Source of the DNA: Candidatus Nomurabacteria bacterium
GTDB lineage: Bacteria; Patescibacteriota; Minisyncoccia; Phycocordibacterales; UBA918
Direction: 5' to 3'
Length of the DNA stretch: 53,681 bases
NCBI GenBank assembly: GCA_020632155.1
Contig: JACKGE010000003.1
Coordinates: forward strand, 1-53,681
Shown: positions 1 through 53,681 of the stretch, piece by piece
Layout: every line of letters starts with the position of its first letter
How positions within the stretch are numbered: position 1 is the first letter of the stretch
Notes under the pieces: model-generated
The model's database searches: none
Told to the model about the DNA's origin: nothing
Seen by the model: the letters and a program-made list of their open reading frames with translations, nothing else
Made by a program: the position numbers and the translations under genes

Positions 1-28
1 TAAGTGGTGTAAATTCTTAAGTAGCTTT

Positions 29-790
29 ATGTACAGGAAGAACGCTGAAAAGCTTCTTTTGCGAGTAAAAGAGGCTGATCAAATATTAACCGAACTTAAA
101 GTAGTTTTTGAGAATATCAACAAACAACACCGGTCTGGAGGGGGTCATCTTGAATATGCATACCTGGAACATTTTTTAGGTGAAGCCGAAGATGTTTCAT
201 ATCTATTCCAAATTCTTTTTAATGATCAGAGAACTCAAAAATTTTTGCCGATTGCTAACAGAATGTTATTTGAGGTCATTCTAAAAAGTGAGCATTTAAT
301 AAAACTCAAAAACACCGGCAGCGATAATGAAATTCTGAGTCTATTATCTAAAGACATGGCTTCAGCAATGTCCGCACTTGATGATGCGGTTGGATCTGCC
401 GAAGGAAATCCAGCAGCTGATACCTTGGTTAAAATACACTTAGTCAATAAAATTTTAGGAACAGATTTTGATCTAAGTAAAATCAAATCGAATACTCCGA
501 CCTTTCCAAAAATTAAGGACCTTTGTGATAAAAGTAGTATTTGCATTAAAGATTACTGTGCTGATAAGCTCTACCATTTTTATGTTCAGTGGAGCTGGAA
601 TAATCATTCAAGACTAGGAAATGACTTTTCACTTGAAAAAAATTCTGACTATTTGTTAAACAATCAAGCGGAGTGCTTTATTGAAATGTATCTAAAAAAC
701 ATAAAATTACTGTCTAAGCACGCAAATGCTTTAGGTTGTGAGGAAAAAGTAACGGAAATAATGAAACAGATAGGTATTCAGAATATCTAA
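29..790 (+). CDS. AT-rich hypothetical protein, possibly DUF5677/HEPN-like helical family
   Basis: 253-aa ORF, visibly AT-rich. It has NRMLFEVILK and FYVQWSWNNH segments resembling the R..LE and Y..S...H pattern of DUF5677-like proteins (by eye). Confidence 0.55.
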   Translation: MYRKNAEKLLLRVKEADQILTELKVVFENINKQHRSGGGHLEYAYLEHFLGEAEDVSYLFQILFNDQRTQKFLPIANRMLFEVILKSEHLIKLKNTGSDNEILSLLSKDMASAMSALDDAVGSAEGNPAADTLVKIHLVNKILGTDFDLSKIKSNTPTFPKIKDLCDKSSICIKDYCADKLYHFYVQWSWNNHSRLGNDFSLEKNSDYLLNNQAECFIEMYLKNIKLLSKHANALGCEEKVTEIMKQIGIQNI

Positions 791-828
791 ACAACAAAAC
801 CACCCAATTGGGTGGTTTTGTTGTTTAG
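787..828. terminator. Perfect 42-bp palindrome overlapping the stop codon; probable bidirectional terminator
   Basis: ctaaacaacaaaaccacccaa followed by its exact reverse complement ttgggtggttttgttgtttag. Confidence 0.75.
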
Positions 829-962
829 AAGTTGACGAGCCTTCTCGAGTGCTCGAACCAGCTCTCTAATTGGTGACCCATTAACGTGGCTTTCAGAACT
901 GTATAGGGGGCGGAAATATATTAAATCGAGCATACAAATACTCACACCACAAACCTCTCAAT

Positions 963-996
963 AAGAAAGGGCCGCACCACAGAAGTGATACAGCCC
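963..996 (-). terminator. Intrinsic terminator of the 1021-1431 gene
   Basis: Minus strand gggctgtatcac-ttct-gtggtgcggccc (12-bp stem, 3 G-U pairs), then tttctt. Confidence 0.7.
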
Positions 997-1020
997 GTGA
1001 AGTCGAACTTGTCGTTGCTG

Positions 1021-1431
1021 TCAGCGATAGCCGCTCATCACAGCCATCGCCAGCAGTTCGCCGAGACCGCCCATCTCGCCTTCGTCTTTCTTGTTCTTGA
1101 AGCCGACGACCTGCCAGCCCTCGCAGAGCTTGACCCCGTCGTATTCGTTGCCGTCGGACGGAACGTGCTGCCGGAGGGAGTCGAAGAAGATGGCGTGGAT
1201 GGCGGCGTGCCGCTTATTCGCCTCATGGTAACGGCGCGCCGCTTCCACCGACTCGTTGCCGACCTCGTCGACCAGGTTGTAGAGATGGCGCAGATGCTCG
1301 GGAACCTCACCAATGACCGTATCTTCGTCGGGCTTGAACTGCCCGAGGGCTGATGGCCTCGGCTCGGAGGAGCGCTGCATCGCTTCGACGATACGCTGGG
1401 CGATGTCGAGTTCTTTGGTGTTGTCCGTCAT
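1021..1431 (-). CDS. Hypothetical protein, 136 aa, start MTDNTKE
   Basis: GC-rich ORF. SD agaggag precedes the ATG at 1431, with a promoter upstream and a terminator downstream. The longer ORF-track start is not supported. Confidence 0.75.
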   Translation of the reverse strand: MTDNTKELDIAQRIVEAMQRSSEPRPSALGQFKPDEDTVIGEVPEHLRHLYNLVDEVGNESVEAARRYHEANKRHAAIHAIFFDSLRQHVPSDGNEYDGVKLCEGWQVVGFKNKKDEGEMGGLGELLAMAVMSGYR

Positions 1432-1487
1432 TGGATGTCTCCTCTGTGTTGACGGTGGATAGAACGGGTGAACAAAATACGCACAAA

Positions 1488-1515
1488 ATATTAGCACACA
1501 ATAGATATTTGTCAA
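1488..1515 (-). promoter_or_regulatory. Sigma70-type promoter of the 1431 gene
   Basis: Minus strand TTGACA-N16-TAATAT with a TG extended -10 (tgc-taatat). Confidence 0.65.
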
Positions 1516-1646
1516 GCTCTTGTGTAAGCTATTAACCCTTACAATAAGCCATTTCAAAGGCACTCCTTTTGATGAATATGAAACTGTAGTTCTGATCACT
1601 CTATGTGGCATCCTAAAATATAAAGCAGTATAAAGTATTTTACGAT

Positions 1647-1663
1647 GTGACCCTACGGGGAAT
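1647..1663 (-). repeat. 17-bp direct copy of the tRNA-Glu 3' end (att-like)
   Basis: gtgaccctacggggaat is identical to 2010-2026. A further partial copy, caagtctcctacgggga, is at 1786-1802. Confidence 0.85.
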
Positions 1664-1820
1664 AATCTTGACGGTCACAAAGTCATTTTGTTTCGTTACC
1701 TCACAAAATAACAAGTGCCGCGGGACACAGCTCACTTGTTCGCAAGCTCACATCGTTCCGCTGGTTCGATTCCCACGCAAGTGCCCAAGTCTCCTACGGG
1801 GACCGCTTCGCTTATCTCTC

Positions 1821-2010
1821 CTTACAGGAGCAGTACACCTTTTGGGTATTTTAGTTCGTTTCTCTCCTAAAATTCCACAAAAGCTTTTCGATTCCCACGT
1901 AAACAGTCTCCCAGACTGTTTACTTGTAGGGTCACTTGATGCACGCTTACGCGCGCCGTACCAAAAAGCATTGGTTTAAAATAAACCAATGCTTTTTGGT
2001 ACTTGTCAAG
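1821..2010. repeat. tRNA-trailer element: constant scaffold, split inverted copy of the tRNA 3' end, and terminator hairpin
   Basis: ttcgattccc (1887-1896) and gtagggtcacttga (1926-1939) are reverse complements of 2021-2030 and 2006-2019. They are separated by hairpin gtaaacagtct-ccc-agactgtttac. A 21-bp-arm hairpin lies at 1958-2002. Block 1821-1922 is homologous to 50127-50226. Confidence 0.8.
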
Positions 2011-2082
2011 TGACCCTACGGGGAATCGAACCCCGGTTTCGCGCGTGAGAGGCGCGTGTCCTAGCCGCTAGACGATAGGGCC
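2011..2082 (-). tRNA. tRNA-Glu (anticodon CTC)
   Basis: Acceptor GGCCCTA/TAGGGTC, anticodon arm cgcgc-CTCTCAC-gcgcg, T-loop GGTTCGATTCC. CCA is not encoded. Confidence 0.95.
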
Positions 2083-2123
2083 AAATTTGTAATTCCTGCA
2101 AAACGCAGTGCTCCAAATCCTAC

Positions 2124-2144
2124 CAAAAAAATCCAAAACTGCAA
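2124..2144 (-). repeat. 21-bp direct repeat, copy 1 (-35 and spacer of the tRNA-Glu promoter)
   Basis: caaaaaaatccaaaactgcaa is identical to 2515-2535. Minus strand reads TTGCAG-N16-TAGGAT. Confidence 0.85.
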
Positions 2145-2148
2145 CGTA

Positions 2149-2174
2149 AAAACCGGCAGTCCCCTGCCGGTTTT
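2149..2174. terminator. Intrinsic terminator downstream of usg
   Basis: aaaaccggcag-tccc-ctgccggtttt. Confidence 0.8.
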
Positions 2175-2197
2175 GTGTGCGTTGCTTTAAGGCGCAT

Positions 2198-2464
2198 TCA
2201 GTTCAGCCGAAACTCACCTTCAAACGCTCGCCACTCAGACGGCGAAATGAGTTTCTTGTGAACGAATCGCACGCTGTGTAGCGGGCCGTCCAACTCCCGC
2301 TCCCAGAAATCGAGAAAACCGTACAGCACCGGAAACTTCGGCGCAATGTCGTACTCCTGCCAAACGTAGGTCTGGAGCAGTTTCGGATAATCTGGCAGGC
2401 GATAGATGATTTCGGCTGTCGTAAGGCCATAGCCCTTAAGCTGTAGTTCTAACTCAGATGGCAT
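2198..2464 (-). CDS. usg: Usg family protein, 88 aa
   Basis: MPSELELQLKGYGLTTAEIIYRLPDYPKLLQTYVWQEYDIAPKFP...FWERELDGPLHSV is the characteristic Usg sequence. SD gagggag precedes the ATG at 2464. Confidence 0.9.
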   Translation of the reverse strand: MPSELELQLKGYGLTTAEIIYRLPDYPKLLQTYVWQEYDIAPKFPVLYGFLDFWERELDGPLHSVRFVHKKLISPSEWRAFEGEFRLN

Positions 2465-2514
2465 TTTGTGTTCTCCCTCGACTGTTGCAAAGGCCAAGCC
2501 AATATCTAACGTAT

Positions 2515-2535
2515 CAAAAAAATCCAAAACTGCAA
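2515..2535 (-). repeat. 21-bp direct repeat, copy 2 (-35 region of the usg promoter)
   Basis: Exact copy of 2124-2144. Confidence 0.85.
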
Positions 2536-2712
2536 TAAATAAATTAACCCCTTGGCTGCCGAAGCAACCAAGGGGGTGTGGAACAGTGTCCGTATAGGAC
2601 GTGATCAGCGGCAGGACCGCGTCACCTTCTATGCTATCGCACTTCCAGTGACTGTCAAGACGGAGGGTGGGTGGCGGGGCCCCAAGAGGCCCCGCCAACG
2701 GCAATGCGCGGC

Positions 2713-2904
2713 CTAGACCTCACACCACCGCGTCCCACCTTTGAATTCCCCACACTGCGCTCTTTTGGGTGACGGCGAACCGCCTCCTTCGAGAACCTCG
2801 CATTCAAGATCGCCATTTGGTAAGGGGTTGCAGACGAGCTGCCTCCCCTCCTCATGACTACCTGTCATAACGAGTAACGCACATGCGAGTGCTGTCTTGA
2901 TCAT
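2713..2904 (-). CDS. Small putative secreted protein with 4 Cys in the mature part, 63 aa
   Basis: Signal-like N-terminus MIKTALACALLVMTGS, SD aaagga, and a canonical upstream promoter. Confidence 0.6.
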   Translation of the reverse strand: MIKTALACALLVMTGSHEEGRQLVCNPLPNGDLECEVLEGGGSPSPKRAQCGEFKGGTRWCEV

Positions 2905-2959
2905 TTTTGGTCCTTTCTTTGATCACACCGCGCTGGTTCCACGCAGACACGGCTCATAG

Positions 2960-2988
2960 AAAATACCACAAAAATAGAGAATCGTCAA
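2960..2988 (-). promoter_or_regulatory. Sigma70-type promoter of the 2904 gene
   Basis: Minus strand TTGACG-N17-TATTTT with TGG extension. Confidence 0.65.
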
Positions 2989-2995
2989 AAACAAC

Positions 2996-3018
2996 AGCCG
3001 GACGCGGAGCGTCCGGCT
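2996..3018. terminator. Intrinsic terminator after the 3042-3764 gene
   Basis: agccggacgc-gga-gcgtccggct with A-rich and T-rich flanks. Confidence 0.75.
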
Positions 3019-3041
3019 TTTGTTTTTGGTGTGCTTGGAGT

Positions 3042-3764
3042 TTAGTTGTCTGTCTCGAAGTCCTCTACCCCACCACAGGCAATGACTGGGTCGTCGTCAT
3101 CGTCATCGTACTCAACACAGATCTGGAAATAAATGTCAGTGTTGTCATCAAGGCCATAGATCTGCGCGTAGTAATTTGAATCGCCATCAAGGTCACTATC
3201 AACGACGATCTTCTGCAGGTCATCACCGTCTTCGTCAATGTCGCGATACTCATCGTAATCATCTTCGATGTCAGCCACCTGATCCTCGTCTTCACCGTAG
3301 ACAAAGAATACGTAGCCGTTGCGGTAGTCGTTCATGTCGACTTCACCGCGAAGTTCAGCGCTATGGTCGTCGATATCACGAGCAGAGTTGGTTTGCACAT
3401 CCGGCTCATCATCATTTCTATTTCTGTCATTATTTGAGCGCGCACGACCCACCACTATCACTTCGTCGTCATAGTGATTGCTGTATGGGTACTGGTATTG
3501 ATACTGGTACTGAGTACCTGGGTAGGTGTAGTAGTACACTGGTTGCTGCTGACGCTGCTCTTTGAGCTGATCTTGCAGCTGCGCTACCAAGCGGTACAGA
3601 TAGTTAAGGTAATCAACCTGTGACTGCACATTAGCTTGATTTTGATATTGGTAGGTTGGGTACGTGTAGGTAGTTGGGTATACGTACGTGTAGGCCAAAG
3701 ACTCTGCTGGCATAAGCATGACCGCGAGCAATAGTCCAAGGAACAAAGTAGTTACTTTTTTCAT
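3042..3764 (-). CDS. Secreted Tyr/Gln-rich protein with an acidic C-terminal beta-sandwich (FN3-like) domain
   Basis: Signal peptide MKKVTTLFLGLLLAVMLMPAESLA, YTY/YQY low complexity, and C-terminal VQTNSARDI...AELRGEV...YFQICVEY typical of CPR surface proteins. Confidence 0.7.
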   Translation of the reverse strand: MKKVTTLFLGLLLAVMLMPAESLAYTYVYPTTYTYPTYQYQNQANVQSQVDYLNYLYRLVAQLQDQLKEQRQQQPVYYYTYPGTQYQYQYQYPYSNHYDDEVIVVGRARSNNDRNRNDDEPDVQTNSARDIDDHSAELRGEVDMNDYRNGYVFFVYGEDEDQVADIEDDYDEYRDIDEDGDDLQKIVVDSDLDGDSNYYAQIYGLDDNTDIYFQICVEYDDDDDDPVIACGGVEDFETDN

Positions 3765-3859
3765 GGTATTTCTAGTTATATCTAACAAAGTAGCTCCCCA
3801 CAGAGCTGGTACCCCAAAAATACGCTTTATAGAGAGAAAATGCAACCCCGCACGTAAAT

Positions 3860-5152
3860 CTAAGCCTTATTTAGCCACACACTGCTTTGTCGAACAAGGA
3901 GTGCCTCTGCCTGCTCTGGATGGGCCATAATGTCAGCCACAATGCGCTCACAGCGTATACCCTGTGAACCTTTTACCAAGATAACGTCCCCTTTTTTGAT
4001 GTAGTTTTGGAGTTCCCTCCCTGCTGAGACCGCGTCATCGTATTGGAAAATGCGTTTTTCGTTCATACCGGCTTCGAGCGCCCCTTCAGCTATTTTGCGC
4101 GCGCGAACCCCGACCGTAAAGAGGACATCAGCGGTTTCGGCCGCTTGTTCACCCAATTTCTCGTGTTCGCGGACAGAGAATTGTCCAAGTTCGAGCATAT
4201 CACCCAGTACCGCAATGCGGCTACCGCCAGTTTTGAGCTCTAGTAATGTGGAAAGTGCACGTTCAGCGGCAGTCGGTGACGAATTATACGTATCATCAAT
4301 AATGACCGTGTCCTTGAGCCCTGCAACAATGCGCATACGACCAGCTGGCGGCACATACCCTGCCATAGATTTTGCCACCTCAGCCAAATTGATATCAAAT
4401 ATCGATGCCACCGCAAAAGCAGCTCCAACACTATACAAGTGGTGCGTGCCTACTACATTCGGCAAATGAACACTGACCGATTCTTCCAAGTGTTCGATAT
4501 TAAATGAGATGCCGGTCGGCACTTTTCCGTCATATACAATCGTGTCACCCTGTGCGGTAAAGTGAGTTGGGGCGTAGCGAGCAAAGCCAATAGCTTTTTG
4601 CCGAACTGTTTCAACCACTTCTCGCACCTTTTCATCGTCATTGTTGTAGACCAGAACACCTTCGGGCTTGAGGGCCGCAACAAGTTCTAGCTTCTCTGCA
4701 ATGACGTCCTCCGGTGAGGCAAAGTACTCCACGTGGACCGGTACATTGGGAAGACGAGTAAGCACTACTACATCGGGCCTCAGCCAACTGGTGAGCTGTT
4801 TCATGTCCCCCGGACGGTCAACACCCACCTCAAGCACCAGCAGCTCTGGGTAATTCCCCGGCCAGAGGGTAAGCAAAAAGCCGTCAAAAATATTCTTAAG
4901 CCACTTAAACGGATTATTCCACCCGTTTTCAAGGCCAAGGATGGAAAGGGGTACGCCAATTTCTGAGTTAAAGCTTTTTTCACTCTTACGGGCTCGTTTG
5001 TGGTCTTTAAGGGCGGCGAAGACCGCGTCTTTGGTAGAAGTTTTCCCAACGTTTCCGGTAACAGCAACGATGGTCGGTTTGGTTCTGGCAAGCAGTAACT
5101 TAGCTTCAGCCGTGATAATGCGCACGACCAGCTGTTTCATGATGACTTTCAT
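3860..5152 (-). CDS. murF: UDP-N-acetylmuramoyl-tripeptide--D-Ala-D-Ala ligase
   Basis: AVTGNVGKTSTK P-loop, SFNSEIGVP, IDDTYNSSP, VLGDMLELG, VKGSQG. Confidence 0.95.
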   Translation of the reverse strand: MKVIMKQLVVRIITAEAKLLLARTKPTIVAVTGNVGKTSTKDAVFAALKDHKRARKSEKSFNSEIGVPLSILGLENGWNNPFKWLKNIFDGFLLTLWPGNYPELLVLEVGVDRPGDMKQLTSWLRPDVVVLTRLPNVPVHVEYFASPEDVIAEKLELVAALKPEGVLVYNNDDEKVREVVETVRQKAIGFARYAPTHFTAQGDTIVYDGKVPTGISFNIEHLEESVSVHLPNVVGTHHLYSVGAAFAVASIFDINLAEVAKSMAGYVPPAGRMRIVAGLKDTVIIDDTYNSSPTAAERALSTLLELKTGGSRIAVLGDMLELGQFSVREHEKLGEQAAETADVLFTVGVRARKIAEGALEAGMNEKRIFQYDDAVSAGRELQNYIKKGDVILVKGSQGIRCERIVADIMAHPEQAEALLVRQSSVWLNKA

Positions 5153-5184
5153 ACTCTCGATTATACCCCATTACCCTGCTCAGA

Positions 5185-6903
5185 TTATCGGTCGGGCGGA
5201 ACACTGTAGTAATTGATAAGGAATTTAGCAATTTCCATAAATGGGTCAGTTAAGGTCTCAGAAGCGTAGCTTACATTCTTCGGCTCGACGGTATAGAGAA
5301 ATACTAGATACTCAGGATCATAAGCAGGAAAATAGCCAAAGAATGAGTGCAGGTAGCGGTCGTCGTAATACCCACCGTTTACCTGATCGGCTATCTGCGC
5401 CGTACCGGTCTTGGCAGCAATGGTGTAATCTGGCAGGGCTACGGTACCACCTTTAAGGGCGTCATCCACGACGGTCACTAACATACGGGATATCTCTTCA
5501 CTGGTGTCTTCACTAAAGACACGTGCCCCCTCCGGATAGTTAACCTCTTTACTCGTACCATCGGTGTAATTAATACTTTTAACGATATGCGGTGTAATAA
5601 GCACCCCTCCGTTACCAAGGGTTGAAAGTGCGCGCACCGCTGCAATTGGCGTAAGGGCTATACCCTGCCCAAACGAGGCAGTCGCGTATTCTACATCACG
5701 CGGCGAATTGAGGTTTTGCACCAGACCATGGGTTTCGTTTGGAAGATCAATACCGGTCTCGCTACCAAGTTTGAGATTTAAGAAGTAGTCTCGGAAACGC
5801 TTTTTGCCCATAGTGTCCACCACGAAGGCCACACCAGTGTTGAGAGATTGGTTAAGCACCTCTTGCATTGGCACGGTACCGCGACCGCGACCATCGTAGT
5901 TACTGATGGTGAAGGTATCGAGTTCGATGCGTCCAGGGTCGTAGTATGTTGTCCAGCGGCCCACTGCCCCACTATCGAGGCCAGAGGCCATGGTAAGCGC
6001 CTTAATGATAGAGCCAAGTTCATACACATCTTCAATGAGGGGGTTTTGGAAATCTTGAATGCTGGCGCCACCACGGTCGTTAAGATCAAAGGTTGGCACT
6101 GCGTCGAGGGCATAAATTTCTCCATTCTTTGGATTGATAATAATGCCGCCGGTCAGTTCACTCTGATACTGATCATTAACACTCAACAGTTCATTTTGGA
6201 GCATGCGAGCTACAGTAGGCTCGATGGTAGTCACAATGTCTCCGCGACGCTGCGGCGTGCTGTCAAAAACCATGCTGCCAAAATTACTAAACATCTCCGC
6301 AAAGAAATTAACAGACAGACGCTCTTGCGTGCGTTGCAGGACATCATCGTAATACCGCTCGAGACCGTAGCGACCTGATAACACGTCGTCCCCATCACCT
6401 CCATAGCCGATAAAGCCGATGGTGCGAGCCGCTAGAGTACCTCCCGGATAGTACCGCCACTGATTGCGGTAGAGATGCACACCAGTGATGTCGAGTGCTT
6501 CGATTGCTTTTGCATTGTCACCGGAGACCATGCTGTCTATTTCCACGTACGTGCGCTCTGGTAGCGTGGCGCGATGTATAAAGGTTTCGTGATCAAGGTC
6601 TATGTACGCCGCCAGAGCAGAGTAGGCACTTTCTGCATCTGTAAGTTCAGACGGATCTACTGCTAGCAAAAAACCTGCTTGGATAGTGGCAGCAGACACT
6701 TCCTGACCATCTTTGGTAGTAAAAAAGATGCTGCCGCGGTCATAGAGGTCTTCAACCGTATGCACATACTGTTTTTCCGCTTTGGCTAGATACGTTTCTT
6801 TTTGTAGTATCTGAAGTTGATACAGGCGCCCAACTAAAAGCAGCGCCAAAAAAAGCACGAAGCCGGTTAATATTCGTATTCGGAGCACCGCAGTTTTACG
6901 CAT
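5185..6903 (-). CDS. ftsI: Class B penicillin-binding protein (FtsI/PBP3-like)
   Basis: N-terminal TM, RGSIF, YELGSIIK (SxxK), QSLNTG, AKTGTAQ; position in the dcw cluster. Confidence 0.9.
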   Translation of the reverse strand: MRKTAVLRIRILTGFVLFLALLLVGRLYQLQILQKETYLAKAEKQYVHTVEDLYDRGSIFFTTKDGQEVSAATIQAGFLLAVDPSELTDAESAYSALAAYIDLDHETFIHRATLPERTYVEIDSMVSGDNAKAIEALDITGVHLYRNQWRYYPGGTLAARTIGFIGYGGDGDDVLSGRYGLERYYDDVLQRTQERLSVNFFAEMFSNFGSMVFDSTPQRRGDIVTTIEPTVARMLQNELLSVNDQYQSELTGGIIINPKNGEIYALDAVPTFDLNDRGGASIQDFQNPLIEDVYELGSIIKALTMASGLDSGAVGRWTTYYDPGRIELDTFTISNYDGRGRGTVPMQEVLNQSLNTGVAFVVDTMGKKRFRDYFLNLKLGSETGIDLPNETHGLVQNLNSPRDVEYATASFGQGIALTPIAAVRALSTLGNGGVLITPHIVKSINYTDGTSKEVNYPEGARVFSEDTSEEISRMLVTVVDDALKGGTVALPDYTIAAKTGTAQIADQVNGGYYDDRYLHSFFGYFPAYDPEYLVFLYTVEPKNVSYASETLTDPFMEIAKFLINYYSVPPDR

Positions 6904-6905
6904 GT

Positions 6906-7241
6906 TCAGCGACCTATATTAGCACTGAGGGCGACACTGGCGGTAGTACGGTCGATGAAAATTTTGTGTTCTGACTCCACAAAACCATGTCGGGTGGCAA
7001 TCTCGTTACTGATAGCATGTTGCTTTTCAATAAAGACTGTTTCTAGCTGACTGATCTGCGTCTGCATATCTTGAATATCCTTGTTTGTCTCTTTTCGTAT
7101 GACCACGTGGGCCACAGATGCTGAAAGCAGGTAGACATAGAGTACAAACAGGACCAATACCACAAACAACGCTCCAAAGAGGTAGAGTTTCTCGCGTTGT
7201 ATCTTTTGTTGTATCGGGACGTTCATGTTAGCTCTTTTCAA
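6906..7241 (-). CDS. ftsL: FtsL-like cell division protein
   Basis: Single TM plus coiled coil, located between rsmH and the PBP gene. Confidence 0.65.
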   Translation of the reverse strand: MKRANMNVPIQQKIQREKLYLFGALFVVLVLFVLYVYLLSASVAHVVIRKETNKDIQDMQTQISQLETVFIEKQHAISNEIATRHGFVESEHKIFIDRTTASVALSANIGR

Positions 7242-8118
7242 TTACTCTCAGTTTGGCGCTACGTGCGCGGGGATTTTTGCGGAGCTCTGTTTCACCAGCC
7301 ACTATAGGTTTTTTGGTGATAAGTACTCCTTTGTGATCGTGTGCGAGGGTCTTAAATTCATGTTTGACAAGGCGATCTTCCAGACTATGGAATGAAATGA
7401 TCGCTAGTTTGCCGCCGGAAGAAAGAAGATCGAAACCATCCGTAAGTAAGGTCTTTAGAACGCCGAGTTCGTCATTCACAGCAATACGTAGTGCTTGAAA
7501 GGTTTTGGTCGCCGGATGTAGCTTGCTACGCTGACGTACCTTAGGCATCGCGCTGCTCACAATGTCAGCAAGCTGCTTGGCGGTGGTTATGCGAGCTAGT
7601 TCACGTGCCGTCACGATTGCGTTGGCAATGCGACGAGCGGCTCGCTCTTCGCCATATCCGTAGATGACATCAGCAATAGAACTTTCGTCCCAATCGTTCA
7701 CTATGTCAGTGGCTGTGAAAAGATAATCCTTAGGGTCACCATAGGTCATAGCGAGCGGTTCATCTGCAGCAAATGAAAACCCCTTGCCACCCGACTCAAA
7801 TTGGTCACTGCGCCAGCCAAGGTCAGCCAGTATTGCGGTCGGGGCTGGTATACCAAGTTTGGCAACCACACTGACGATGTCTTTAAAGTTGGCAGTCACA
7901 AAGTGAGTGTGCGCTGATACGGAGGCAAAATGCTCTTTAGCCGCTTCAACTGCTGACGCATCAGCGTCTATTCCGACATAGATGCCGTTTGTGCCCAGCT
8001 TTTGTAAGATCGTGTCTGCGTGTCCACCCGCTCCAAGCGTGCAGTCAATCACCACGCTGTCCTCCGTAAGGGAGAGCGCGTCTACTGCCTCTGCTTTGAG
8101 TACGGTTATATGACTCAT
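7228..8118 (-). CDS. rsmH: 16S rRNA m4C1402 methyltransferase
   Basis: HITVL, DCTLGAGGH, DLGWRSDQ, HPATKTFQALRIAVNDEL, SFHSLEDRLVK, NPRARSAKLR. Confidence 0.97.
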   Translation of the reverse strand: MSHITVLKAEAVDALSLTEDSVVIDCTLGAGGHADTILQKLGTNGIYVGIDADASAVEAAKEHFASVSAHTHFVTANFKDIVSVVAKLGIPAPTAILADLGWRSDQFESGGKGFSFAADEPLAMTYGDPKDYLFTATDIVNDWDESSIADVIYGYGEERAARRIANAIVTARELARITTAKQLADIVSSAMPKVRQRSKLHPATKTFQALRIAVNDELGVLKTLLTDGFDLLSSGGKLAIISFHSLEDRLVKHEFKTLAHDHKGVLITKKPIVAGETELRKNPRARSAKLRVIEKS

Positions 8119-8148
8119 GTCGCTACAGTTTAGATGTAGCGGGAGAAG

Positions 8149-8583
8149 TTATAGGATACCGATCTCACCCAGTTTCTCGGCCAAGGCATCTGCTTCAGCT
8201 TCGATCTTCTGTTTGTAATCGTTCCACTTCTTCTCGTCCCAGATCTCTACACGATCATGGATTCCTGCAAGCACGACTTTCGTCTTGAGCTTTGCGAAAT
8301 CCTTTAAGAAATCCGGAATGAGAATACGTCCTATCTTATCTACCTCAACCTCAACAGCTCCTGAAAGGAAGAAACGGTTGAAGCTTCTCGTATCCGCCTG
8401 ACCGAGTGGCAGTTGACCAACCTTAGCGGTTATCTTCTGCCACTCACCCTGCGGATATATAAAGAGACAGTTATCAAGTCCACGGGTCACGATGAGACAC
8501 TTCCCAAGTTCCTTGCGCCATTTGGCAGGCAAGGACAGCCGTTTCTTAGGATCCAACGTGTGTCTGTATTCACCGATCAACAT
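8149..8583 (-). CDS. mraZ: Division/cell wall cluster transcriptional repressor MraZ, 144 aa
   Basis: MLIGEYRHTLDPKKRLSLPAKWR and DKIGRILIP motifs; true start at 8583. Confidence 0.96.
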   Translation of the reverse strand: MLIGEYRHTLDPKKRLSLPAKWRKELGKCLIVTRGLDNCLFIYPQGEWQKITAKVGQLPLGQADTRSFNRFFLSGAVEVEVDKIGRILIPDFLKDFAKLKTKVVLAGIHDRVEIWDEKKWNDYKQKIEAEADALAEKLGEIGIL

Positions 8584-8597
8584 ATCTTTGATAGCTC

Positions 8598-8691
8598 GGG
8601 CCCACGAGAATCGTGCACCCTTGAGCTTGCCACCGCAGTTACCACGGCTGTACAGCCAATGGAGAGCCCCGATAACTGCGGTAACAAGCTC
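8598..8691 (-). promoter_or_regulatory. Structured 5' leader of the mraZ operon (candidate cis-regulatory RNA)
   Basis: 19-bp stem (8623-8641 with 8673-8691) with two G-U pairs on the mRNA strand, inner palindrome ggctgtacagcc, and a second hairpin at 8598-8620. Confidence 0.55.
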
Positions 8692-8714
8692 TTTAAGCAT
8701 CCATAGGATACTTA

Positions 8715-8769
8715 CCACTATCTCCCACCACGTTTGCATTATATACCACCTCATCCCACTGTCTACCAA
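8715..8769 (-). promoter_or_regulatory. dcw promoter with MraZ-box-like GTGG repeats
   Basis: Minus strand TAGACA-N16-TATAAT (8760-8765, 8738-8743). GTGG occurs at plus-strand ccac 8715, 8725, 8728, 8746 and 8756, forming 10-bp-spaced pairs on both sides of the -10. Confidence 0.7.
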
Positions 8770-9056
8770 AAAGTAGCACTTCGTCTGTGGATAAGAAAAA
8801 GCGTGCGACGATTTCGTCGCACGCGTACTCCTCCCCCACTTGGACCTCCAGTTGGCTGACGGTTGAGTAGATTTCTGAGAGTCTGTTCTAATCGCCGTAG
8901 TTCTCGCTGCACCACCAGTGTCGCCACTAGCGCTGACAAGCTAAGTTCATACGTTGCTGCTACCGTGTAGAGATACAGCATTAGTACGAAACAGACTGCC
9001 AGCAACAGTTGAAGTGTGTAGAACCACGACCACAAACGCCACAGATCTCGCTGCAT
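8763..9056 (-). CDS. Hypothetical membrane protein, 97 aa
   Basis: Strong SD GAGGAGGT before ATG 9056 (MQRDLW); two hydrophobic stretches. Confidence 0.65.
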   Translation of the reverse strand: MQRDLWRLWSWFYTLQLLLAVCFVLMLYLYTVAATYELSLSALVATLVVQRELRRLEQTLRNLLNRQPTGGPSGGGVRVRRNRRTLFLIHRRSATFW

Positions 9057-9124
9057 GTTCACCTCCTCATCCAATTTTAATGAAACGACCCTAGTTGTAC
9101 CGCACTACAAAACCCTTGCCTACA

Positions 9125-9153
9125 TTGACTTTAAGACTTTTTTATGCTATTAT
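9125..9153 (+). promoter_or_regulatory. Sigma70-type promoter of the 9203 gene
   Basis: TTGACT-N17-TATTAT with a TG extended -10. Confidence 0.7.
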
Positions 9154-9202
9154 TAATAACAGGGTTCAATGCGACATTTCGTCGCCAACAGGGAGAAGTT
9201 CC

Positions 9203-9658
9203 GTGAAAAAAATGCTTTTGGCTGCTTGCGCAGCCCTGATGCTGACGACCACCATGTCGGTCCCCAGCTACGCCTGGGATCCGAACCATGACAACTACCA
9301 GTGCGGCTGGTGTCTGCCGGGGCAGCAACGCTGGAACAACCAGCGTCGCACCACGACCACGTGGCAGCACTTCGAGCGCCGGACGACCGTCCAACGCGAA
9401 ACCTACGTCTACCGTGAACAGCCCAGCCAGCCGTCGGTGGTTTATCACCACTACGAACGGCGCAACAATGGTGACGCCGCTGCAGCGATTGCGCTTGGCC
9501 TCGGCGCCATCGCACTCGGCGCCGCCATCGCGAATCAGCGGCAGGTCGAATCGGGTGTCTGGTACGATCCGAACTATCGCCAGTGCCCGCCGCCTGGGGT
9601 GGTGAAAGACGTTCGTGACGGACTGGCACTCTGCTCGGTTCCGACCGTACAGCGCTGA
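9203..9658 (+). CDS. Secreted hypothetical protein with a glycine-zipper-like segment, 151 aa
   Basis: GTG start after gggag, signal peptide MKKMLLAACAALMLTTTMSVPSYA, AAAAIALGLGAIALGAAIAN, GC-rich codons. Confidence 0.7.
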   Translation: MKKMLLAACAALMLTTTMSVPSYAWDPNHDNYQCGWCLPGQQRWNNQRRTTTTWQHFERRTTVQRETYVYREQPSQPSVVYHHYERRNNGDAAAAIALGLGAIALGAAIANQRQVESGVWYDPNYRQCPPPGVVKDVRDGLALCSVPTVQR

Positions 9659-9679
9659 CGCATCCGCCACATCGCAACT

Positions 9680-9718
9680 CCCGCCCTTGGAGCAATCCAC
9701 GGGGCGGGTGTTTTCTTT
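9680..9718 (+). terminator. Intrinsic terminator
   Basis: cccgccc-ttgga-gcaa-tccac-g-gggcggg, then tgttttcttt. Confidence 0.65.
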
Positions 9719-9771
9719 ATTCAATCACTTACTACGATTAATCGCAGTATTTTGTGTCATCTTTCCGCTCG

Positions 9772-9905
9772 CTAATTTTTTGGTCGTACCACAAGAGTAC
9801 TTTCGAATTCATAGTCGGCAGTTGCCTCTTTGAATTCTAGGTCGCACCACAAGAGTACTTCCAAAATTATGGTCGTGTAAACGCTCCCTAATTTTTAGGT
9901 CGCAT
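9772..9905 (-). repeat. Degenerate 58-bp-period repeats derived from the lysS 3' end
   Basis: ggtcg(t/c)accacaagagtactt at 9782-9802 and 9840-9860. A (g/a)gtcg core occurs at 9782, 9813, 9840, 9871 and 9898; the last is the lysS C-terminal codons. Confidence 0.75.
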
Positions 9906-11342
9906 TAGTGGGAAGAGCTGTGTCTCGCGCAGCGGCTTATCCATCAAAAATGCAAATAATCGCTCGCCAAACCCAAAACCACAGGTTGGGGGCATGCCGT
10001 ATTCCAACATTTCGACAAACTCAAAGTCTGGCATCATCGCTTCTTCATCCCCTGCTTCTATGAGTTTTTGTTGCGCCAAGAAACGCCCCTCTTGATCAAC
10101 GGGGTCATTGAGTTCGCTGTATCCCCTGCCCACTTCACTGCCAGCAATAATGGGTTGGAACATTTCCACTGTTTCTTTACCAGCTTGTTTTTTGGCGAGT
10201 GGTGCTACCAAGACTGGATGATTGACCAAAAAGGCTGGTCCGGCAATATTCTTGCGGCAGAATTTCCAGAGCGTATCGGTAAGGCGTTCTTTGTTAGAGC
10301 CTTCGTATTTAACACCGAGCTCTTGTAGCTTAGCTTCCATTTCGGTCTTGGAGGCAGTTAGGATATCGATGCTGGTCTGCTTTTTAATTTCTTCAACATA
10401 GTCTATAAGCACCCATTCGTCGGAGAGATCAAATGTGTGGCCGCGGGTGGTGAAGGTAGTGGTTCCAAACACTTCTTTGGCAACCGTGCGATACAGGTCT
10501 TTAACCAACTCCATGCCATTTTCATAGTTGGCGTAGGCCCAGTAAAACTCCATATTAGTGAACTCTTGTAGGTGTTCAGGGCTGGTGCCTTCATTGCGGT
10601 AGACGCGGCCAATCTCAAAGGTCTTCGGGTAGCCAGCGGCCATAAGGCGCTTCTGCCACAATTCACCGACTGAGATGCGCAGATAAACATCAATATCAAA
10701 ATCGTTATGGTGGGTGGCAAACGGTCGCGCTTCAGCGCCACCGGTCGTAATCTCAAGAGTGGGTGTCTCTACCTCGAGAAAGCCGTGCCCTTTCATGAAC
10801 TGCCGCGTCACTTCCCAGAACTGAGCCTTCTTTTCAAATATCTCTCGCTGCTCTGGTGAGAGCACGAGGTCGAGGTACCGTTTGCGGTAGCGTTCGTCTT
10901 CGTCTTTGATGCCAAAGTGTTCAGCTGGAATGGCATTAAGGGCTTTAGTGAGCACGCGCCAATCAGAGACAGCAATGGCCTCAGCTCCCCTCTTAGTTAG
11001 AAACGGCACTCCTTTGACTTCAATAAAGTCACCCGGATCGATAGCGTCACTTAATAGATCAAAGAGTTTTTTGCCGATAGCGTCTCGGGAAAGGAACACC
11101 TGTATCTTGCCGGTACCATCAAAGATATCAGCAAAGGCGCTCCCGCCATGGCGACGCAGTGACATGATACGGCCGGCAATACACAGCTCCACTTCATCGC
11201 CCGAAAGAGCGTCAAAGTCCGTTAGCACCGTCTTGATATCATGAGTCTTTTCGGTCTTAGCAGCGTATGGCTCCATACCGGCAGCAACCAGCATGTCGCG
11301 CTTACGCAGCCGCTCCTCCTTTATTTCCTGCAGTGATGACAT
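9888..11342 (-). CDS. lysS: Lysyl-tRNA synthetase, class II
   Basis: OB-fold N-terminus, YRKRYLDL, GGAEARPFATHHN, YRNEG, GFGFGERL; start MSSLQEI at 11342. Confidence 0.97.
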   Translation of the reverse strand: MSSLQEIKEERLRKRDMLVAAGMEPYAAKTEKTHDIKTVLTDFDALSGDEVELCIAGRIMSLRRHGGSAFADIFDGTGKIQVFLSRDAIGKKLFDLLSDAIDPGDFIEVKGVPFLTKRGAEAIAVSDWRVLTKALNAIPAEHFGIKDEDERYRKRYLDLVLSPEQREIFEKKAQFWEVTRQFMKGHGFLEVETPTLEITTGGAEARPFATHHNDFDIDVYLRISVGELWQKRLMAAGYPKTFEIGRVYRNEGTSPEHLQEFTNMEFYWAYANYENGMELVKDLYRTVAKEVFGTTTFTTRGHTFDLSDEWVLIDYVEEIKKQTSIDILTASKTEMEAKLQELGVKYEGSNKERLTDTLWKFCRKNIAGPAFLVNHPVLVAPLAKKQAGKETVEMFQPIIAGSEVGRGYSELNDPVDQEGRFLAQQKLIEAGDEEAMMPDFEFVEMLEYGMPPTCGFGFGERLFAFLMDKPLRETQLFPLMRPKN

Positions 11343-11381
11343 AAATGACAGTATAAGTTCAAATAAAAAAAGTGCCAAGGG

Positions 11382-11418
11382 AAAACGCGGCAATTCCATT
11401 TTGGAATTGCCGCGTTTT
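11382..11418. terminator. Terminator between greA and lysS
   Basis: aaaacgcggcaattcc-atttt-ggaattgccgcgtttt (16-bp stem). Confidence 0.8.
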
Positions 11419-11432
11419 CTATAGCCTGCGGT

Positions 11433-11903
11433 CTACGCAACCTTCAGTACTTTGTATGCCTGTTTTCCGCCTGGAGTCTCAAAATTGAAACTGTCATTCT
11501 TGGCCTTGCCCATGAGCGCCTCACCGAGCGGTGAGAGATACGAGAGTTTGTGGTCATGAATATTAGCCTCCTCGGAACCAACGATGGTGTAGGTGCGATC
11601 GGTCTTCTCACCGTCCTTGCGAATGGTCACTACCGAACCAAGACCAACAACGTCACCCTTTTTGTCATGCGCAACAATTTTGGCTTCTTTGATGACCTGC
11701 TCGAGGTGACTGATGCGCTCCTCGATAGCAGCCTGCATATCGCGCGCCTCTTGGTACTCGGCGTTCTCGGAGAGGTCGCCGAGACTACGAGCGTATTCAA
11801 GTGATTCAGCCACTTCCTTGCGGCGAACGGTCTTGAGATGATCGAGTTCTTTCTTTAATTCTTCAAACTTCTCTGGTGTAAGGTATGCTTGTGTGTCGGT
11901 CAT
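11433..11903 (-). CDS. greA: Transcription elongation factor GreA
   Basis: ARSLGDLSENAEYQEAR, ISHLE, SYLSPLGEALMG. Confidence 0.97.
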   Translation of the reverse strand: MTDTQAYLTPEKFEELKKELDHLKTVRRKEVAESLEYARSLGDLSENAEYQEARDMQAAIEERISHLEQVIKEAKIVAHDKKGDVVGLGSVVTIRKDGEKTDRTYTIVGSEEANIHDHKLSYLSPLGEALMGKAKNDSFNFETPGGKQAYKVLKVA

Positions 11904-11993
11904 AACAATGTACTCTAATTAAACGTGCCCCCAATTATACGCACCTCTGCGCCACGGTCAACTTTCTCTGACTGTTACCTAAAAAATAGTCTT

Positions 11994-13694
11994 TTACTCA
12001 GGGTCTACTTCTGCGCCAAGGTACTCCGGTCGATGTTCATGTATCCAATCCATAACATCTCCCATGACCGTGGTAGCACCAAGACGGTTAGTGTACGGTG
12101 CGTGTTCCATAAGCAGAATAAACGCGTACCGTGGTTCTTCGTAGGGCCAAAATCCAGCCGCCCATGAGTTTACATACGAGTTTGATGCGTCGAGTTCGGC
12201 AGTGCCGGACTTAGCAGCGATATCGACGTAATTCTTTTCAAGCGAACGCGCGGTACCACCATTTAGTATCACCGTCTTTCGCATACCTTCGTGAATGATC
12301 TGAAGTTTTGCGGGACTGAGATCAAGGTCTATAGCACTATCCATGGTGCTCTCTCCAGCATCAAGGTGTGGCGTAAGTAAGTACCCACCATTGGCAAGCG
12401 CCGCGTACGCGCGAAGCATCTGAATCGGTGTGGTAAGAAAGCCGTACTGTCCGATGGCGGTGAAATACGTATCACCTAGTCGCCAATCATCATCAAAGAC
12501 CTCGCGTTTCCAGTCTGGATTTGGCACCGTGCCAACCTGTTCGTTCGCAAGATCAATACCGGTAAGACTGCCAAGGCCAAATTTTGTAAAGTACTGATAC
12601 AGCTTGGTGATACCAAGCCCCGGTTGATCCTCGAAGCCACCACCGATGATGTAGAAGTAGACGTTGGAGGAGAACGCAATCGCCTCACGCATGGTCATAG
12701 CGCCATGGGCGCGCCAGTCTCGGAAAATTGACGGGTTGCTCGGATTGTAGGGATTTGGAATGACTATCTGTCCGGTACTGACAATCACCTTCATCGGATC
12801 AATGATATTTTCTGCGAGCGCACCATAGGCTACAAACGGCTTTACGATAGAACCAGGGGTGTACGCTCCGCCGATGACCTTATTAAGAAACGGGAAACGC
12901 GGGTCTTTATTATATTCCTCTATTTTTTCCACATCATCACCATCAGCCATTACTTCTGGGTCATACGAGGGGAAACTGGCCATAGCAATGATCTCACCAG
13001 TATGGACATCCATGATAGCGGCTGCCCCACTGCGGGAGCCGTTTTTTGCCGTTGAGGTAGCAATGATATCGTGCATGGCCTCAGACAGCTCAGCATCAAT
13101 GGATAGGTGCACTTCGTCACCCGGAACAGGCGCTTCAACAGTATGTGGCGAGATGACGGTGCCATGAGCATCGACCTCCACCAAGACCTTGCCATTTTGG
13201 CCATGCAGAGTGTCTTCATAAGCACTCTCGACACCGTTGCGGCCAATATAGTCTGTCCTGAAGTAAAACCCGTACTTATCCTTTTGCGGATAACTTACGT
13301 ACCCGATAAGCTGACCTAGTCCTCTCCGGTCAGTATACGCTCGCACCGGAAAATCGTGAATACCGCTGTAGTCAAACTCATTCCACGCCAACATCTCACC
13401 ACGTCGGTCGTACACCACCCCACGCTCGGCGATGATGACCGCTTCGTTGATACGATTGTTGTCACTTTGCTGTCGATACTCAGCTCCATGAATGATCTGA
13501 AGAGTAAAAAGCTTTCCGAAAAAACCGCCAGCGATACAAATGAATATAAGTCCGACAACCCATAGACTCCGCTCCGCAATTGGCAGCTCCATTCTGCCTT
13601 CCATACGCCCGCGGTTGAACGAGGGTAGATTCGACGAATCCATGAAGATCTCATCAAACTCCACGCTGGTCTTTTTTTGTCTCCTAAATATCAT
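11994..13694 (-). CDS. mrdA: Penicillin-binding protein 2 (elongasome)
   Basis: TM anchor, AERGVVYDR, YTPGSIVK (SxxK), AFSSNVY, AKSGTAE; follows mreBCD. Confidence 0.92.
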   Translation of the reverse strand: MIFRRQKKTSVEFDEIFMDSSNLPSFNRGRMEGRMELPIAERSLWVVGLIFICIAGGFFGKLFTLQIIHGAEYRQQSDNNRINEAVIIAERGVVYDRRGEMLAWNEFDYSGIHDFPVRAYTDRRGLGQLIGYVSYPQKDKYGFYFRTDYIGRNGVESAYEDTLHGQNGKVLVEVDAHGTVISPHTVEAPVPGDEVHLSIDAELSEAMHDIIATSTAKNGSRSGAAAIMDVHTGEIIAMASFPSYDPEVMADGDDVEKIEEYNKDPRFPFLNKVIGGAYTPGSIVKPFVAYGALAENIIDPMKVIVSTGQIVIPNPYNPSNPSIFRDWRAHGAMTMREAIAFSSNVYFYIIGGGFEDQPGLGITKLYQYFTKFGLGSLTGIDLANEQVGTVPNPDWKREVFDDDWRLGDTYFTAIGQYGFLTTPIQMLRAYAALANGGYLLTPHLDAGESTMDSAIDLDLSPAKLQIIHEGMRKTVILNGGTARSLEKNYVDIAAKSGTAELDASNSYVNSWAAGFWPYEEPRYAFILLMEHAPYTNRLGATTVMGDVMDWIHEHRPEYLGAEVDPE

Positions 13695-13939
13695 GAGTGA
13701 TTAGAATAAAATGAGAGATGTGGTTTGACCCATTCAGCCGCTAACAAAATGACCAGAGTGGTAATAGTGTAGTACGGAAGCGTGTATGAGACGCCGAAAT
13801 ACGCATCCGCACAGACTGCAATTATAAGGAGTTCGTAGGCACGCCAACTGAGTGCATGCAGGATGGCAAGCGGTAATAGTACCAGCGGGTGCACGAGGGT
13901 ACTGAGAAGAAATAAGACCAAAAAACCAGCTACTCTCAT
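13691..13939 (-). CDS. mreD: Short MreD-like membrane protein
   Basis: 82-aa hydrophobic ORF between mreC and mrdA, with ATGA overlaps. Confidence 0.55.
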   Translation of the reverse strand: MRVAGFLVLFLLSTLVHPLVLLPLAILHALSWRAYELLIIAVCADAYFGVSYTLPYYTITTLVILLAAEWVKPHLSFYSNHS

Positions 13940-14901
13940 AATGCGCTATCGTTACTACTTGTGGCCGAGCTTGAAGTGGCTGTGCTGGTAGCCAAATTCT
14001 CAGTATCAATAAGCACACCCGATGGCACCGGTACCGTGAGTAGATTACGGCGGACGTTATCTACTACCTCCTTGGCTTCTTCAAACGACAAACTAGCGAG
14101 TGGTTGTATACCAACACTTACAAAACGGAGGCTAGAGATCGGTGTTTCAGTTGAGACATAGCCATATTGTTCGGGCTCCGTCGCAATTGATTCCACAACC
14201 GAAACCGTGCCGTAAATACCAGAACCAAGGCTCGGCAAGATGACCAAGTCGCCTTCACTAAGTAAGATACCCTGCGGCACTCGCACGCGAAGCATGCCGC
14301 CACCAAGACCTTCAGCGGTGGTATAGATATCTGGTCCATAGATATACACGGTTGATGTAAAACCGGGTGTGGTGACCAACGTGACCACTGAGGTGTCACT
14401 GTAGACAGCGGCTACAAATCCAATAACCGTATTACTTCCACTGTAGACGGGAGCGTTTTCGGTTACACCTTGTTTTGACCCTTGGTCAATGACCAATACG
14501 TCGTACGGTAGTGCAGTTGGCCTGCCGATAACACCCGCCGCTATACGCTCTTCATCTGTAGTACCAAGAAGTGCTCGCAGGTCGGCGTTCTCAGACTGCA
14601 AAAGTTGCACGCTACCTTTGGAAGCACGGTCTGACTCAAGTTCACGCTGTAAATCCTCGATATCTCCAAGAAGCTCATTTCGATCACGAAAGTACGAAGG
14701 GACAGTGGCGCTTGATTCACTAAGCCAGCTTTCAAAGCGAACAACTGGTGTCATCATAAGTGCTGATAGCCTCGAAAAAAGCCACGGTAGTGTGACCATT
14801 AATAAAACCAACGCGCCGCCTACTGCCAGAAGCGGCAGCATATTTGCGCGCTTAGAGATTCGGCGTGAGCTCCCCTTCACTGTCGATGAGAATTTCTTCA
14901 T
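13936..14901 (-). CDS. mreC: Rod shape-determining protein MreC
   Basis: TM, coiled coil LQSENADLRALL, LVIDQGSKQGV, IGFV; follows mreB. Confidence 0.9.
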   Translation of the reverse strand: MKKFSSTVKGSSRRISKRANMLPLLAVGGALVLLMVTLPWLFSRLSALMMTPVVRFESWLSESSATVPSYFRDRNELLGDIEDLQRELESDRASKGSVQLLQSENADLRALLGTTDEERIAAGVIGRPTALPYDVLVIDQGSKQGVTENAPVYSGSNTVIGFVAAVYSDTSVVTLVTTPGFTSTVYIYGPDIYTTAEGLGGGMLRVRVPQGILLSEGDLVILPSLGSGIYGTVSVVESIATEPEQYGYVSTETPISSLRFVSVGIQPLASLSFEEAKEVVDNVRRNLLTVPVPSGVLIDTENLATSTATSSSATSSNDSAL

Positions 14902-15922
14902 ACATATCGAGGTTCTCTAGTACTATACCAGTTCCCCGAACCACGGCCCTAAGGGGATCAGGCACGACGATAACTGGTACACCAATGACCTCCTCAAGGA
15001 GAGTTGCAAAACCGGGAATGAGGGCGCCGCCGCCGGACAGATGAATACCACGCTGCATGATGTCAGCGAGTACCTCAGGTGGTGTGATCTCAAGAACCGA
15101 GCGGACTGTTTCGACAATAGTGTCAACCGATTGTGAAATAGCATCGCGAATATCAACCTCCGTAATAACTACCTCGCGCGGCAGTCCGGTGACAACGTCG
15201 CGACCACGCACAACCAGTTCTTTACTATCATCACTTCCGGTGATAGCTGCCAATCGCACTTTAGCTTCTTCAGCGGTATTCTCGCCTACAAGCACTTTGA
15301 ATTGATCGCGAATGTACGAAACTATCGAGGCATTTAGGTGGTCACCTGCTAAACGTAAGTTACGAGCCGTAACGATACCGCCGTAAGAGATGACCGCGAT
15401 ATTGGCTGTACCACCACCGATATCGATGATCATGCTACCGACCGCCTTAGAGACTGGTAGCTTTGCCCCAATAGCAGCGGCCATTGGTTCTTCTATCAAG
15501 AAGACGTCACGCGCTCCGGCATTGCGAGCCGCGTCGCGCGCGGCGCGCATTTCCACATTAGTAATGCCACACGGCACCCCGATAAGTACTCGCGGTGCGA
15601 TTAAGGTACGCATTTCGTCTCGCACCTTATTTATTAGATAGACAAGCATTTCCTCAGTGACCTCGAAGTCGGAAATGACTCCTTCCACGAGCGGACGCAC
15701 TACTTCAATGTGTGCCGGAGTTCTTCCTTGCATCGTTTTGGCGGCATTACCAACTGCCACTAGTTGGCCAGTCTTTTTGTTTATAGCCACAATGGTTGGT
15801 TCACTAAGGACAATGCCTTTACCCTTCACATACACCAACGTATTTGCGGTACCAAGATCAATACCAATGTCAGTCGAAAAGGCACCAATGAATGTATCTA
15901 ATTTTTTTCCAAAAAGTTTCAT
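14852..15922 (-). CDS. mreB: Rod shape-determining protein MreB
   Basis: IGIDLGTANT, IEEPMAAAIGA, IIDIGGGT, LSGGGAL. Confidence 0.95.
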   Translation of the reverse strand: MKLFGKKLDTFIGAFSTDIGIDLGTANTLVYVKGKGIVLSEPTIVAINKKTGQLVAVGNAAKTMQGRTPAHIEVVRPLVEGVISDFEVTEEMLVYLINKVRDEMRTLIAPRVLIGVPCGITNVEMRAARDAARNAGARDVFLIEEPMAAAIGAKLPVSKAVGSMIIDIGGGTANIAVISYGGIVTARNLRLAGDHLNASIVSYIRDQFKVLVGENTAEEAKVRLAAITGSDDSKELVVRGRDVVTGLPREVVITEVDIRDAISQSVDTIVETVRSVLEITPPEVLADIMQRGIHLSGGGALIPGFATLLEEVIGVPVIVVPDPLRAVVRGTGIVLENLDMYEEILIDSEGELTPNL

Positions 15923-16023
15923 TACCCTACTTTATATATATCGCTTTCAAACCCTACAAAAACCACCGCGCAGCCACACTGCTTCATAACGATCCCTGTA
16001 TGTAAGGGGTATTGTACTACAAG

Positions 16024-17286
16024 CTAAGACTGAGTTCCAAAATCTGCGTATAACTCGTCTTCAGTCAAATAACGAACTTCGCCAGATTTTCTGGTGACGA
16101 CCTCAAACTTCCCTTCTTCTTTGGTCTTTTTACTGACCACTACCCGATATGGGATACCAATAAGGTCACTGTCAGCAAATTTCTCTCCGGGACGAGCTTC
16201 AACGCGATCATCGAACAACACCTCGATTCCGCGATCGTGAAGTGCATTATAGACACCTTCAGAGTGGTCACGTACTTCCGCATCATCCAGATTAAGACCA
16301 ACCAAGTGGACCGTAAACGGCGCCACGCTTTCTGGCCAGACAATACCCTTTTCATCTGAAAGCAAGTCTACCACCGTACCCATAGCTCGGGCCGGACCGA
16401 TACCATAAGAACCCATAATGACTGGTCGTTGCTCTCCATCACTATCTTTGTAATACAGTCCAATCGCCTCTGAGAACTTTGTTCCCAACGAGAAGATATT
16501 TCCTACTTCAATACTCTTTTTCTGTACCAAATCCTCTTTGTCGACTCCAAGTTCAGACAGATCTGCTTCCGCTAATACTTCTTCATTTACCGCAACACCT
16601 TTCTGTTCAGATACATACACAATATCTTCACCAGCATCAGCTAGTGTCTGAAATTCATGGCTGAACTTTGTAAATGCACCGCCAGACGCAAAAGTGCGGT
16701 ACGTTTTTTCTCCAATACCAATACGATCAAAAATACGTTGATACGCAGATGCACACGCTTCGTAAAACTCTGCATGCTGCTCTTCTGTGGCACAAAACGA
16801 ATAAAGGTCTTTCATCCAAAACTCACGTGTGCGCATAATGCCACTCTTGGCACGCATTTCATTGCGAAACTTAGTCTGAATCTGGTAGATAAAAAACGGC
16901 AAATCTTTATACGATGATACATATTGACGCATGATGTCTGTGATAACTTCTTCATGTGTCCAAGCTAAACCAACCTCACCTCCCGCTTTGAGTTTTGTTT
17001 TGAACCACACATCGACTTTTTCATCATCCCACCGATCTGATTGTTGCCACAGCGTTGATTCTTGTAAGGATGGCATATGCACTTCCTGACCACCAATACC
17101 GTCCATCTCCTCACGAACAATGGTATTAATTTTGTCTATAACTTTAAGGCCGAGCGGAAGGAACGAGTAGGCGCCTGCCATATTTTTATAGATATATCCT
17201 GCTCGTGAAAGTAACTGTGCGTTTTTTGCCACCTCATCAGCTGGAGCTTCTTTACGGGTTTTGGTGAAGAGTTTTGTTTGTCGCAT
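16024..17286 (-). CDS. proS: Prolyl-tRNA synthetase (short type without INS editing domain)
   Basis: MRQTKLF, LAWTHEE, FRNEMRAKSGIMRTREF, IEVGNIF, MGSYGIG, KFADSDLIGIP. Confidence 0.96.
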   Translation of the reverse strand: MRQTKLFTKTRKEAPADEVAKNAQLLSRAGYIYKNMAGAYSFLPLGLKVIDKINTIVREEMDGIGGQEVHMPSLQESTLWQQSDRWDDEKVDVWFKTKLKAGGEVGLAWTHEEVITDIMRQYVSSYKDLPFFIYQIQTKFRNEMRAKSGIMRTREFWMKDLYSFCATEEQHAEFYEACASAYQRIFDRIGIGEKTYRTFASGGAFTKFSHEFQTLADAGEDIVYVSEQKGVAVNEEVLAEADLSELGVDKEDLVQKKSIEVGNIFSLGTKFSEAIGLYYKDSDGEQRPVIMGSYGIGPARAMGTVVDLLSDEKGIVWPESVAPFTVHLVGLNLDDAEVRDHSEGVYNALHDRGIEVLFDDRVEARPGEKFADSDLIGIPYRVVVSKKTKEEGKFEVVTRKSGEVRYLTEDELYADFGTQS

Positions 17287-17350
17287 ATATAGTCGTTAGT
17301 GCTAGCCATAGTAACGTTACCACCTCATTGTTTCAAGGCATGTGTGTAGA

Positions 17351-17378
17351 TTGACAAATACTTTATTTATGGTATTTT
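17351..17378 (+). promoter_or_regulatory. Sigma70-type promoter of the 17419 gene
   Basis: TTGACA-N16-TATTTT with TGG extension. Confidence 0.7.
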
Positions 17379-17418
17379 GCCATGAGGACGGCGGAAATAA
17401 CTACGAGGAAAACCCGAA

Positions 17419-17637
17419 ATGGAGCAAATTGAATACTGGACCAGCCTGGTCGGAATGACGTGGCAAGGCATTGCTGCTGGTCTAACGGTCATGATTGGAC
17501 TTGTCATGGTCGGAATCGTCCTGCTTGGGATTCACACAATTCCCCTGCGTAAGACCCCAAGGTATGGAACCGACTCCCGCCAGCAGGCACGCCTGCGCGA
17601 GGCCGGAAAAACCAATCGTCCGAAGCTTCCCCGGTGA
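17419..17637 (+). CDS. Small single-TM hypothetical protein, 72 aa
   Basis: SD gagga, hydrophobic N-terminal half, basic tail; own promoter and terminator. Confidence 0.65.
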   Translation: MEQIEYWTSLVGMTWQGIAAGLTVMIGLVMVGIVLLGIHTIPLRKTPRYGTDSRQQARLREAGKTNRPKLPR

Positions 17638-17661
17638 AGCTCTGGCCGCTTAAACGAATCG

Positions 17662-17694
17662 GAAAAGGCCGACGTTTGGGCGGCCTTTTCTTTT
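17662..17694 (+). terminator. Intrinsic terminator
   Basis: gaaaaggccg...cggccttttc followed by tttt. Confidence 0.75.
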
Positions 17695-17752
17695 CAACCT
17701 CTGACTATACCTGTTAACAGGTAGGTTTAGGGTTATTTGCTAGTGACTTTGG

Positions 17753-18832
17753 TTACATCCGAGCGACGTCGTTGACTGAAATCGCAATCATGAGGAGGAT
17801 AAGAAACGCAAAACCAATGGTATTAACACGTGCCATCCATACTGGGTTAATTGGTCGACGCAGCACTGTCTCGGCTGCTACAAAAAGGAGTCGGCCACCA
17901 TCAAGCGCCGGAAACGGCAAGAGGTTAATAACTGCAAGGTTAAGGGAGATGATAGCAGTAAAGGTCATAAGTGACGTTAGGCCAAAAGCGGCAGCATCCC
18001 CTACCAAACCAACAATACCAATTGGCCCTGCTACCTGTGAGAGGTCAGCGCTCAGCGTAAGTGAGCTGGCGATAAGATTGGTGACACCAACCGTTATCGC
18101 CACCAGAGTTGTATAGGTTGAAATGTTCGCCTCCTTCACCGCAGCTAAAAACGAGTACTGTTTGGTGGCCACTAGCGCAAGCGCTAACCCTACCGCCGGT
18201 CGCTCTGGAGCAGACTCAAGTACACCAGCCTCCGGGGTAAGTTCGACTATCTGCTCGCCATCGCTACCAAGACGCACTGTCAGCGTTTTTTCAACACTCT
18301 CTTCTACTAAAGCAGTGAATGTTGATGGTGTCGGATTGACCAGTGTTTCTTCACCATTGCTTACACTGTAAATAACACTGCCTGCTGTCAGACCGGCGTT
18401 TTTTGCCGGACTATCATTTAATACTTCACTGATGACTAACGCAGCGCCCTCTCCTGCTTCTGCCTCGTCAACGGTGCTCGGAACACCAATCAAAAATACT
18501 AGAACAAACAAAAACCACGCAAAGATGATATTCATGCTCACACCCGCTATAAGCACTGCTGCTTGTGCCCATTTACTTTTAGCAGTAAATGAACGTGGAT
18601 TCACTTCACTCTCTTCGCTACCGTCTTCACCTAGAATACGTACAAAACCACCAATCGGTAGGAGGTTAAATGTGTATTCTGTCTCCCCTTTCTTGATTCC
18701 CCACAGCTTGGGCGGGAATCCGATACCAAACTCATCAACCTGCATACCAGTCTTTTTGGCCACTATAAAATGACCCCATTCATGGACCAAGATGAGTAGA
18801 AAGAGTACGAGCAGAAAGAGCAATACAGCCAT
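17753..18832 (-). CDS. rseP: Site-2 (RIP) zinc metalloprotease with PDZ domain
   Basis: HEWGH, FGIGFPP, LLPIGGFV, NLLPFPALDGG. Confidence 0.93.
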   Translation of the reverse strand: MAVLLFLLVLFLLILVHEWGHFIVAKKTGMQVDEFGIGFPPKLWGIKKGETEYTFNLLPIGGFVRILGEDGSEESEVNPRSFTAKSKWAQAAVLIAGVSMNIIFAWFLFVLVFLIGVPSTVDEAEAGEGAALVISEVLNDSPAKNAGLTAGSVIYSVSNGEETLVNPTPSTFTALVEESVEKTLTVRLGSDGEQIVELTPEAGVLESAPERPAVGLALALVATKQYSFLAAVKEANISTYTTLVAITVGVTNLIASSLTLSADLSQVAGPIGIVGLVGDAAAFGLTSLMTFTAIISLNLAVINLLPFPALDGGRLLFVAAETVLRRPINPVWMARVNTIGFAFLILLMIAISVNDVARM

Positions 18833-18837
18833 ACGGA

Positions 18838-19380
18838 TTATTTGCTAATTTCAGCGTCTTTATTGGTATATAGGGTGTCGAGTTCTTGGTTGGCCTCAGT
18901 CACTTTCTTTTGCGCCGACTCTTTTAGAGTAAAACGTTCGTCTTCGCTGATACGCCCAGCCTTCTCCTCCGCGTCAATGCGCTTCATTTCGTCATCACGA
19001 GCCGCTCTCACACGTACACGAGCGTCTTCCAATTTATTCTTAGCAAGTTTTTTGATCTGTTCGCGACGCTCACTGGTGAGTTCTGGAAAGATAACGCGAA
19101 GACCGGCTGAGTCGGTAGCCACTGACACACCAAGGTCGGCTTCCATGATAGCGCGCTCTATAGCGGCAATGCCACCGGCATCCCATGGACTAACACGCAG
19201 TGTGCGAGCATCTTCAATACCAATGGAACCAACTTGATTGAGTGGCATCAAGGTACCGTAACTTTCAACTTTAATTGCATCAAGTAGTGCTGGCGCGGCT
19301 TGTCCGGTTCTGATGCCAGCGTACTCACTACGGAGCCAGTCAGTTGCAGCTTGTATTTTTTTTACAAAGGTTTCATCCAT
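18838..19380 (-). CDS. frr: Ribosome recycling factor
   Basis: IRTGQAAPALLD, PWD, IFPELTSERR, VRAARDD. Confidence 0.95.
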   Translation of the reverse strand: MDETFVKKIQAATDWLRSEYAGIRTGQAAPALLDAIKVESYGTLMPLNQVGSIGIEDARTLRVSPWDAGGIAAIERAIMEADLGVSVATDSAGLRVIFPELTSERREQIKKLAKNKLEDARVRVRAARDDEMKRIDAEEKAGRISEDERFTLKESAQKKVTEANQELDTLYTNKDAEISK

Positions 19381-19438
19381 ATTAGGTTTTCATTCACAAT
19401 TCTTATGTGGCGGCATTGTAGCACGCTTCACCAGCTAA

Positions 19439-20050
19439 TTATACTTTTGTGTACTGTGGCGGGAGGCTGAGCGCTAGATCCTCAAGTAGCATCTTTCGGC
19501 TCGCGCCGCGAATATCGGCATAGCGGGCGCAGAGTGCCACCGCTGGATGCATAAGATCTTTACTCGCGCTGGCAATCACTTCAATGCCATGCAGTACTGA
19601 TCTCATCCAGAGTGTGTCTTTCTCCTTAGCTTTAGTGGCTATCGTTTGCATACGTTCTTGGTAAGACATCGCTAAAAATTCCAGCGCAACCGGTGACTTT
19701 GTTGATGTCCGCGTGTCAGGAACACTAAGTCGAGAGCGAACTGTTTCAATTAAGACTGTCTCATGTGGTACCACTAGATAAAAGCGACTAGTCACTGGAG
19801 GTTCTTCCAGTAACTTAAGAAGAGCATTTTGTGCCTCACTGGTGGCAGTTGAGAAAGCCACCACAAATATTTTTTGCTGGAGTTCGATCGGTCTTGTGGC
19901 TGCAGCCGCAATGAGCGTACGAGCATCATCGATACCAAAATTCTCGACCACAGTATGCTGCACATCAACTGACTGCGTTTGTATCGCTTCCGGTAAAGGC
20001 GCTGTCGAAATATCAGTTGCCAACAGCAACACGGCATGATGTTCATCCAT
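19439..20050 (-). CDS. DNA polymerase III delta-prime-like protein (degenerate, CPR type)
   Basis: FGIDDAR, AQNALLKLLEEPP, LIETVRSR. Confidence 0.8.
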   Translation of the reverse strand: MDEHHAVLLLATDISTAPLPEAIQTQSVDVQHTVVENFGIDDARTLIAAAATRPIELQQKIFVVAFSTATSEAQNALLKLLEEPPVTSRFYLVVPHETVLIETVRSRLSVPDTRTSTKSPVALEFLAMSYQERMQTIATKAKEKDTLWMRSVLHGIEVIASASKDLMHPAVALCARYADIRGASRKMLLEDLALSLPPQYTKV

Positions 20051-20057
20051 ACCTGTA

Positions 20058-21590
20058 TTATGCCTGTTTCTGTTCTTTTTGTCGCTTTAGAATATGGGCG
20101 ATAACACGAGTCAAATACTGCTCAAACGTTTCATTAAGCTCGTGAATAATACCTTGCTCGTAACGCCAACCATTCATGTAGTCGGTAATACTTTGTTTAA
20201 CCTCCGGTGAGGAACCTTCGAACCTTCCCGCGATGACTGCTGCCATTGGGAGTTGTGCCAAAATCTTGTAGAGCGGATGTTCTGTACCACTTGGCCCAGT
20301 GCCGAAAATACCACTACTCTTAAAGAGTTTCCATTCCGAAAGAAGTTGCTGCAAACCGGCCTCAACGTCAGCCTTGGTGACGTCCATATTTTTTGGATCC
20401 GCTTTACGACGCTCTTCGGCAATAACATCAGGGTCGAGAGTTTTTGCAGCAAGATCTGACCAGAACTGCTTATTGCCAGCTGGTGTCTGCGGCACGGGCT
20501 TATCAGCAACTGGTGCTGGTTTAGACACAGGCTGTGCTGGAGCTACTGACTCAGCATTTTCAGCGGCCACGTTCTGATTTGATGGTGCTACCACTTCCGT
20601 TGCTGGTTTTGAGACTGGGGGCACGTTCTCTGTAGTTCCTACAGCCGGCATGACTGATTGGGTTTGAGTAGCGATTGGTTCTTGTGTTGGCACGGGAGTA
20701 GAAACCGCTTTTGTCTCTACTGTGGTTGTCGTTGACGGTGCACCCTTTTGCGCCGTCTCTGGTACTGTGATGGGGTTACTAAGCAACTTCTCTACTTGTT
20801 GATAGGCTACCTCAAGTCGCGACATTGCAGTGTCAGCACCAGCACTGTCTCCAGAGACTCGTTTCATGGCTTCAAGCAGAGCATTCATGTATTCGCGACC
20901 AATCTCATTGTTCGTATCAATAAGATTAATTGGATTCCCAACGCGCTCATTGACACTCCGCTTAATAGTGCGGATACGCTCTAGGTGTTTTTCAAGTGAT
21001 GGAGCTGCTACGCTTGGGCTAGGATCAATATTGAGTTTGACTGGCGTACTAGCTGCTTCTGAAGCGGCGTCTGCGGTTAGCACGGCTGGCGCTGGCTGGT
21101 TCTTTTCTGTTTTAGATACTTCCTTTTCTGTAGCGACAGAGGCCGGTGTAGGAGCTGACGCGTCTGACTTTGGCGTTGGTATGGCCACTTTAGACGCCGC
21201 TGTAGACGGAGTAAATATCGGCGTCAACCGTGTGCGACCAAGAGTAGGCGGTTTAACTGCTACTGGTGCTTCTTCTAACTGCGGTTCCGGAGTAGGTGCT
21301 ACTGCATCCGCGCTTGTCGGTGCCACACCTAACGTAAGAGCAGCAAATTCACTAGCATACGGTTCTAAGGCTGCGGTTATATCCGCTTGTATCTGCTGCT
21401 GTTTAGCAGCATCGGTCTGCTGGGAATGATCGAGCACTGCGTCACGCAAGGCGGTCTTCAGCTCAGCTGGCATACTTGAACCACGGATAGCGACGAGTAA
21501 CCGCAAAAGGCCCTCTTTCGAGCTGAAAGCGTTAGTGTTATCCATAACCGAAGAACTGCCGCCTGTTTGTGCAGGTTCAAGAACGTTCAT
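20058..21590 (-). CDS. Hypothetical protein with Pro/Ala/Thr-rich linkers and compact helical domains
   Basis: 510-aa ORF with low-complexity linkers; C-terminal LLSEWKLFKSSGIFGTGP...YMNGWRYEQGI domain. Confidence 0.8.
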   Translation of the reverse strand: MNVLEPAQTGGSSSVMDNTNAFSSKEGLLRLLVAIRGSSMPAELKTALRDAVLDHSQQTDAAKQQQIQADITAALEPYASEFAALTLGVAPTSADAVAPTPEPQLEEAPVAVKPPTLGRTRLTPIFTPSTAASKVAIPTPKSDASAPTPASVATEKEVSKTEKNQPAPAVLTADAASEAASTPVKLNIDPSPSVAAPSLEKHLERIRTIKRSVNERVGNPINLIDTNNEIGREYMNALLEAMKRVSGDSAGADTAMSRLEVAYQQVEKLLSNPITVPETAQKGAPSTTTTVETKAVSTPVPTQEPIATQTQSVMPAVGTTENVPPVSKPATEVVAPSNQNVAAENAESVAPAQPVSKPAPVADKPVPQTPAGNKQFWSDLAAKTLDPDVIAEERRKADPKNMDVTKADVEAGLQQLLSEWKLFKSSGIFGTGPSGTEHPLYKILAQLPMAAVIAGRFEGSSPEVKQSITDYMNGWRYEQGIIHELNETFEQYLTRVIAHILKRQKEQKQA

Positions 21591-21659
21591 ACCTCTTTAC
21601 CATCATTCTAGCATCAATGAAATGATGTGCCCTAGCACTTTGGATGTGGATGCTGTGTA

Positions 21660-21995
21660 TTACTTTGCTTCATCAGCTGCAGCAAGACCGAGCACCGCCG
21701 CGGCTTCCTCTTTAAACGCAACCACCTCCTCTTGAAGTATCTGCCGGAAGAGCGGATAATGTTCATCAAGATGTTGGAGTGCTGCGAGTGGTTCAGGGTT
21801 AGTTTCCATATACTGCTCGAGAGCCTCCACTTGCTGTGGCGACAACTTTCCTGCCATGCGCAATAACGTAGCGTCCAGTAAGGTCATGCCCAAACTGGTA
21901 AAGAAGGCTTCACGTTCTTGTGGCTCCATATCATCAATGCCGTAGACCTTGGTCATATCGGTGTCTAGTAATTGCTGTATTTCTATTTGATCCAT
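21660..21995 (-). CDS. Small acidic helical protein, possibly DUF5663-like (CPR)
   Basis: 111 aa, GIDDMEPQEREAFF...LSPQQVEALEQY pattern (by eye). Confidence 0.55.
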   Translation of the reverse strand: MDQIEIQQLLDTDMTKVYGIDDMEPQEREAFFTSLGMTLLDATLLRMAGKLSPQQVEALEQYMETNPEPLAALQHLDEHYPLFRQILQEEVVAFKEEAAAVLGLAAADEAK

Positions 21996-22000
21996 AAGAA

Positions 22001-24307
22001 TTATATGCGTCCGGTTGCGTGTAAATGTTCAGCCCCTATCTTAACCTGCTGATCGAGTAGTTCAGCAATATTTGGCGGTAATTCAGGCATACCCACACTG
22101 CTTGGGACAGAAAAACCAGCTGCTTGTGCGATGCCTCGCACGTAATGATCAAGTACATGCATCGGTACCAGCTGATTCGCTTCGATATGATCGAGGTCAC
22201 CAATAAAACCAAACTTTTGTAGCAACTCAGGATTAGCCTCAATAGCTTCACGCGTGAGGTCGATGAGCTCTTGCAAATGCCACTGATCCCAACGCCCTAT
22301 CCAATCAAAGGATGTTATCGGGGGCATTCCTTCAACTTTATTCATTGCCATCTGCCAAAAGTTCCCACCCTCCGGCATTTTATGCCAACCAAAGAGCGTC
22401 TCAGGCGTCTCTAGATTACCGTGCATATCACGAAGCCCGCCAGCGTTTACGTCAGGCTGGGTGTCTGGCTCTATCTTCTCACTCTCACCCGCCAGTTCAG
22501 ATTCTGTAGTATCCGGCGACGAATCAACTTCAGGGACAGTTTGTTTTTGTAATGGGTCAGGATACTGATCAGGTGTCGCTTCAACCCCATTACCTAATGG
22601 CGCTGATTCCACCTCTGGTTGCGGCGTGACTGTAGCATGAACAGGTGGTTGCGGTGCAATAATCTCTCCTGGTGGGGCAGTAGCTTCAGGCGGGGTTGAT
22701 GGTGTGGATTCAATGGGACTCACTGCCTCGAGTGTATTTGAGTTAGAAATATCGCCGTAAGATACGTCAGGAACATTTGATTCTAGCTGTGGCGCAGTCG
22801 CACTATCAATAGGTTGCGATTCGCCGGATAAACCGGTACCGAGAGAAGCAGCGAATCCACTCAATTTTGATGTAGTGTCAACAAGACGCCGTGAGCCGTC
22901 TTGTAATTTAACTCCTTTATCTATCTGGGCCTCGAGCTTAACAAAGGTAGTTCCATCCTTATCAAATAGATTAGATCCCAATTGAGTGGTTAGCTTTTTT
23001 GTCTTCCGTTCCAGTGGCTTAGTGAATAAGTTATTACCAAGCACTTGCGTACCAAAACGGGTACCTAAACCAACAACAGCAGGCATGCCTTTAAGCAATA
23101 TAATTGAACCAATAATTGCTGGAGTGATATAGCGAAAAGCCCTATCAACCGCCTCTTCGTCCAATCTAGCGGCCTCTGCACCTTTACGAATACCTCCAAC
23201 TGCACTCCGTAGTCCGCGATTGATGAAACTGAGTGGGCTTTTCATAAATGCGTACTCGGCTTCTTCTTTGGCAATATCAACGCGGCGACGGTAAACACTT
23301 TCGGTCAGTTTGTAGGCAAGCATGGCCTGATAACGCTTTAGTACTTCATCCTCTGCAGATTCTTTGTATCGTGCTAGTTGCTTTGCTGCTTCAAAATAAA
23401 CACGCCTAGACTCAATGGTGCGTTGGTGTAAATCATGGAGTTCGTCATTTAAGCCCGTGTCGTTCCCAAACCATCGTTCTAATTTGTGTGCAAGCCCTGA
23501 CATACTGAAGACACCTTTTTCTTCCTTACTACGTAGGTATATACGGTACTTACTTTCAAATTCTTTTCCTAGAGTATCACTTACCTTTCGTGCTTCAGCC
23601 CACCTCGCTTTTGCTTCTTCATAGGTCAGTTGTTTTTCTAAATCTGCAGGAGCTACATACTCTTCTTTTTTTGACGATGAGGATTGTTTCGAAACTATTT
23701 TTTCTCTATTAGGTCCAAAACGCTCCATAAGCTCCGGTGATATATCAGCTCTGCCGGTTTGTGTAACAACGTACGGCTGTTCGTTTGGCTGTAGAGTAGT
23801 TACTGTTTCGGTTGTCAGCGCCTCATCTTCAGCTACCTCGTCTGCATCTGCGTCTTCTAAAGCAACACCATGTTCCTTGGCGTATGCAACAATTTCTTGG
23901 TAACGCTCTCGTAACCGTCCCAAAGATTGTTCGGCGTTCTCTCTGTCCTTAGATTCAGGAATCTTACCCTCGTCTAAACATGATTGTAGAGCTAGTCGGT
24001 CCTTACGAGCCTTTCCAACAAACAAAAGAAAAGTGCCAGTAAGCCGGTTTATTTCGTCATCCCACTCTGTCGTCTCGTCATTTGGAACAAGACGAGGTGC
24101 AATTGCTCGCGCATGAGTTTCTATCTCGTCTATCTCAGCCAACTTTTTAGCAGTGTCAGCTAGATGTTCTTCAAGAGTCTTTGCAGCCTCATGTTCGCGG
24201 ACATCAGGAATTTGTTCCTGATCTTCTTTAGAAGCTAAAGTTTCATCTTTGCTCGACTGATACTGAGGATGCTTTCTTAATTTATCAAAAGGATTTTCTT
24301 TATTCAT
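22001..24307 (-). CDS. Large hypothetical protein with coiled-coil N-terminus, hydrophobic mid-segment and acidic Pro-rich linker
   Basis: 768-aa ORF, overlapping the stop of the upstream ATPase gene. Confidence 0.75.
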   Translation of the reverse strand: MNKENPFDKLRKHPQYQSSKDETLASKEDQEQIPDVREHEAAKTLEEHLADTAKKLAEIDEIETHARAIAPRLVPNDETTEWDDEINRLTGTFLLFVGKARKDRLALQSCLDEGKIPESKDRENAEQSLGRLRERYQEIVAYAKEHGVALEDADADEVAEDEALTTETVTTLQPNEQPYVVTQTGRADISPELMERFGPNREKIVSKQSSSSKKEEYVAPADLEKQLTYEEAKARWAEARKVSDTLGKEFESKYRIYLRSKEEKGVFSMSGLAHKLERWFGNDTGLNDELHDLHQRTIESRRVYFEAAKQLARYKESAEDEVLKRYQAMLAYKLTESVYRRRVDIAKEEAEYAFMKSPLSFINRGLRSAVGGIRKGAEAARLDEEAVDRAFRYITPAIIGSIILLKGMPAVVGLGTRFGTQVLGNNLFTKPLERKTKKLTTQLGSNLFDKDGTTFVKLEAQIDKGVKLQDGSRRLVDTTSKLSGFAASLGTGLSGESQPIDSATAPQLESNVPDVSYGDISNSNTLEAVSPIESTPSTPPEATAPPGEIIAPQPPVHATVTPQPEVESAPLGNGVEATPDQYPDPLQKQTVPEVDSSPDTTESELAGESEKIEPDTQPDVNAGGLRDMHGNLETPETLFGWHKMPEGGNFWQMAMNKVEGMPPITSFDWIGRWDQWHLQELIDLTREAIEANPELLQKFGFIGDLDHIEANQLVPMHVLDHYVRGIAQAAGFSVPSSVGMPELPPNIAELLDQQVKIGAEHLHATGRI

Positions 24308-27045
24308 ACATCTGCTTTACGATACCGTGCGGCAATCTCCGCCTCTATCTCCTCACGCGCTCGACCGTAGCGCAGATAGCTTTGTTCTATTAAACCATGT
24401 ACGCGACCAGTATCCACCTCGCGTGGTGGCGGTGTAAGAACACTAAATGGTTTGGTTGGTACACCACCAGCCAATACCCGCATATAGGCATGATAGTTTG
24501 GAATATTCATAAGGTCGCTCGCCTCAAACACCGGCTCAAACTGTTTTTCAAGGAAGGTGGCGTCCTCGCTACCAACACGAAACGCTGCCAATGAACCAAC
24601 GTTACCAAAGACCGAATCGCGGATACCATCCTCAAGCTGTGCAATGTACTGGTGTGCTACCGTAAGGGCCAGTTTGTACTTTCGTGCTTCGGAGAGAATA
24701 GCGGAGATAGAATCCGTGGTGACATTTTGAAATTCATCAATATGAAGATAAAACGGCGCAAAACTTTTACTTGGATCATCAACGCGTGAAAGTGCCGCCA
24801 TAAGGAGTTTACCAACCACAATCATACCAATGAGATTGGCATTGATCTCCCCAAGGCGACCTTTGGAGAGATTCACCAAAAGTATCTTGCGCTCGTCCAT
24901 GACCTTACGGAAATTGAAGGCGGAGTGTTGCTGACCAATGATTGGCCGCATGTAGTCGTTGGCGGTAAAGACATCAAACTTTGAAACAATGTACGGCACA
25001 ATGTTTTCTAGCGACGCTTCCCCGCCAGCTTTAGTGGCAATTTCCTGCCAAAACTGCACCACCACCGGATTGATTGCCCGCTCTAGCTTATGACGGCGAT
25101 ACCGCGCATCGGACATGACCCGCGAAATATCCATGAGCGTATTGCCACTGTCGGGATCTTCCATCACAAGTAGTGTGGCGTTTCGAAAATACTGCTCAAA
25201 CATCGGCCCCATTGATTCGGGATTCGCACCATAGAGACGTTGGAATATTGAAAAGAGTTCGTTTACGACAAAAGTCTTTTGCTCTGGATGGGCTCGATCG
25301 TATTCAAGCATGTTAAGACCAATCACTCGGTCAGTACGTGATGGGTCAAAGTAAATGACATCTTGCTCGCGCTCTTTTGGCACCGCAGCCAACACATCTT
25401 CGATGTCGGTACCATGAGGATCGATCATACAGACGCCCGCACCAGACTCGATGTCTTGAATAATCATATTCTTCATGAAGACCGACTTACCCGTACCGGT
25501 CTGTCCGATGATGTAGAAATGTCGCTGACGATCTGCTTCACTGATGAAAATTTGTTTTTCACTACCACGGTGGTCATTAGTACCAAGTAAAGTCCCTTCA
25601 TTCGGGAAGGTGCCCGTTGCTGGTGCGGTGCGGCTGCGCAATTGCCTGAATTGCGGCGATGAACTCACACCGTTGCCGGTAAAGTGTGAAAGAAGGGACA
25701 CCTCCTCTAAAGACAGCGGTAGCAGCTGGGTCGGCCTAAACTCACGAAACGAAAACGCTTTGATGTCACTACGCAGTGCAGACCCTGACGGGTGCATAAA
25801 GGTAAAGCGATTGCCGCTAGTATTCTCAAACTGATTGAGCGCTGCCTCCACCTCAAAGAGTATTTGCTCTGCACGTACTTTATCTTTAGCAGAGACCGCG
25901 ATACGGATGTTGGTCTCAAGAATCGGGTGTGCCACTTTCTGTTGAAAGGCTTCGGTGGCATCGCTGTCTATGGTCTCACTGCCGTAGTGTGATTCATTCT
26001 TGGATTTGTCTTTATTAAAGAATAGCTCCTTGGTTGATTCAAACACTTCTCCCATGAGGCTACTACGGCGAATCGCCTCACTGGCCTTCATACCATCGCG
26101 TACGCGTTTTAATACTTCTTGATACGAATGCACATAGTTGTGTTTGCCGCTTCGCACCATAATCTGCAGTGCTGCTCCCCCACCCTCAAACTCGATCTTA
26201 GAAAAGGCATTTAAGATGATGTCGAGCGGATCAGCACTAAAACTCTCCGCACTGCGCAGTGGATAGATAGGGTGACGCTTCAATTTCACTACCGAGGTTA
26301 GTGACACACCGCCATCCACAAAAATATTGTAGTCGTGTTTTTGTTCGGTCAGATTGGCATTTGGGTAGAGCGAAAATAGTTGCTTCTCAAAGAGGTCAAT
26401 ATAGTTGTTGGGCACAGCAACATAAAAGATGATATCGTCACTCTTATCTGCCACGGCAATCTCAATAGCCATATGCTCTTTGCCGCTACCGCGTCCCACA
26501 CTCTGCATGCCAGCATAGAACTGTTCCATAAGTGCAGTAAGCTGCTCCACCGTGCGTTCGCGGTCCTCGTCAGCATGTTCGGGGAGCGCCACCTCAAAGA
26601 GCGTCATGTGGAGTATCTCCCATGGCGGCACTCCTTCCCTCAGGTCTTGCATCTGCTTCCCCGCCTTGATGGACTCGATCAGCTGGCGGTGGACATTGTC
26701 GGTCACGTAGGCATCATCAAGCTTCTCAAGTACCTTAAGGGCATTATAGATACCCTCTTCAAGCGCCAGCGTGATTATCTCTTCTGTTTTATCTGTAGCC
26801 ACTTCGATAGTAGTCGCAGCCGCTTGCACTTCAGCCTCGGACAAACGGCGTTCTTTGGCTAAGACCGTCTCTGGTGTGAACGATACATATTCTTTAAGCT
26901 CCTGCCGACCAATGGTCTCGATGTCGGCCTGATCCATTTCTGGATTACGGTCTAACAGTGCTCGCTCCTTAGCGGCTATTTGCTCACGCAAAAAAGCGAT
27001 TTCCTCTTCAGGCGAGGCAAACTGCCGTTCGGGCGCTTTTTCCAT
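24304..27045 (-). CDS. VirB4/TraG/TraD-like (FtsK-HerA superfamily) ATPase
   Basis: Walker A IIGQTGTGKS, IDPHG, Walker B LHIDEFQN, LSEARKYKL, AHQYIAQL. Confidence 0.9.
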   Translation of the reverse strand: MEKAPERQFASPEEEIAFLREQIAAKERALLDRNPEMDQADIETIGRQELKEYVSFTPETVLAKERRLSEAEVQAAATTIEVATDKTEEIITLALEEGIYNALKVLEKLDDAYVTDNVHRQLIESIKAGKQMQDLREGVPPWEILHMTLFEVALPEHADEDRERTVEQLTALMEQFYAGMQSVGRGSGKEHMAIEIAVADKSDDIIFYVAVPNNYIDLFEKQLFSLYPNANLTEQKHDYNIFVDGGVSLTSVVKLKRHPIYPLRSAESFSADPLDIILNAFSKIEFEGGGAALQIMVRSGKHNYVHSYQEVLKRVRDGMKASEAIRRSSLMGEVFESTKELFFNKDKSKNESHYGSETIDSDATEAFQQKVAHPILETNIRIAVSAKDKVRAEQILFEVEAALNQFENTSGNRFTFMHPSGSALRSDIKAFSFREFRPTQLLPLSLEEVSLLSHFTGNGVSSSPQFRQLRSRTAPATGTFPNEGTLLGTNDHRGSEKQIFISEADRQRHFYIIGQTGTGKSVFMKNMIIQDIESGAGVCMIDPHGTDIEDVLAAVPKEREQDVIYFDPSRTDRVIGLNMLEYDRAHPEQKTFVVNELFSIFQRLYGANPESMGPMFEQYFRNATLLVMEDPDSGNTLMDISRVMSDARYRRHKLERAINPVVVQFWQEIATKAGGEASLENIVPYIVSKFDVFTANDYMRPIIGQQHSAFNFRKVMDERKILLVNLSKGRLGEINANLIGMIVVGKLLMAALSRVDDPSKSFAPFYLHIDEFQNVTTDSISAILSEARKYKLALTVAHQYIAQLEDGIRDSVFGNVGSLAAFRVGSEDATFLEKQFEPVFEASDLMNIPNYHAYMRVLAGGVPTKPFSVLTPPPREVDTGRVHGLIEQSYLRYGRAREEIEAEIAARYRKADV

Positions 27046-27096
27046 CCCTTAATGATACCGCGATGGCCTACAGAAACCGCACTCTATATGCACAGA

Positions 27097-27127
27097 AACA
27101 GCCGGTACGCTCTGCGCGCCGGCTGTT
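27097..27127. terminator. Hairpin after the 27126-27308 gene (TCT-loop family)
   Basis: aacagccgg-tacgc-tct-gcgcg-ccggctgtt. Confidence 0.65.
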
Positions 27128-27308
27128 AGTCTCCTTCCCACTCTGGATCCTCGTCGAGCTCGTCATCTTCATCTCGAATACGTCGAGATGGTGAGCCAAA
27201 CGATAAGGGATCACTGGGTCGCCAGACCATATCGACAGTGGTCTTAGATGGAGTGTTTTTTGCCTCTTCCTTCTTCACATCCGTTGTCTTACAAGGTTTG
27301 TCCGCCAT
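27126..27308 (-). CDS. Small acidic hypothetical protein, 60 aa
   Basis: SD gggagg upstream, TGG-TATAGT further upstream, and a hairpin at the stop. Confidence 0.5.
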   Translation of the reverse strand: MADKPCKTTDVKKEEAKNTPSKTTVDMVWRPSDPLSFGSPSRRIRDEDDELDEDPEWEGD

Positions 27309-27553
27309 TTAAGTTAAGGCCTCCCTAGATAGAACATGCTGGCAGCTACTATACCAAGGAGTAACAATTTGGGAAGATGCAGTACAACATACAAAAATAG
27401 AGGGTGCACATTGATTAGATAATCCAAAGTTGGCTGCAGATACAAGGAAGACAAGAAAAATAGCTCGAGTCGTACTTTGTTGTACGGTGAGAGTTATTTT
27501 TTGCAGTCTGACAAAGTAGATGCAGTGAAATTTTCGTTACTCAGCACTTGGGT

Positions 27554-27683
27554 GCTAAGAGGTAATATTTTGCGGAAAGTACGAGGCGCGAAAGAAATTT
27601 TTGAGAGAGGTGTATGTCACGATACAGTGACCGAAAAAATTTCTTTCGTAACAAAGTAATTTTCCAAAATGTTACCTCTTAGC
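27554..27683. repeat. 130-bp imperfect inverted repeat incorporating the mreB2 3' end
   Basis: gctaagaggtaatattttg (27554-27572) versus caaaatgttacctcttagc (27665-27683); nested 14-bp arms cgaaagaaattttt/aaaaatttctttcg. Confidence 0.75.
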
Positions 27684-28685
27684 GATGACAGCGCGCTTAT
27701 AAGTATCTAGATGTTCCAGCGCAATCCCCGTCCCTTTCGCTACACAAAAGAGCGCTTGATCGGCCAGCATGGCTTTAACACCTGTCCGACGTTTGATGAG
27801 TTCGGGAAAATTTCGAAGCTGTGAGGTACCGCCCGTCATGATAATGCCGCCGTCGATGATGTCAGCCGCCAGTTCCGGTGGTGTCTCCTGAAAAACGTCT
27901 TTGATGGCTTTGACCATCTCACGAAGTTCACGCGAGATAGCACGCACGATCTCGTTGGTCTTTACCTCGGTGACGCGCGGTAAGCCCGTCAGAAGGTCGC
28001 GACCTTTTATGTCCATCACTAACTCCTCTTCCAGCGGTAACGCTGAGCCAATCTTTATTTTCACTTCCTCAGCGGTCTTTTCACCAATGGAAAGATTGCG
28101 GGTCTTCTTTATGTAGTCAATGATAGCGCCGTCAATGCGATTGCCAGCACACTTCACTGAGTTTGCTGCCACAATGCCGCCAAGTGAAATAACCGCCACG
28201 TCAATGGTGCCGCCGCCAATGTCGACGATCATATGCCCCTGCGGTTCGTAAATAGGAATACCGGCGCCGATAGCAGCGAGGATAGGTTCTTTGACCACGT
28301 AGGCATTTTTAGCGCCAGCTTTGATGGAGGCTTCCACCACTGCGCGCCGCTCAGTTGACGATACGCCAGCCGGTACCGATACCATTACCTCGGGCCGGAG
28401 TACATTAAAGCGTCCTAGCGCTTTACGTAAAAAGTATCGGAGCATAGCTTCGGTGACACGATAATCCGCAATAACTCCGTCTTTCATTGGTCGATACGCG
28501 CGAATACTCTCCGGCGTACGCCCAATCATATTCTTGGCTTCGGTACCGACTGCCAGTACTTCATTTTCGTCTGATACCGCCACTACTGATGGCTCGTTGA
28601 GCACAATCCCTTCACCAGGCACAAACACGAGAATATTTGTGGTACCGAGGTCGATACCTATCTTAGGCACAAAGCGCGAAAACAT
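27672..28685 (-). CDS. mreB: Second MreB/Mbl-like actin homolog
   Basis: IGIDLGTTN, RPMKDGVIAD, EPILAAIGAG, IVDIGGGT, MTGGTSQL. Confidence 0.93.
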   Translation of the reverse strand: MFSRFVPKIGIDLGTTNILVFVPGEGIVLNEPSVVAVSDENEVLAVGTEAKNMIGRTPESIRAYRPMKDGVIADYRVTEAMLRYFLRKALGRFNVLRPEVMVSVPAGVSSTERRAVVEASIKAGAKNAYVVKEPILAAIGAGIPIYEPQGHMIVDIGGGTIDVAVISLGGIVAANSVKCAGNRIDGAIIDYIKKTRNLSIGEKTAEEVKIKIGSALPLEEELVMDIKGRDLLTGLPRVTEVKTNEIVRAISRELREMVKAIKDVFQETPPELAADIIDGGIIMTGGTSQLRNFPELIKRRTGVKAMLADQALFCVAKGTGIALEHLDTYKRAVIAKR

Positions 28686-28768
28686 CGCTAGATTCTATAG
28701 ACTTTTGCACAAATACTCAAATCATAGATGAGACGCGGTTATAGCATATATGCTATACTCACAGCATT

Positions 28769-30269
28769 ATGAATACCATCGGAGCCAAGATCGCTGACCT
28801 GCGTGAGGGTATGGGCCTTACGCAGGCAGAACTTGCCAAAAAAATTAAAACCACCCAAAGCGCTGTCGCTCGCCTTGAAGGCGGCAAGCAGAATGTCAGT
28901 ACTGAAACACTTAAGAAGATCAGTCGCGCTCTTGGTAAGAACCTCCTCACCTCCTCTCCTGGCAGTCTCAGTCTCGACATCACGGGTGGTACTAAACTTA
29001 CTGGCACTATTGAAACCAATACTTCTAAAAATGGTGCCGTGGCGCTCCTGTGCGCGTCACTTCTCAACCGTGGCAAGACCACGTTGCGGCGCATGCCGCG
29101 TATCGAAGAGGTCCACCGTCTGGTTGAAGTACTTGAGAGTATCGGTGTTTCGGTAACATGGAGTGGTAGTGATCTTACTATTGTGCCGCCTAAAAAATTC
29201 GATCTCTCCAAGATTGACCGTGAAGCTGCGGAACGTACTCGCAGTATTGTGATGTTCATCGGCTCGCTTATGCATCATCTGAGCAGCTTCAAGTTGCCGC
29301 AGTCTGGCGGGTGCAAACTCGGTAGTCGTACTGTACAACCTCATTTTTACGCACTTGAAGATTTTGGTGTTGATATCAAGACCACTGAAAAGGATTTCGT
29401 AGTAACGGTCCATAAGCGTCCGGCTGGTGACATCATTCTCTATGAGTCCGGCGACACAGTGACCGAGAACGCCCTCTTTGCGGCTGCACTACCCCAAAGA
29501 CCACCACTATTCGCTATGCTTCCGCCAACTACATGGTGCAGGAAGTGTGCGCCTTTACGTACCTGCGGTGTCACTATTGAAGGAGTCAGGACCACTAATT
29601 TGTCGGTCACTGGTGTCAGTGAGATCAACACTGATATTGAATACACACTAGCTGAAAGACCCGACCGACAGTATGTTCTTTCTTGCTGCTGCCATTGTGA
29701 CCGGTCTCAAGTATCACCATTACCCGTTGCCCAATTGAGTTCTTGGAGTTGGAGCTCCTCAAACTCAGCAAGATGGGATTTCAATACAAAGCGAGCAAGC
29801 CATACCTTAGCCACAATGGCCTTACTAAGCTGGTGGATATCACTACCAAAACCGTCAAAACTAATAGCGCTTCACGAGAAGATCTACGCCCGCCCCGTAC
29901 CCTGGCCTTAATATCGACAATCTCCCCTTCTTTGCGGTCATTGCCACCCAAGCTGAAGGCCAAACACTTATTCATGACTGGGTATACGAAAAACGCGCCC
30001 TTTACTTCACTGAACTAGACAAACTCGGCGCGGATACCGTCTTAGCTGATCCACATCGTATCTTTGTCCACGGCAAAACCAAACTCCGCAGTGCTGAACT
30101 TATTTGTCCGCCGGCTCTGCGTCCTGCCACTATTTTGCTTATCGGCATGCTCGGAGCTGAGGGACGCAGCGTGCTGCGCAATATTTACAGTATCAATCGT
30201 GGGTATGAAAACCTCGTTGAGCGCCTCGCTTCGCTCGGCGCCGACATCAAATACCTCGAGGAGTTCTAG
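28769..30269 (+). CDS. murA: XRE-HTH fused UDP-GlcNAc 1-carboxyvinyltransferase, frameshifted several times as sequenced
   Basis: N-terminal LTQAELAKKIKTTQSAVARLE, SKNGAVALL and catalytic-Cys loop SGGCKLGSR. The C-terminal YPGLNIDNLPFF...CPPALRPA...INRGYE is recovered in another frame ending at TAG 30269. Confidence 0.85.
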
Positions 30270-30347
30270 TTTCGAAAACTTATCTACGTGCGCTTTACTT
30301 TCTGCCTATACGCGGTATGGTAGCGATTGGTAAACAAGGAGATATCC

Positions 30348-30605
30348 ATGTCGGACAATGAAAGCCCCACCGACCGCGACAAACTGCGCAACTTCACGCG
30401 CTCACTCAAACGCGCAATCGACAGCGCGGCTGAGAGGCTCAAGACTGGAGGAGTTGAAGAAAACATTGGTGTCCTCGGCGAACTCACCGTGGATCTGATG
30501 TCTCAGATCGGTGAGTTCAAGGACAAACTGCGTCAGGAAGAGGGTGACCCTGAACTTGTTGACCTTTTCAGCCGAGCCATCAAGGAAGACCATTCGAACG
30601 CCTGA
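30348..30605 (+). CDS. Small helical hypothetical protein, 85 aa
   Basis: SD aaggag before ATG 30348 (MSDNESP); terminator follows. Confidence 0.7.
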   Translation: MSDNESPTDRDKLRNFTRSLKRAIDSAAERLKTGGVEENIGVLGELTVDLMSQIGEFKDKLRQEEGDPELVDLFSRAIKEDHSNA

Positions 30606-30615
30606 TCGCCTTACG

Positions 30616-30641
30616 GGCCGCGGCTCTGCCGCGGCCTTTTT
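30616..30641 (+). terminator. Intrinsic terminator (GCGGC-TCT-GCCGC family)
   Basis: ggccgcggc-tct-gccgcggcc-ttttt. Confidence 0.8.
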
Positions 30642-30674
30642 CTGTATTTAGCGTTGATTTGCTAAAATGGCTGT

Positions 30675-32567
30675 ATGTACGTAATTGAGGTCACGCCGCT
30701 TAGCAAAAGCGCCCCTTTGGAATCGTTATCGTATTACTCCAGTACCGAATATCCTGTTGGCTCACTTATTGACGGCACCGCTACGCAGTAAGACCGTACG
30801 CGGCCTCGTGGTTGGTGTGGAAGCCGGCTCACGCCGCCAAGACTGCCGTGCGCTGCTACCTTTTCCTTCGTAAACTACCAGAGCAAACACACCTTTCTTC
30901 CCTACCACCAGTTCTAGTTGAGACTACCCGCCTACTTACCAAGGCAGTACCCAACTTCAGTTGGCAGTGCCCTCTCAGCCCTATTGCCACCTGAAGTGCG
31001 TGAGGGTGAGGCAGAGCTTGAGTCAAACCTACCGTGTATCGGTTCGTATGAAGCGCCAGCAGTCTCAGTCCTTCAAGGCCGTGAGGAAGAACGTTTTCGC
31101 GTCTATCGTAGTCGCATTCGCGAAGCCTTTGCCCATCGTGGCTCAGTACTGTTCATTGTGCCATCTGCCGCTCACATTAGCCAAGCAGTAGAACTGTTAT
31201 CTCACGGTATTGAGAATCGCATTGTCACTTTAACGCCACAACAAACAAAAAAGAAGCGTCTTGAAGCGATGACTGAATTTCATGACCTGTCGCGAGCAAA
31301 ACTCATTATTGCGACCCCAAGTTACAGCTTCCTTGACCGCCACGACCTGACGCTCATCATTGTGGAGAACTCTCGTAGTCCATATTACAAAGGACGGACA
31401 CGACCATACTTCGATCATCGTGATGTAGTTAAACTAATGGCTCGCACCACTGGACGCGCCCTTCTCTTTGGCGACCTCCTGCCGCGCGCTGAAGAAGAAT
31501 ATTTGCGCCGTGAGGATATCTATCTCACAGAAAGCGAAAATCCCAAGCGAATTGCCTTTGACAATAAAGTCGAGATCATAACTGAAACAGCCAAGGAGCG
31601 TTCCGCGAGTGCCTTTACGCTCCTGTCCGCAAAACTACTGGAAGCTATCGTAGAGACCAGCAAGGCACGCAAACCCACACTACTCTACGCTGCGCGGCGC
31701 GGTATCGCACCCTTGGTCATGTGTCACGACTGTGGCCATATCTTTCGCTGTCCCGATTCAGGAGCCCCGTATTCACTTCTAAAGACCCTCAAGAATGGTG
31801 AGGAGAGACGTTGGTTTGTCTCATCGACCTCCGGCCGCCGAGTTCCCGCTGCGGATGTGTGTCCTGAATGTGGCTCTTGGCGACTCAAAGAGCGTGGGGT
31901 CGGTATCCAACAGGTATATGACGAGCTTCGCTCCTCGCTACCAGAGTATCCGCTATTTTTGTTTGATCACACCACCGCCACCACCCATCGTAAAGCCTGT
32001 CAGATCGTGGGTGATTTCTATGAAGCCGAGGGCGGTATCTTGCTCGCTACCAGCAAGGTTCTGCCGTACCTCGATACACCAGTTGCTCTTTCAGCTATCA
32101 CTTCACTTGAGGCGGCACGAGCTATTCCGTCATGGCGAGCTGACGAAGAACTTTTTTCGTTACTACTCCAACTGCGTGAACGTACAAGTGAGCGCTGCGT
32201 TATACAGAGCCGCAGTGAACCAGATGAACTTTTGACCTACGCCAAACAAGGTTTGGTCAGTCAGTTTTATGATGATGAACTCAGTCTAAGAAACACTCTT
32301 AATTATCCTCCCTTCGCTACATTTGTGCATCTGACCATGCAGGGCTCTCCCGCAGCGCTCGATATACTGGAAGCCAGTCTGGCAGAGCGCCTAGGGGCTT
32401 GGAAACCATCTTTTTATCCTAGTGCCGGCAGTAGCACAGAAAAACCCATTCGACACGGACTCATCCGCATTCAAAAAAGTGTTTGGCCTGATCAGGCGCT
32501 TATTGCAAATCTTGCCACACTGCCACCACAGATTCGCATAGAGATCGACCCCCCACGCATTGTATGA
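30675..32567 (+). CDS. priA: Primosomal protein N' (CPR type); 5' part frameshifted as sequenced
   Basis: N-terminus MYVIEVTPLS...LSYYS at 30675, RRGIAPLVMCHDCG, CPECGSW, GVGIQQV, R..LNYPPF. Indels lie at about 30770-30950. Confidence 0.85.
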
Positions 32568-32606
32568 TTGTCGCTACTGAACCTTTTTGCTACAGTAAAT
32601 CCCATT

Positions 32607-33137
32607 ATGGCTAAACTCGTACCACAAAACCACCCTGCCCTGCACCAGATCGCTGAAGAAGTGACGCCAGAAGAGATCGCTGACGGCAGCGTGGCCAAGC
32701 TTGTGCGCGACATGCGCGCTGCCCTCGAATCGTATCGGGTGGAGGGGTTTGTTGGTGTTGCGATTGCCGCCCCGCAAATAGGCGTCTCAAAGCGGGTATT
32801 TTTAGTTGATGATCAAAGTGACGATCGCGATACGATACCGTCTTTGGTGGCTATCAATCCGCAGATAATCAAAACATCTAAACGAAGCCGCGTACACGGT
32901 GAAGGATGTCTCTCGGTTCCTGAACACTATGGTGCAGTCCGACGATACAACAACGTCACCATGCGCGCGCTTGATGAACATGGTGAGGTCTATGAACGTG
33001 GTGCCGGTGGCCTTTTGGCACAGATATTCCAGCACGAGTGTGATCACCTTGATGGCACACTTTTTGTCGATCGCGCTGAGCAAGTCTGGAGTAAAGACGA
33101 GATGGACGACCATCCGCATCGTGAAGCAAACCTATGA
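32607..33137 (+). CDS. def: Peptide deformylase
   Basis: GVAIAAPQIG, EGCLSVP, QHECDHLDG. Confidence 0.95.
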   Translation: MAKLVPQNHPALHQIAEEVTPEEIADGSVAKLVRDMRAALESYRVEGFVGVAIAAPQIGVSKRVFLVDDQSDDRDTIPSLVAINPQIIKTSKRSRVHGEGCLSVPEHYGAVRRYNNVTMRALDEHGEVYERGAGGLLAQIFQHECDHLDGTLFVDRAEQVWSKDEMDDHPHREANL

Positions 33138-34018
33138 AAGACCAGCCAAAGATAGCCTATTTGGGTGGCGAACCGCTTGGTGCCCCAACCCTCGAAGTCT
33201 TGTGTGAGTGTGGTCTTTCCCCTGCGCTAGTGGTCTGTAGTCCAGACAGGCCAAGCGGTCGCGGACTGACCGTAACGCCACCACCTGTGAAAACAGTTGC
33301 TTCCTCCAAAGGTATTTCGGTCTTGCAGCCAGAGAACCTAAAAGACCAAACGGCACTGGCACCTTTGCTTACCGAAGACTGGGACCTGTTTGTCGTAGTG
33401 GCGTATAATCATATCTTGCCGAAATGGCTTATTGAGCACCCAAAACACGGGACTATCAACTTACATCCTTCACTACTTCCAAAACTACGTGGCCCTAGCC
33501 CGATTCGAACTGCCATTTTAGAAGACAACCGCGACGCGGTCGGGGTAAGCGTTATGCTCATGGATGAAGAGATGGACCATGGCCCTCTATTGGCCACCGA
33601 GCAAGTCATTGTCCCTACTGATGAGTGGCCGCTTTCTGGAACCGTTCTCGACAAGCTGCTGACCGAAGAAGGAGCGCGACTCTTGGCGGACACCATTCCT
33701 CTTTGGCTTGCTGGCTCACTCGTTCCCCAAGAGCAAGACCACGAGAGAGCAACGTACACCAAAAAGCTTACTCGTGCAGACGGCGAGCTTCTATTAGATC
33801 CATTCTCCCCCCCTTCCGGAACCGCTGCGTACGAACTACTGTGTAAAATACGCGCCTTTGCTGGTTGGCCAAGTACCTATTTCTTTGCAGATGGTAAGCG
33901 TATCAAAATAACCGAGGTCGAGTTAGCAGACGACGGCAGTCTAAAACTCCTACGAGTCATCCCCGAGGGTAAAAAAGAAATGGATTTTGCCGCCTATCGC
34001 GACAGTCTAGGTGCTTAG
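33134..34018 (+). CDS. fmt: Methionyl-tRNA formyltransferase
   Basis: PDRPSGRG, NLHPSLLPKLRGPSPI, MDHGP, IRAFAGWP. Confidence 0.95.
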   Translation: MKDQPKIAYLGGEPLGAPTLEVLCECGLSPALVVCSPDRPSGRGLTVTPPPVKTVASSKGISVLQPENLKDQTALAPLLTEDWDLFVVVAYNHILPKWLIEHPKHGTINLHPSLLPKLRGPSPIRTAILEDNRDAVGVSVMLMDEEMDHGPLLATEQVIVPTDEWPLSGTVLDKLLTEEGARLLADTIPLWLAGSLVPQEQDHERATYTKKLTRADGELLLDPFSPPSGTAAYELLCKIRAFAGWPSTYFFADGKRIKITEVELADDGSLKLLRVIPEGKKEMDFAAYRDSLGA

Positions 34019-34386
34019 AGTGTGAGCGTGAACGCCTCAAACTGGCTTGGCGTCAGGTGTGACGCGTAACGTTCAGTCACACTCTCACCGCGACTCATAG
34101 CTTGACGCAGCATGTGCGCTGCAGCCGAAAGTGCCAGCCCAAGATGCGGCTTGGCCGCCACTGCCATAAAGTTTTCATGCTCGCCGATGGCTTTCAGCGA
34201 AACAAAGTACATAACACTGCCGTCACGTGCGGACGAACCGCGAATAACGACATTAAGCTCGCTACCACCGGCTTGGCGAAGAACACGCGTGATAGACGCG
34301 AGGCGTTTCCTAATAAGGCTCATACGTTCGTCAGTTAGCTCTACGTTGGTTGCTTTGGTATTGATGAACAAATGTTCCATAGACAA
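34015..34386 (-). CDS. Divergent HPF/RaiA-like (S30EA) protein
   Basis: INTKATNVELTDERMSLIRKRL...ALSAAAHMLRQAM follows the HPF pattern; adjacent to a canonical copy. Confidence 0.55.
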   Translation of the reverse strand: MSMEHLFINTKATNVELTDERMSLIRKRLASITRVLRQAGGSELNVVIRGSSARDGSVMYFVSLKAIGEHENFMAVAAKPHLGLALSAAAHMLRQAMSRGESVTERYASHLTPSQFEAFTLTL

Positions 34387-34530
34387 CCTATTATGCTACT
34401 AACGAAACACGGTTAGCATGGAGTGAGTATCAGTCAGTCGGTCCTCCATACCGACACTGCTTCACTACCCATGGTACACCCTGCTCGTGAGTGAAATCTA
34501 CTACCAAACAATATCTGTTTCTCGTCAAGG

Positions 34531-34573
34531 TACGCTAAAAGCCCCGCGGCTCTGCCGCGGGGCTTTTAGCGTA
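34531..34573. terminator. Perfect 20-bp-arm palindrome after hpf (GCGGC-TCT-GCCGC family)
   Basis: tacgctaaaagccccgcggc-tct-gccgcggggcttttagcgta. Confidence 0.8.
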
Positions 34574-34575
34574 TG

Positions 34576-34938
34576 TTACCCACCGAAGTTCAGCATTTCT
34601 TTTATTTTGCGACCGCCGCGCTTAAAGAGCGTCTCTCGTTTACTACTGGCGCGACGAATCTCCTTGTCGATCTCGTTTCGCATCATATCAATGGCCTTTT
34701 CAAAACTATCACTGGTGGCCTCCGCCCGATACAGCTTGCCATCTACCGATAGGTTGGTTTCAACGCGATACACGTTGCCACTTTGTTGATTGGTGATTTT
34801 CTCGAACTCTACGTCACAGACCGTAGCAGTTCCGGTAATATGCCGTTCAAGTGAACTGAGCTTACTGGTCGCGAGTTCCTTGTGAGCTTCAGTCACCTCA
34901 TCGCTACCAACTTTGAAATTTATGATTGGAAATGCCAT
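34576..34938 (-). CDS. hpf: Ribosome hibernation promoting factor / RaiA family
   Basis: SKLSSLER, YRVETNL, LYRAEATSDSFEKAID...EIRRASSKR. Confidence 0.85.
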   Translation of the reverse strand: MAFPIINFKVGSDEVTEAHKELATSKLSSLERHITGTATVCDVEFEKITNQQSGNVYRVETNLSVDGKLYRAEATSDSFEKAIDMMRNEIDKEIRRASSKRETLFKRGGRKIKEMLNFGG

Positions 34939-34948
34939 AACGTCATTC

Positions 34949-35188
34949 TTAGTTTGGTAAAGTTATATCAAATTTTTTCTTCAAAGAACGGTGTCCGGTA
35001 ATACAGCGCACGTTCTTTACGGGTACATCATACCATTCTGAGAGGATTTGCCGAATTCTTTGGTTGGCTGCACCCTGCTTGGGCGCTTCTTTAACGGCAA
35101 TATTAAACATATATTCAGCAGTGAGTACTACCTGCTGTTTGCGAGCGTTCGGTTTTGCCACTACCCGCACTTCTATACTCTTACTCAC
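34949..35188 (-). CDS. DUF167/YggU family protein, 79 aa
   Basis: VRVVAKPNARKQ, IAVKEAPKQGAANQ, ITGHRSLKK; GTG start overlapping the upstream stop. Confidence 0.85.
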   Translation of the reverse strand: MSKSIEVRVVAKPNARKQQVVLTAEYMFNIAVKEAPKQGAANQRIRQILSEWYDVPVKNVRCITGHRSLKKKFDITLPN

Positions 35189-35486
35189 ACGACTCACACG
35201 TTTGACCTGTGGTATGCACTTTGACCTTCGGTGCGTCAGCTGCCTCACCGCTGCCGTAATGCTTTTGGAGGTGCGCAATAATATCTCCTGACTCGTACAT
35301 AGCTACTCCCGCCTCACTATCTATCAAATACGGCACTTGGCCTTTCCCACCCTTTTCGATAAGCTCAGCCCGAATTGCATCGTCCGCGGTAATGTCTTTC
35401 AGCTCTACTTCGAGCTGTAACTCCTCAAGGGTGGCGCGTACTTTTGCGCAAAATGGACAGGTTGGTTTGAAATATAAAGTCAACAT
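35181..35486 (-). CDS. Glutaredoxin/GST-N-like protein with an extra C-terminal CxSCE tail
   Basis: CPFC, GKGQVPYL, MYESGDII; tail APKVKVHTTGQTCESCE. Confidence 0.85.
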   Translation of the reverse strand: MLTLYFKPTCPFCAKVRATLEELQLEVELKDITADDAIRAELIEKGGKGQVPYLIDSEAGVAMYESGDIIAHLQKHYGSGEAADAPKVKVHTTGQTCESCE

Positions 35487-35490
35487 AACA

Positions 35491-36108
35491 TTAGTTTTGA
35501 GCAGTAATACGCTGGTAACGACCCGTTAACTCTGCGTTAGCAATGGCCATCCCAGAGGCGGCCGTCTCAAGTTCATCCAGTGTCGGTGCTTTGATGAAAT
35601 TGAGGTGACCAGAGAGTGCATAGAGCCGGAAAATATACCGATGCTCCGTCGGCTCATACTCCGGTGGTGGACACGGACCGGTGTACACCGCTTCACCGCG
35701 TCCATTAAGTCCAAGAGTTCCCGATAGATTATCAGCCGTAAGCGTATGCGTGTCAGGTGACAAATTGTACACCGCAAAGTGATCGAACTTTTCGATACCC
35801 ATGCGCTCTTTTACCGCGGTTGGAATATCCGGATCATCCATCACTAAGACAAGTGAGACCGTTCCCTCAGGCACTCCACTTATTTCCAGTGGTGGCATGG
35901 TGTTGGCACCATCACAGGTGTACTCACTCGGAATCATTCCGTTGTTGGTAAAGACTGGTGAAGTGAGTGTAAGTGACATAGGTATGGTGTCATTAGTGGA
36001 CACTGGCGCATCTTCTGGTGTAGGCGCTTCGGCTCTCTCTACCAGAATATACGCTCCGCCAAAGACGATGATAAAAGCTAACCCAAGAAGCGCGTAGGCG
36101 TTTCTCAT
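35491..36108 (-). CDS. YbhB/YbcL (PEBP) family protein with N-terminal anchor
   Basis: YTCDG, LVMDDPD, YTGPCPP, HRYIFRLYAL. Confidence 0.9.
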   Translation of the reverse strand: MRNAYALLGLAFIIVFGGAYILVERAEAPTPEDAPVSTNDTIPMSLTLTSPVFTNNGMIPSEYTCDGANTMPPLEISGVPEGTVSLVLVMDDPDIPTAVKERMGIEKFDHFAVYNLSPDTHTLTADNLSGTLGLNGRGEAVYTGPCPPPEYEPTEHRYIFRLYALSGHLNFIKAPTLDELETAASGMAIANAELTGRYQRITAQN

Positions 36109-36130
36109 AATACTTCCAGTATACCACGAG

Positions 36131-36997
36131 CTATTTTTGACACTTTGGACAGTAGTGTGTGCCTCGTCCGGCTACCCGTATCTTTTGCACCGTTGTGCCG
36201 CAGGTTATACAAGGTGTGTTCTGCTTACCAAATATTTGCAGTTGCTTAGTAAAATTACCGTTTTCTCCTTTGGTATCTACAAAGTGCTGAAACGTGGTAC
36301 CCCCAACAGTGATAGATTCACGCATCACCTCTCCGGCGGCGCGGCAGAGCCGCGCCGCCTCCGCCTTGGTAAGTTTATCTGCCCGCCGCGTCGGCCGTAC
36401 GCCAGCGCGAAAGAGGGCCTCATCGACGTAGATATTTCCAAGCCCCGCTACAAAGGCTTGGTTTAGGAGGGCTGCTTTAATGGACGTGCGCTTTTTCTTA
36501 AGAGCGGCAGCGAACCACTCACAGTCGAAATCGTCTGCAATTGGCTCTGGTCCAAATCCGGCCCGTGCTCGCTCCACCGCTTCCTTGCTAGCACGTTTTA
36601 TGTAGCCAAAAAGGCGCATGTCGTTGAAGTAGAGTGCTGAGCCGTCAGTAAAGTAAAAAGCCACACGGGTGTGTTTGTTAGGAAGCCCCCGCACGTCAGC
36701 CTCGGTCATAGAGTGGCCGCCGCCAGAGAGCTCACCGTCTTTGGCTACAAAGAAAAACTGTCCGGTCATTTTTAGATGCGCCAAGAGAAACAGGTTTCTC
36801 TGGCGCGCAAAGGAAACTATCATCAGTTTCCCCACCCGATCGATATGTTCGATAGTCTTTCCAACGAACGTATCCTCAAATTCCTCATCAAAACCGACAC
36901 TCTTACTATGAAAAACCTCCACTCCCTTAATGGTCTTTTTGGGTAAGTGGTAGAGCAGTTGTAGTCGAACGGTCTCGACTTCGGGAAGTTCAGGCAT
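36131..36997 (-). CDS. mutM: Formamidopyrimidine-DNA glycosylase
   Basis: MPELPEVE start, HLKMTG, GLGNIYVDE, zinc finger CITC...CPKCQ. Confidence 0.96.
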   Translation of the reverse strand: MPELPEVETVRLQLLYHLPKKTIKGVEVFHSKSVGFDEEFEDTFVGKTIEHIDRVGKLMIVSFARQRNLFLLAHLKMTGQFFFVAKDGELSGGGHSMTEADVRGLPNKHTRVAFYFTDGSALYFNDMRLFGYIKRASKEAVERARAGFGPEPIADDFDCEWFAAALKKKRTSIKAALLNQAFVAGLGNIYVDEALFRAGVRPTRRADKLTKAEAARLCRAAGEVMRESITVGGTTFQHFVDTKGENGNFTKQLQIFGKQNTPCITCGTTVQKIRVAGRGTHYCPKCQK

Positions 36998-37030
36998 ACG
37001 CCCGATTGTATGCAAAAATGCTGGCGGGCG

Positions 37031-37930
37031 CTAGTCGCGTACCACTACGGTAGTGCCAACATTGGCCCAGTCATACACCTTCCGTGCATCTTCCGGTGAG
37101 AGGTTCACACAACCATGCGAATACGGTGAACCGAAATTCTGATGCCAGTAGGCACCATGAATGACTGCTCCCTGCTCAGTAAAGTACAGATTCCACGGCA
37201 CTCCAGGGAGATCGTAGGTATCAGAAGAAATGCCAGGGAGTGGCCCCTGCATATAGCGGCTTGGAGTCTTTTTAAAAACAGTAAATGTGCCGCGCGGCGT
37301 CGGTGTAAGTAAAAGACCGGTAGAAATGGGAAACGACATCACGAGTTCATCGTCTTCATAGGCATAGAGCATTTGCTCGGACCGGTCTACAAGTAGTTCT
37401 TTCTTGTTTTCGGCAGTACTCGTCGCCTCGGCAATGAGCGGCTCGACAAGGTGTAACCCATCAACATACTCAGCTGCAACGTACCATGTGCCTCGCAAGC
37501 GCTCGGGATAGCGAAGCCACTCATCAAAGACCACCTCGTACCAATCACCATTTTCGGTAGTAACCTCCTTGCCAACTTTAAGCACCACATCGTTGCGCAG
37601 GCGCGCCACTACCGGATACTCACGACTAGGGCCAGAGCGTACGTTTAAACAATCACCCACATAGGCATAGTTGCAGCTATCTACCACCTCGATATACGTG
37701 ACCGGCGGTTGAGCTGGTGCTGCACCATTGGACGGCTCCACCGCTACTTCTGTTGTCTGTTTTGGAACCGTTAGCTGAGCAGCTGTCTCATGCGGACGCG
37801 GCGCACGGCATGTAGCCTGTACCCAGCCAATCAACTTAAAGCTTAAGTAAAACAGGAGTGTCAAAAACACAAAAAAGCCTACCAGTGCCAAACCAAGGAT
37901 AATGCGGTCTTTGGCCGTGTTTTGTGTCAT
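37031..37930 (-). CDS. L,D-transpeptidase (YkuD) with SH3-like domain and TM anchor
   Basis: LNVRSGPS (SH3), TPRGTF, IHGAYWH...SHGCVNL. Confidence 0.9.
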   Translation of the reverse strand: MTQNTAKDRIILGLALVGFFVFLTLLFYLSFKLIGWVQATCRAPRPHETAAQLTVPKQTTEVAVEPSNGAAPAQPPVTYIEVVDSCNYAYVGDCLNVRSGPSREYPVVARLRNDVVLKVGKEVTTENGDWYEVVFDEWLRYPERLRGTWYVAAEYVDGLHLVEPLIAEATSTAENKKELLVDRSEQMLYAYEDDELVMSFPISTGLLLTPTPRGTFTVFKKTPSRYMQGPLPGISSDTYDLPGVPWNLYFTEQGAVIHGAYWHQNFGSPYSHGCVNLSPEDARKVYDWANVGTTVVVRD

Positions 37931-37960
37931 GTCCGCTAGTATAGGGATTTTACCTAAAAA

Positions 37961-44816: not shown

Positions 44817-47318
44817 TTATTCTTGACGCCTTCTCTGCCTCTCCAAACCTTCACGTATGTCATTTGGAAACTCCAGCCCTGCCGCTTCTTCTTTGCCTGC
44901 AAGAAATAGTTCTAAAAAGACTTCCTCGGCTGTTCTCAATTGCATACCCCCAATATTGGAAAGGTATCTAATTAATTCACTCTCATGAGCCGGTTCCTCA
45001 TCGTCAAAGGGTTGTCGTATATCAGGAAAAACCCTCAGCCCTAGTTCAGCCATTTCATGATTAAATCTTTGTTGCCAAGCAGCTCTCAGGTATGCATCAG
45101 GCATTATTTTGAAAATATTGTGTCTGTAGATATGGATAGCAAGAATAAAACCTATAGCTGCGCGAGCATCAGGAATTGATTGAAAATATGTATTCCAAGC
45201 CGTCTCTACTACATTGCGTAATTCTTCGTTTGAATGGAGTTCGGAATATAAAATTGCGAAACCAGACAGTTCAAATAAGTTGACCAATGGCTCTGTTGAG
45301 TAAATAATTTTACTTTCCTCTTCTCCCCAAGCATCAATCTCATCCCGAGTTCTTTGTTGGTGGATAATAGACGCATTAAGTACTACCGGGAAAAGTCTCG
45401 CAAATCTTTCATGGTCATTGTCAGCGCAAGCCTCATAGCATTCCTCTATTCCAATTCGGAGTGCATGGCTGAAATAATCAGGCACCTCGTCCGTTGTAAC
45501 AAGTGTTTGAATTCGGGGAAGTAATAACACGAGAATCTCGGAAACAGTTTTTTCTTTACTGAGTGCCCAATCCAACTCTTCATCCATATTGAATTCTGGC
45601 CATGGTAGATCCAACAAAGTCTGATGTTCAGCGCATCTTTCCAATTCTGCACGAAATCGGTGTACCATACTTGTATATTTTTTTGTAAACTCCAACCATC
45701 TTTGTAAAAGTTGCACCGAATAACCATACTGTTCAAGTTCAATAAGCTTATTTACTGTTTTGTTGAAGTAACCTTGGTGTATGTTTTTAACAAACTCAAA
45801 GTACTCTTTGACTGCATATTGATGACGTTGTAATGAATAGGTTTTTTTGTACCACTCAGCTGTTATCAATTTACCTTCGATTTCAAACTCATTACTTAAC
45901 TCTGAAGCAAGAACCTCCATTCTTTCGATGGTTGCAATTGGGAAATCTGAAGTATAGACACTTTTTATCCCTTCTCGCCATTTAACTCTCTCAACTTTTC
46001 TCAAAAATATATTACCCGGTTCAGTATCTAAATATTTCGCAAACCCAAGTAAGAAAGACAGCGCTACCCTTCCTCTAGAGTCAACAAAAGCCATCTTTCC
46101 TTTAGTGACAGAATTTTGCTTATCTTTTTTAAGGCTTTCAAAAAAGTGCTCGTCAAGAATAAAGAAATCTTCAAATATCTTTTTTGCAGCTTCAACGTCG
46201 AGTCTTTCTCCGTAGAATTCTGGTATGGCAACTATTATTTCATGGTGACTATAGAGAACCTCAAAGTCTTCATTGTCAAAGTGGTTTTTAAGTAGAGCCA
46301 CAAACATTTTAGTTAATTGCTCTTCAAACCATGTGTGATTTATAACGGTTTTAGGGTTAATACTTGTTCCAGTTTCAATTGCTATGCGTTTCTCAATATC
46401 ATCAGCTAAAGCCCAGTTACCGTATTGATATTTAGTTTTAAACCAAAGACTTTTTGTTGGTATTCCTGACTTTAACCTTGAATACTCATAAAATAACCAA
46501 GCAAGGTAGCGCACTGCGACTCCAATTTCATGTGCGTTGAGTTTGACTTTATTTATACCGAAATCCAAGTATTTCTCCGCCAATTGAAAGGATTGCACTA
46601 CTTGTTGGCGGTGATAGTTTTGCAAAAAGTTTTTATTCCAAGAATTAGATGGAGGCCGAACACTTTTGACTGAGTCAGTTATCTTTTTTGTTATCCTTGG
46701 GAAGATTGTTGAAGGTTCTATGAAGTTATACACTTCACTGCTAACTTTCCAGAAGCGAAGAACAATATAGCTCACGCAAATTAACAGAAAAATCAAACTC
46801 GCTGGATGAGGTAGGTGACCAAGACTTTTGGCAACTAAAAGGTAGAGGGATAGAATGCCTGTAATCTCGATTGTTTTTACATATTGAACTCCATGTGGTG
46901 AAGTAAAAAAGTGATTTTTTACATCTTGGTCAGCATTTACGAGCAATGAACTGGCTATACTCGATATGGCAGTAAAATATAAACCAATGAAAACTCCAGC
47001 AATACTCGCAACTGCACCCAAAAAAGTATCGATTGCTTCACTTGAAATTGTTTCTGGGAGAGTAAATTGGTATACGAATATGTGGTAAGACTCTAGTACC
47101 GCAAAGATTACCACAGCATAGAGTGCCGAGAGTATGAAGCCTACCAAGGTAGAACGAAGTAGTCGAATGTCACTTTTTCGCTTGCGTTGCCTTTCATCTT
47201 CTAGGTGTGAATATTTCCAGAAAGCGAAATAAGGCACATTTAAAAACCAATTCTTAAATTGCCAGTAAATTTTCCTTCGCTGCAACCAGCTAATCAGGTT
47301 CGCTTTCATCACGGCCAT
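44817..47318 (-). CDS. Large membrane protein, 833 aa, with 4 N-terminal TMs (DUF2254-like) and a long helical domain
   Basis: Four hydrophobic segments in the first ~190 aa; AT-rich; TGA-TAAAAT 7 nt before the ATG. Confidence 0.75.
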   Translation of the reverse strand: MAVMKANLISWLQRRKIYWQFKNWFLNVPYFAFWKYSHLEDERQRKRKSDIRLLRSTLVGFILSALYAVVIFAVLESYHIFVYQFTLPETISSEAIDTFLGAVASIAGVFIGLYFTAISSIASSLLVNADQDVKNHFFTSPHGVQYVKTIEITGILSLYLLVAKSLGHLPHPASLIFLLICVSYIVLRFWKVSSEVYNFIEPSTIFPRITKKITDSVKSVRPPSNSWNKNFLQNYHRQQVVQSFQLAEKYLDFGINKVKLNAHEIGVAVRYLAWLFYEYSRLKSGIPTKSLWFKTKYQYGNWALADDIEKRIAIETGTSINPKTVINHTWFEEQLTKMFVALLKNHFDNEDFEVLYSHHEIIVAIPEFYGERLDVEAAKKIFEDFFILDEHFFESLKKDKQNSVTKGKMAFVDSRGRVALSFLLGFAKYLDTEPGNIFLRKVERVKWREGIKSVYTSDFPIATIERMEVLASELSNEFEIEGKLITAEWYKKTYSLQRHQYAVKEYFEFVKNIHQGYFNKTVNKLIELEQYGYSVQLLQRWLEFTKKYTSMVHRFRAELERCAEHQTLLDLPWPEFNMDEELDWALSKEKTVSEILVLLLPRIQTLVTTDEVPDYFSHALRIGIEECYEACADNDHERFARLFPVVLNASIIHQQRTRDEIDAWGEEESKIIYSTEPLVNLFELSGFAILYSELHSNEELRNVVETAWNTYFQSIPDARAAIGFILAIHIYRHNIFKIMPDAYLRAAWQQRFNHEMAELGLRVFPDIRQPFDDEEPAHESELIRYLSNIGGMQLRTAEEVFLELFLAGKEEAAGLEFPNDIREGLERQRRRQE

Positions 47319-47357
47319 TAAAGCGATTTTATCATTTTAGAGCTAAATTGGCTCTTT

Positions 47358-47525
47358 AGGAAAAACAGAAAAATAGGTCAGACACCTTTGTTTTGAGGAA
47401 AATGTGTTCTAAATTTAGATCTTAGTGTTCACCCCCTGGGTTTAACCTTGGGATACGAGAATGTTCAAAATCCTATGAAATATAGAAAAGCCGCCACCCC
47501 GTTGTGAGACGAAGCTTTGGCTTTT
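47358..47525. repeat. Composite repeat A
   Basis: ggtcagacacctttgttttgaggaaaatgtgt..., degenerate ccctgggtttaaccttggg palindrome, tail aatgttcaaaat...gaaaagcc...ggctttt shared with B. Confidence 0.85.
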
Positions 47526-47606
47526 CATCTCACCGAAGTGGCGATTAGCGATAGCGACCCGTGTAGTAGCAACCACTGTTGCCGATGCACACGCCGTTCT
47601 TGTAGT

Positions 47607-47780
47607 GAGGAAAATAGGGTCAGACACCTTTGTTTTGTAAGGAAAATAGGGTCAGACACCTTTGTTTTGAGGAAAATGTGTCCTAATTTATATCTTGGTG
47701 TGTTCCGCTAGGTGGAAAATGTTCAAAATTCTATGAAATATAGAAAAGCCACCACCCCGTGAGACGAAGCTTTGGCTTTT
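47607..47780. repeat. Composite repeat B (core doubled)
   Basis: 29-bp ggaaaatagggtcagacacctttgttttg at 47609 and 47641; tail nearly identical to A. Confidence 0.85.
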
Positions 47781-47947
47781 TGAGATTATTGGTATATATA
47801 AAACTAGTTTAAGTGACTAGTGTTTACAAGCATTGAACCATTACGAGATATTTGACATTATAAAAAAATATCGTATCTTTTTTGATGACAGCTTGGATTG
47901 TTCGCACCAAGTGTCTGATGATGATGAGCGAACATAGGAGAAGTACC

Positions 47948-48427
47948 TTGGAAGATGCACGTCAACCCCGTCAGTATAAAATATCGGTCTGCACTCGTAA
48001 CAATTTGCTCGTACTGAAAAGCGAATCGCCACTACTTGCGCAATCCCGGGCTGAAACTTTCGACTTCCCGCTGAGAGAATCCTCCAACCACGCCTTATCC
48101 AACACGACGGATTTCGGCGCCAATTTGGTCAAGCGTATCTGGGAGAAAGTCTCTGGCGCAACGAACGTTCGGCTTCTGTTGTATGAGGCCACTGCCAATC
48201 TCGGGGGTTTCTATGAACCAAGAAAGACCTTGGAGCAGATGGAGGAGATCCTCAAAAGCATATGCAATGATGCTTGGTTGTCGCCGACGATCACAACCGA
48301 AACAATCCCCTTCCTCTCACATGAAACGACAAGAGCCGTTCCTTATACACACCCCTTCGGAAGGCTTCCGCTTCGACTCCACGAGCAGCGACAACGCGGT
48401 CGTAAAAGGCTCGTGCTTGTGAGGTAA
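47948..48427 (+). CDS. Hypothetical protein, about 159 aa (TTG start)
   Basis: SD aggag 7 nt before an in-frame TTG at 47948, TTGACA at 47852, hairpins after the stop. Confidence 0.55.
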   Translation: MEDARQPRQYKISVCTRNNLLVLKSESPLLAQSRAETFDFPLRESSNHALSNTTDFGANLVKRIWEKVSGATNVRLLLYEATANLGGFYEPRKTLEQMEEILKSICNDAWLSPTITTETIPFLSHETTRAVPYTHPFGRLPLRLHEQRQRGRKRLVLVR

Positions 48428-48532
48428 TCGCAACGAGTTCAGAGGGCGGCAAACCGGCCGCCCTCATCCGCCATGCAAAGACTGCGTGGCGGTTTTTGTT
48501 ACTCAAAATAATTGAAAAACAGGTTGAAAACA

Positions 48533-48648
48533 GGGTCAGACACCTTTGTTTTGAGGAAAATGTGTCCTAATTTAGATTTTAGTGTTCACCCCTAGGTTAA
48601 ACCTAGGGATTCGATACCAGATTTTGAGTTTATAAAACAAAACCGCCG
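48533..48648. repeat. Composite repeat C
   Basis: 48533-48618 is identical (86 bp) to 49235-49320 and contains palindrome ccctaggtt-a-aacctaggg. Confidence 0.9.
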
Positions 48649-48649
48649 C

Positions 48650-49087
48650 TCATTTTAGAGCAGCGGCAAGCTTCATCACGTACTTTCTTTTTTTGGGCGG
48701 GAGCCTGTTGATGCTGAGCGGGATATTCAGTAAACCTTGCATATGAACGAGTGAGGCGACCTGTTTGAGTATCCTGTCTTTGCAATAGGAGTCACAGGCT
48801 TCTTGAATCATCCTGATATCATCAAGGCTTGGCACGATGTACTTTTCTGGAAAAATGTACCTGCAGATCAATATCCACCGAGCGAGCTCGTATCCCGGTT
48901 CGAGCCCTAGTGTGCCTTTTCCTTCCCTGGCACACTGTAACCGATACAGAATCAGGTTTTTTTCGTCCGCCGTTAAGCAGTTGGGAACACCAATACCACG
49001 TAACAATAGGGCTGCTCGCGCCACCAAATAGATGTTGTTGTTTTTTCGACCCTCTTCTAGGAGGGCAAAGAGTTGTGACTCTTTCAT
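48650..49087 (-). CDS. Hypothetical protein, 145 aa
   Basis: SD AGGAGGT before ATG 49087; promoter CTGACA-N16-TATTGT (49115-49142). Confidence 0.7.
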   Translation of the reverse strand: MKESQLFALLEEGRKNNNIYLVARAALLLRGIGVPNCLTADEKNLILYRLQCAREGKGTLGLEPGYELARWILICRYIFPEKYIVPSLDDIRMIQEACDSYCKDRILKQVASLVHMQGLLNIPLSINRLPPKKRKYVMKLAAALK

Positions 49088-49199
49088 CTTCACCTCCTAG
49101 GTTAAACCGAGGACACAATACCATAAAAGTATATTCTGTCAGCTTTGCAGAAATATAATCAACAAGAATTACAATTCCCTATTTGAGCTGTTTATCCTT

Positions 49200-49360
49200 A
49201 AGGAAAATTGGGTCAGACACCTTTAAGGAAAATTGGGTCAGACACCTTTGTTTTGAGGAAAATGTGTCCTAATTTAGATTTTAGTGTTCACCCCTAGGTT
49301 AAACCTAGGGATTCGATACCGGAGTTTGATTTTGAGTTTATAAAATGAAAGACCGCCCGA
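49200..49360. repeat. Composite repeat D (core doubled)
   Basis: Exact 25-bp tandem aaggaaaattgggtcagacaccttt x2 (49200-49249), then 86-bp identity with C and shared attttgagtttataaaa...accgcc. Confidence 0.9.
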
Positions 49361-49381
49361 AGGCGATCCCTCATGGCGGTA

Positions 49382-49837
49382 TTATTTCGAGCGACTGAAG
49401 TACATTGCTCCATGATCCTCGAGGAACGTGTCTTCGAGTTGGTCACTGACATTTTCTGGCACCATCATGACATAGGCCATGACAGCCGCCACTCTGAGGT
49501 CGTCAATCTGGAGTTTCGTGCGACGTTCGCGCTTTTGTGTGTGTTTGACCCGCCGCCTCACAAGCTCGATTAATCCTGCAACTGCGACGTCCATGCATTG
49601 GACTAGAACTTGATCAGCATAGTCAGTCTCGTCGGGATTCCAGTCGTAGGCTTCAATCAAGTCGTCGAACATAGGCTCACAGCACACCTTAATTATGTTG
49701 CGAGCTTTTTCTTCAACGACGACGTCTCCGGCTTTATCGCGAACACTCATCCACAGATCAAGGGCAAGTCGCAGGTGAATGGTGCCGTAGTCGTCGTCAT
49801 CGGTGATACGGATACCAAGGAACTTTTTATCGACCAT
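49382..49837 (-). CDS. Hypothetical helical protein, 151 aa
   Basis: SD AAGGAGG before the ATG; hairpin and T-rich tract after the stop. Confidence 0.75.
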   Translation of the reverse strand: MVDKKFLGIRITDDDDYGTIHLRLALDLWMSVRDKAGDVVVEEKARNIIKVCCEPMFDDLIEAYDWNPDETDYADQVLVQCMDVAVAGLIELVRRRVKHTQKRERRTKLQIDDLRVAAVMAYVMMVPENVSDQLEDTFLEDHGAMYFSRSK

Positions 49838-49949
49838 GGATGCCTCCTTCGATATGTGTACTGTAACCCCAGACTAGTTAATATTGCAAGCCGAACAGTT
49901 GACTTAGTTCGGTAGAATGAAGTTAAACGCCATTAAAAGCGATACTTTT

Positions 49950-50280
49950 GCTCCGGCGGCAGGAATTTCTTTCATTACATGAGCAGTATAGGTTTTCAAT
50001 ATTTCAAATCCAAGTATTCCTGAAATATTTGATTAACCTCCTAAAACAGTCCGTATGGACTGTTTTAGCCTGCGACCAATTGATTACGAGAATCATTTAT
50101 GCGCTCCGGCGGCAGAAATTTCGAAACTTACAGTTTCAGTACACCTTGTCAGTATTTTGTTTCCTTACGTTACAAAATACTAGGCAAGGTCTTCGAATCC
50201 TAACGAAACAGTCTCCCAGATTGTTTCTCCGGGGAGCTTATAACGCAAAAATGCCCTCATCGGGCATTTTTACTAACAAG
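49950..50280. repeat. tRNA-Asn trailer element with a split inverted 3'-end copy and two degenerate direct 3'-end copies
   Basis: ttcgaatccta (50192-50202) and ccggggagctt (50229-50239) flank hairpin aaacagtct-ccc-agattgttt. Direct copies gctccggcggca are at 50103 and 49950. Terminator at 50247-50271. Confidence 0.8.
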
Positions 50281-50352
50281 CTCCGCCGGTAGGATTCGAA
50301 CCTACGACCAATCGGTTAACAGCCGACTGCTCTACCGCTGAGCTACGGCGGA
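50281..50352 (-). tRNA. tRNA-Asn (anticodon GTT)
   Basis: TCCGCCG/CGGCGGA acceptor, gtcgg-CTGTTAA-ccgat, GGTTCGAATCC. CCA is not encoded. Confidence 0.96.
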
Positions 50353-50467
50353 ATGTGTATTTGTTACTCAACTACGTGAGTAGGCCCTATTTTACATATT
50401 TTAGGCAGACTTTCAATGTAGATAGTTATAAGTAGGCAAGATTATGTCTTACTAGAACCTGATTCAA

Positions 50468-51019
50468 TTATTGATACTGCTCCTGTAAATAGGTCTGTAG
50501 TTTCGTAGCTGCACGTGAACGCATAGTGTCATTTTGTTCTCCATTATGCTTCATCTCTGCCCAACTTTGAGTTGAACCATCAGGTATAAAAATGTTATTC
50601 CAACCAAAATCAGTCTCCCCTTGTGGTTTTAGCGCCACCGTTCCAATGCTTTCACCAGTGAAAAGTTTTACTCCATTTTCATCACATAGGGCCAAACAAA
50701 CGGTTGCGGTCACTGTACGATCTTCGTAGTCTGCCAAAAGTCGACACAAGCCCTCGCTACCGATTGCCTCCAAAAACCACTTAATAAATGGTCCCGGTAA
50801 TCCATTTAGTGCACGAAAACTAAGCGACGTGTCTTCAACCAGTACCGGCTTTTGTAAGAGGTTATATGCACGTAGCGCCTTATCTTTTGCCACCACTTCA
50901 ACATCAGGGTCTTGAATTTCGATAAGGTCAAGTGTCTGGTGTGCGAGTGGGTAATTGATTAGTTTTTGCAACTGCTCGGCTTTCTTGGGGTTACCGGTAA
51001 TCAGTGTAAGTTCTTTCAT
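50468..51019 (-). CDS. rdgB: Non-canonical purine NTP pyrophosphatase (RdgB/HAM1/ITPase)
   Basis: ITGNPKKAE, LVEDTSL, LNGLPGPFIKWF, FGWNNIF; start MKELTL at 51019. Confidence 0.9.
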   Translation of the reverse strand: MKELTLITGNPKKAEQLQKLINYPLAHQTLDLIEIQDPDVEVVAKDKALRAYNLLQKPVLVEDTSLSFRALNGLPGPFIKWFLEAIGSEGLCRLLADYEDRTVTATVCLALCDENGVKLFTGESIGTVALKPQGETDFGWNNIFIPDGSTQSWAEMKHNGEQNDTMRSRAATKLQTYLQEQYQ

Positions 51020-51045
51020 GTATTTAATATAGTACAATATTCACG

Positions 51046-51708
51046 ATGAAGGTACAGATAGAGCCGAGTTGGGAGGCCGTGCTAAAGAGCGAGTTTGAAA
51101 AGGAATACTTTAAAAAACTGGCTGAAACGGTGCGCGACGCCTACCTTAAAGGGCCGGTCTATCCCCCGCCCCAGCAGGTTTTTAATGCCTTTACGCTCTG
51201 CCCGTTTGATAACGTAAAAGTGGTCATTCTCGGCCAAGACCCATACCACGGACCGAACCAAGCGCACGGCCTCTCCTTCTCAGTTCCAGACGGTGTACAA
51301 ACGCCGCCATCGCTCCAGAACATCTATAAAGAAATACAGAGCGACATTGGTACGCCGGTACCAGCAAGCGGCAACTTAGAGCGTTGGGCACGGCAAGGAG
51401 TGCTACTCCTTAACGCCACACTCACGGTCTTACCGGCACAGGCCGGTTCGCACCAAGGCCTCGGCTGGGAGGAGTTTACTGACGCTGTCATCAAGACCAT
51501 TTCTGAGCACAAGGAGCACGTGGTCTTTATGCTCTGGGGTAGTTATGCGCGCAGTAAAGCGTCACTTATCGACTGGGAGAAACACTTGGTCCTTGAGGCA
51601 CCACACCCTTCTCCGCTTTCGGCCCACCGCGGTTTTTTGGGCTGCAAACATTTCAGCCAAGCGAATCAATATCTTAAAGAACACAAGCTAGAACCAGTCG
51701 AGTGGTGA
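51046..51708 (+). CDS. ung: Uracil-DNA glycosylase, family 1
   Basis: ILGQDPYH, GVLLLNATLTV, VFMLWG, HPSPLSA. Confidence 0.97.
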   Translation: MKVQIEPSWEAVLKSEFEKEYFKKLAETVRDAYLKGPVYPPPQQVFNAFTLCPFDNVKVVILGQDPYHGPNQAHGLSFSVPDGVQTPPSLQNIYKEIQSDIGTPVPASGNLERWARQGVLLLNATLTVLPAQAGSHQGLGWEEFTDAVIKTISEHKEHVVFMLWGSYARSKASLIDWEKHLVLEAPHPSPLSAHRGFLGCKHFSQANQYLKEHKLEPVEW

Positions 51709-51767
51709 CTTGCATTTTTATGTAAGTTGCGGTTTGCTTGAACGCAAATAGTACAGGGAGATAACAA

Positions 51768-52106
51768 ATGCGGATAGTATCCACTCAGGAACAACGAGCT
51801 TGTTTGCAGCAGGTGCTCGGACGGTTGTTTGAAGTCGGCCGTAGCAACTACCCTCTCAAGAAGAAGTTTCGCCGTCACTACGCTGACATGTTAACGGTCG
51901 AGCGCACTCTTGATGGAGGTGAAGCGCACCCCATTATTGTTCGCCTCGGACCAAAGCGAACCATCGAGCTAGTGCGTCCTGCAGGTAGTCGGCTAGAACT
52001 ACCCACTCTTGATCGGCTTCGCTGGTTATCATCACAGTTCCAAATTGTGCAGAAGCGGCAGGAGCTACCTGTTGCAAACTGGCGAGAGATGGTGGTGTTT
52101 GATTGA
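51768..52106 (+). CDS. Hypothetical protein, 112 aa
   Basis: SD gggag; terminator follows. Confidence 0.6.
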   Translation: MRIVSTQEQRACLQQVLGRLFEVGRSNYPLKKKFRRHYADMLTVERTLDGGEAHPIIVRLGPKRTIELVRPAGSRLELPTLDRLRWLSSQFQIVQKRQELPVANWREMVVFD

Positions 52107-52114
52107 CGAAGCAC

Positions 52115-52143
52115 AAAAACCGGCGTGGGGACGCGCCGGTTTT
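52115..52143. terminator. Bidirectional intrinsic terminator
   Basis: aaaaaccggcg-tgggacg-cgccggttttt between convergent genes. Confidence 0.8.
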
Positions 52144-52161
52144 CGATTTATGTATACCTAC

Positions 52162-53328
52162 TTAAATAGCATCCCAAATATCGCCAGCCTCTTCCCCATC
52201 AACTTTGAATATGGCCACTCCCTTAAGGTCATACTTCTCAGCTAGATCGATCTTGTCTTCAATAGCCTTGGCATCTGAGTACCACGCGATACGCACGGTG
52301 ACCGGCATACCGGTAGCGTTGGCAAAGAGAAGTGCCCGCGCAGCATTTTCAAACCCTGGGCGTGTACCCTTTGGAACTGGTAGTACCTCTAGAATACGGA
52401 AGGCAGAATCCTCAGGGAAATATGAGAAGCTGAGCTCTCCTGCCTGATTACGCCCCGGTTCCACCTTATACTTCTTCGCTAGACGCTCAGCATCTGGTAG
52501 GTTAATGGCCGCGACATTTTTATATTCCTTGTACCAATCTGGTTCTACCGTAAGGTCCCACGCACGGCCGTAGGTAGGAACACCGAGCATGATCTTTTCA
52601 GCTGGAATATCTTTCAGGGCCAGTTTAATGACCTTTTCCACCCAGTCAACATCAGACACCGGCACATATGGTTCACCCTTTTTTGAGCTGTTGAGCTTAA
52701 GGTCTGCACGCTGCTGGTCGTAGGCCATGATCTCAACCCAATCGCAGTACTTAGCAATCTCGGTATAGTCATTAGCGTAGTTAATAACCTTTGGCACATC
52801 ACGATAGAGAGAGTCTGCCGGCGTGCGGGCCTCTAGTGTACAGGTGAGGTATTTATCTCCCAGTTCCTTCTTGAGCTCTTTAAGAAAGAGTGAGAAGTTA
52901 TCGATGGTGGCGGAAAGTTTCGACTCGTAATCAATATCGACTCCATCATATTTTCCTTTTTCCACCATCTCCACTATTTCATCAATATGGGCCGCTCGTT
53001 TTTTCTTGTCACTCAGGACAGCATCAATAGCCTGTCCATCAAACCACGCCACTGTTGGTATCACCTCTACTTTCTTGCGGTCAGCTAATTTAATGAACTT
53101 TTTCCAATTAGAATCGGTGAGCCCTCCTTTATCAACAAGAGAGCCATCGCTTTTTACCTCATATACAAATGGGTAAACGATATCAAGGTCTTTAATGTGT
53201 TTAGTCGCACTCTTTACCCCCGCTGTGTCCTGCCACCACGGTATCCATGCGGCATAATCAAGTGACGCAGCAGCCGTTTGCGGCAGTACAACTGCAGCCA
53301 ATAACATAAAAGCGAATATTTGTTTCAT
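52162..53328 (-). CDS. Secreted glycoside hydrolase family 18 (YaaH/SleL-like)
   Basis: Signal peptide MKQIFAFMLLAAVVLPQTAAA, DGVDIDYE (DxDxE), IMAYDQ, LGVPTYG. Confidence 0.9.
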   Translation of the reverse strand: MKQIFAFMLLAAVVLPQTAAASLDYAAWIPWWQDTAGVKSATKHIKDLDIVYPFVYEVKSDGSLVDKGGLTDSNWKKFIKLADRKKVEVIPTVAWFDGQAIDAVLSDKKKRAAHIDEIVEMVEKGKYDGVDIDYESKLSATIDNFSLFLKELKKELGDKYLTCTLEARTPADSLYRDVPKVINYANDYTEIAKYCDWVEIMAYDQQRADLKLNSSKKGEPYVPVSDVDWVEKVIKLALKDIPAEKIMLGVPTYGRAWDLTVEPDWYKEYKNVAAINLPDAERLAKKYKVEPGRNQAGELSFSYFPEDSAFRILEVLPVPKGTRPGFENAARALLFANATGMPVTVRIAWYSDAKAIEDKIDLAEKYDLKGVAIFKVDGEEAGDIWDAI

Positions 53329-53421
53329 ACGCGATATGACGTTCAAAATGTGTTTCTCTTTCTAAAATAGTGATTCAGACACAGCTGCCAGAATCAGCAA
53401 CCACTCTGCTATACTAAAACA

Positions 53422-53610
53422 ATGATCACTTACATATTTTACCTACTTTTAGCAGATGCTGTAATAGCCAACCTACTCGCCTTTGGTGGCAAACAGCACT
53501 GGTGGCGCCATCTTTCGCCCTTTTTAGCAACACATTTTCCGTTGGCACGAGGTTGGACGGCGTATTATCTAGTACTTGTCCTCCTTATTGGCTACTGCCT
53601 CTTTACGTAA
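53422..53610 (+). CDS. Small membrane protein, 62 aa
   Basis: Two hydrophobic stretches; TGC-TATACT 6 nt before the ATG. Confidence 0.65.
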   Translation: MITYIFYLLLADAVIANLLAFGGKQHWWRHLSPFLATHFPLARGWTAYYLVLVLLIGYCLFT

Positions 53611-53681
53611 AGTGCATTGCTTCGGCATGTTCCGGTCTTGTGTGCGCTATAGTATAGACGGGAAAGGCTTCAGGGAGGAAC

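What the first reader, a model, noticed from the sequence alone, without database searches (positions are those of the whole stretch)
1821..2030. One non-coding scaffold behind two different tRNAs, with variable arms matched to each tRNA's own 3' end
Seen: 1821-1922 (behind tRNA-Glu) and 50127-50226 (behind tRNA-Asn, 48 kb away) are homologous: cttacag-nnn-cagtacacctt...gtatttt...aaaat...ttcga...aaacagtctcccaga(c/t)tgttt. In each locus the constant hairpin aaacagtct-ccc-aga(c/t)tgttt splits an inverted copy of that locus's tRNA 3' end at the T-stem/acceptor junction. At Glu the copy is ttcgattccc | gtagggtcacttga; at Asn it is ttcgaatccta | ccggggagctt. Both inserts start with acg. So the scaffold is constant while the arms track the neighbouring target. 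Inference: a non-autonomous element whose folded single strand rebuilds a duplex att site (compare CTX-phage attP or integron attC folding), or a guide-like RNA with target-matching segments around a fixed hairpin (loosely bridge-RNA-like). An antisense brake on pre-tRNA folding is an alternative.
Basis: partly seen in the sequence, partly recalled or inferred. Interest (0 to 1): 0.85.

Follow-up and report, generated by a model that had tools for sequence, protein, structure and literature searches.

The report
Tiny structured elements inserted behind tRNAs
Both tRNA genes in this window are followed by copies of a small, protein-less, hairpin-rich DNA element whose arms copy the end of whichever tRNA it sits behind; the same element family occurs behind many different tRNAs in several bacterial phyla, looks like an undescribed miniature integrating element, and the enzyme that moves it is unknown.

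Summary
Each window tRNA (Glu 2010-2082, Asn 50280-50352) is followed on the opposite strand by a ~120-nt scaffold. It has a small hairpin P1 with loop TTACA, then AGTAC, a long hairpin P2, and an invariant 21-nt hairpin that splits a sense copy of that tRNA's T-loop/T-stem and acceptor 3' strand. I also found a direct repeat of the tRNA's last ~17-21 nt at the far end of each element, a second decayed unit in tandem at each locus, and a bidirectional terminator between element and tRNA. A covariance model finds 90 copies in fetched loci. Forty-four lie within 200 nt behind a convergent tRNA of 17 anticodon types, and in about two thirds of the copies scored both arms match that tRNA. P1, P2 and the hairpin base covary strongly. 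G·T pairs are no commoner than A·C, which favours DNA over RNA pairing. No recombinase is linked. Best reading: a non-coding, non-autonomous integrative element whose foldback rebuilds the tRNA-end duplex as a structure-specific att site (attC/CTX-like logic). The guide-RNA reading is poorly supported. The 21-mer alone also sits inside ISL3, IS3 and IS5 transposase genes in other phyla, unexplained. No Rfam or literature match.

The parts
2010..2082 (-). tRNA-Glu(CTC). Its last 21 nt (2010-2030, positions 54-74) are the proximal copy of the repeated 'a' segment.
   Evidence: ARAGORN; Rfam 59.7 bits
1958..2002 (.). Perfect 21-bp hairpin (bidirectional terminator-like) between the element and tRNA-Glu. 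It forms the tip of the foldback.
   Evidence: Inverted repeat I1; fold
1926..1939 (+). Right arm a'R: sense copy of the tRNA-Glu acceptor 3' strand, discriminator and 4 nt of trailer (GTAGGGTCACTTGA).
   Evidence: 14/14 complementary to 2006-2019
1901..1921 (+). Constant hairpin HP, AAACAGTCTCCCAGACTGTTT. Closing pairs extend it to about 1897-1925.
   Evidence: 99.7% paired; closing pair covaries
1887..1896 (+). Left arm a'L: sense copy of the tRNA-Glu T-loop and T-stem 3' strand (TTCGATTCCC).
   Evidence: 10/10 complementary to 2021-2030
1839..1883 (+). Hairpin P2 of the proximal (type A) unit.
   Evidence: Fold; covariation (12 of 13 pairs with compensatory changes)
1818..1830 (+). Hairpin P1 (CTCC TTACA GGAG), followed by the conserved AGTAC.
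   Evidence: 5 of 5 pairs with compensatory changes, 98% paired
1791..1811 (+). Degenerate direct copy of the tRNA-Glu 3' end ('a' of the proximal unit; CCTACGGGGA at 1793-1802).
   Evidence: Direct repeat D1
1664..1790 (+). Distal, older unit with a different body (type B). It keeps a T-loop copy GGTTCGATTCCC at 1763-1774, and the hairpin is degraded at about 1778-1790.
   Evidence: Inverted repeat I5; compared by eye with L128/L139 type B sequences in the output
1647..1663 (+). Distal direct repeat of the tRNA-Glu 3' end (17/17, GTGACCCTACGGGGAAT). This is the outer boundary of the array.
   Evidence: Direct repeat D2
50280..50352 (-). tRNA-Asn(GTT). Its 3' end is the proximal 'a' segment.
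50247..50271 (.). Bidirectional terminator hairpin AAAAATGCCC / GGGCATTTTT.
   Evidence: Inverted repeat I9
50229..50239 (+). Right arm a'R (CCGGGGAGCTT): tRNA-Asn acceptor 3' strand with a 1-nt deletion, plus 2 nt of trailer.
   Evidence: (I4)
50206..50226 (+). Constant hairpin HP, AAACAGTCTCCCAGATTGTTT (one G·T pair).
50192..50202 (+). Left arm a'L (TTCGAATCCTA): tRNA-Asn T-loop and T-stem 3' strand.
   Evidence: Inverted repeat I3
50123..50190 (+). P1 (GAAAC TTACA GTTTC), AGTAC and P2 of the proximal unit.
50103..50125 (+). Degenerate direct copy of the tRNA-Asn 3' end (GCTCCGGCGGCAGAAATTTCGAA).
   Evidence: (D1)
49950..50102 (+). Distal tandem unit. It has its own 'a' copy (49950-49970), a diverged P1/P2, a variant hairpin (50041-50068), and then an antisense fragment of tRNA-Asn positions ~53-35 (50069-50086).
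   Evidence: Direct repeats D1 and D2 and inverted repeat I5; model hit 49958-50069, 54.5 bits

Best explanation
These are integrated copies of a family of miniature (~150-350 nt), non-coding, non-autonomous DNA elements that insert into the 3' end of tRNA genes at or near the T-loop.

Each element brings its own copy of tRNA positions ~54-74 plus a terminator, so the tRNA stays intact. The displaced original tRNA end remains as a direct repeat on the far side. Repeated insertions build tandem arrays, sometimes with cargo genes between copies.

Next to the tRNA the element carries an inverted copy of the same tRNA segment, split at the T-stem/acceptor junction by an invariant 21-nt hairpin. 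In a single strand or a cruciform, this copy pairs with the tRNA end and forms a three-way junction.

I infer that this foldback, together with hairpins P1 and P2, is a structure-specific recombination site used by a recombinase encoded elsewhere. The invariant hairpin would be the protein handle. The arms would supply identity with the target, in the manner of integron attC or CTX attP(+).

Shown: the anatomy, the covariation, the tRNA linkage, arm matching in most copies, the arrays, and the absence of a linked protein. Inferred: mobility by site-specific recombination, a single-stranded or cruciform substrate, and the role of the hairpin. Unknown: the enzyme.
For: - Direct repeats of the last 17-22 nt of the tRNA lie 100-250 nt downstream of most of the tRNAs that carry an element.
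- The repeat usually has its own terminator upstream, as expected for a displaced original tRNA end.
- Tandem units occur in the window and in L010, L093, L024 and L147. Cargo ORFs lie between near-identical units in L128, L152 and L165.
- Of 90 model hits, 44 lie within 200 nt behind a convergent tRNA of 17 anticodon types. Six more are in arrays and 13 are separated from a convergent tRNA by more than 600 nt, mostly one of the same amino-acid type.
- All 18 genome hits of the hairpin that lie within 300 nt behind a tRNA 3' end are on the opposite strand.
- Occupancy is patchy. Roughly half of the bystander tRNAs in the same loci carry an element. An empty tRNA-Ala(GGC) has a 3' end identical to filled copies.
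- Arms match the cognate tRNA.
- Covariation: 86.6% of cells are paired, against 69.2% in shuffles (0 of 500 reach the observed value) and 33-44% in slid controls. Thirty-four of 47 pairs show compensatory changes.
- G·T 29 against A·C 30 outside one column, and nine compensatory changes in hairpin variants. This points to DNA-type pairing.
- Foldback energies have z -14.6 and -9.4.
Against: - No recombinase was found in the window's tested ORFs or next to any copy.
- No excised form was seen, and no orthologous empty/filled pair could be obtained.
- The strand that folds could not be assigned.
- The arms do not track the tRNA in every lineage: the L101/L103 genome and the weak right arm in Ser elements.
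- The hairpin also occurs inside IS transposase genes without arms, so it may have a life of its own.
- A plain double-stranded T-loop integrase mechanism would explain the direct repeats without any folding.
Confidence: 0.5

Rival explanations
1. A structured non-coding RNA gene transcribed convergently with the tRNA and ending at the shared terminator. It could be a guide or bridge-like RNA for a trans-acting recombinase, or a regulator or decoy that pairs with the tRNA 3' end.
For: - The fold is a compact multi-helix one with conserved loops (TTACA, AGTAC, CCC) and strong covariation.
- 5' and 3' segments pair, and a terminator follows.
- One P2 position has T·G in 28 of 76 sequences.
- The Asn hairpin carries a G·T pair on the plus strand.
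Against: - A terminator usually lies directly upstream of the 5' arm, and no conserved promoter is present.
- Outside one column, G·T (29) equals A·C (30).
- The arms are mutually complementary over the same target segment, unlike bridge-RNA guides.
- There is no Rfam match.
- No linked IS110, TnpB or Cas gene was found.
Confidence: 0.15
2. Inert debris. These would be decaying att-site scars left by ordinary integrase-bearing islands that target tRNA T-loops, later colonised by an independent, promiscuous palindromic repeat (the 21-nt hairpin unit). The arms would match only because the hairpin landed in tRNA-derived sequence.
For: - The hairpin occurs on its own in ISL3, IS3 and IS5 genes and elsewhere.
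- It sits at other tRNA positions (26/27 in L045/L053; next to position 53 in L058 and the window's distal Asn unit).
- Many copies are decayed.
Against: - The P1-P2-arm-hairpin combination is conserved, with compensatory changes, across elements at 17 tRNA anticodon types and several Patescibacteria lineages. Random scars would not keep this.
- The hairpin sits at the same 65/66 junction of the inverted copy in all type A copies.
- An inverted copy of the tRNA end is not a product of ordinary integration.
Confidence: 0.15
3. A cis-acting module of the tRNA gene itself. The downstream antisense copy would pair with the 3' half of read-through pre-tRNA and so control 3' processing, termination or degradation (the 'antisense brake').
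For: - The inverted copy lies just past the terminator and pairs perfectly with the tRNA end.
- Occupancy is high, at roughly half of nearby tRNAs.
Against: - It would act only on terminator read-through.
- It does not explain the far-side direct repeats, tandem units, cargo genes, orphan copies kilobases from the tRNA, or the P1 and P2 hairpins.
Confidence: 0.07

Closest known systems
Integron cassette attC sites
   Same: A structure-specific recombination site made of imperfect inverted repeats that fold in a single strand. The sequence is largely free and the shape is conserved. It is carried by small promoter-less units that accumulate in tandem next to one fixed site, with the integrase encoded elsewhere than in the cassette.
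   Different: - There is no RYYYAAC/GTTRRRY core.
- The arms copy a tRNA end rather than being arbitrary.
- A large invariant hairpin stands in place of the extrahelical bases.
- The repeat at the boundary is 17-22 nt.
- The fixed site is a tRNA gene, not attI.
- No intI was seen.
CTX-phi attP(+) and other Xer-exploiting elements (IMEX)
   Same: A single strand folds so that two inverted copies rebuild a duplex resembling the chromosomal target. After integration the order is target copy, loop, inverted copy, body, target copy, which is the order seen here.
   Different: The target is a tRNA 3' end, not dif. No XerC/XerD-type 11-6-11 site is present. The element is 150-350 nt and codes for nothing.
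tRNA-targeting genomic islands and their non-autonomous derivatives (CIMEs, IMEs, tycheposon remnants)
   Same: Insertion into the tRNA 3' part with restoration of the gene. Direct repeats run from the T-loop to the 3' end. Units accrete in tandem, and cargo genes lie between att copies.
   Different: These elements have no integrase and are an order of magnitude smaller. They carry a conserved multi-hairpin scaffold and an inverted, hairpin-split copy of the target. The same scaffold serves many different tRNAs.
IS110/IS1111 bridge (seek) RNAs
   Same: A constant folded scaffold with exchangeable target-matching segments flanking a hairpin.
   Different: - No DEDD recombinase gene is adjacent.
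- The arms are complementary to each other and cover the same target stretch on opposite strands.
- The pairing statistics look like DNA rather than RNA.
- Long direct repeats are produced.
REP/RAYT and IS200/IS605 palindrome-associated elements
   Same: Short conserved hairpins spread through genomes, including inside other mobile elements. Action on single-stranded DNA is plausible. Y1 transposase genes occur in four of the fetched loci (five with L169, which repeats L165).
   Different: Those Y1 genes are flanked by their own, different repeats. REPs are lineage-specific, whereas this 21-mer is identical across phyla. IS200/IS605 insertion makes no direct repeats.

Membership tests
Integron attC / cassette | Inverse core RYYYAAC and core GTTRRRY at the base of the folded site | tested here: not met
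   Sequences flanking the hairpin and the foldback base (e.g. CACGTAAAC...GTTTACTTG) do not fit either consensus.
Integron attC / cassette | Imperfect inverted repeats that fold in one strand, with the shape conserved and the sequence free | tested here: met
   Foldback z -14.6 and -9.4. The arms differ between tRNAs but stay paired.
Integron attC / cassette | intI integrase and attI next to the array | tested here: not met
   No tyrosine recombinase in the tested window ORFs or locus ORFs. The rest of the genome was not searched.
CTX-type IMEX | dif-like XerC/XerD site and integration at dif | tested here: not met
   The target is a tRNA 3' end. No 11-6-11 dif-like site is visible in the foldback.
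tRNA-integrating island / CIME | Element flanked by direct repeats of the tRNA 3' part, with the tRNA restored | tested here: met
   1647-1663 equals 2010-2026. The same holds at most of the element-bearing tRNAs.
tRNA-integrating island / CIME | Derived from, or mobilised by, an identifiable integrase-bearing relative with the same att sites | tested here: inconclusive
   No integrase-bearing relative was found in 186 fetched loci or in viral contigs. Whole genomes were not searched.
IS110 bridge RNA | Encoded in the non-coding end of an element with a DEDD/Tnp recombinase gene | tested here: not met
   No shared neighbouring protein. Neighbouring ORFs have no Pfam hits of that kind.
IS110 bridge RNA | Two internal loops whose guides pair with different halves and strands of target and donor | tested here: not met
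   The two arms are mutually complementary over the same 20-nt target segment.
MITE | Terminal inverted repeats and a short target-site duplication of fixed length | tested here: not met
   No terminal inverted repeats. The flanking repeat is 17-22 nt of tRNA sequence, and up to ~60 nt in L093 and L118.
REP/RAYT or IS200/IS605 PATE | Cognate Y1 (HUH) transposase whose gene is flanked by the same hairpin | tested here: not met
   Y1_Tnp genes in L165, L169, L128, L024 and L104 are flanked by other repeats, not by this hairpin.
Any Rfam RNA family | Match at the gathering score | tested here: not met
   Only the tRNAs match.

The most novel reading that the evidence does not exclude
The scaffold may be the cis-acting half of a nucleic-acid-templated recombination system. 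A still unknown, widely distributed enzyme would recognise the invariant 21-nt hairpin, and perhaps the P1 loop. It would take its target specificity from the two exchangeable arms that flank the hairpin. On this reading, changing the arms retargets insertion from one tRNA to another, or in stripped-down form into other genes such as transposases. That would be a protein-plus-folded-DNA (or RNA) programmable integrase system distinct from integrons, Xer-exploiting elements, bridge RNAs and CRISPR-associated transposons.
Probability: 0.2. Interest if true: 0.92.

Novelty: new variant of a known kind. Interest (0 to 1): 0.8.

Why it matters
If the reading is right, this is a very small integrating element: about 150 nt of folded DNA with no gene. 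It occupies roughly half of the tRNA genes sampled near it in Patescibacteria, and it is also present in Clostridia and Alphaproteobacteria.

It would show that tRNA 3' ends in reduced genomes act as cassette-accumulating platforms without a local integrase.

It also points to a recognition hairpin that is conserved to the base across phyla and whose partner protein is unknown. Finding that protein could reveal a new structure-specific, and possibly retargetable, recombinase.

At the least, annotators should know two things. The ORFs called across these regions (1647-1979 and 49948-50292 in this window) are likely artefacts. The partial tRNA copies there are att-type repeats.

Tried and rejected
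- **Known RNA family.** Rfam at gathering and at E ≤ 10 gave only the tRNAs.
- **tRNA-primed retro-copy.** The direct repeat ends at the tRNA 3' end but carries no CCA complement. Rejected.
- **Linked protein.** The two ORFs next to the elements (1021-1611 and 49382-49837) are unrelated and have no Pfam hit. Clustering all ORFs near 118 hairpin sites found no family shared among the tRNA-linked loci.
- **RAYT/Y1 transposase as partner.** Y1 genes occur in five loci but are flanked by different repeats. Judged coincidental.
- **Phage origin.** The 21-mer gives four viral contigs, none of them tRNA-type.
- **Arms in IS contexts.** No target-matching arms surround the hairpin inside ISL3, IS3 or IS5 genes.
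- **Strand assignment.** Wobble counts are inconclusive, with G·T about equal to A·C outside one column. GC skew shows only that the tRNA sense strand is the lagging-strand template.
- **Selection on the inverted arm versus the far repeat.** There is no clear difference, 17.7 against 16.6.
- **Orthologous empty sites.** Searches via Usg and RdgB homologues found no synteny. Only a non-orthologous empty tRNA-Ala(GGC) was found.
- **A conserved junction sequence in L128 and L024.** AGTAGTGAGAATTGGAACC looked like the end of a second element. It is more likely an old, diverged tRNA 3' portion, and it has no viral hit.
- **Literature.** There was no hit for the sequence or the concept.

Full report
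**1. What is in the window**

ARAGORN and Rfam find two tRNA genes, both on the minus strand: tRNA-Glu(CTC) at 2010-2082 and tRNA-Asn(GTT) at 50280-50352.

The motif CTTACAGNNNCAGTACACCTT and the hairpin AAACAGTCTCCCAGAYTGTTT each occur exactly twice in 53.7 kb, at these two places. Shuffles give 0.02 and 0.00 expected. The two regions align from CTTACAG to the end of the hairpin.

The hairpin splits a sense copy of the neighbouring tRNA's 3' part.
- At Glu, 1887-1896 and 1926-1939 are perfect complements of 2021-2030 and 2006-2019.
- At Asn, 50192-50205 is 93% complementary to 50287-50300. The right arm CCGGGGAGCTT matches the acceptor strand with one deleted base.

**2.

- *A direct repeat of the tRNA end bounds the far side.* 1647-1663 is identical to 2010-2026 (17/17). 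Weaker copies lie at 1791-1811, 50103-50125 and 49950-49970.
- *Each locus holds two tandem units.* At Asn the 153-nt spacing is plain (D1), and the distal unit scores 54.5 bits with the family model. At Glu the distal unit (1664-1790) has a different body, also seen in other loci, and its hairpin has decayed.
- *'cttacag-nnn-cag' is a small hairpin, P1.* Its loop is TTACA, and it is followed by AGTAC and a long bulged hairpin, P2.
- *A bidirectional terminator-like hairpin lies between element and tRNA* (1958-2002 and 50247-50271).

Folded as one strand, the inverted arm, the terminator and the tRNA end form a three-way junction with the constant hairpin at the branch point. The energies are -59.1 kcal/mol (z -14.6) at Glu and -33.9 kcal/mol (z -9.4) at Asn.

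**3. The family elsewhere**

The hits fall into two classes.

*Class 1: behind tRNAs.* These come from many Patescibacteria lineages (Paceibacteria, Minisyncoccia, Nomurabacteria, Kaiserbacteria, Parcubacteria, Saccharibacteria), from four Clostridia MAGs, and from one Rhodospirillaceae MAG. In all 18 cases where the hairpin lies within 300 nt behind a tRNA 3' end, the tRNA is on the opposite strand. Three more hairpins lie 108-286 nt from a tRNA 5' end, with the tRNA again on the opposite strand.

A metagenome scan for the hairpin preceded by a T-loop-like motif gave 54 more instances.

From 38 distinct copies I built an alignment (A2/A3) and a covariance model. The model finds 90 copies at E < 1e-6 in the fetched loci. 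Their positions break down as follows:

| Position of the copy | Copies |
|---|---|
| Within 200 nt behind a convergent tRNA | 44 |
| 201-600 nt from a convergent tRNA (tandem arrays) | 6 |
| More than 600 nt from a convergent tRNA, mostly of the same amino-acid type, with ORFs in between | 13 |
| Within 250 nt of a contig end | 6 |
| No convergent tRNA called in the locus | 21 |

The 44 adjacent tRNAs span 17 anticodon types. Of the 11 'orphan' copies I read, several show a truncated tRNA end after the terminator.

Copies that were not selected through the exact hairpin also sit behind tRNAs: L103 Gly, Pro and Arg; L079 Arg and Ser; L012 Cys; L086 Ser; L036 Gln; L061 Ser. About half of the bystander tRNAs in those loci carry an element.

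**4. Do the arms track the tRNA?**

Mostly yes. For Glu(CTC, TTC), Ala(GGC), Tyr, Gln, Asn and Leu the left arm equals the T-loop plus the T-stem 3' strand. The right arm equals the acceptor 3' strand, the discriminator and 2-4 trailer bases of the tRNA next door.
- Of 32 copies scored, 21 have a good or fair right arm.
- Ser elements match weakly on the right.
- In one Patescibacteria genome (L101/L103) the three elements behind Pro, Arg and Gly share a constant right flank, CTGCCCAAATAA.

The claim therefore holds for the bulk of the family but not universally.

**5. Structure**

RNAalifold and explicit pair counts support the fold.

| Helix | Cells paired | Pairs with compensatory changes |
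|---|---|---|
| P1 | 98% | 5 of 5 |
| P2 | 93% | 12 of 13 |
| Constant hairpin (HP) | 99.7% | closing pair only; 8 of 10 pairs never vary |
| 5' repeat with the two arms | 64-94% | 16 of 19 |

Overall, 86.6% of cells are paired. Shuffles give 69.2% (0 of 500 reach the observed value), and slid controls give 33-44%.

Variants of the 21-mer show nine Watson-Crick compensations.

Over 81 distinct copies there are 1929 Watson-Crick cells, 57 G·T and 30 A·C. Twenty-eight of the G·T cells sit in one P2 column, so elsewhere G·T (29) equals A·C (30). RNA families normally tolerate G·U far better than A·C. This symmetry suggests selection on DNA pairing in either strand or in a cruciform, but it is not proof.

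**6. DNA element or RNA gene?**

Several features are the classic anatomy of integration into a tRNA 3' end:
- the far-side direct repeat, which usually has its own terminator just upstream;
- the tandem arrays;
- cargo ORFs between two 90%-identical copies in L165;
- a 152-aa ORF between two Glu units in L128, and two ORFs between units in L152.

The repeat boundary falls at tRNA position 53/54, the T-loop edge. This holds both in the common type and in a mirror-image type that duplicates the tRNA 5' part (L058 and the window's distal Asn unit).

The repeat carries no CCA complement, so it is not a copy of mature tRNA.

A terminator upstream of the 5' arm leaves no room for a promoter, and no conserved promoter was found. 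This weakens the RNA-gene model.

An empty tRNA-Ala(GGC) with a 3' end identical to filled copies exists (L181; against L173). I could not obtain an orthologous empty/filled pair, because relatives found through Usg and RdgB are not syntenic.

**7. Who moves it?**

This is unknown.
- The ORFs beside the window's elements are unrelated to each other and have no Pfam hit.
- Twenty further window ORFs are housekeeping genes or have no Pfam match, and none is a recombinase.
- Clustering ORFs around all 118 genome hits found no family shared by the tRNA-linked loci.
- Cargo ORFs are mostly unknown.
- Y1 (IS200-like, RAYT-type) genes lie in five loci, but each is flanked by its own different repeats.
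- Viral contigs hold only four hits, none of the tRNA type.

**8. The hairpin on its own**

The identical 21-mer, with 2-4 covarying closing pairs, also sits in several other contexts:
- inside ISL3 transposase genes of mitis-group streptococci, where it is part of a ~50-nt insert relative to an intact copy;
- inside IS3-family genes of Psychrobacter and Rhodobacterales, and in an IS5-family gene of Paracoccus;
- in Leptospira and in betaproteobacterial contigs.

There are no target-matching arms in these contexts. The hairpin is therefore a portable module with an unknown, apparently very widespread partner. This is the main unexplained fact.

**9. Interpretation**

The best-supported reading (about 0.5) is a miniature, non-coding, non-autonomous integrative element. 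Its foldback rebuilds the tRNA-end duplex as a structure-specific att site. The invariant hairpin would be the protein handle, and the arms would provide identity with the target.

The integrated order is target copy, loop, inverted copy, body, target copy. This is the order a CTX-type single-strand integration produces. The tandem, gene-less or cargo-bearing units next to one fixed site recall integron cassettes.

The element is not a member of either family. The attC core motifs, a dif-like site, intI and Xer features are all absent.

How the arms change target is not known. Quasi-palindrome correction by template switching between the inverted arm and the adjacent tRNA end is a plausible passive route (inference).

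The rivals are:
- a structured RNA (0.15);
- inert att scars colonised by an independent hairpin repeat (0.15);
- a cis-acting pre-tRNA module (0.07).

**10. Comparison with the literature**

I found no paper holding the sequence or describing tRNA-linked hairpin elements of this kind. Absence from this library is not proof of novelty.

**11. Taxon**

The Usg-like gene beside tRNA-Glu is 80-83% identical to Hyphomicrobiales proteins. That indicates either recent transfer or a chimeric contig.

Noticed in passing
L002, L035, L120 and about 60 other Streptococcus loci; intact copy at L059 4944-5100: The same 21-nt hairpin lies inside ISL3-family transposase genes of mitis-group streptococci, as part of a ~50-nt insert that breaks the frame. 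About 240 nt upstream, a second hairpin-like stretch (GAAACAGTCCGGGTAGTGACTGTTTC) replaces 25 nt of the intact gene.
   Followed up: partly
L004, L027, L063, L073, L076 (Psychrobacter); L018, L020, L047, L054 (Rhodobacterales, Paracoccus, Gemmobacter): The hairpin, with lineage-specific ~10-30-nt flanks, sits inside IS3-family genes (orfA or the orfA/orfB junction) and an IS5-family gene. The same flanks (CGTCGGGR...YCTGATCCTCCTC) appear in different IS families, so a ~45-nt unit seems to move on its own.
   Followed up: partly
window 2198-2464 (-): The Usg-like gene (PF06233), 116 nt upstream of tRNA-Glu, is 80-83% identical to Usg of Hyphomicrobiales (Nitratireductor, Aquamicrobium, Mesorhizobium). 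The window's RdgB has Patescibacteria relatives. This is either recent cross-phylum transfer or a chimeric contig.
   Followed up: partly
L165 5199-5867, L169 2056-2724, L128 5684-6349, L024 2915-3379, L104 5110-5538: RAYT-like Y1 (IS200-like) transposase genes lie in tRNA-linked islets of Patescibacteria. Each is flanked by its own short repeats (e.g. GGGACAGGGACAAT in L165), which differ from the hairpin studied here.
   Followed up: partly
L128 (locus coordinates) 7206-7866; L152, read on the hairpin's strand (reverse complement of the locus) 1500-3550; L165 about 260-5950: Protein-coding cargo lies between tandem copies of the element behind one tRNA. Most of it has unknown function; one ORF is an APH-like kinase and one is a Y1 transposase. 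In L165 two 90%-identical copies bracket about 5.7 kb. The arrangement resembles a cassette array at a tRNA.
   Followed up: partly
L045 6348-6610; L053 4880-5130: Behind tRNA-Thr(TGT) lies a second, decayed tRNA-Thr copy that carries the hairpin between the D and anticodon arms (position 26/27) and a ~60-nt insert in the T-loop. The hairpin is intact while the pseudo-tRNA around it has decayed.
   Followed up: no
Alignment A2 columns 120-140; e.g. L127, L124, L155: The tip of P2 often reads TTTCGCTTCGCTCA. Its complement contains GCGAAGC, which from my own knowledge is an unusually stable DNA mini-hairpin. Related TTCGCTNCGCT motifs recur in the other body types and next to the hairpin in Leptospira and Psychrobacter.
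   Followed up: no
window 1647-1979 (+) and 49948-50292 (+): Mechanical ORFs of 110 and 114 aa run straight through the two element arrays. They are almost certainly not genes.
   Followed up: no
window 45001-50000: GC drops to 41.5% here, against 47-51% elsewhere. The two ORFs next to the Asn array (48650-49093 and 49382-49837, both on the minus strand) have no Pfam match. This may be an acquired islet at the outer end of the array.
   Followed up: no
L060 7100-7250; L121 10250-10400; L123 9800-9950: In Polaromonas and two viral-collection contigs the hairpin is embedded in a different ~130-nt structured unit closed by GCCCATG/CATGGGC. It is not next to a tRNA.
   Followed up: no

What the first reader, a model, noticed from the sequence alone, without database searches (positions are those of the whole stretch)
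2124..2535. usg cassette flanked by an exact 21-bp duplication of the tRNA-Glu promoter
Seen: caaaaaaatccaaaactgcaa occurs exactly at 2124-2144 and 2515-2535. On the minus strand it is TTGCAG plus spacer, the -35 half of the tRNA-Glu promoter (followed by TAGGAT). The 391-bp interval holds exactly a terminator, usg, its SD and a replacement -10 region. Inference: a foreign gene was inserted into a strong tRNA promoter with duplication of the -35/spacer, so both passenger and tRNA keep a promoter. This is a footprint of how such genomes capture ready-to-express orphans.
Basis: partly seen in the sequence, partly recalled or inferred. Interest (0 to 1): 0.7.

Follow-up and report, generated by a model that had tools for sequence, protein, structure and literature searches.

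The report
Borrowed gene bracketed by duplicated promoter
A tiny wastewater bacterium (Patescibacteria) carries one gene, usg, imported from Alphaproteobacteria just upstream of a tRNA gene, and the insert is bracketed by two near-identical copies of the tRNA's promoter core, so gene and tRNA each appear to have a promoter; it is a tidy but single and untimed footprint of foreign-gene capture.

Summary
The 21-mer is exact at 2124-2144 and 2515-2535, with 0 expected by chance. It extends to 24 nt (23/24). It has no exact match in 241 M metagenome records or in IMG/VR.

Contigs from independent activated-sludge studies cross both copies, so it is not an assembly chimera.

On the minus strand each copy reads TTGCAG, a 15-nt T-rich spacer, then TG and TA. 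This is an extended -10 sigma70-type promoter in this genome's own style. It is a weak consensus match, not demonstrably "strong".

The bracketed gene is a bona fide Usg (PF06233, E 5e-42). Its best matches are Hyphomicrobiales-type alphaproteobacterial genes (up to 83% aa, about 77% nt). The host is a Paceibacteria (CPR) chromosome. The donor-like part is the CDS plus the Shine-Dalgarno block.

The gene is intact: all 34 invariant residues are kept and dN/dS is about 0.1.

The key prediction, a usg-less relative with a single promoter copy, could not be tested. The nearest relative is only 73% identical in MurF and its contig ends just before the junction. Twelve runs show no empty site.

A relative (L028) has a tandem promoter-psi-tRNA-Glu / promoter-tRNA-Glu duplication, which offers a credible rival route.

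Interest is moderate.

The parts
2512..2535 (-). Repeat copy B (21 exact nt at 2515-2535, plus 3). Minus strand reads TTGCAG (-35, 2535-2530), a 15-nt T-rich spacer ending in TG (extended -10), then A and TA.
2508..2513 (-). -10-like hexamer of copy B, TACGTT. It is preceded by TGA. Only its first two bases lie inside the repeat.
   Evidence: sequence reading. The TSS is not mapped.
2473..2479 (-). Shine-Dalgarno GAGGGAG of usg. The block TCGAGGGAGAACAC (about 2486-2468) resembles the same block at the same offset in the alphaproteobacterial locus L011 (TCGAGGGAACAC).
   Evidence: 32/1000 shuffles reach the score, before counting the positional coincidence
2198..2464 (-). usg CDS, 88 aa, of alphaproteobacterial (Hyphomicrobiales-type) origin. 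GC 52% and GC3 62%, against host genes at about 50% GC3.
2147..2175 (-). Intrinsic terminator T2 after usg (AAAACCGGCAG-GGGA-CTGCCGGTTTTT). An outer 6-bp stem, GCAACG/CGTTGC, overlaps the first bases of the copy A -35.
   Evidence: -26.5 kcal/mol, z -6.4. It has no match in the sampled donor loci.
2121..2144 (-). Repeat copy A (21 exact nt at 2124-2144, plus 3). Same -35, spacer and TG as copy B, then G and TA.
2117..2122 (-). -10 hexamer of copy A, TAGGAT, preceded by TGG. It lies 34 nt upstream of the tRNA 5' end.
   Evidence: The core TTTTTTGGTA is shared with the promoter of the L028 relative (9/500 shuffles).
2010..2082 (-). tRNA-Glu(CTC)
1958..2002 (-). Terminator T3 after tRNA-Glu (21-bp perfect stem)
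   Evidence: (I2)
2548..2575 (-). Terminator T1, immediately upstream of copy B. It ends the native orf63 unit and insulates usg from upstream transcription.
   Evidence: -24.2 kcal/mol, z -5.5
2713..2904 (-). orf63, a small Cys-containing secreted-type protein. It is native: a homologue follows the orf267 homologue in the closest relative, L019.
3042..3845 (-). orf267, a D/Y-rich low-complexity protein. It is native and conserved directly downstream of murF in relatives L019, L023 and L024.
3860..5152 (-). murF, the end of the dcw cluster. It served as the anchor for finding relatives.

Best explanation
A fragment of roughly 300-370 bp of alphaproteobacterial DNA carrying usg and its own ribosome-binding site was integrated by illegitimate, recombinase-independent recombination. 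The integration site was the promoter of the single tRNA-Glu(CTC) gene of a Paceibacteria (CPR) chromosome.

The break in the promoter was staggered, or was repaired by template switching. As a result the -35 hexamer, the T-rich spacer and the TG element (21-24 bp) ended up on both sides of the insert.

The upstream copy, completed by a new TAnnnT hexamer (TACGTT), now drives usg as an insulated monocistronic unit: T1, then P_B, SD, usg and T2. The downstream copy keeps the original -10 (TAGGAT) and still drives the tRNA.

Shown:
- the repeat itself, its uniqueness, and its reality in independent samples;
- the foreign origin and intactness of usg;
- the terminators;
- the promoter-like architecture.

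Inferred:
- that both copies fire;
- that insertion and duplication were one event;
- the repair mechanism.
For: - The repeat is exact over 21 nt with sharp edges and is unique.
- It is real in at least 7 independent runs.
- usg is PF06233, and its best hits are Hyphomicrobiales-type genes in alphaproteobacterial contexts.
- Donor-like DNA is limited to the CDS plus the SD block.
- No relative of the host has usg.
- More distant relatives have tRNA-Glu(CTC) directly after murF (L003, L007). The closest relative has murF, orf267 and orf63, then a terminator. The usg unit is therefore the lineage-specific addition.
- The differences between the copies are confined to the -10 (P = 0.011 if random). 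This fits a duplication ending at the TG/TA boundary.
- The element matches the genome's own TTGnnn/T-tract/TGnTAnnnT promoter style. Six of the 10 matches lie in the roughly 15% of the window that is non-coding.
- Strong terminators sit before each copy.
- Usg keeps all 34 invariant residues and dN/dS is 0.07-0.13, so it has been kept functional and is presumably expressed.
- Argument from function: a one-step event that regenerates the promoter is the simplest way to insert into the promoter of a single-copy tRNA without losing it. This is inference.
Against: - No empty site or usg-less close relative was found, so the ancestral single copy is not demonstrated.
- A 21-24-bp target duplication is longer than any ordinary transposition footprint, and no enzyme is implicated. 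The window has no transposase or integrase.
- T2 and the ~25 nt below copy B match nothing, so the extent of the imported fragment is uncertain.
- Synonymous divergence from every sampled donor is saturated (dS > 1). An insertion that old would not be expected to leave 21 spacer positions untouched. This holds unless the true donor is unsampled, or the copies are homogenised or under constraint.
- Both hexamer pairs are weak consensus matches (7/12 and 6/12).
- No transcript data exist.
Confidence: 0.45

Rival explanations
1. Tandem duplication came first. The promoter-tRNA-Glu unit was tandemly duplicated, which is a common and reversible event. The redundant upstream tRNA copy was then replaced by the incoming usg fragment, leaving only its promoter core. 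On this view the repeat pre-dates usg and is not an insertion footprint.
For: L028 is a relative that shares the tRNA-Glu(CTC) and 889 nt of downstream DNA at 76% identity. It carries exactly such a tandem: a promoter (TTTTTTGGTATCAT), a decayed psi-tRNA-Glu with insertions, about 170 nt, then a second GTATCAT and the intact tRNA-Glu. The area around this tRNA is full of partial tRNA duplications (D4/D16, D5/D18, I6, I10). A redundant copy is a safe landing site.
Against: No tRNA relic follows copy B; the alignment score is below the shuffle mean, with 498/500 shuffles scoring at least as well. This route needs at least two events and a replacement breakpoint that happens to fall inside the promoter. 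The L028 duplicates are strongly diverged, whereas the window's copies are identical over 21 nt, so it is not the same inherited duplication.
Confidence: 0.22
2. Later promoter recruitment. usg first landed promoterless between T1 and the tRNA promoter. It acquired a copy of the neighbouring promoter core afterwards, by a short ectopic duplication or gene conversion selected because it switched the gene on.
For: The repeat is perfectly identical over 21 nt although usg is saturated at synonymous sites relative to all sampled donors. That is easier to explain if the duplication is younger than the gene. T1 is a strong terminator, so a gene inserted after it would need its own promoter.
Against: A non-tandem copy placed 391 bp away with no flanking homology has no simple mechanism. 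The copy ends precisely before the -10 rather than including it. The age argument fails if the real donor is simply unsampled.
Confidence: 0.12
3. The repeat is the core (att-like) site of a site-specific or Campbell-type single-crossover integration. A small circular usg molecule already carrying the 21-24-bp sequence recombined with the chromosome, so the 391-bp unit would be an excisable cassette.
For: A single crossover of a circular molecule does produce direct duplication of the shared segment around the insert. This was documented experimentally in E. coli for segments of 109-950 bp (PMC3240628). The unit is compact and self-contained. A cassette-like array of orphan ORFs separated by a repeated module exists elsewhere in the window.
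Against: No recombinase is present in the 53.7 kb. No excised or empty form appears in 12 runs. The 21-mer occurs nowhere else. There are no attC-like or terminal inverted-repeat features. 21-24 bp is far below the documented lengths. It is also unclear how a foreign circle would come to carry the host promoter.
Confidence: 0.08
4. The duplicated 21-mer is not primarily a promoter. It would be a binding site for some other factor (a regulator or nucleoid protein) or a sequence without function, and the promoter resemblance would be coincidental.
For: The consensus match is weak (3/6 for the -35; 4/6 and 3/6 for the -10), and the scanner did not call either copy. There is no expression data.
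Against: Both copies sit directly after a terminator and at a sensible distance from a gene start (34 nt to the tRNA; about 44 nt from the -10 to the usg ATG). Both carry TG one base before a TAnnnT hexamer. The same architecture recurs upstream of other genes here. The T-tract plus TGGTA core is shared with the tRNA-Glu promoter of L028.
Confidence: 0.1

Closest known systems
Target-site duplications left by transposable elements
   Same: Short direct repeats of host sequence bracket a foreign insert, and the repeat derives from the target.
   Different: Ordinary TSDs are about 2-14 bp (general knowledge), whereas this one is 21-24 bp. The insert has no terminal inverted repeats, and the window has no transposase. 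The insert is a single cellular gene.
att-site direct repeats of tRNA-linked genomic islands
   Same: Foreign DNA lies next to a tRNA gene and is flanked by a direct repeat of 15-25 bp.
   Different: Such islands duplicate the 3' part of the tRNA and lie downstream of it, and an integrase is normally present (general knowledge). Here the repeat is the promoter on the 5' side, with no integrase. A typical 3'-end repeat (17 nt, 1647-1663 and 2010-2026) does exist, but on the other side of this same tRNA.
Single-crossover (Campbell-type) integration and homology-facilitated illegitimate recombination of short foreign DNA
   Same: Foreign DNA is integrated without a dedicated recombinase, and a single crossover duplicates the shared segment on both sides of the insert (PMC3240628).
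   Different: The documented duplications are 109-950 bp and require the incoming molecule to share that segment. Here it is only 21-24 bp, and there is no evidence that the incoming DNA carried it.
Promoter capture or recruitment by horizontally acquired genes
   Same: An imported coding sequence becomes expressed from a host-type promoter rather than its native one. The donor flanks are not retained beyond the SD.
   Different: The usual cases involve insertion downstream of an existing promoter, IS-borne promoters, or de novo point mutations (general knowledge). Here the resident promoter core itself is present twice, so the resident gene is not deprived.
Usg family (Pfam PF06233)
   Same: Full-length match, with all family-invariant residues kept.
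   Different: The named family members among the best hits are Alphaproteobacteria, whereas this copy sits in a Patescibacteria genome. The family's function is unknown. No solved structure or significant fold match was found, and no literature on it was found in the searchable library.

Membership tests
Usg family (PF06233) | Full-length HMM match above the gathering score | tested here: met
   E 5.2e-42, 142 bits against a cut-off of 27; profile positions 1-80 of 80
Usg family (PF06233) | Conserved residues of the family retained | tested here: met
   All 34 invariant columns of a 30-sequence alignment are kept. Only L20I, H26Y and Y67F differ at near-invariant positions.
Sigma70-type extended -10 promoter | -35-like TTGnnn, 16-18-nt spacing, TGn, and a TAnnnT hexamer at a sensible distance upstream of a gene | tested here: met
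   Copy A reads TTGCAG-N16-TAGGAT with TGG. Copy B reads TTGCAG-N16-TACGTT with TGA. The consensus match is weak (7/12 and 6/12), and neither is listed by the standard scan.
Sigma70-type extended -10 promoter | Transcription start mapped downstream of the -10 | not testable with these tools
   No RNA run holds this stretch.
Transposon or IS insertion with target-site duplication | Terminal inverted repeats at the ends of the insert and a transposase (in cis or in the genome) | tested here: not met
   No inverted repeat at the insert ends. No transposase domain among the window's ORFs. Only 53.7 kb of the genome could be examined.
Transposon or IS insertion with target-site duplication | Duplication length typical of the family (2-14 bp) | tested here: not met
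   21 exact, or 24 with one mismatch
Integrase-mediated tRNA-targeted island | The direct repeat derives from the tRNA gene body (3' part), and an integrase gene lies in the island | tested here: not met
   The repeat lies 39-62 nt upstream of the tRNA 5' end. The insert encodes only usg, and the window has no integrase.
Integron gene cassette | An attC site (imperfect palindrome with R''/L''/L'/R' boxes and a GTTRRRY core) at the cassette boundary, and a promoterless cassette | tested here: not met
   The boundaries read ACG|TTGCAG and TTA|TTGCAG. The only palindrome is the terminator T2. The cassette has its own promoter-like copy.
Campbell-type single-crossover duplication | The incoming circular DNA carries the duplicated segment | not testable with these tools
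   The donor molecule is unknown. The sampled donor loci do not contain the 21-mer.
Horizontally transferred gene (Alphaproteobacteria to Patescibacteria) | Closest homologues in a distant phylum, absent from relatives of the host, with composition deviating from host genes | tested here: met
   Top hits are 66-83% identical Hyphomicrobiales-type proteins in alphaproteobacterial contexts. usg is absent from all 25 related Patescibacteria loci examined. GC3 is 62%, against about 50% for murF and the PBP gene.

The most novel reading that the evidence does not exclude
Patescibacteria, which probably take up foreign DNA routinely, may have a recurrent, enzyme-mediated or repair-based way of inserting short foreign fragments into active promoters next to tRNA genes, with a ~20-bp duplication of the promoter core. 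Captured genes would then be expressed at once without silencing the resident gene. The usg unit would be one instance. The array at 47.3-49.4 kb may be another product of the same capture process: three unrelated orphan ORFs separated by four copies of a 110-160-nt module, just downstream of tRNA-Asn. The alphaproteobacterial origin of usg might also point to the host or neighbour organism of this epibiont in activated sludge.
Probability: 0.1. Interest if true: 0.75.

Novelty: new variant of a known kind. Interest (0 to 1): 0.4.

Why it matters
How horizontally acquired genes obtain a working promoter in a new host is a standing question. It is acute for reduced genomes such as Patescibacteria, where an insertion into an essential single-copy tRNA promoter should be costly.

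This locus shows a clean solution. The SD and CDS are imported, and terminators sit on both sides. The resident promoter core is present twice, so neither gene loses expression.

If the duplication was made by the insertion itself, it defines a footprint that can be searched for genome-wide: long direct repeats of promoter cores around foreign genes. That search would measure how often this route is used. It is also a well-supported, assembly-independent case of Alphaproteobacteria-to-Patescibacteria gene transfer within one habitat.

As it stands it is a single case. The timing is unresolved and there are no expression data.

Tried and rejected
1. Phage origin of the window: no match in the phage collection, and the gene content is chromosomal.

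2. Assembly chimera, given that the repeat length (21) equals a common assembler k-mer: rejected, because independent runs and assemblers give the same join.

3. Common promoter motif: rejected.

4. Empty-site search:
- no joint skipping the 391-bp unit in 12 runs at 90% likeness;
- no diverged sister strain at 80% likeness, where only foreign usg CDS fragments map.

5. Close relatives through MurF:
- the best are 73% (L019, whose contig ends in the terminator after orf63) and 65-68% (L021, L023-L026; downstream DNA variable, no adjacent tRNA-Glu);

6. Relatives through ORF136: 8 loci. One (L028) has tRNA-Glu(CTC) and is informative. One (L029) has tRNA-Glu(UUC). The others have no tRNA.

7. 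Exact look-up of the 88-aa Usg: not on record, because gene callers record a 168-aa over-extended ORF.

8. tRNA relic inside the cassette: none.

9. Donor-derived terminator: no similarity.

10. Usg function: no PDB sequence hit. The AlphaFold model has pLDDT 69, and there is no Foldseek match with E below 0.6. The literature searches were empty, and the one paper citing PF06233 mislabels it as TrpB.

11. RNA evidence: no run available.

12. Integron, IS and integrase models: features not met (see the membership test).

Full report
**1. The observation**

The 21-mer CAAAAAAATCCAAAACTGCAA is present exactly at 2124-2144 and 2515-2535. No third copy appears in the 53.7-kb window even with three mismatches allowed, and none of 100 dinucleotide-preserving shuffles gave a match. 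Repeat finding extends it to 24 nt with one mismatch, at 2121-2144 and 2512-2535.

An in-register comparison of the two regions shows sharp edges. On the minus strand nothing matches 5' of TTGCAG. After 21 identical bases the pattern is G/A, TA, g/c, G, a/t, T.

- terminator T2 at 2147-2175 (-26.5 kcal/mol, z = -6.4);
- usg at 2198-2464;
- its SD GAGGGAG at 2473-2479;
- a -10-like TACGTT at 2508-2513.

tRNA-Glu(CTC) is at 2010-2082 on the minus strand.

**2. Is the arrangement real?**

A repeat of 21 bp, a common assembler k-mer length, around a gene of foreign type raised the possibility of a chimeric assembly. That is excluded. Logan contigs from independent activated-sludge and wastewater studies (2015-2025) cover the tRNA, copy A, usg, copy B and upstream DNA with no mismatch. 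X1 and X2 have a 6409-nt contig, X3 has 1705 nt over 1833-3537, X4 covers 2132-2711, and shorter contigs in X5, X7, X9, X11, X16 and X20 cross one or the other copy. Four public contigs from different assemblers are 99.95-100% identical to the window.

**3. What the window is**

The window is not a phage. It is a Patescibacteria (CPR; Paceibacteria/Minisyncoccia-like) chromosome segment. It carries mraZ, mraW, ftsL-like, PBP and murF genes, lysS and greA, PBP2, mreC and mreB, RRF, def and fmt, fpg, a VirD4/TraG-like ATPase, and others. No integrase or transposase domain was found in it.

**4. The passenger**

The 88-aa product is a full-length Usg (PF06233, E 5.2e-42). Of about 4,100 homologues, the best are 80-83% identical. 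Every named one among the top 120 is alphaproteobacterial, and those named to genus or family are Hyphomicrobiales: Nitratireductor, Aquamicrobium, Mesorhizobium, Rhizobium.

The contigs of the best hits are 59-65% GC and have alphaproteobacterial neighbours, including an ECF sigma factor, DUF1192, DUF465, groES/EL and a convergent quinone oxidoreductase.

DNA similarity to these loci (74-78%) covers only the coding sequence, window 2197-2455. The one extension is the SD block, TCGAGGGAGAACAC against TCGAGGGAACAC, at the same offset from the start codon. T2 and the ~25 nt between the SD block and copy B match nothing in those loci.

usg has GC3 of 62%, against about 50% for the neighbouring murF and PBP genes.

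The protein keeps all 34 invariant residues of a 30-sequence alignment. dN/dS against three alphaproteobacterial genes is 0.07-0.13 with saturated synonymous sites. The gene is therefore intact and constrained. It is not a very recent import from any sampled donor.

None of the 25 related Patescibacteria loci examined has usg. Other, clearly alphaproteobacterial usg genes (80-88% identical, GC-rich flanks) are present at higher depth in the same sludge samples.

The function of Usg is unknown. No PDB relative was found, the AlphaFold model is only moderately confident (pLDDT 69), there is no significant Foldseek match, and the library holds no usable literature.

**5. The repeated element as a promoter**

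On the minus strand each copy reads TTGCAG, a T-rich spacer and TG, followed by one base and a TAnnnT hexamer. Copy A is TGG-TAGGAT and copy B is TGA-TACGTT, both with a 16-nt hexamer spacing.

By the classical consensus these are weak (7/12 and 6/12), and the standard scan lists neither. "Strong promoter" is therefore not supported.

The architecture TTGnnn, T-tract, TGnTAnnnT does recur at other intergenic sites of this genome. It appears upstream of orf63 (2988-2960), of ORF136 (1515-1488), and at 9125 and 17351. Six of the ten matches lie in the roughly 15% of the window that is non-coding.

The core TTTTTTGGTA is shared with the tRNA-Glu promoter of relative L028; 9 of 500 shuffles reach that score. 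tRNA-Asn has a canonical TTGAAA-N16/17-TAAAAT promoter.

Each copy sits directly after a strong terminator, T1 at 2548-2575 or T2, and at a plausible distance from its gene. The layout is T1, P_B, SD-usg, T2, P_A, tRNA-Glu, T3. No RNA run contains the locus, so promoter activity is inferred and not shown.

**6. Is the 21-mer a common motif?**

It is not. It has zero exact matches in 241 million metagenome records and in IMG/VR. Among all fetched loci it occurs only in this organism's own contig.

**7. The other condition: relatives**

This condition could not be tested.
- The species is clonal in public data.
- No contig skips the 391-bp unit in 12 runs.
- At 80% likeness no sister strain appears.
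- The nearest MurF relatives are 73% (L019), 68% (L021) and 65-67% identical (L023-L026).

L019 shows murF, an orf267 homologue, an orf63 homologue and a terminator, and then its contig ends. orf267 and orf63 are therefore native, and usg is the lineage-specific addition, but the junction itself is missing.

In the 65-68% relatives the DNA after the orf267 homologue is variable, with no adjacent tRNA-Glu. In more distant relatives (L003, L007) tRNA-Glu(CTC) directly follows murF.

**8. A relative that suggests a rival**

I searched with the rare GC-rich ORF136 (1024-1431) that flanks the tRNA on its 3' side. This led to L028, which shares tRNA-Glu(CTC) and 889 nt of downstream DNA at 76% identity.

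Upstream of its intact tRNA-Glu, L028 has a second promoter (TTTTTTGGTATCAT) followed by a decayed tRNA-Glu copy interrupted by insertions. Tandem duplication of the promoter-tRNA unit therefore does occur in this lineage.

The window's two promoter cores could be what remains of such a tandem after usg replaced the upstream tRNA copy. Three points count against this:
- no tRNA relic follows copy B;
- the L028 copies are strongly diverged, whereas the window's are identical;
- more events are needed.

**9. Weighing mechanisms**

The three differences between the two 28-nt promoters all fall in the last seven positions (P = 0.011 if random). The duplicated unit therefore most likely ends at the TG/TA boundary, and the copy B -10 is not a diverged copy of A's.

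I favour a one-step illegitimate integration with a staggered break or template switch that duplicated 21-24 bp (confidence about 0.45). It regenerates the promoter of a single-copy tRNA in the same event and needs the fewest steps.

Against this, a duplication of that length has no known ordinary enzyme, and no recombinase is nearby. The perfect identity of 21 largely unconstrained spacer positions also sits awkwardly with the saturated divergence of usg, unless the true donor is unsampled.

The rivals are:
- tandem duplication first (0.22);
- later recruitment of a promoter copy (0.12);
- the element is not a promoter (0.10);
- an att-like or Campbell-type cassette (0.08). Single crossovers do duplicate the shared segment, but the documented lengths are 109-950 bp (PMC3240628).

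Chance, artefact and common-motif explanations are excluded.

**10. Comparison with known systems**

The footprint resembles a target-site duplication but fails the defining features of IS/transposon, integrase-island and integron cassette insertions (see the membership test). It works like promoter capture by a horizontally acquired gene, with the unusual twist that the promoter core is present twice.

I class it as a new variant of a known kind. The interest is moderate (0.4). The HGT and the tidy modular architecture are well supported. Against that, it is a single case, the timing is unresolved, there is no expression evidence, and the passenger's function is unknown.

**11. Other things seen**

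These are listed under Noticed in passing. The main one is a cassette-like array of three unrelated orphan ORFs, separated by four copies of one 110-160-nt module, just downstream of tRNA-Asn. It is the only other local duplication of intergenic DNA around orphan genes in the window. It is the best lead for asking whether such capture is recurrent.

Noticed in passing
window 47340-49370 (copies at 47364-47525, 47606-47780, 48522-48642, 49199-49350): Four copies of a 110-160-nt intergenic module separate three mutually unrelated orphan ORFs with no Pfam hit (47882-48427 +, 48650-49093 -, 49382-49837 -). The module's core is GAAAAYWGGGTCAGACACCTTTGTTTTGAGGAAAATGTGTCCTAATTTAGATYTTAGTGTTCACCCCTAGGTTAAACCTAGG, with an internal doubled 23-nt sub-repeat. 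A 17-nt palindrome, CCTAGGTTAAACCTAGG, is also found at 49096-49112. The array sits in a low-GC island just downstream of tRNA-Asn (50280-50352) and looks like a cassette array. There is no Rfam match.
   Followed up: partly
window 1647-1663, 1763-1780, 1887-1902, 1926-1939: Fragments of tRNA lie downstream of tRNA-Glu. One is an exact 17-nt direct copy of its 3' end (GTGACCCTACGGGGAAT, also at 2010-2026). One is a 14-nt inverted copy. Two are T-arm-like pieces (TTCGATTCCCACG) on the + strand. The same layout is conserved in relative L028, so these may be old integration scars or a conserved structured element.
   Followed up: partly
window 1024-1431 (-), promoter-like site 1488-1515; loci L027-L035: The GC-rich ORF136 (56-65% GC in a 48% GC genome) belongs to a family of only about 20 proteins with no Pfam domain. 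With its 5' leader it recurs at 69-76% nt identity in contigs of 40-53% GC and differing gene contexts. In 2 of 8 loci it lies next to a tRNA-Glu. It may be a small mobile module. L027 is a 99.6%-identical strain variant of window 434-1593.
   Followed up: partly
L028 5176-5579: This relative carries a tandem: a promoter, a decayed psi-tRNA-Glu (its 5' part and anticodon arm are kept; a terminator-like hairpin and a 66-nt hairpin are inserted), about 170 nt, then the intact tRNA-Glu(CTC). It lies divergent from tRNA-Ser(CGA).
   Followed up: yes
window 2631-2658 (-) to 2548-2575: The best consensus promoter of the region (TTGACA-N16-TAGCAT, 10/12) lies between orf63 and terminator T1, in a 62-65% GC stretch. 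It would give a transcript of only about 60-85 nt ending at T1. This may be a small RNA, or a chance match.
   Followed up: no
window 2198-2704 (-); L015 5716-6222: Public gene calls record Usg as a 168-aa protein starting at a TTG at 2704. That ORF runs through terminator T1 and promoter copy B. The 88-aa form with its SD matches the family length (88-90 aa), so the long call is probably an over-extension. It also explains why the exact-protein look-up failed.
   Followed up: yes
window 2271-2441 in runs X1, X2, X16, X18: Several other usg genes (80-88% identical, with GC-rich unlike flanks and up to about 36x depth) co-occur with this organism in the same activated-sludge samples. Alphaproteobacterial carriers of usg therefore share its habitat.
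   Followed up: partly
window 2142-2147 and 2180-2185: A 6-bp outer stem (GCAACG/CGTTGC) around terminator T2 pairs with the first bases of the copy A -35. The usg terminator and the tRNA promoter therefore overlap physically. This may be chance.
   Followed up: no
window 29-790 (+): A 253-aa ORF of only 34% GC with no Pfam hit lies next to the 56-65% GC ORF136. The DNA 3' of tRNA-Glu is a mosaic of compositionally foreign pieces.
   Followed up: no
window 3042-3845 (-); L019, L023, L024: A D/Y-rich low-complexity protein with an N-terminal hydrophobic segment and a conserved C-terminal motif (…CGGVEDFxTD) is conserved directly after murF in this family of Patescibacteria. It has no Pfam domain.
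   Followed up: no

What the first reader, a model, noticed from the sequence alone, without database searches (positions are those of the whole stretch)
47358..49360. Four composite REP-like repeats separating single-gene cassettes (integron-like array without an integrase)
Seen: the core ggtcagacaccttt occurs six times (47376, 47618, 47650, 48534, 49211, 49236) in four units, A-D. The core is followed by gaggaaaat and preceded by aggaaaat or a similar gaaaa run, as in a target-site duplication. C and D share 86 identical bp, including palindrome ccctaggtt-a-aacctaggg. A and B share a ~65-bp tail ending in a gaaaagcc...ggctttt hairpin. Each interval holds one unrelated passenger: a gene remnant (A-B), a 159-aa ORF on + (B-C), a 145-aa ORF on - (C-D), then a 151-aa ORF before the tRNA-Asn trailer. 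The large two-gene operon abuts A. Inference: repeat-mediated capture and shuffling of gene cassettes. The AAAGGTGTCTGACCC and AGGTTAAACCT motifs recall REP hairpins linked to RAYT/HUH transposases, which would act in trans.
Basis: partly seen in the sequence, partly recalled or inferred. Interest (0 to 1): 0.78.

Follow-up and report, generated by a model that had tools for sequence, protein, structure and literature searches.

The report
Repeat-bounded gene cassettes beside tRNA-Asn
Four copies of a roughly 130-160-base repeat separate single orphan genes in a strain-variable island next to a tRNA-Asn gene of an uncultured candidate-phyla-radiation-like bacterium, and contigs from other samples show these genes being deleted or duplicated exactly at the repeats, so it behaves like a small cassette array although it is neither an integron nor a REP/RAYT system.

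Summary
The 14-nt core occurs six times, all on the + strand, only within 47.36-49.36 kb. It lies in four homologous units plus two micro-duplicated extra cores.

The units sit in a low-GC, all-orphan island (about 43.7-50.28 kb) that abuts the 3' end of tRNA-Asn. The island also carries two decayed tRNA-3'-like fragments. Another strain diverges from the window exactly at the tRNA end.

Contigs from other samples, otherwise identical to the window, show three kinds of rearrangement:
- a clean deletion of both middle cassettes (B x D);
- circle-or-tandem junctions of the 145-aa cassette (D x C);
- a circle-or-tandem junction of the 180-aa cassette (C x B).

Distant relatives that carry the 145-aa gene family have analogous arrays beside SmpB-tmRNA. 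There a conserved ~95-nt repeat flanks different cassettes.

No attC architecture, integrase, transposase, terminal inverted repeats or dispersed copies were found. The "target-site duplication" is an internal direct repeat of the unit.

Best reading: an accretion-type cassette array with att-like junction repeats. Whether a trans-acting recombinase or plain homologous recombination does the work is unresolved. I rate it a new variant of a known kind, of moderate to high interest.

The parts
43727..47318 (-). Two overlapping orphan ORFs (391 aa, 43727-44902; 833 aa, 44817-47318). They form the low-GC left part of the island. The 833-aa ORF starts 50 nt from unit A.
   Evidence: ORFs. GC is 0.38 against about 0.49 for the background. 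No Pfam, PADLOC, PHROGs, NCBIfam or PDB match.
47364..47525 (+). Unit A: head with core 47376-47389, degenerate palindrome 47434-47452, and the A/B-type tail with a hairpin.
47526..47605 (.). A-B spacer. It has coding-like GC (0.55) and may be a gene remnant; it could not be identified.
   Evidence: GC, six-frame translation, and only non-significant blastx matches.
47606..47637 (+). B': an extra core (47618-47631) made by a 32-nt tandem duplication of [AGGAAAAT + core].
   Evidence: 32-nt period, 2.3 copies.
47638..47785 (+). Unit B: core 47650-47663, palindrome mostly deleted, A/B-type tail 47715-47780.
47786..48521 (+). Cassette 1: promoter-like site 47852-47879, ORF 47885 (or 47918) to 48427 (167-180 aa), terminator-like hairpin 48468-48492.
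   Evidence: Three homologs at 50-58% identity, one of them lying between rpsI and grpE in another genome.
48522..48647 (+). Unit C: core 48534-48547, perfect palindrome 48590-48608, C/D-type tail.
48648..49198 (-). Cassette 2: terminator-like hairpin 48667-48642, 145-aa ORF 48650-49087, and a fifth partial unit copy with palindrome (about 49085-49125; palindrome 49096-49112) lying over the ribosome-binding site and 5'UTR. Promoter-like site at 49142-49115.
   Evidence: 18 homologs at 58-68% identity.
49199..49223 (+). D': an extra core (49211-49224; its last base is the first base of unit D) made by a perfect 25-nt tandem duplication.
   Evidence: 25-nt period, 100% identity.
49224..49357 (+). 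Unit D: core 49236-49249, palindrome 49292-49310, C/D-type tail.
49351..49949 (-). Cassette 3: terminator-like hairpin 49368-49351 and 151-aa ORF 49382-49837.
   Evidence: 19 homologs in the representative library.
49950..50279 (-). Stretch next to the tRNA, holding two decayed tRNA-3'-end-like fragments with a module of about 110 nt each (frag2 49950-50070, frag1 50103-50226). Strain variants diverge from the window at 50017 and 50124.
   Evidence: family D6.
50280..50352 (-). tRNA-Asn(GTT). Its 3' end (50280) is the right boundary of the island.
   Evidence: L038 diverges from the window exactly at 50280.

Best explanation
The array is the inner part of a strain-variable genomic island joined to the 3' end of tRNA-Asn in an uncultured Patescibacteria/CPR-like bacterium.

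Anatomy. Single-gene modules, each with a promoter-like site and terminator of its own, are separated by a private family of ~125-160-nt direct repeats. Read on the minus strand, the strand of the tRNA, a unit runs: T-run after the upstream gene's terminator, tail, 19-bp palindrome, head, core AAAGGTGTCTGACCC, then (T/A)(A/G)TTTTC.

Shown. The units are the points at which modules are lost and duplicated or circularised in the natural population.

Inferred origin. I infer that the array grew by serial insertion (accretion) of small integrase-less cassettes at this hotspot. On that reading the units are att-like junction repeats, analogous to those between cassettes in the tmRNA-linked arrays of relatives. 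A recombinase encoded elsewhere or since lost, or RecA acting on the 42-86-bp identical blocks, now recombines neighbouring units. The products are deletions, tandem duplications and possibly free circles.

Extra cores. B' and D' arise from exchange or slippage between the two AGGAAAAT copies that bracket each core.
For: The island:
- GC falls to 0.36-0.45 between 43.7 and 50.3 kb, against about 0.49 elsewhere.
- Every ORF in it is an orphan.
- Two tRNA-3'-like fragments lie next to tRNA-Asn.
- L038, 99.8% identical on the flank, diverges exactly at the tRNA 3' end. Its tRNA 3' half differs at three positions, two of them compensatory in the T-stem.
- L036 diverges at 50124 and L005 at 50017.

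Recombination at the units:
- L004 equals the window with a clean 1,586-bp deletion. Its junction lies inside the 42-nt block shared by B and D, and it has no other difference from the window.
- L010 and L011, from two samples and apparently two assembly pipelines (judging by contig names), carry a D'+D-left / C-tail hybrid unit that joins the two ends of the 145-aa cassette.
- L013 starts with the C-left flank joined to unit B, ahead of the 180-aa cassette.

Relatives:
- Homologs of the 145-aa gene lie in islands next to SmpB-tmRNA.
- L027 has four ~95-nt direct repeats separating a 145-aa homolog, a PemK/MazE pair, a HAD hydrolase and a further ORF. L018 has three such repeats, around a 145-aa homolog and a DUF305 gene. 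L028 has one beside other genes, found by nhmmer at E=1.7e-14 although L028 was not used to build the model.
- The block shared by L027 and L018 starts exactly at ATCTCCACC, which matches the tmRNA 3' end. It ends about 10 nt before the equivalent point of the next repeat.
- The window units, in the syntenic orientation, show weak similarity to these repeats (AAATTAGGACAC ... CAAAG-GGT(G)TCT(G/A)AC). A column-permutation test gives z=3.5, p about 0.003.

Precedent: serial integration at a tRNA hotspot, partial-tRNA remnants, and subpopulations with excised or tandem junctions are all described for tycheposons (bioRxiv 10.1101/2020.12.28.424599).
Against: - No integrase, transposase or HUH gene appears among 51 window ORFs scanned. 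None is recorded in the 10-20 kb flanks of the relatives' arrays.
- Units A-D have no significant similarity to tRNA-Asn or to the tRNA-like fragments.
- A profile built from the relatives' repeats does not find the window units. Their homology therefore rests on one post-hoc test.
- Every observed crossover lies inside the longest identity block that the two partner units share. Homologous recombination predicts exactly that.
- Units A and B have a decayed or deleted palindrome.
- Circle and tandem duplication cannot be told apart from contigs. The L013 junction rests on 12 nt at a contig end.
- The rest of the genome could not be searched for further copies.
Confidence: 0.5

Rival explanations
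1. The repeats have no dedicated function. An intergenic segment (terminator-distal flank plus a decayed promoter/RBS-like piece) was duplicated locally inside a fast-evolving island. All gain and loss seen is ordinary RecA-dependent unequal crossing-over or replication slippage between nearby direct repeats.
For: Crossovers fall inside the 42-nt (B vs C/D) and 86-nt (C vs D) identical blocks. The deletion variant is otherwise identical to the window. No recombinase gene is nearby. Units A and B are degenerate. About 40 nt of the unit resemble the 5'UTR and ribosome-binding site of the 145-aa gene, as a local duplication would give. No copy exists elsewhere in the window or in public collections.
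Against: Homologous recombination does not explain how three unrelated genes, in both orientations, each came to lie between copies of the same unit. Relatives show the same architecture with a conserved repeat beside different cassettes, and the cassette boundaries there fall at a tmRNA-like core.
Confidence: 0.27
2. The units are cis-regulatory modules. The 19-bp palindrome would be an operator for a dimeric regulator, and the GGAAAAT-N-GGGTCAGAC direct repeats would be further binding sites that co-regulate the island genes. Recombination between the units would be incidental.
For: The palindrome recurs five times and only in this region (chance 0.15). One copy lies between the predicted -10 element and the start codon of the 145-aa gene. 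The direct repeats have 25-32-nt spacing.
Against: Units C and D lie downstream of the terminators of the minus-strand genes they follow, not at promoters. The palindrome is decayed in A and deleted in B. No DNA-binding protein is encoded in the island, and the 145-aa protein models as an all-helical bundle with no HTH and no PDB match. The palindrome is absent upstream of the 145-aa homologs in relatives.
Confidence: 0.08
3. The unit is a non-autonomous mobile element (MITE, REP/REPIN or IS200/IS605-type palindrome-associated element) moved in trans by a transposase such as a RAYT. It would have inserted repeatedly between the genes.
For: The unit is non-coding, contains a perfect hairpin, and sits next to terminators, a known target of some such elements. 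The rest of the genome could not be inspected.
Against: There are no terminal inverted repeats and no copy-specific target duplications. All copies are direct and lie within 2 kb, with none in the other 51.7 kb. The pattern occurs at chance level in 185,579 species genomes and in JGI metagenomes, and not at all in IMG/VR. No HUH or DDE gene is in the window.
Confidence: 0.07
4. This is a true integron remnant: a cluster of attC sites lacking an integrase (CALIN).
For: The array consists of single orphan genes separated by similar ~130-nt repeats on one strand, less than 4 kb apart. This matches the overall look of sedentary integron arrays (PMC4889954).
Against: No R''(RYYYAAC)...R'(GTTRRRY) pair with complementary arms exists in the region. 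No long bulged hairpin forms on either strand. There is no IntI. Genes lie in both orientations and carry promoter-like sites of their own.
Confidence: 0.04

Closest known systems
Tandem accretion of integrative elements at tRNA/tmRNA genes: tycheposon islands of Prochlorococcus (bioRxiv 10.1101/2020.12.28.424599), and integrase-less cis-mobilisable elements (CIMEs) bounded by att sites in Streptococcus thermophilus (the latter from my own knowledge)
   Same: The island sits at the 3' end of a tRNA and holds partial-tRNA remnants. Its content differs between strains of one species. Subpopulations carry excised or tandem junctions. Modules lacking an integrase lie between direct repeats.
   Different: The modules here are single genes of 0.55-0.75 kb. 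Repeats A-D are not recognisable copies of the tRNA 3' end. No tyrosine recombinase is present in the island or within 47 kb.
Sedentary chromosomal integron cassette arrays and CALIN (PMC4889954)
   Same: Arrays of mostly orphan single genes are separated by lineage-specific ~100-130-nt repeats, which resemble each other more within an array than between lineages. Toxin-antitoxin cassettes occur in the relatives' arrays. The junctions seen are compatible with circular intermediates.
   Different: There is no attC secondary-structure architecture and no IntI. Cassettes have promoter-like sites and terminators of their own and lie in both orientations. The array is anchored at a tRNA (a tmRNA in relatives) rather than at an attI site.
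REP/REPIN sequences with RAYT transposases
   Same: Short, conserved, non-coding repeats that contain a hairpin.
   Different: REPs are dispersed genome-wide in tens to hundreds of copies, are themselves imperfect palindromes, often occur as inverted pairs, and flank a RAYT gene. Here there are six direct copies in 2 kb, none elsewhere in 53.7 kb, and no RAYT.
Unequal crossing-over or slippage between nearby direct repeats (general bacterial genetics; my own knowledge)
   Same: A deletion product and a duplication-type junction are both seen, with crossovers inside the identical blocks.
   Different: This accounts for turnover but not for how unrelated genes came to lie between copies of one repeat.

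Membership tests
REP/REPIN-RAYT | Many copies dispersed through the intergenic regions of the genome | tested here: not met
   There are six cores in 2 kb and none in the other 51.7 kb, by exact/2-mismatch search and by nhmmer profiles of head and tails. The rest of the genome was not available.
REP/REPIN-RAYT | The repeat is itself a short imperfect palindrome, often present as inverted pairs | tested here: not met
   All six cores are on the + strand. The core forms no stable hairpin; only the separate 19-bp palindrome and the terminators fold.
REP/REPIN-RAYT | A RAYT (Y1 HUH transposase) gene flanked by the repeats | tested here: not met
   No transposase family appears among 51 ORFs scanned. 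A gene elsewhere in the genome could not be tested.
Integron / CALIN | attC sites: R''-L''...L'-R' imperfect inverted repeat that folds into a bulged hairpin | tested here: not met
   No RYYYAAC...GTTRRRY pair lies 40-140 nt apart in 47.3-49.4 kb. Single-strand folds show only short local hairpins. The IntegronFinder covariance model was not available.
Integron / CALIN | Integron integrase (IntI) nearby (for a complete integron) | tested here: not met
   No Phage_integrase or IntI hit in the window.
Integron / CALIN | Cassettes mostly promoterless and co-oriented with the array | tested here: not met
   Gene orientations are +, -, -. Promoter-like sites occur at 47852-47879 (+) and 49142-49115 (-), and each gene has its own terminator. 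The promoter calls are consensus matches only.
tRNA-linked island built by accretion (tycheposon/CIME-like) | Inserted at the 3' end of a tRNA/tmRNA gene, with strain-variable content | tested here: met
   GC drops across the island. L038 diverges exactly at 50280 and has a variant tRNA 3' half. L036 and L005 diverge at 50124 and 50017.
tRNA-linked island built by accretion (tycheposon/CIME-like) | Partial tRNA 3'-end repeats inside the island | tested here: met
   GCTCCGGCGGCAG(G/A)AATTTC occurs at 49950 and 50103, against GCTCCGCCGGTAGGATTCGAA at the tRNA gene's 3' end (50280). The fragments are decayed and were compared by eye and by alignment.
tRNA-linked island built by accretion (tycheposon/CIME-like) | Tyrosine (or serine) recombinase encoded by the element | tested here: not met
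   None in the island or the window.
tRNA-linked island built by accretion (tycheposon/CIME-like) | The repeats between modules are copies of the att (tRNA 3') sequence | tested here: not met
   Units A-D against tRNA-Asn and the tRNA-like fragments give no significant local alignment. In the relatives the repeats do end in a tmRNA-3'-like ATCTCCACCA.
tRNA-linked island built by accretion (tycheposon/CIME-like) | Excision and/or tandem junctions in the population | tested here: met
   L004 is a deletion. L010 and L011 carry a D-left/C-right junction, and L013 a C-left/B-right junction. This is contig-level evidence only.
MITE | Terminal inverted repeats and copy-specific target-site duplications | tested here: not met
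   There are no terminal inverted repeats. The flanking AGGAAAAT is the same in every copy, so it is part of the unit.

The most novel reading that the evidence does not exclude
Patescibacteria-like bacteria have an undescribed, integron-like cassette system. Single genes or toxin-antitoxin pairs would be captured into arrays anchored at tRNA or tmRNA genes through lineage-specific ~95-160-nt att-like repeats. They would be excised as circles by a recombinase encoded elsewhere in the genome or on a helper element. The window's array would be an active example.
Probability: 0.25. Interest if true: 0.8.

Novelty: new variant of a known kind. Interest (0 to 1): 0.6.

Why it matters
Genomes of the candidate phyla radiation are tiny, and little is known about how they gain accessory genes. 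The window shows gene-sized modules being lost and duplicated at defined repeats in an otherwise clonal background. Three further lineages show the same architecture at tmRNA. If a dedicated recombinase is involved, this would be a cassette-capture platform distinct from integrons. If not, it is still a clear natural example of repeat-driven presence/absence variation. It also explains why such loci fragment in metagenome assemblies.

Tried and rejected
- Pattern scans of public collections. GGTCAGACACCTTTN{2,9}GGAAAAT was searched in 185,579 species genomes, JGI metagenomes and IMG/VR. Hit counts were at chance level (2, 4 and 0), and no hit was homologous to the units. Two further unit motifs gave nothing in IMG/VR.
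- Plasmid and phage collections: blastn of unit D found no match.
- Rfam: only the two tRNAs reach the gathering threshold. Nothing credible appears at E<=5 in 47.3-50.3 kb.
- Derivation of the units from tRNA-Asn or the tRNA-like fragments: not significant.
- A profile of the relatives' repeats searched against the window, and the window-head profile searched against the relatives' loci: no hits. Only a post-hoc permutation test supports similarity.
- A scan of IMG/VR for the relatives' repeat motif: two chance hits at ribosome-binding-site/start-codon contexts.
- The 145-aa protein as the regulator that binds the palindrome: its model is confident (pLDDT 95) but has no HTH and no PDB fold match.
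- The A-B "gene remnant": it could not be assigned to any protein.
- Orphan toxin/immunity modules of a polymorphic-toxin locus: rejected. The units are non-coding (stops in all frames), and the array lies at the 5' side of the large operon, not its 3' side.
- Tn3-family inverted-repeat resemblance of the core: noted by eye from memory, but the copies are in direct orientation. Not pursued.
Full report
OBSERVATION

No other match appears at up to 2 mismatches in the 53,681-bp window. Chance expectation is 0.36, and no shuffle reaches 6.

The repeat finder, Tandem Repeats Finder and an alignment resolve the cores into four homologous units: A 47364-47525, B 47638-47785, C 48522-48647 and D 49224-49357. 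Two extra cores come from very local tandem duplication: B' belongs to a 32-nt-period array and D' to a 25-nt-period array that is 100% identical.

All units share a head of about 75-90 nt at 89% identity. C and D share 86 identical bases, including the palindrome CCCTAGGTTAAACCTAGGG. A and B share a different tail of about 65-70 nt that ends in a hairpin. nhmmer profiles of the head and of both tail types find no further copy anywhere in the window. The description is therefore correct and far beyond chance.

ANATOMY

Read on the minus strand, the strand of the neighbouring tRNA and of most island genes, units C and D begin with the T-run that follows a gene-specific terminator hairpin. These are the hairpins at 48667-48642 after the 145-aa gene and 49368-49351 after the 151-aa gene. 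After the T-run come the tail, the palindrome and the head. The unit ends with AAAGGTGTCTGACCC followed by (T/A)(A/G)TTTTC.

Each passenger gene has a promoter-like site of its own inside the cassette: 47852-47879 (+) and 49142-49115 (-). Each also has its own terminator. These are consensus matches only.

AGGAAAAT does flank each core, but it is the same in every copy. It is therefore an internal direct repeat of the unit and not a target-site duplication. Exchange or slippage between its two copies would produce exactly the extra [AGGAAAAT + core] blocks seen as B' and D'. This step is inference.

A fifth, partial unit copy lies over the ribosome-binding site and 5'UTR of the 145-aa gene. 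It is about 40 nt long and roughly 82% identical by eye, with the palindrome at 49096-49112.

Single-strand folding shows only the palindrome and the terminators. There is no long bulged hairpin.

CONTEXT

GC falls from about 0.49 to 0.36-0.45 between about 43.7 and 50.3 kb. All five ORFs in this stretch lack any Pfam, PADLOC, PHROGs or NCBIfam family. The stretch ends at tRNA-Asn(GTT), 50280-50352 on the minus strand.

Two decayed tRNA-3'-end-like fragments with an associated module of about 110 nt lie between the 151-aa gene and the tRNA (family D6).

The remaining ORFs scanned are housekeeping genes: Mur ligase, penicillin-binding proteins, MreB/MreC, tRNA synthetases, Fpg, UDG and Ham1. 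There is also one HerA/VirD4-like ATPase. No integrase or transposase was found in 51 ORFs.

The nearest Ham1 homologs are only 60% identical. The named ones belong to Zambryskibacteria, Paceibacterota and Saccharimonadales. The organism is therefore a poorly sampled CPR-like lineage.

STRAIN VARIANTS

Exact-protein look-ups gave contigs from several other samples.

- L004 equals the window with a clean 1,586-bp deletion that removes both middle cassettes. The hybrid unit has B's left flank and D's sequence from TTTAGAT onward, so the crossover lies in the 42-nt block that B and D share. There is no other difference from the window.
- L010 and L011 come from two samples and, judging by their contig names, two assembly pipelines. 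Each is a circular permutation of the 145-aa cassette: right end of the cassette, then D', then D-left head, then C-type tail, then the rest of the cassette. That junction is what a tandem duplication or an excised circle formed by C x D exchange would carry.
- L013 begins with C's left flank (AGGTTGAAAACA) joined to unit B and then runs through the 180-aa cassette into C. This is the equivalent junction for that cassette, although it rests on 12 nt at a contig end.
- Other contigs simply stop inside the shared heads, as expected at repeats.

At the tRNA side:
- L038 is 99.8% identical to the window up to position 50280 and unrelated beyond it. Its tRNA 3' half differs at three positions, two of them compensatory in the T-stem.
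- L036 diverges from the window at 50124 and L005 at 50017.

The island is thus a hotspot with alternative contents in one species.

RELATIVES

The 145-aa protein belongs to a real, conserved family. It has 18 homologs at 58-68% identity with many invariant residues. An AlphaFold2 model has pLDDT 95 and seven helices, with no PDB fold match.

Its homologs lie in islands next to SmpB-tmRNA.

- L027 has four ~95-nt direct repeats. They separate a 145-aa homolog, a PemK/MazE pair, a HAD hydrolase and a further ORF.
- L018 has three such repeats, around the 145-aa homolog and a DUF305 gene.
- L028 has one beside yet other genes. nhmmer finds it at E=1.7e-14, although L028 was not used to build the model. 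L028 also has a separate 62-nt repeat pair around a Gp49/HTH toxin-antitoxin pair.

L027 and L018 share only the 145-aa cassette with its flanking repeats. The shared block starts exactly at ATCTCCACC, which matches the 3' end of the tmRNA gene. It ends about 10 nt before the equivalent point of the next repeat. That is the boundary pattern expected of recombination at an att-like core.

The window's units, in the syntenic orientation, resemble these repeats weakly. A column-permutation test gives z=3.5 and p about 0.003, while the opposite orientation scores below the null mean. A profile search finds nothing, however. I treat homology as possible and unproven. The shared architecture is the firm result.

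The 180-aa gene has a homolog lying alone between rpsI and grpE in another genome. None of the relatives' loci carries the window's unit.

KNOWN FAMILIES

- REP/RAYT: the copies are clustered and in direct orientation, the core is not a hairpin, and no RAYT gene is present. The features tested are not met.
- Integron/CALIN: there is no R''/R' architecture, no long hairpin and no IntI. Gene orientation is mixed and promoter-like sites lie inside the cassettes. Not a member, although the overall look matches the description of such arrays in PMC4889954.
- MITE: no terminal inverted repeats and no copy-specific duplications.
- tRNA-island accretion, as described for tycheposons: the location, the partial-tRNA remnants, the strain variability and the excision/tandem junctions are met. 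The integrase, and the tRNA identity of the internal repeats, are not.

MECHANISM

Shown: the units are the points at which single-gene modules are deleted and duplicated or circularised in an otherwise identical background.

Inferred: the array was built by serial insertion of small integrase-less cassettes at the tRNA-Asn hotspot. The units would be att-like junction repeats, each belonging to the 3' side of the upstream cassette.

Unresolved: whether present-day exchange uses a recombinase encoded elsewhere or RecA acting on the 42-86-bp identical blocks. Every crossover seen lies in the longest identity block that the two units share. Both models predict that outcome.

I give the accretion/att-like reading 0.5 and the reading with homologous recombination only 0.27. 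The other rivals each get under 0.1.

VERDICT

This is a new variant of a known kind. Interest is 0.6, because the same architecture recurs at tmRNA in other lineages of a group whose mobile genetics is largely unknown.

CAVEATS

- The evidence for variants is at contig level.
- The rest of the genome could not be searched for further unit copies or for recombinases.
- The promoter and terminator calls are consensus matches only.

Noticed in passing
L007:62-125; L001:7742-7907 (identical to L009:621-786): The few public matches to the core pattern include a JGI metagenome contig and a Pirellulales MAG. In both, GGAAAAT-N3-5-GGGGTCAGACACCTTTT is itself tandemly repeated in an intergenic region: an exact 32-nt unit twice in L007, and a 43-nt spacing in L001. 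The number of hits is at chance level, but the shared upstream GGAAAAT and the tandem arrangement are not explained.
   Followed up: partly
window 1821-1921, 49970-50070, 50124-50226: A module of about 110 nt, with a conserved hairpin (AAACAGTCTCCCAGACTGTTT, which carries compensatory changes in one copy), occurs downstream of tRNA-Glu and twice downstream of tRNA-Asn. Identity is about 73% over 101 nt. It may be a second att-like or tRNA-trailer repeat family.
   Followed up: partly
window 1-2010: A second low-GC stretch (0.36 at 1-1000) lies at the 3' side of tRNA-Glu (2010-2082, minus strand). It holds two orphan ORFs (29-790 + and 1021-1611 -) and looks like another tRNA-linked island.
   Followed up: no
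window 48650-49087 (-): The 145-aa cassette protein belongs to a conserved 19-member family (invariant G-x-LGLE-x-GYELARW). Its seven-helix AlphaFold2 model is very confident (pLDDT 95, pTM 0.88), yet no PDB match reaches E<=0.001.
   Followed up: yes
window 49085-49125: A partial copy of the unit, including the palindrome, overlaps the ribosome-binding site and 5'UTR of the 145-aa gene, just downstream of its predicted -10 element. This is an operator-like position.
   Followed up: partly
L038:1640-1956: In another sample, the same species has a tRNA-Asn whose 3' half differs at three positions, two of them compensatory in the T-stem. Unrelated sequence follows. This is what a different element supplying its own tRNA 3' end would give.
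   Followed up: partly
L028:7080-8000; L018:1422-1725: In relatives, a separate 62-nt direct-repeat pair brackets a Gp49/HTH toxin-antitoxin pair. The last 41 nt of tRNA-Ile are duplicated exactly 229 nt downstream, within what looks like a second, interrupted tRNA-Ile copy.
   Followed up: no
window 22001-27045 (-): A 913-aa ORF has HerA/VirD4/TraG-like ATPase domains and lies next to a 768-aa orphan ORF. Together they may be a DNA-translocation or conjugation-like module, about 20 kb from the island.
   Followed up: no
window 44007-44017: Contigs from two other samples (L040, L041) are identical to the window and both stop here, inside the 391-aa ORF. This suggests another strain-variable junction near the left edge of the low-GC region.
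   Followed up: no
window 28769-29911 (+): This ORF combines an N-terminal Cro/C1-type HTH domain with an EPSP-synthase/MurA-like domain, an unusual fusion.
   Followed up: no
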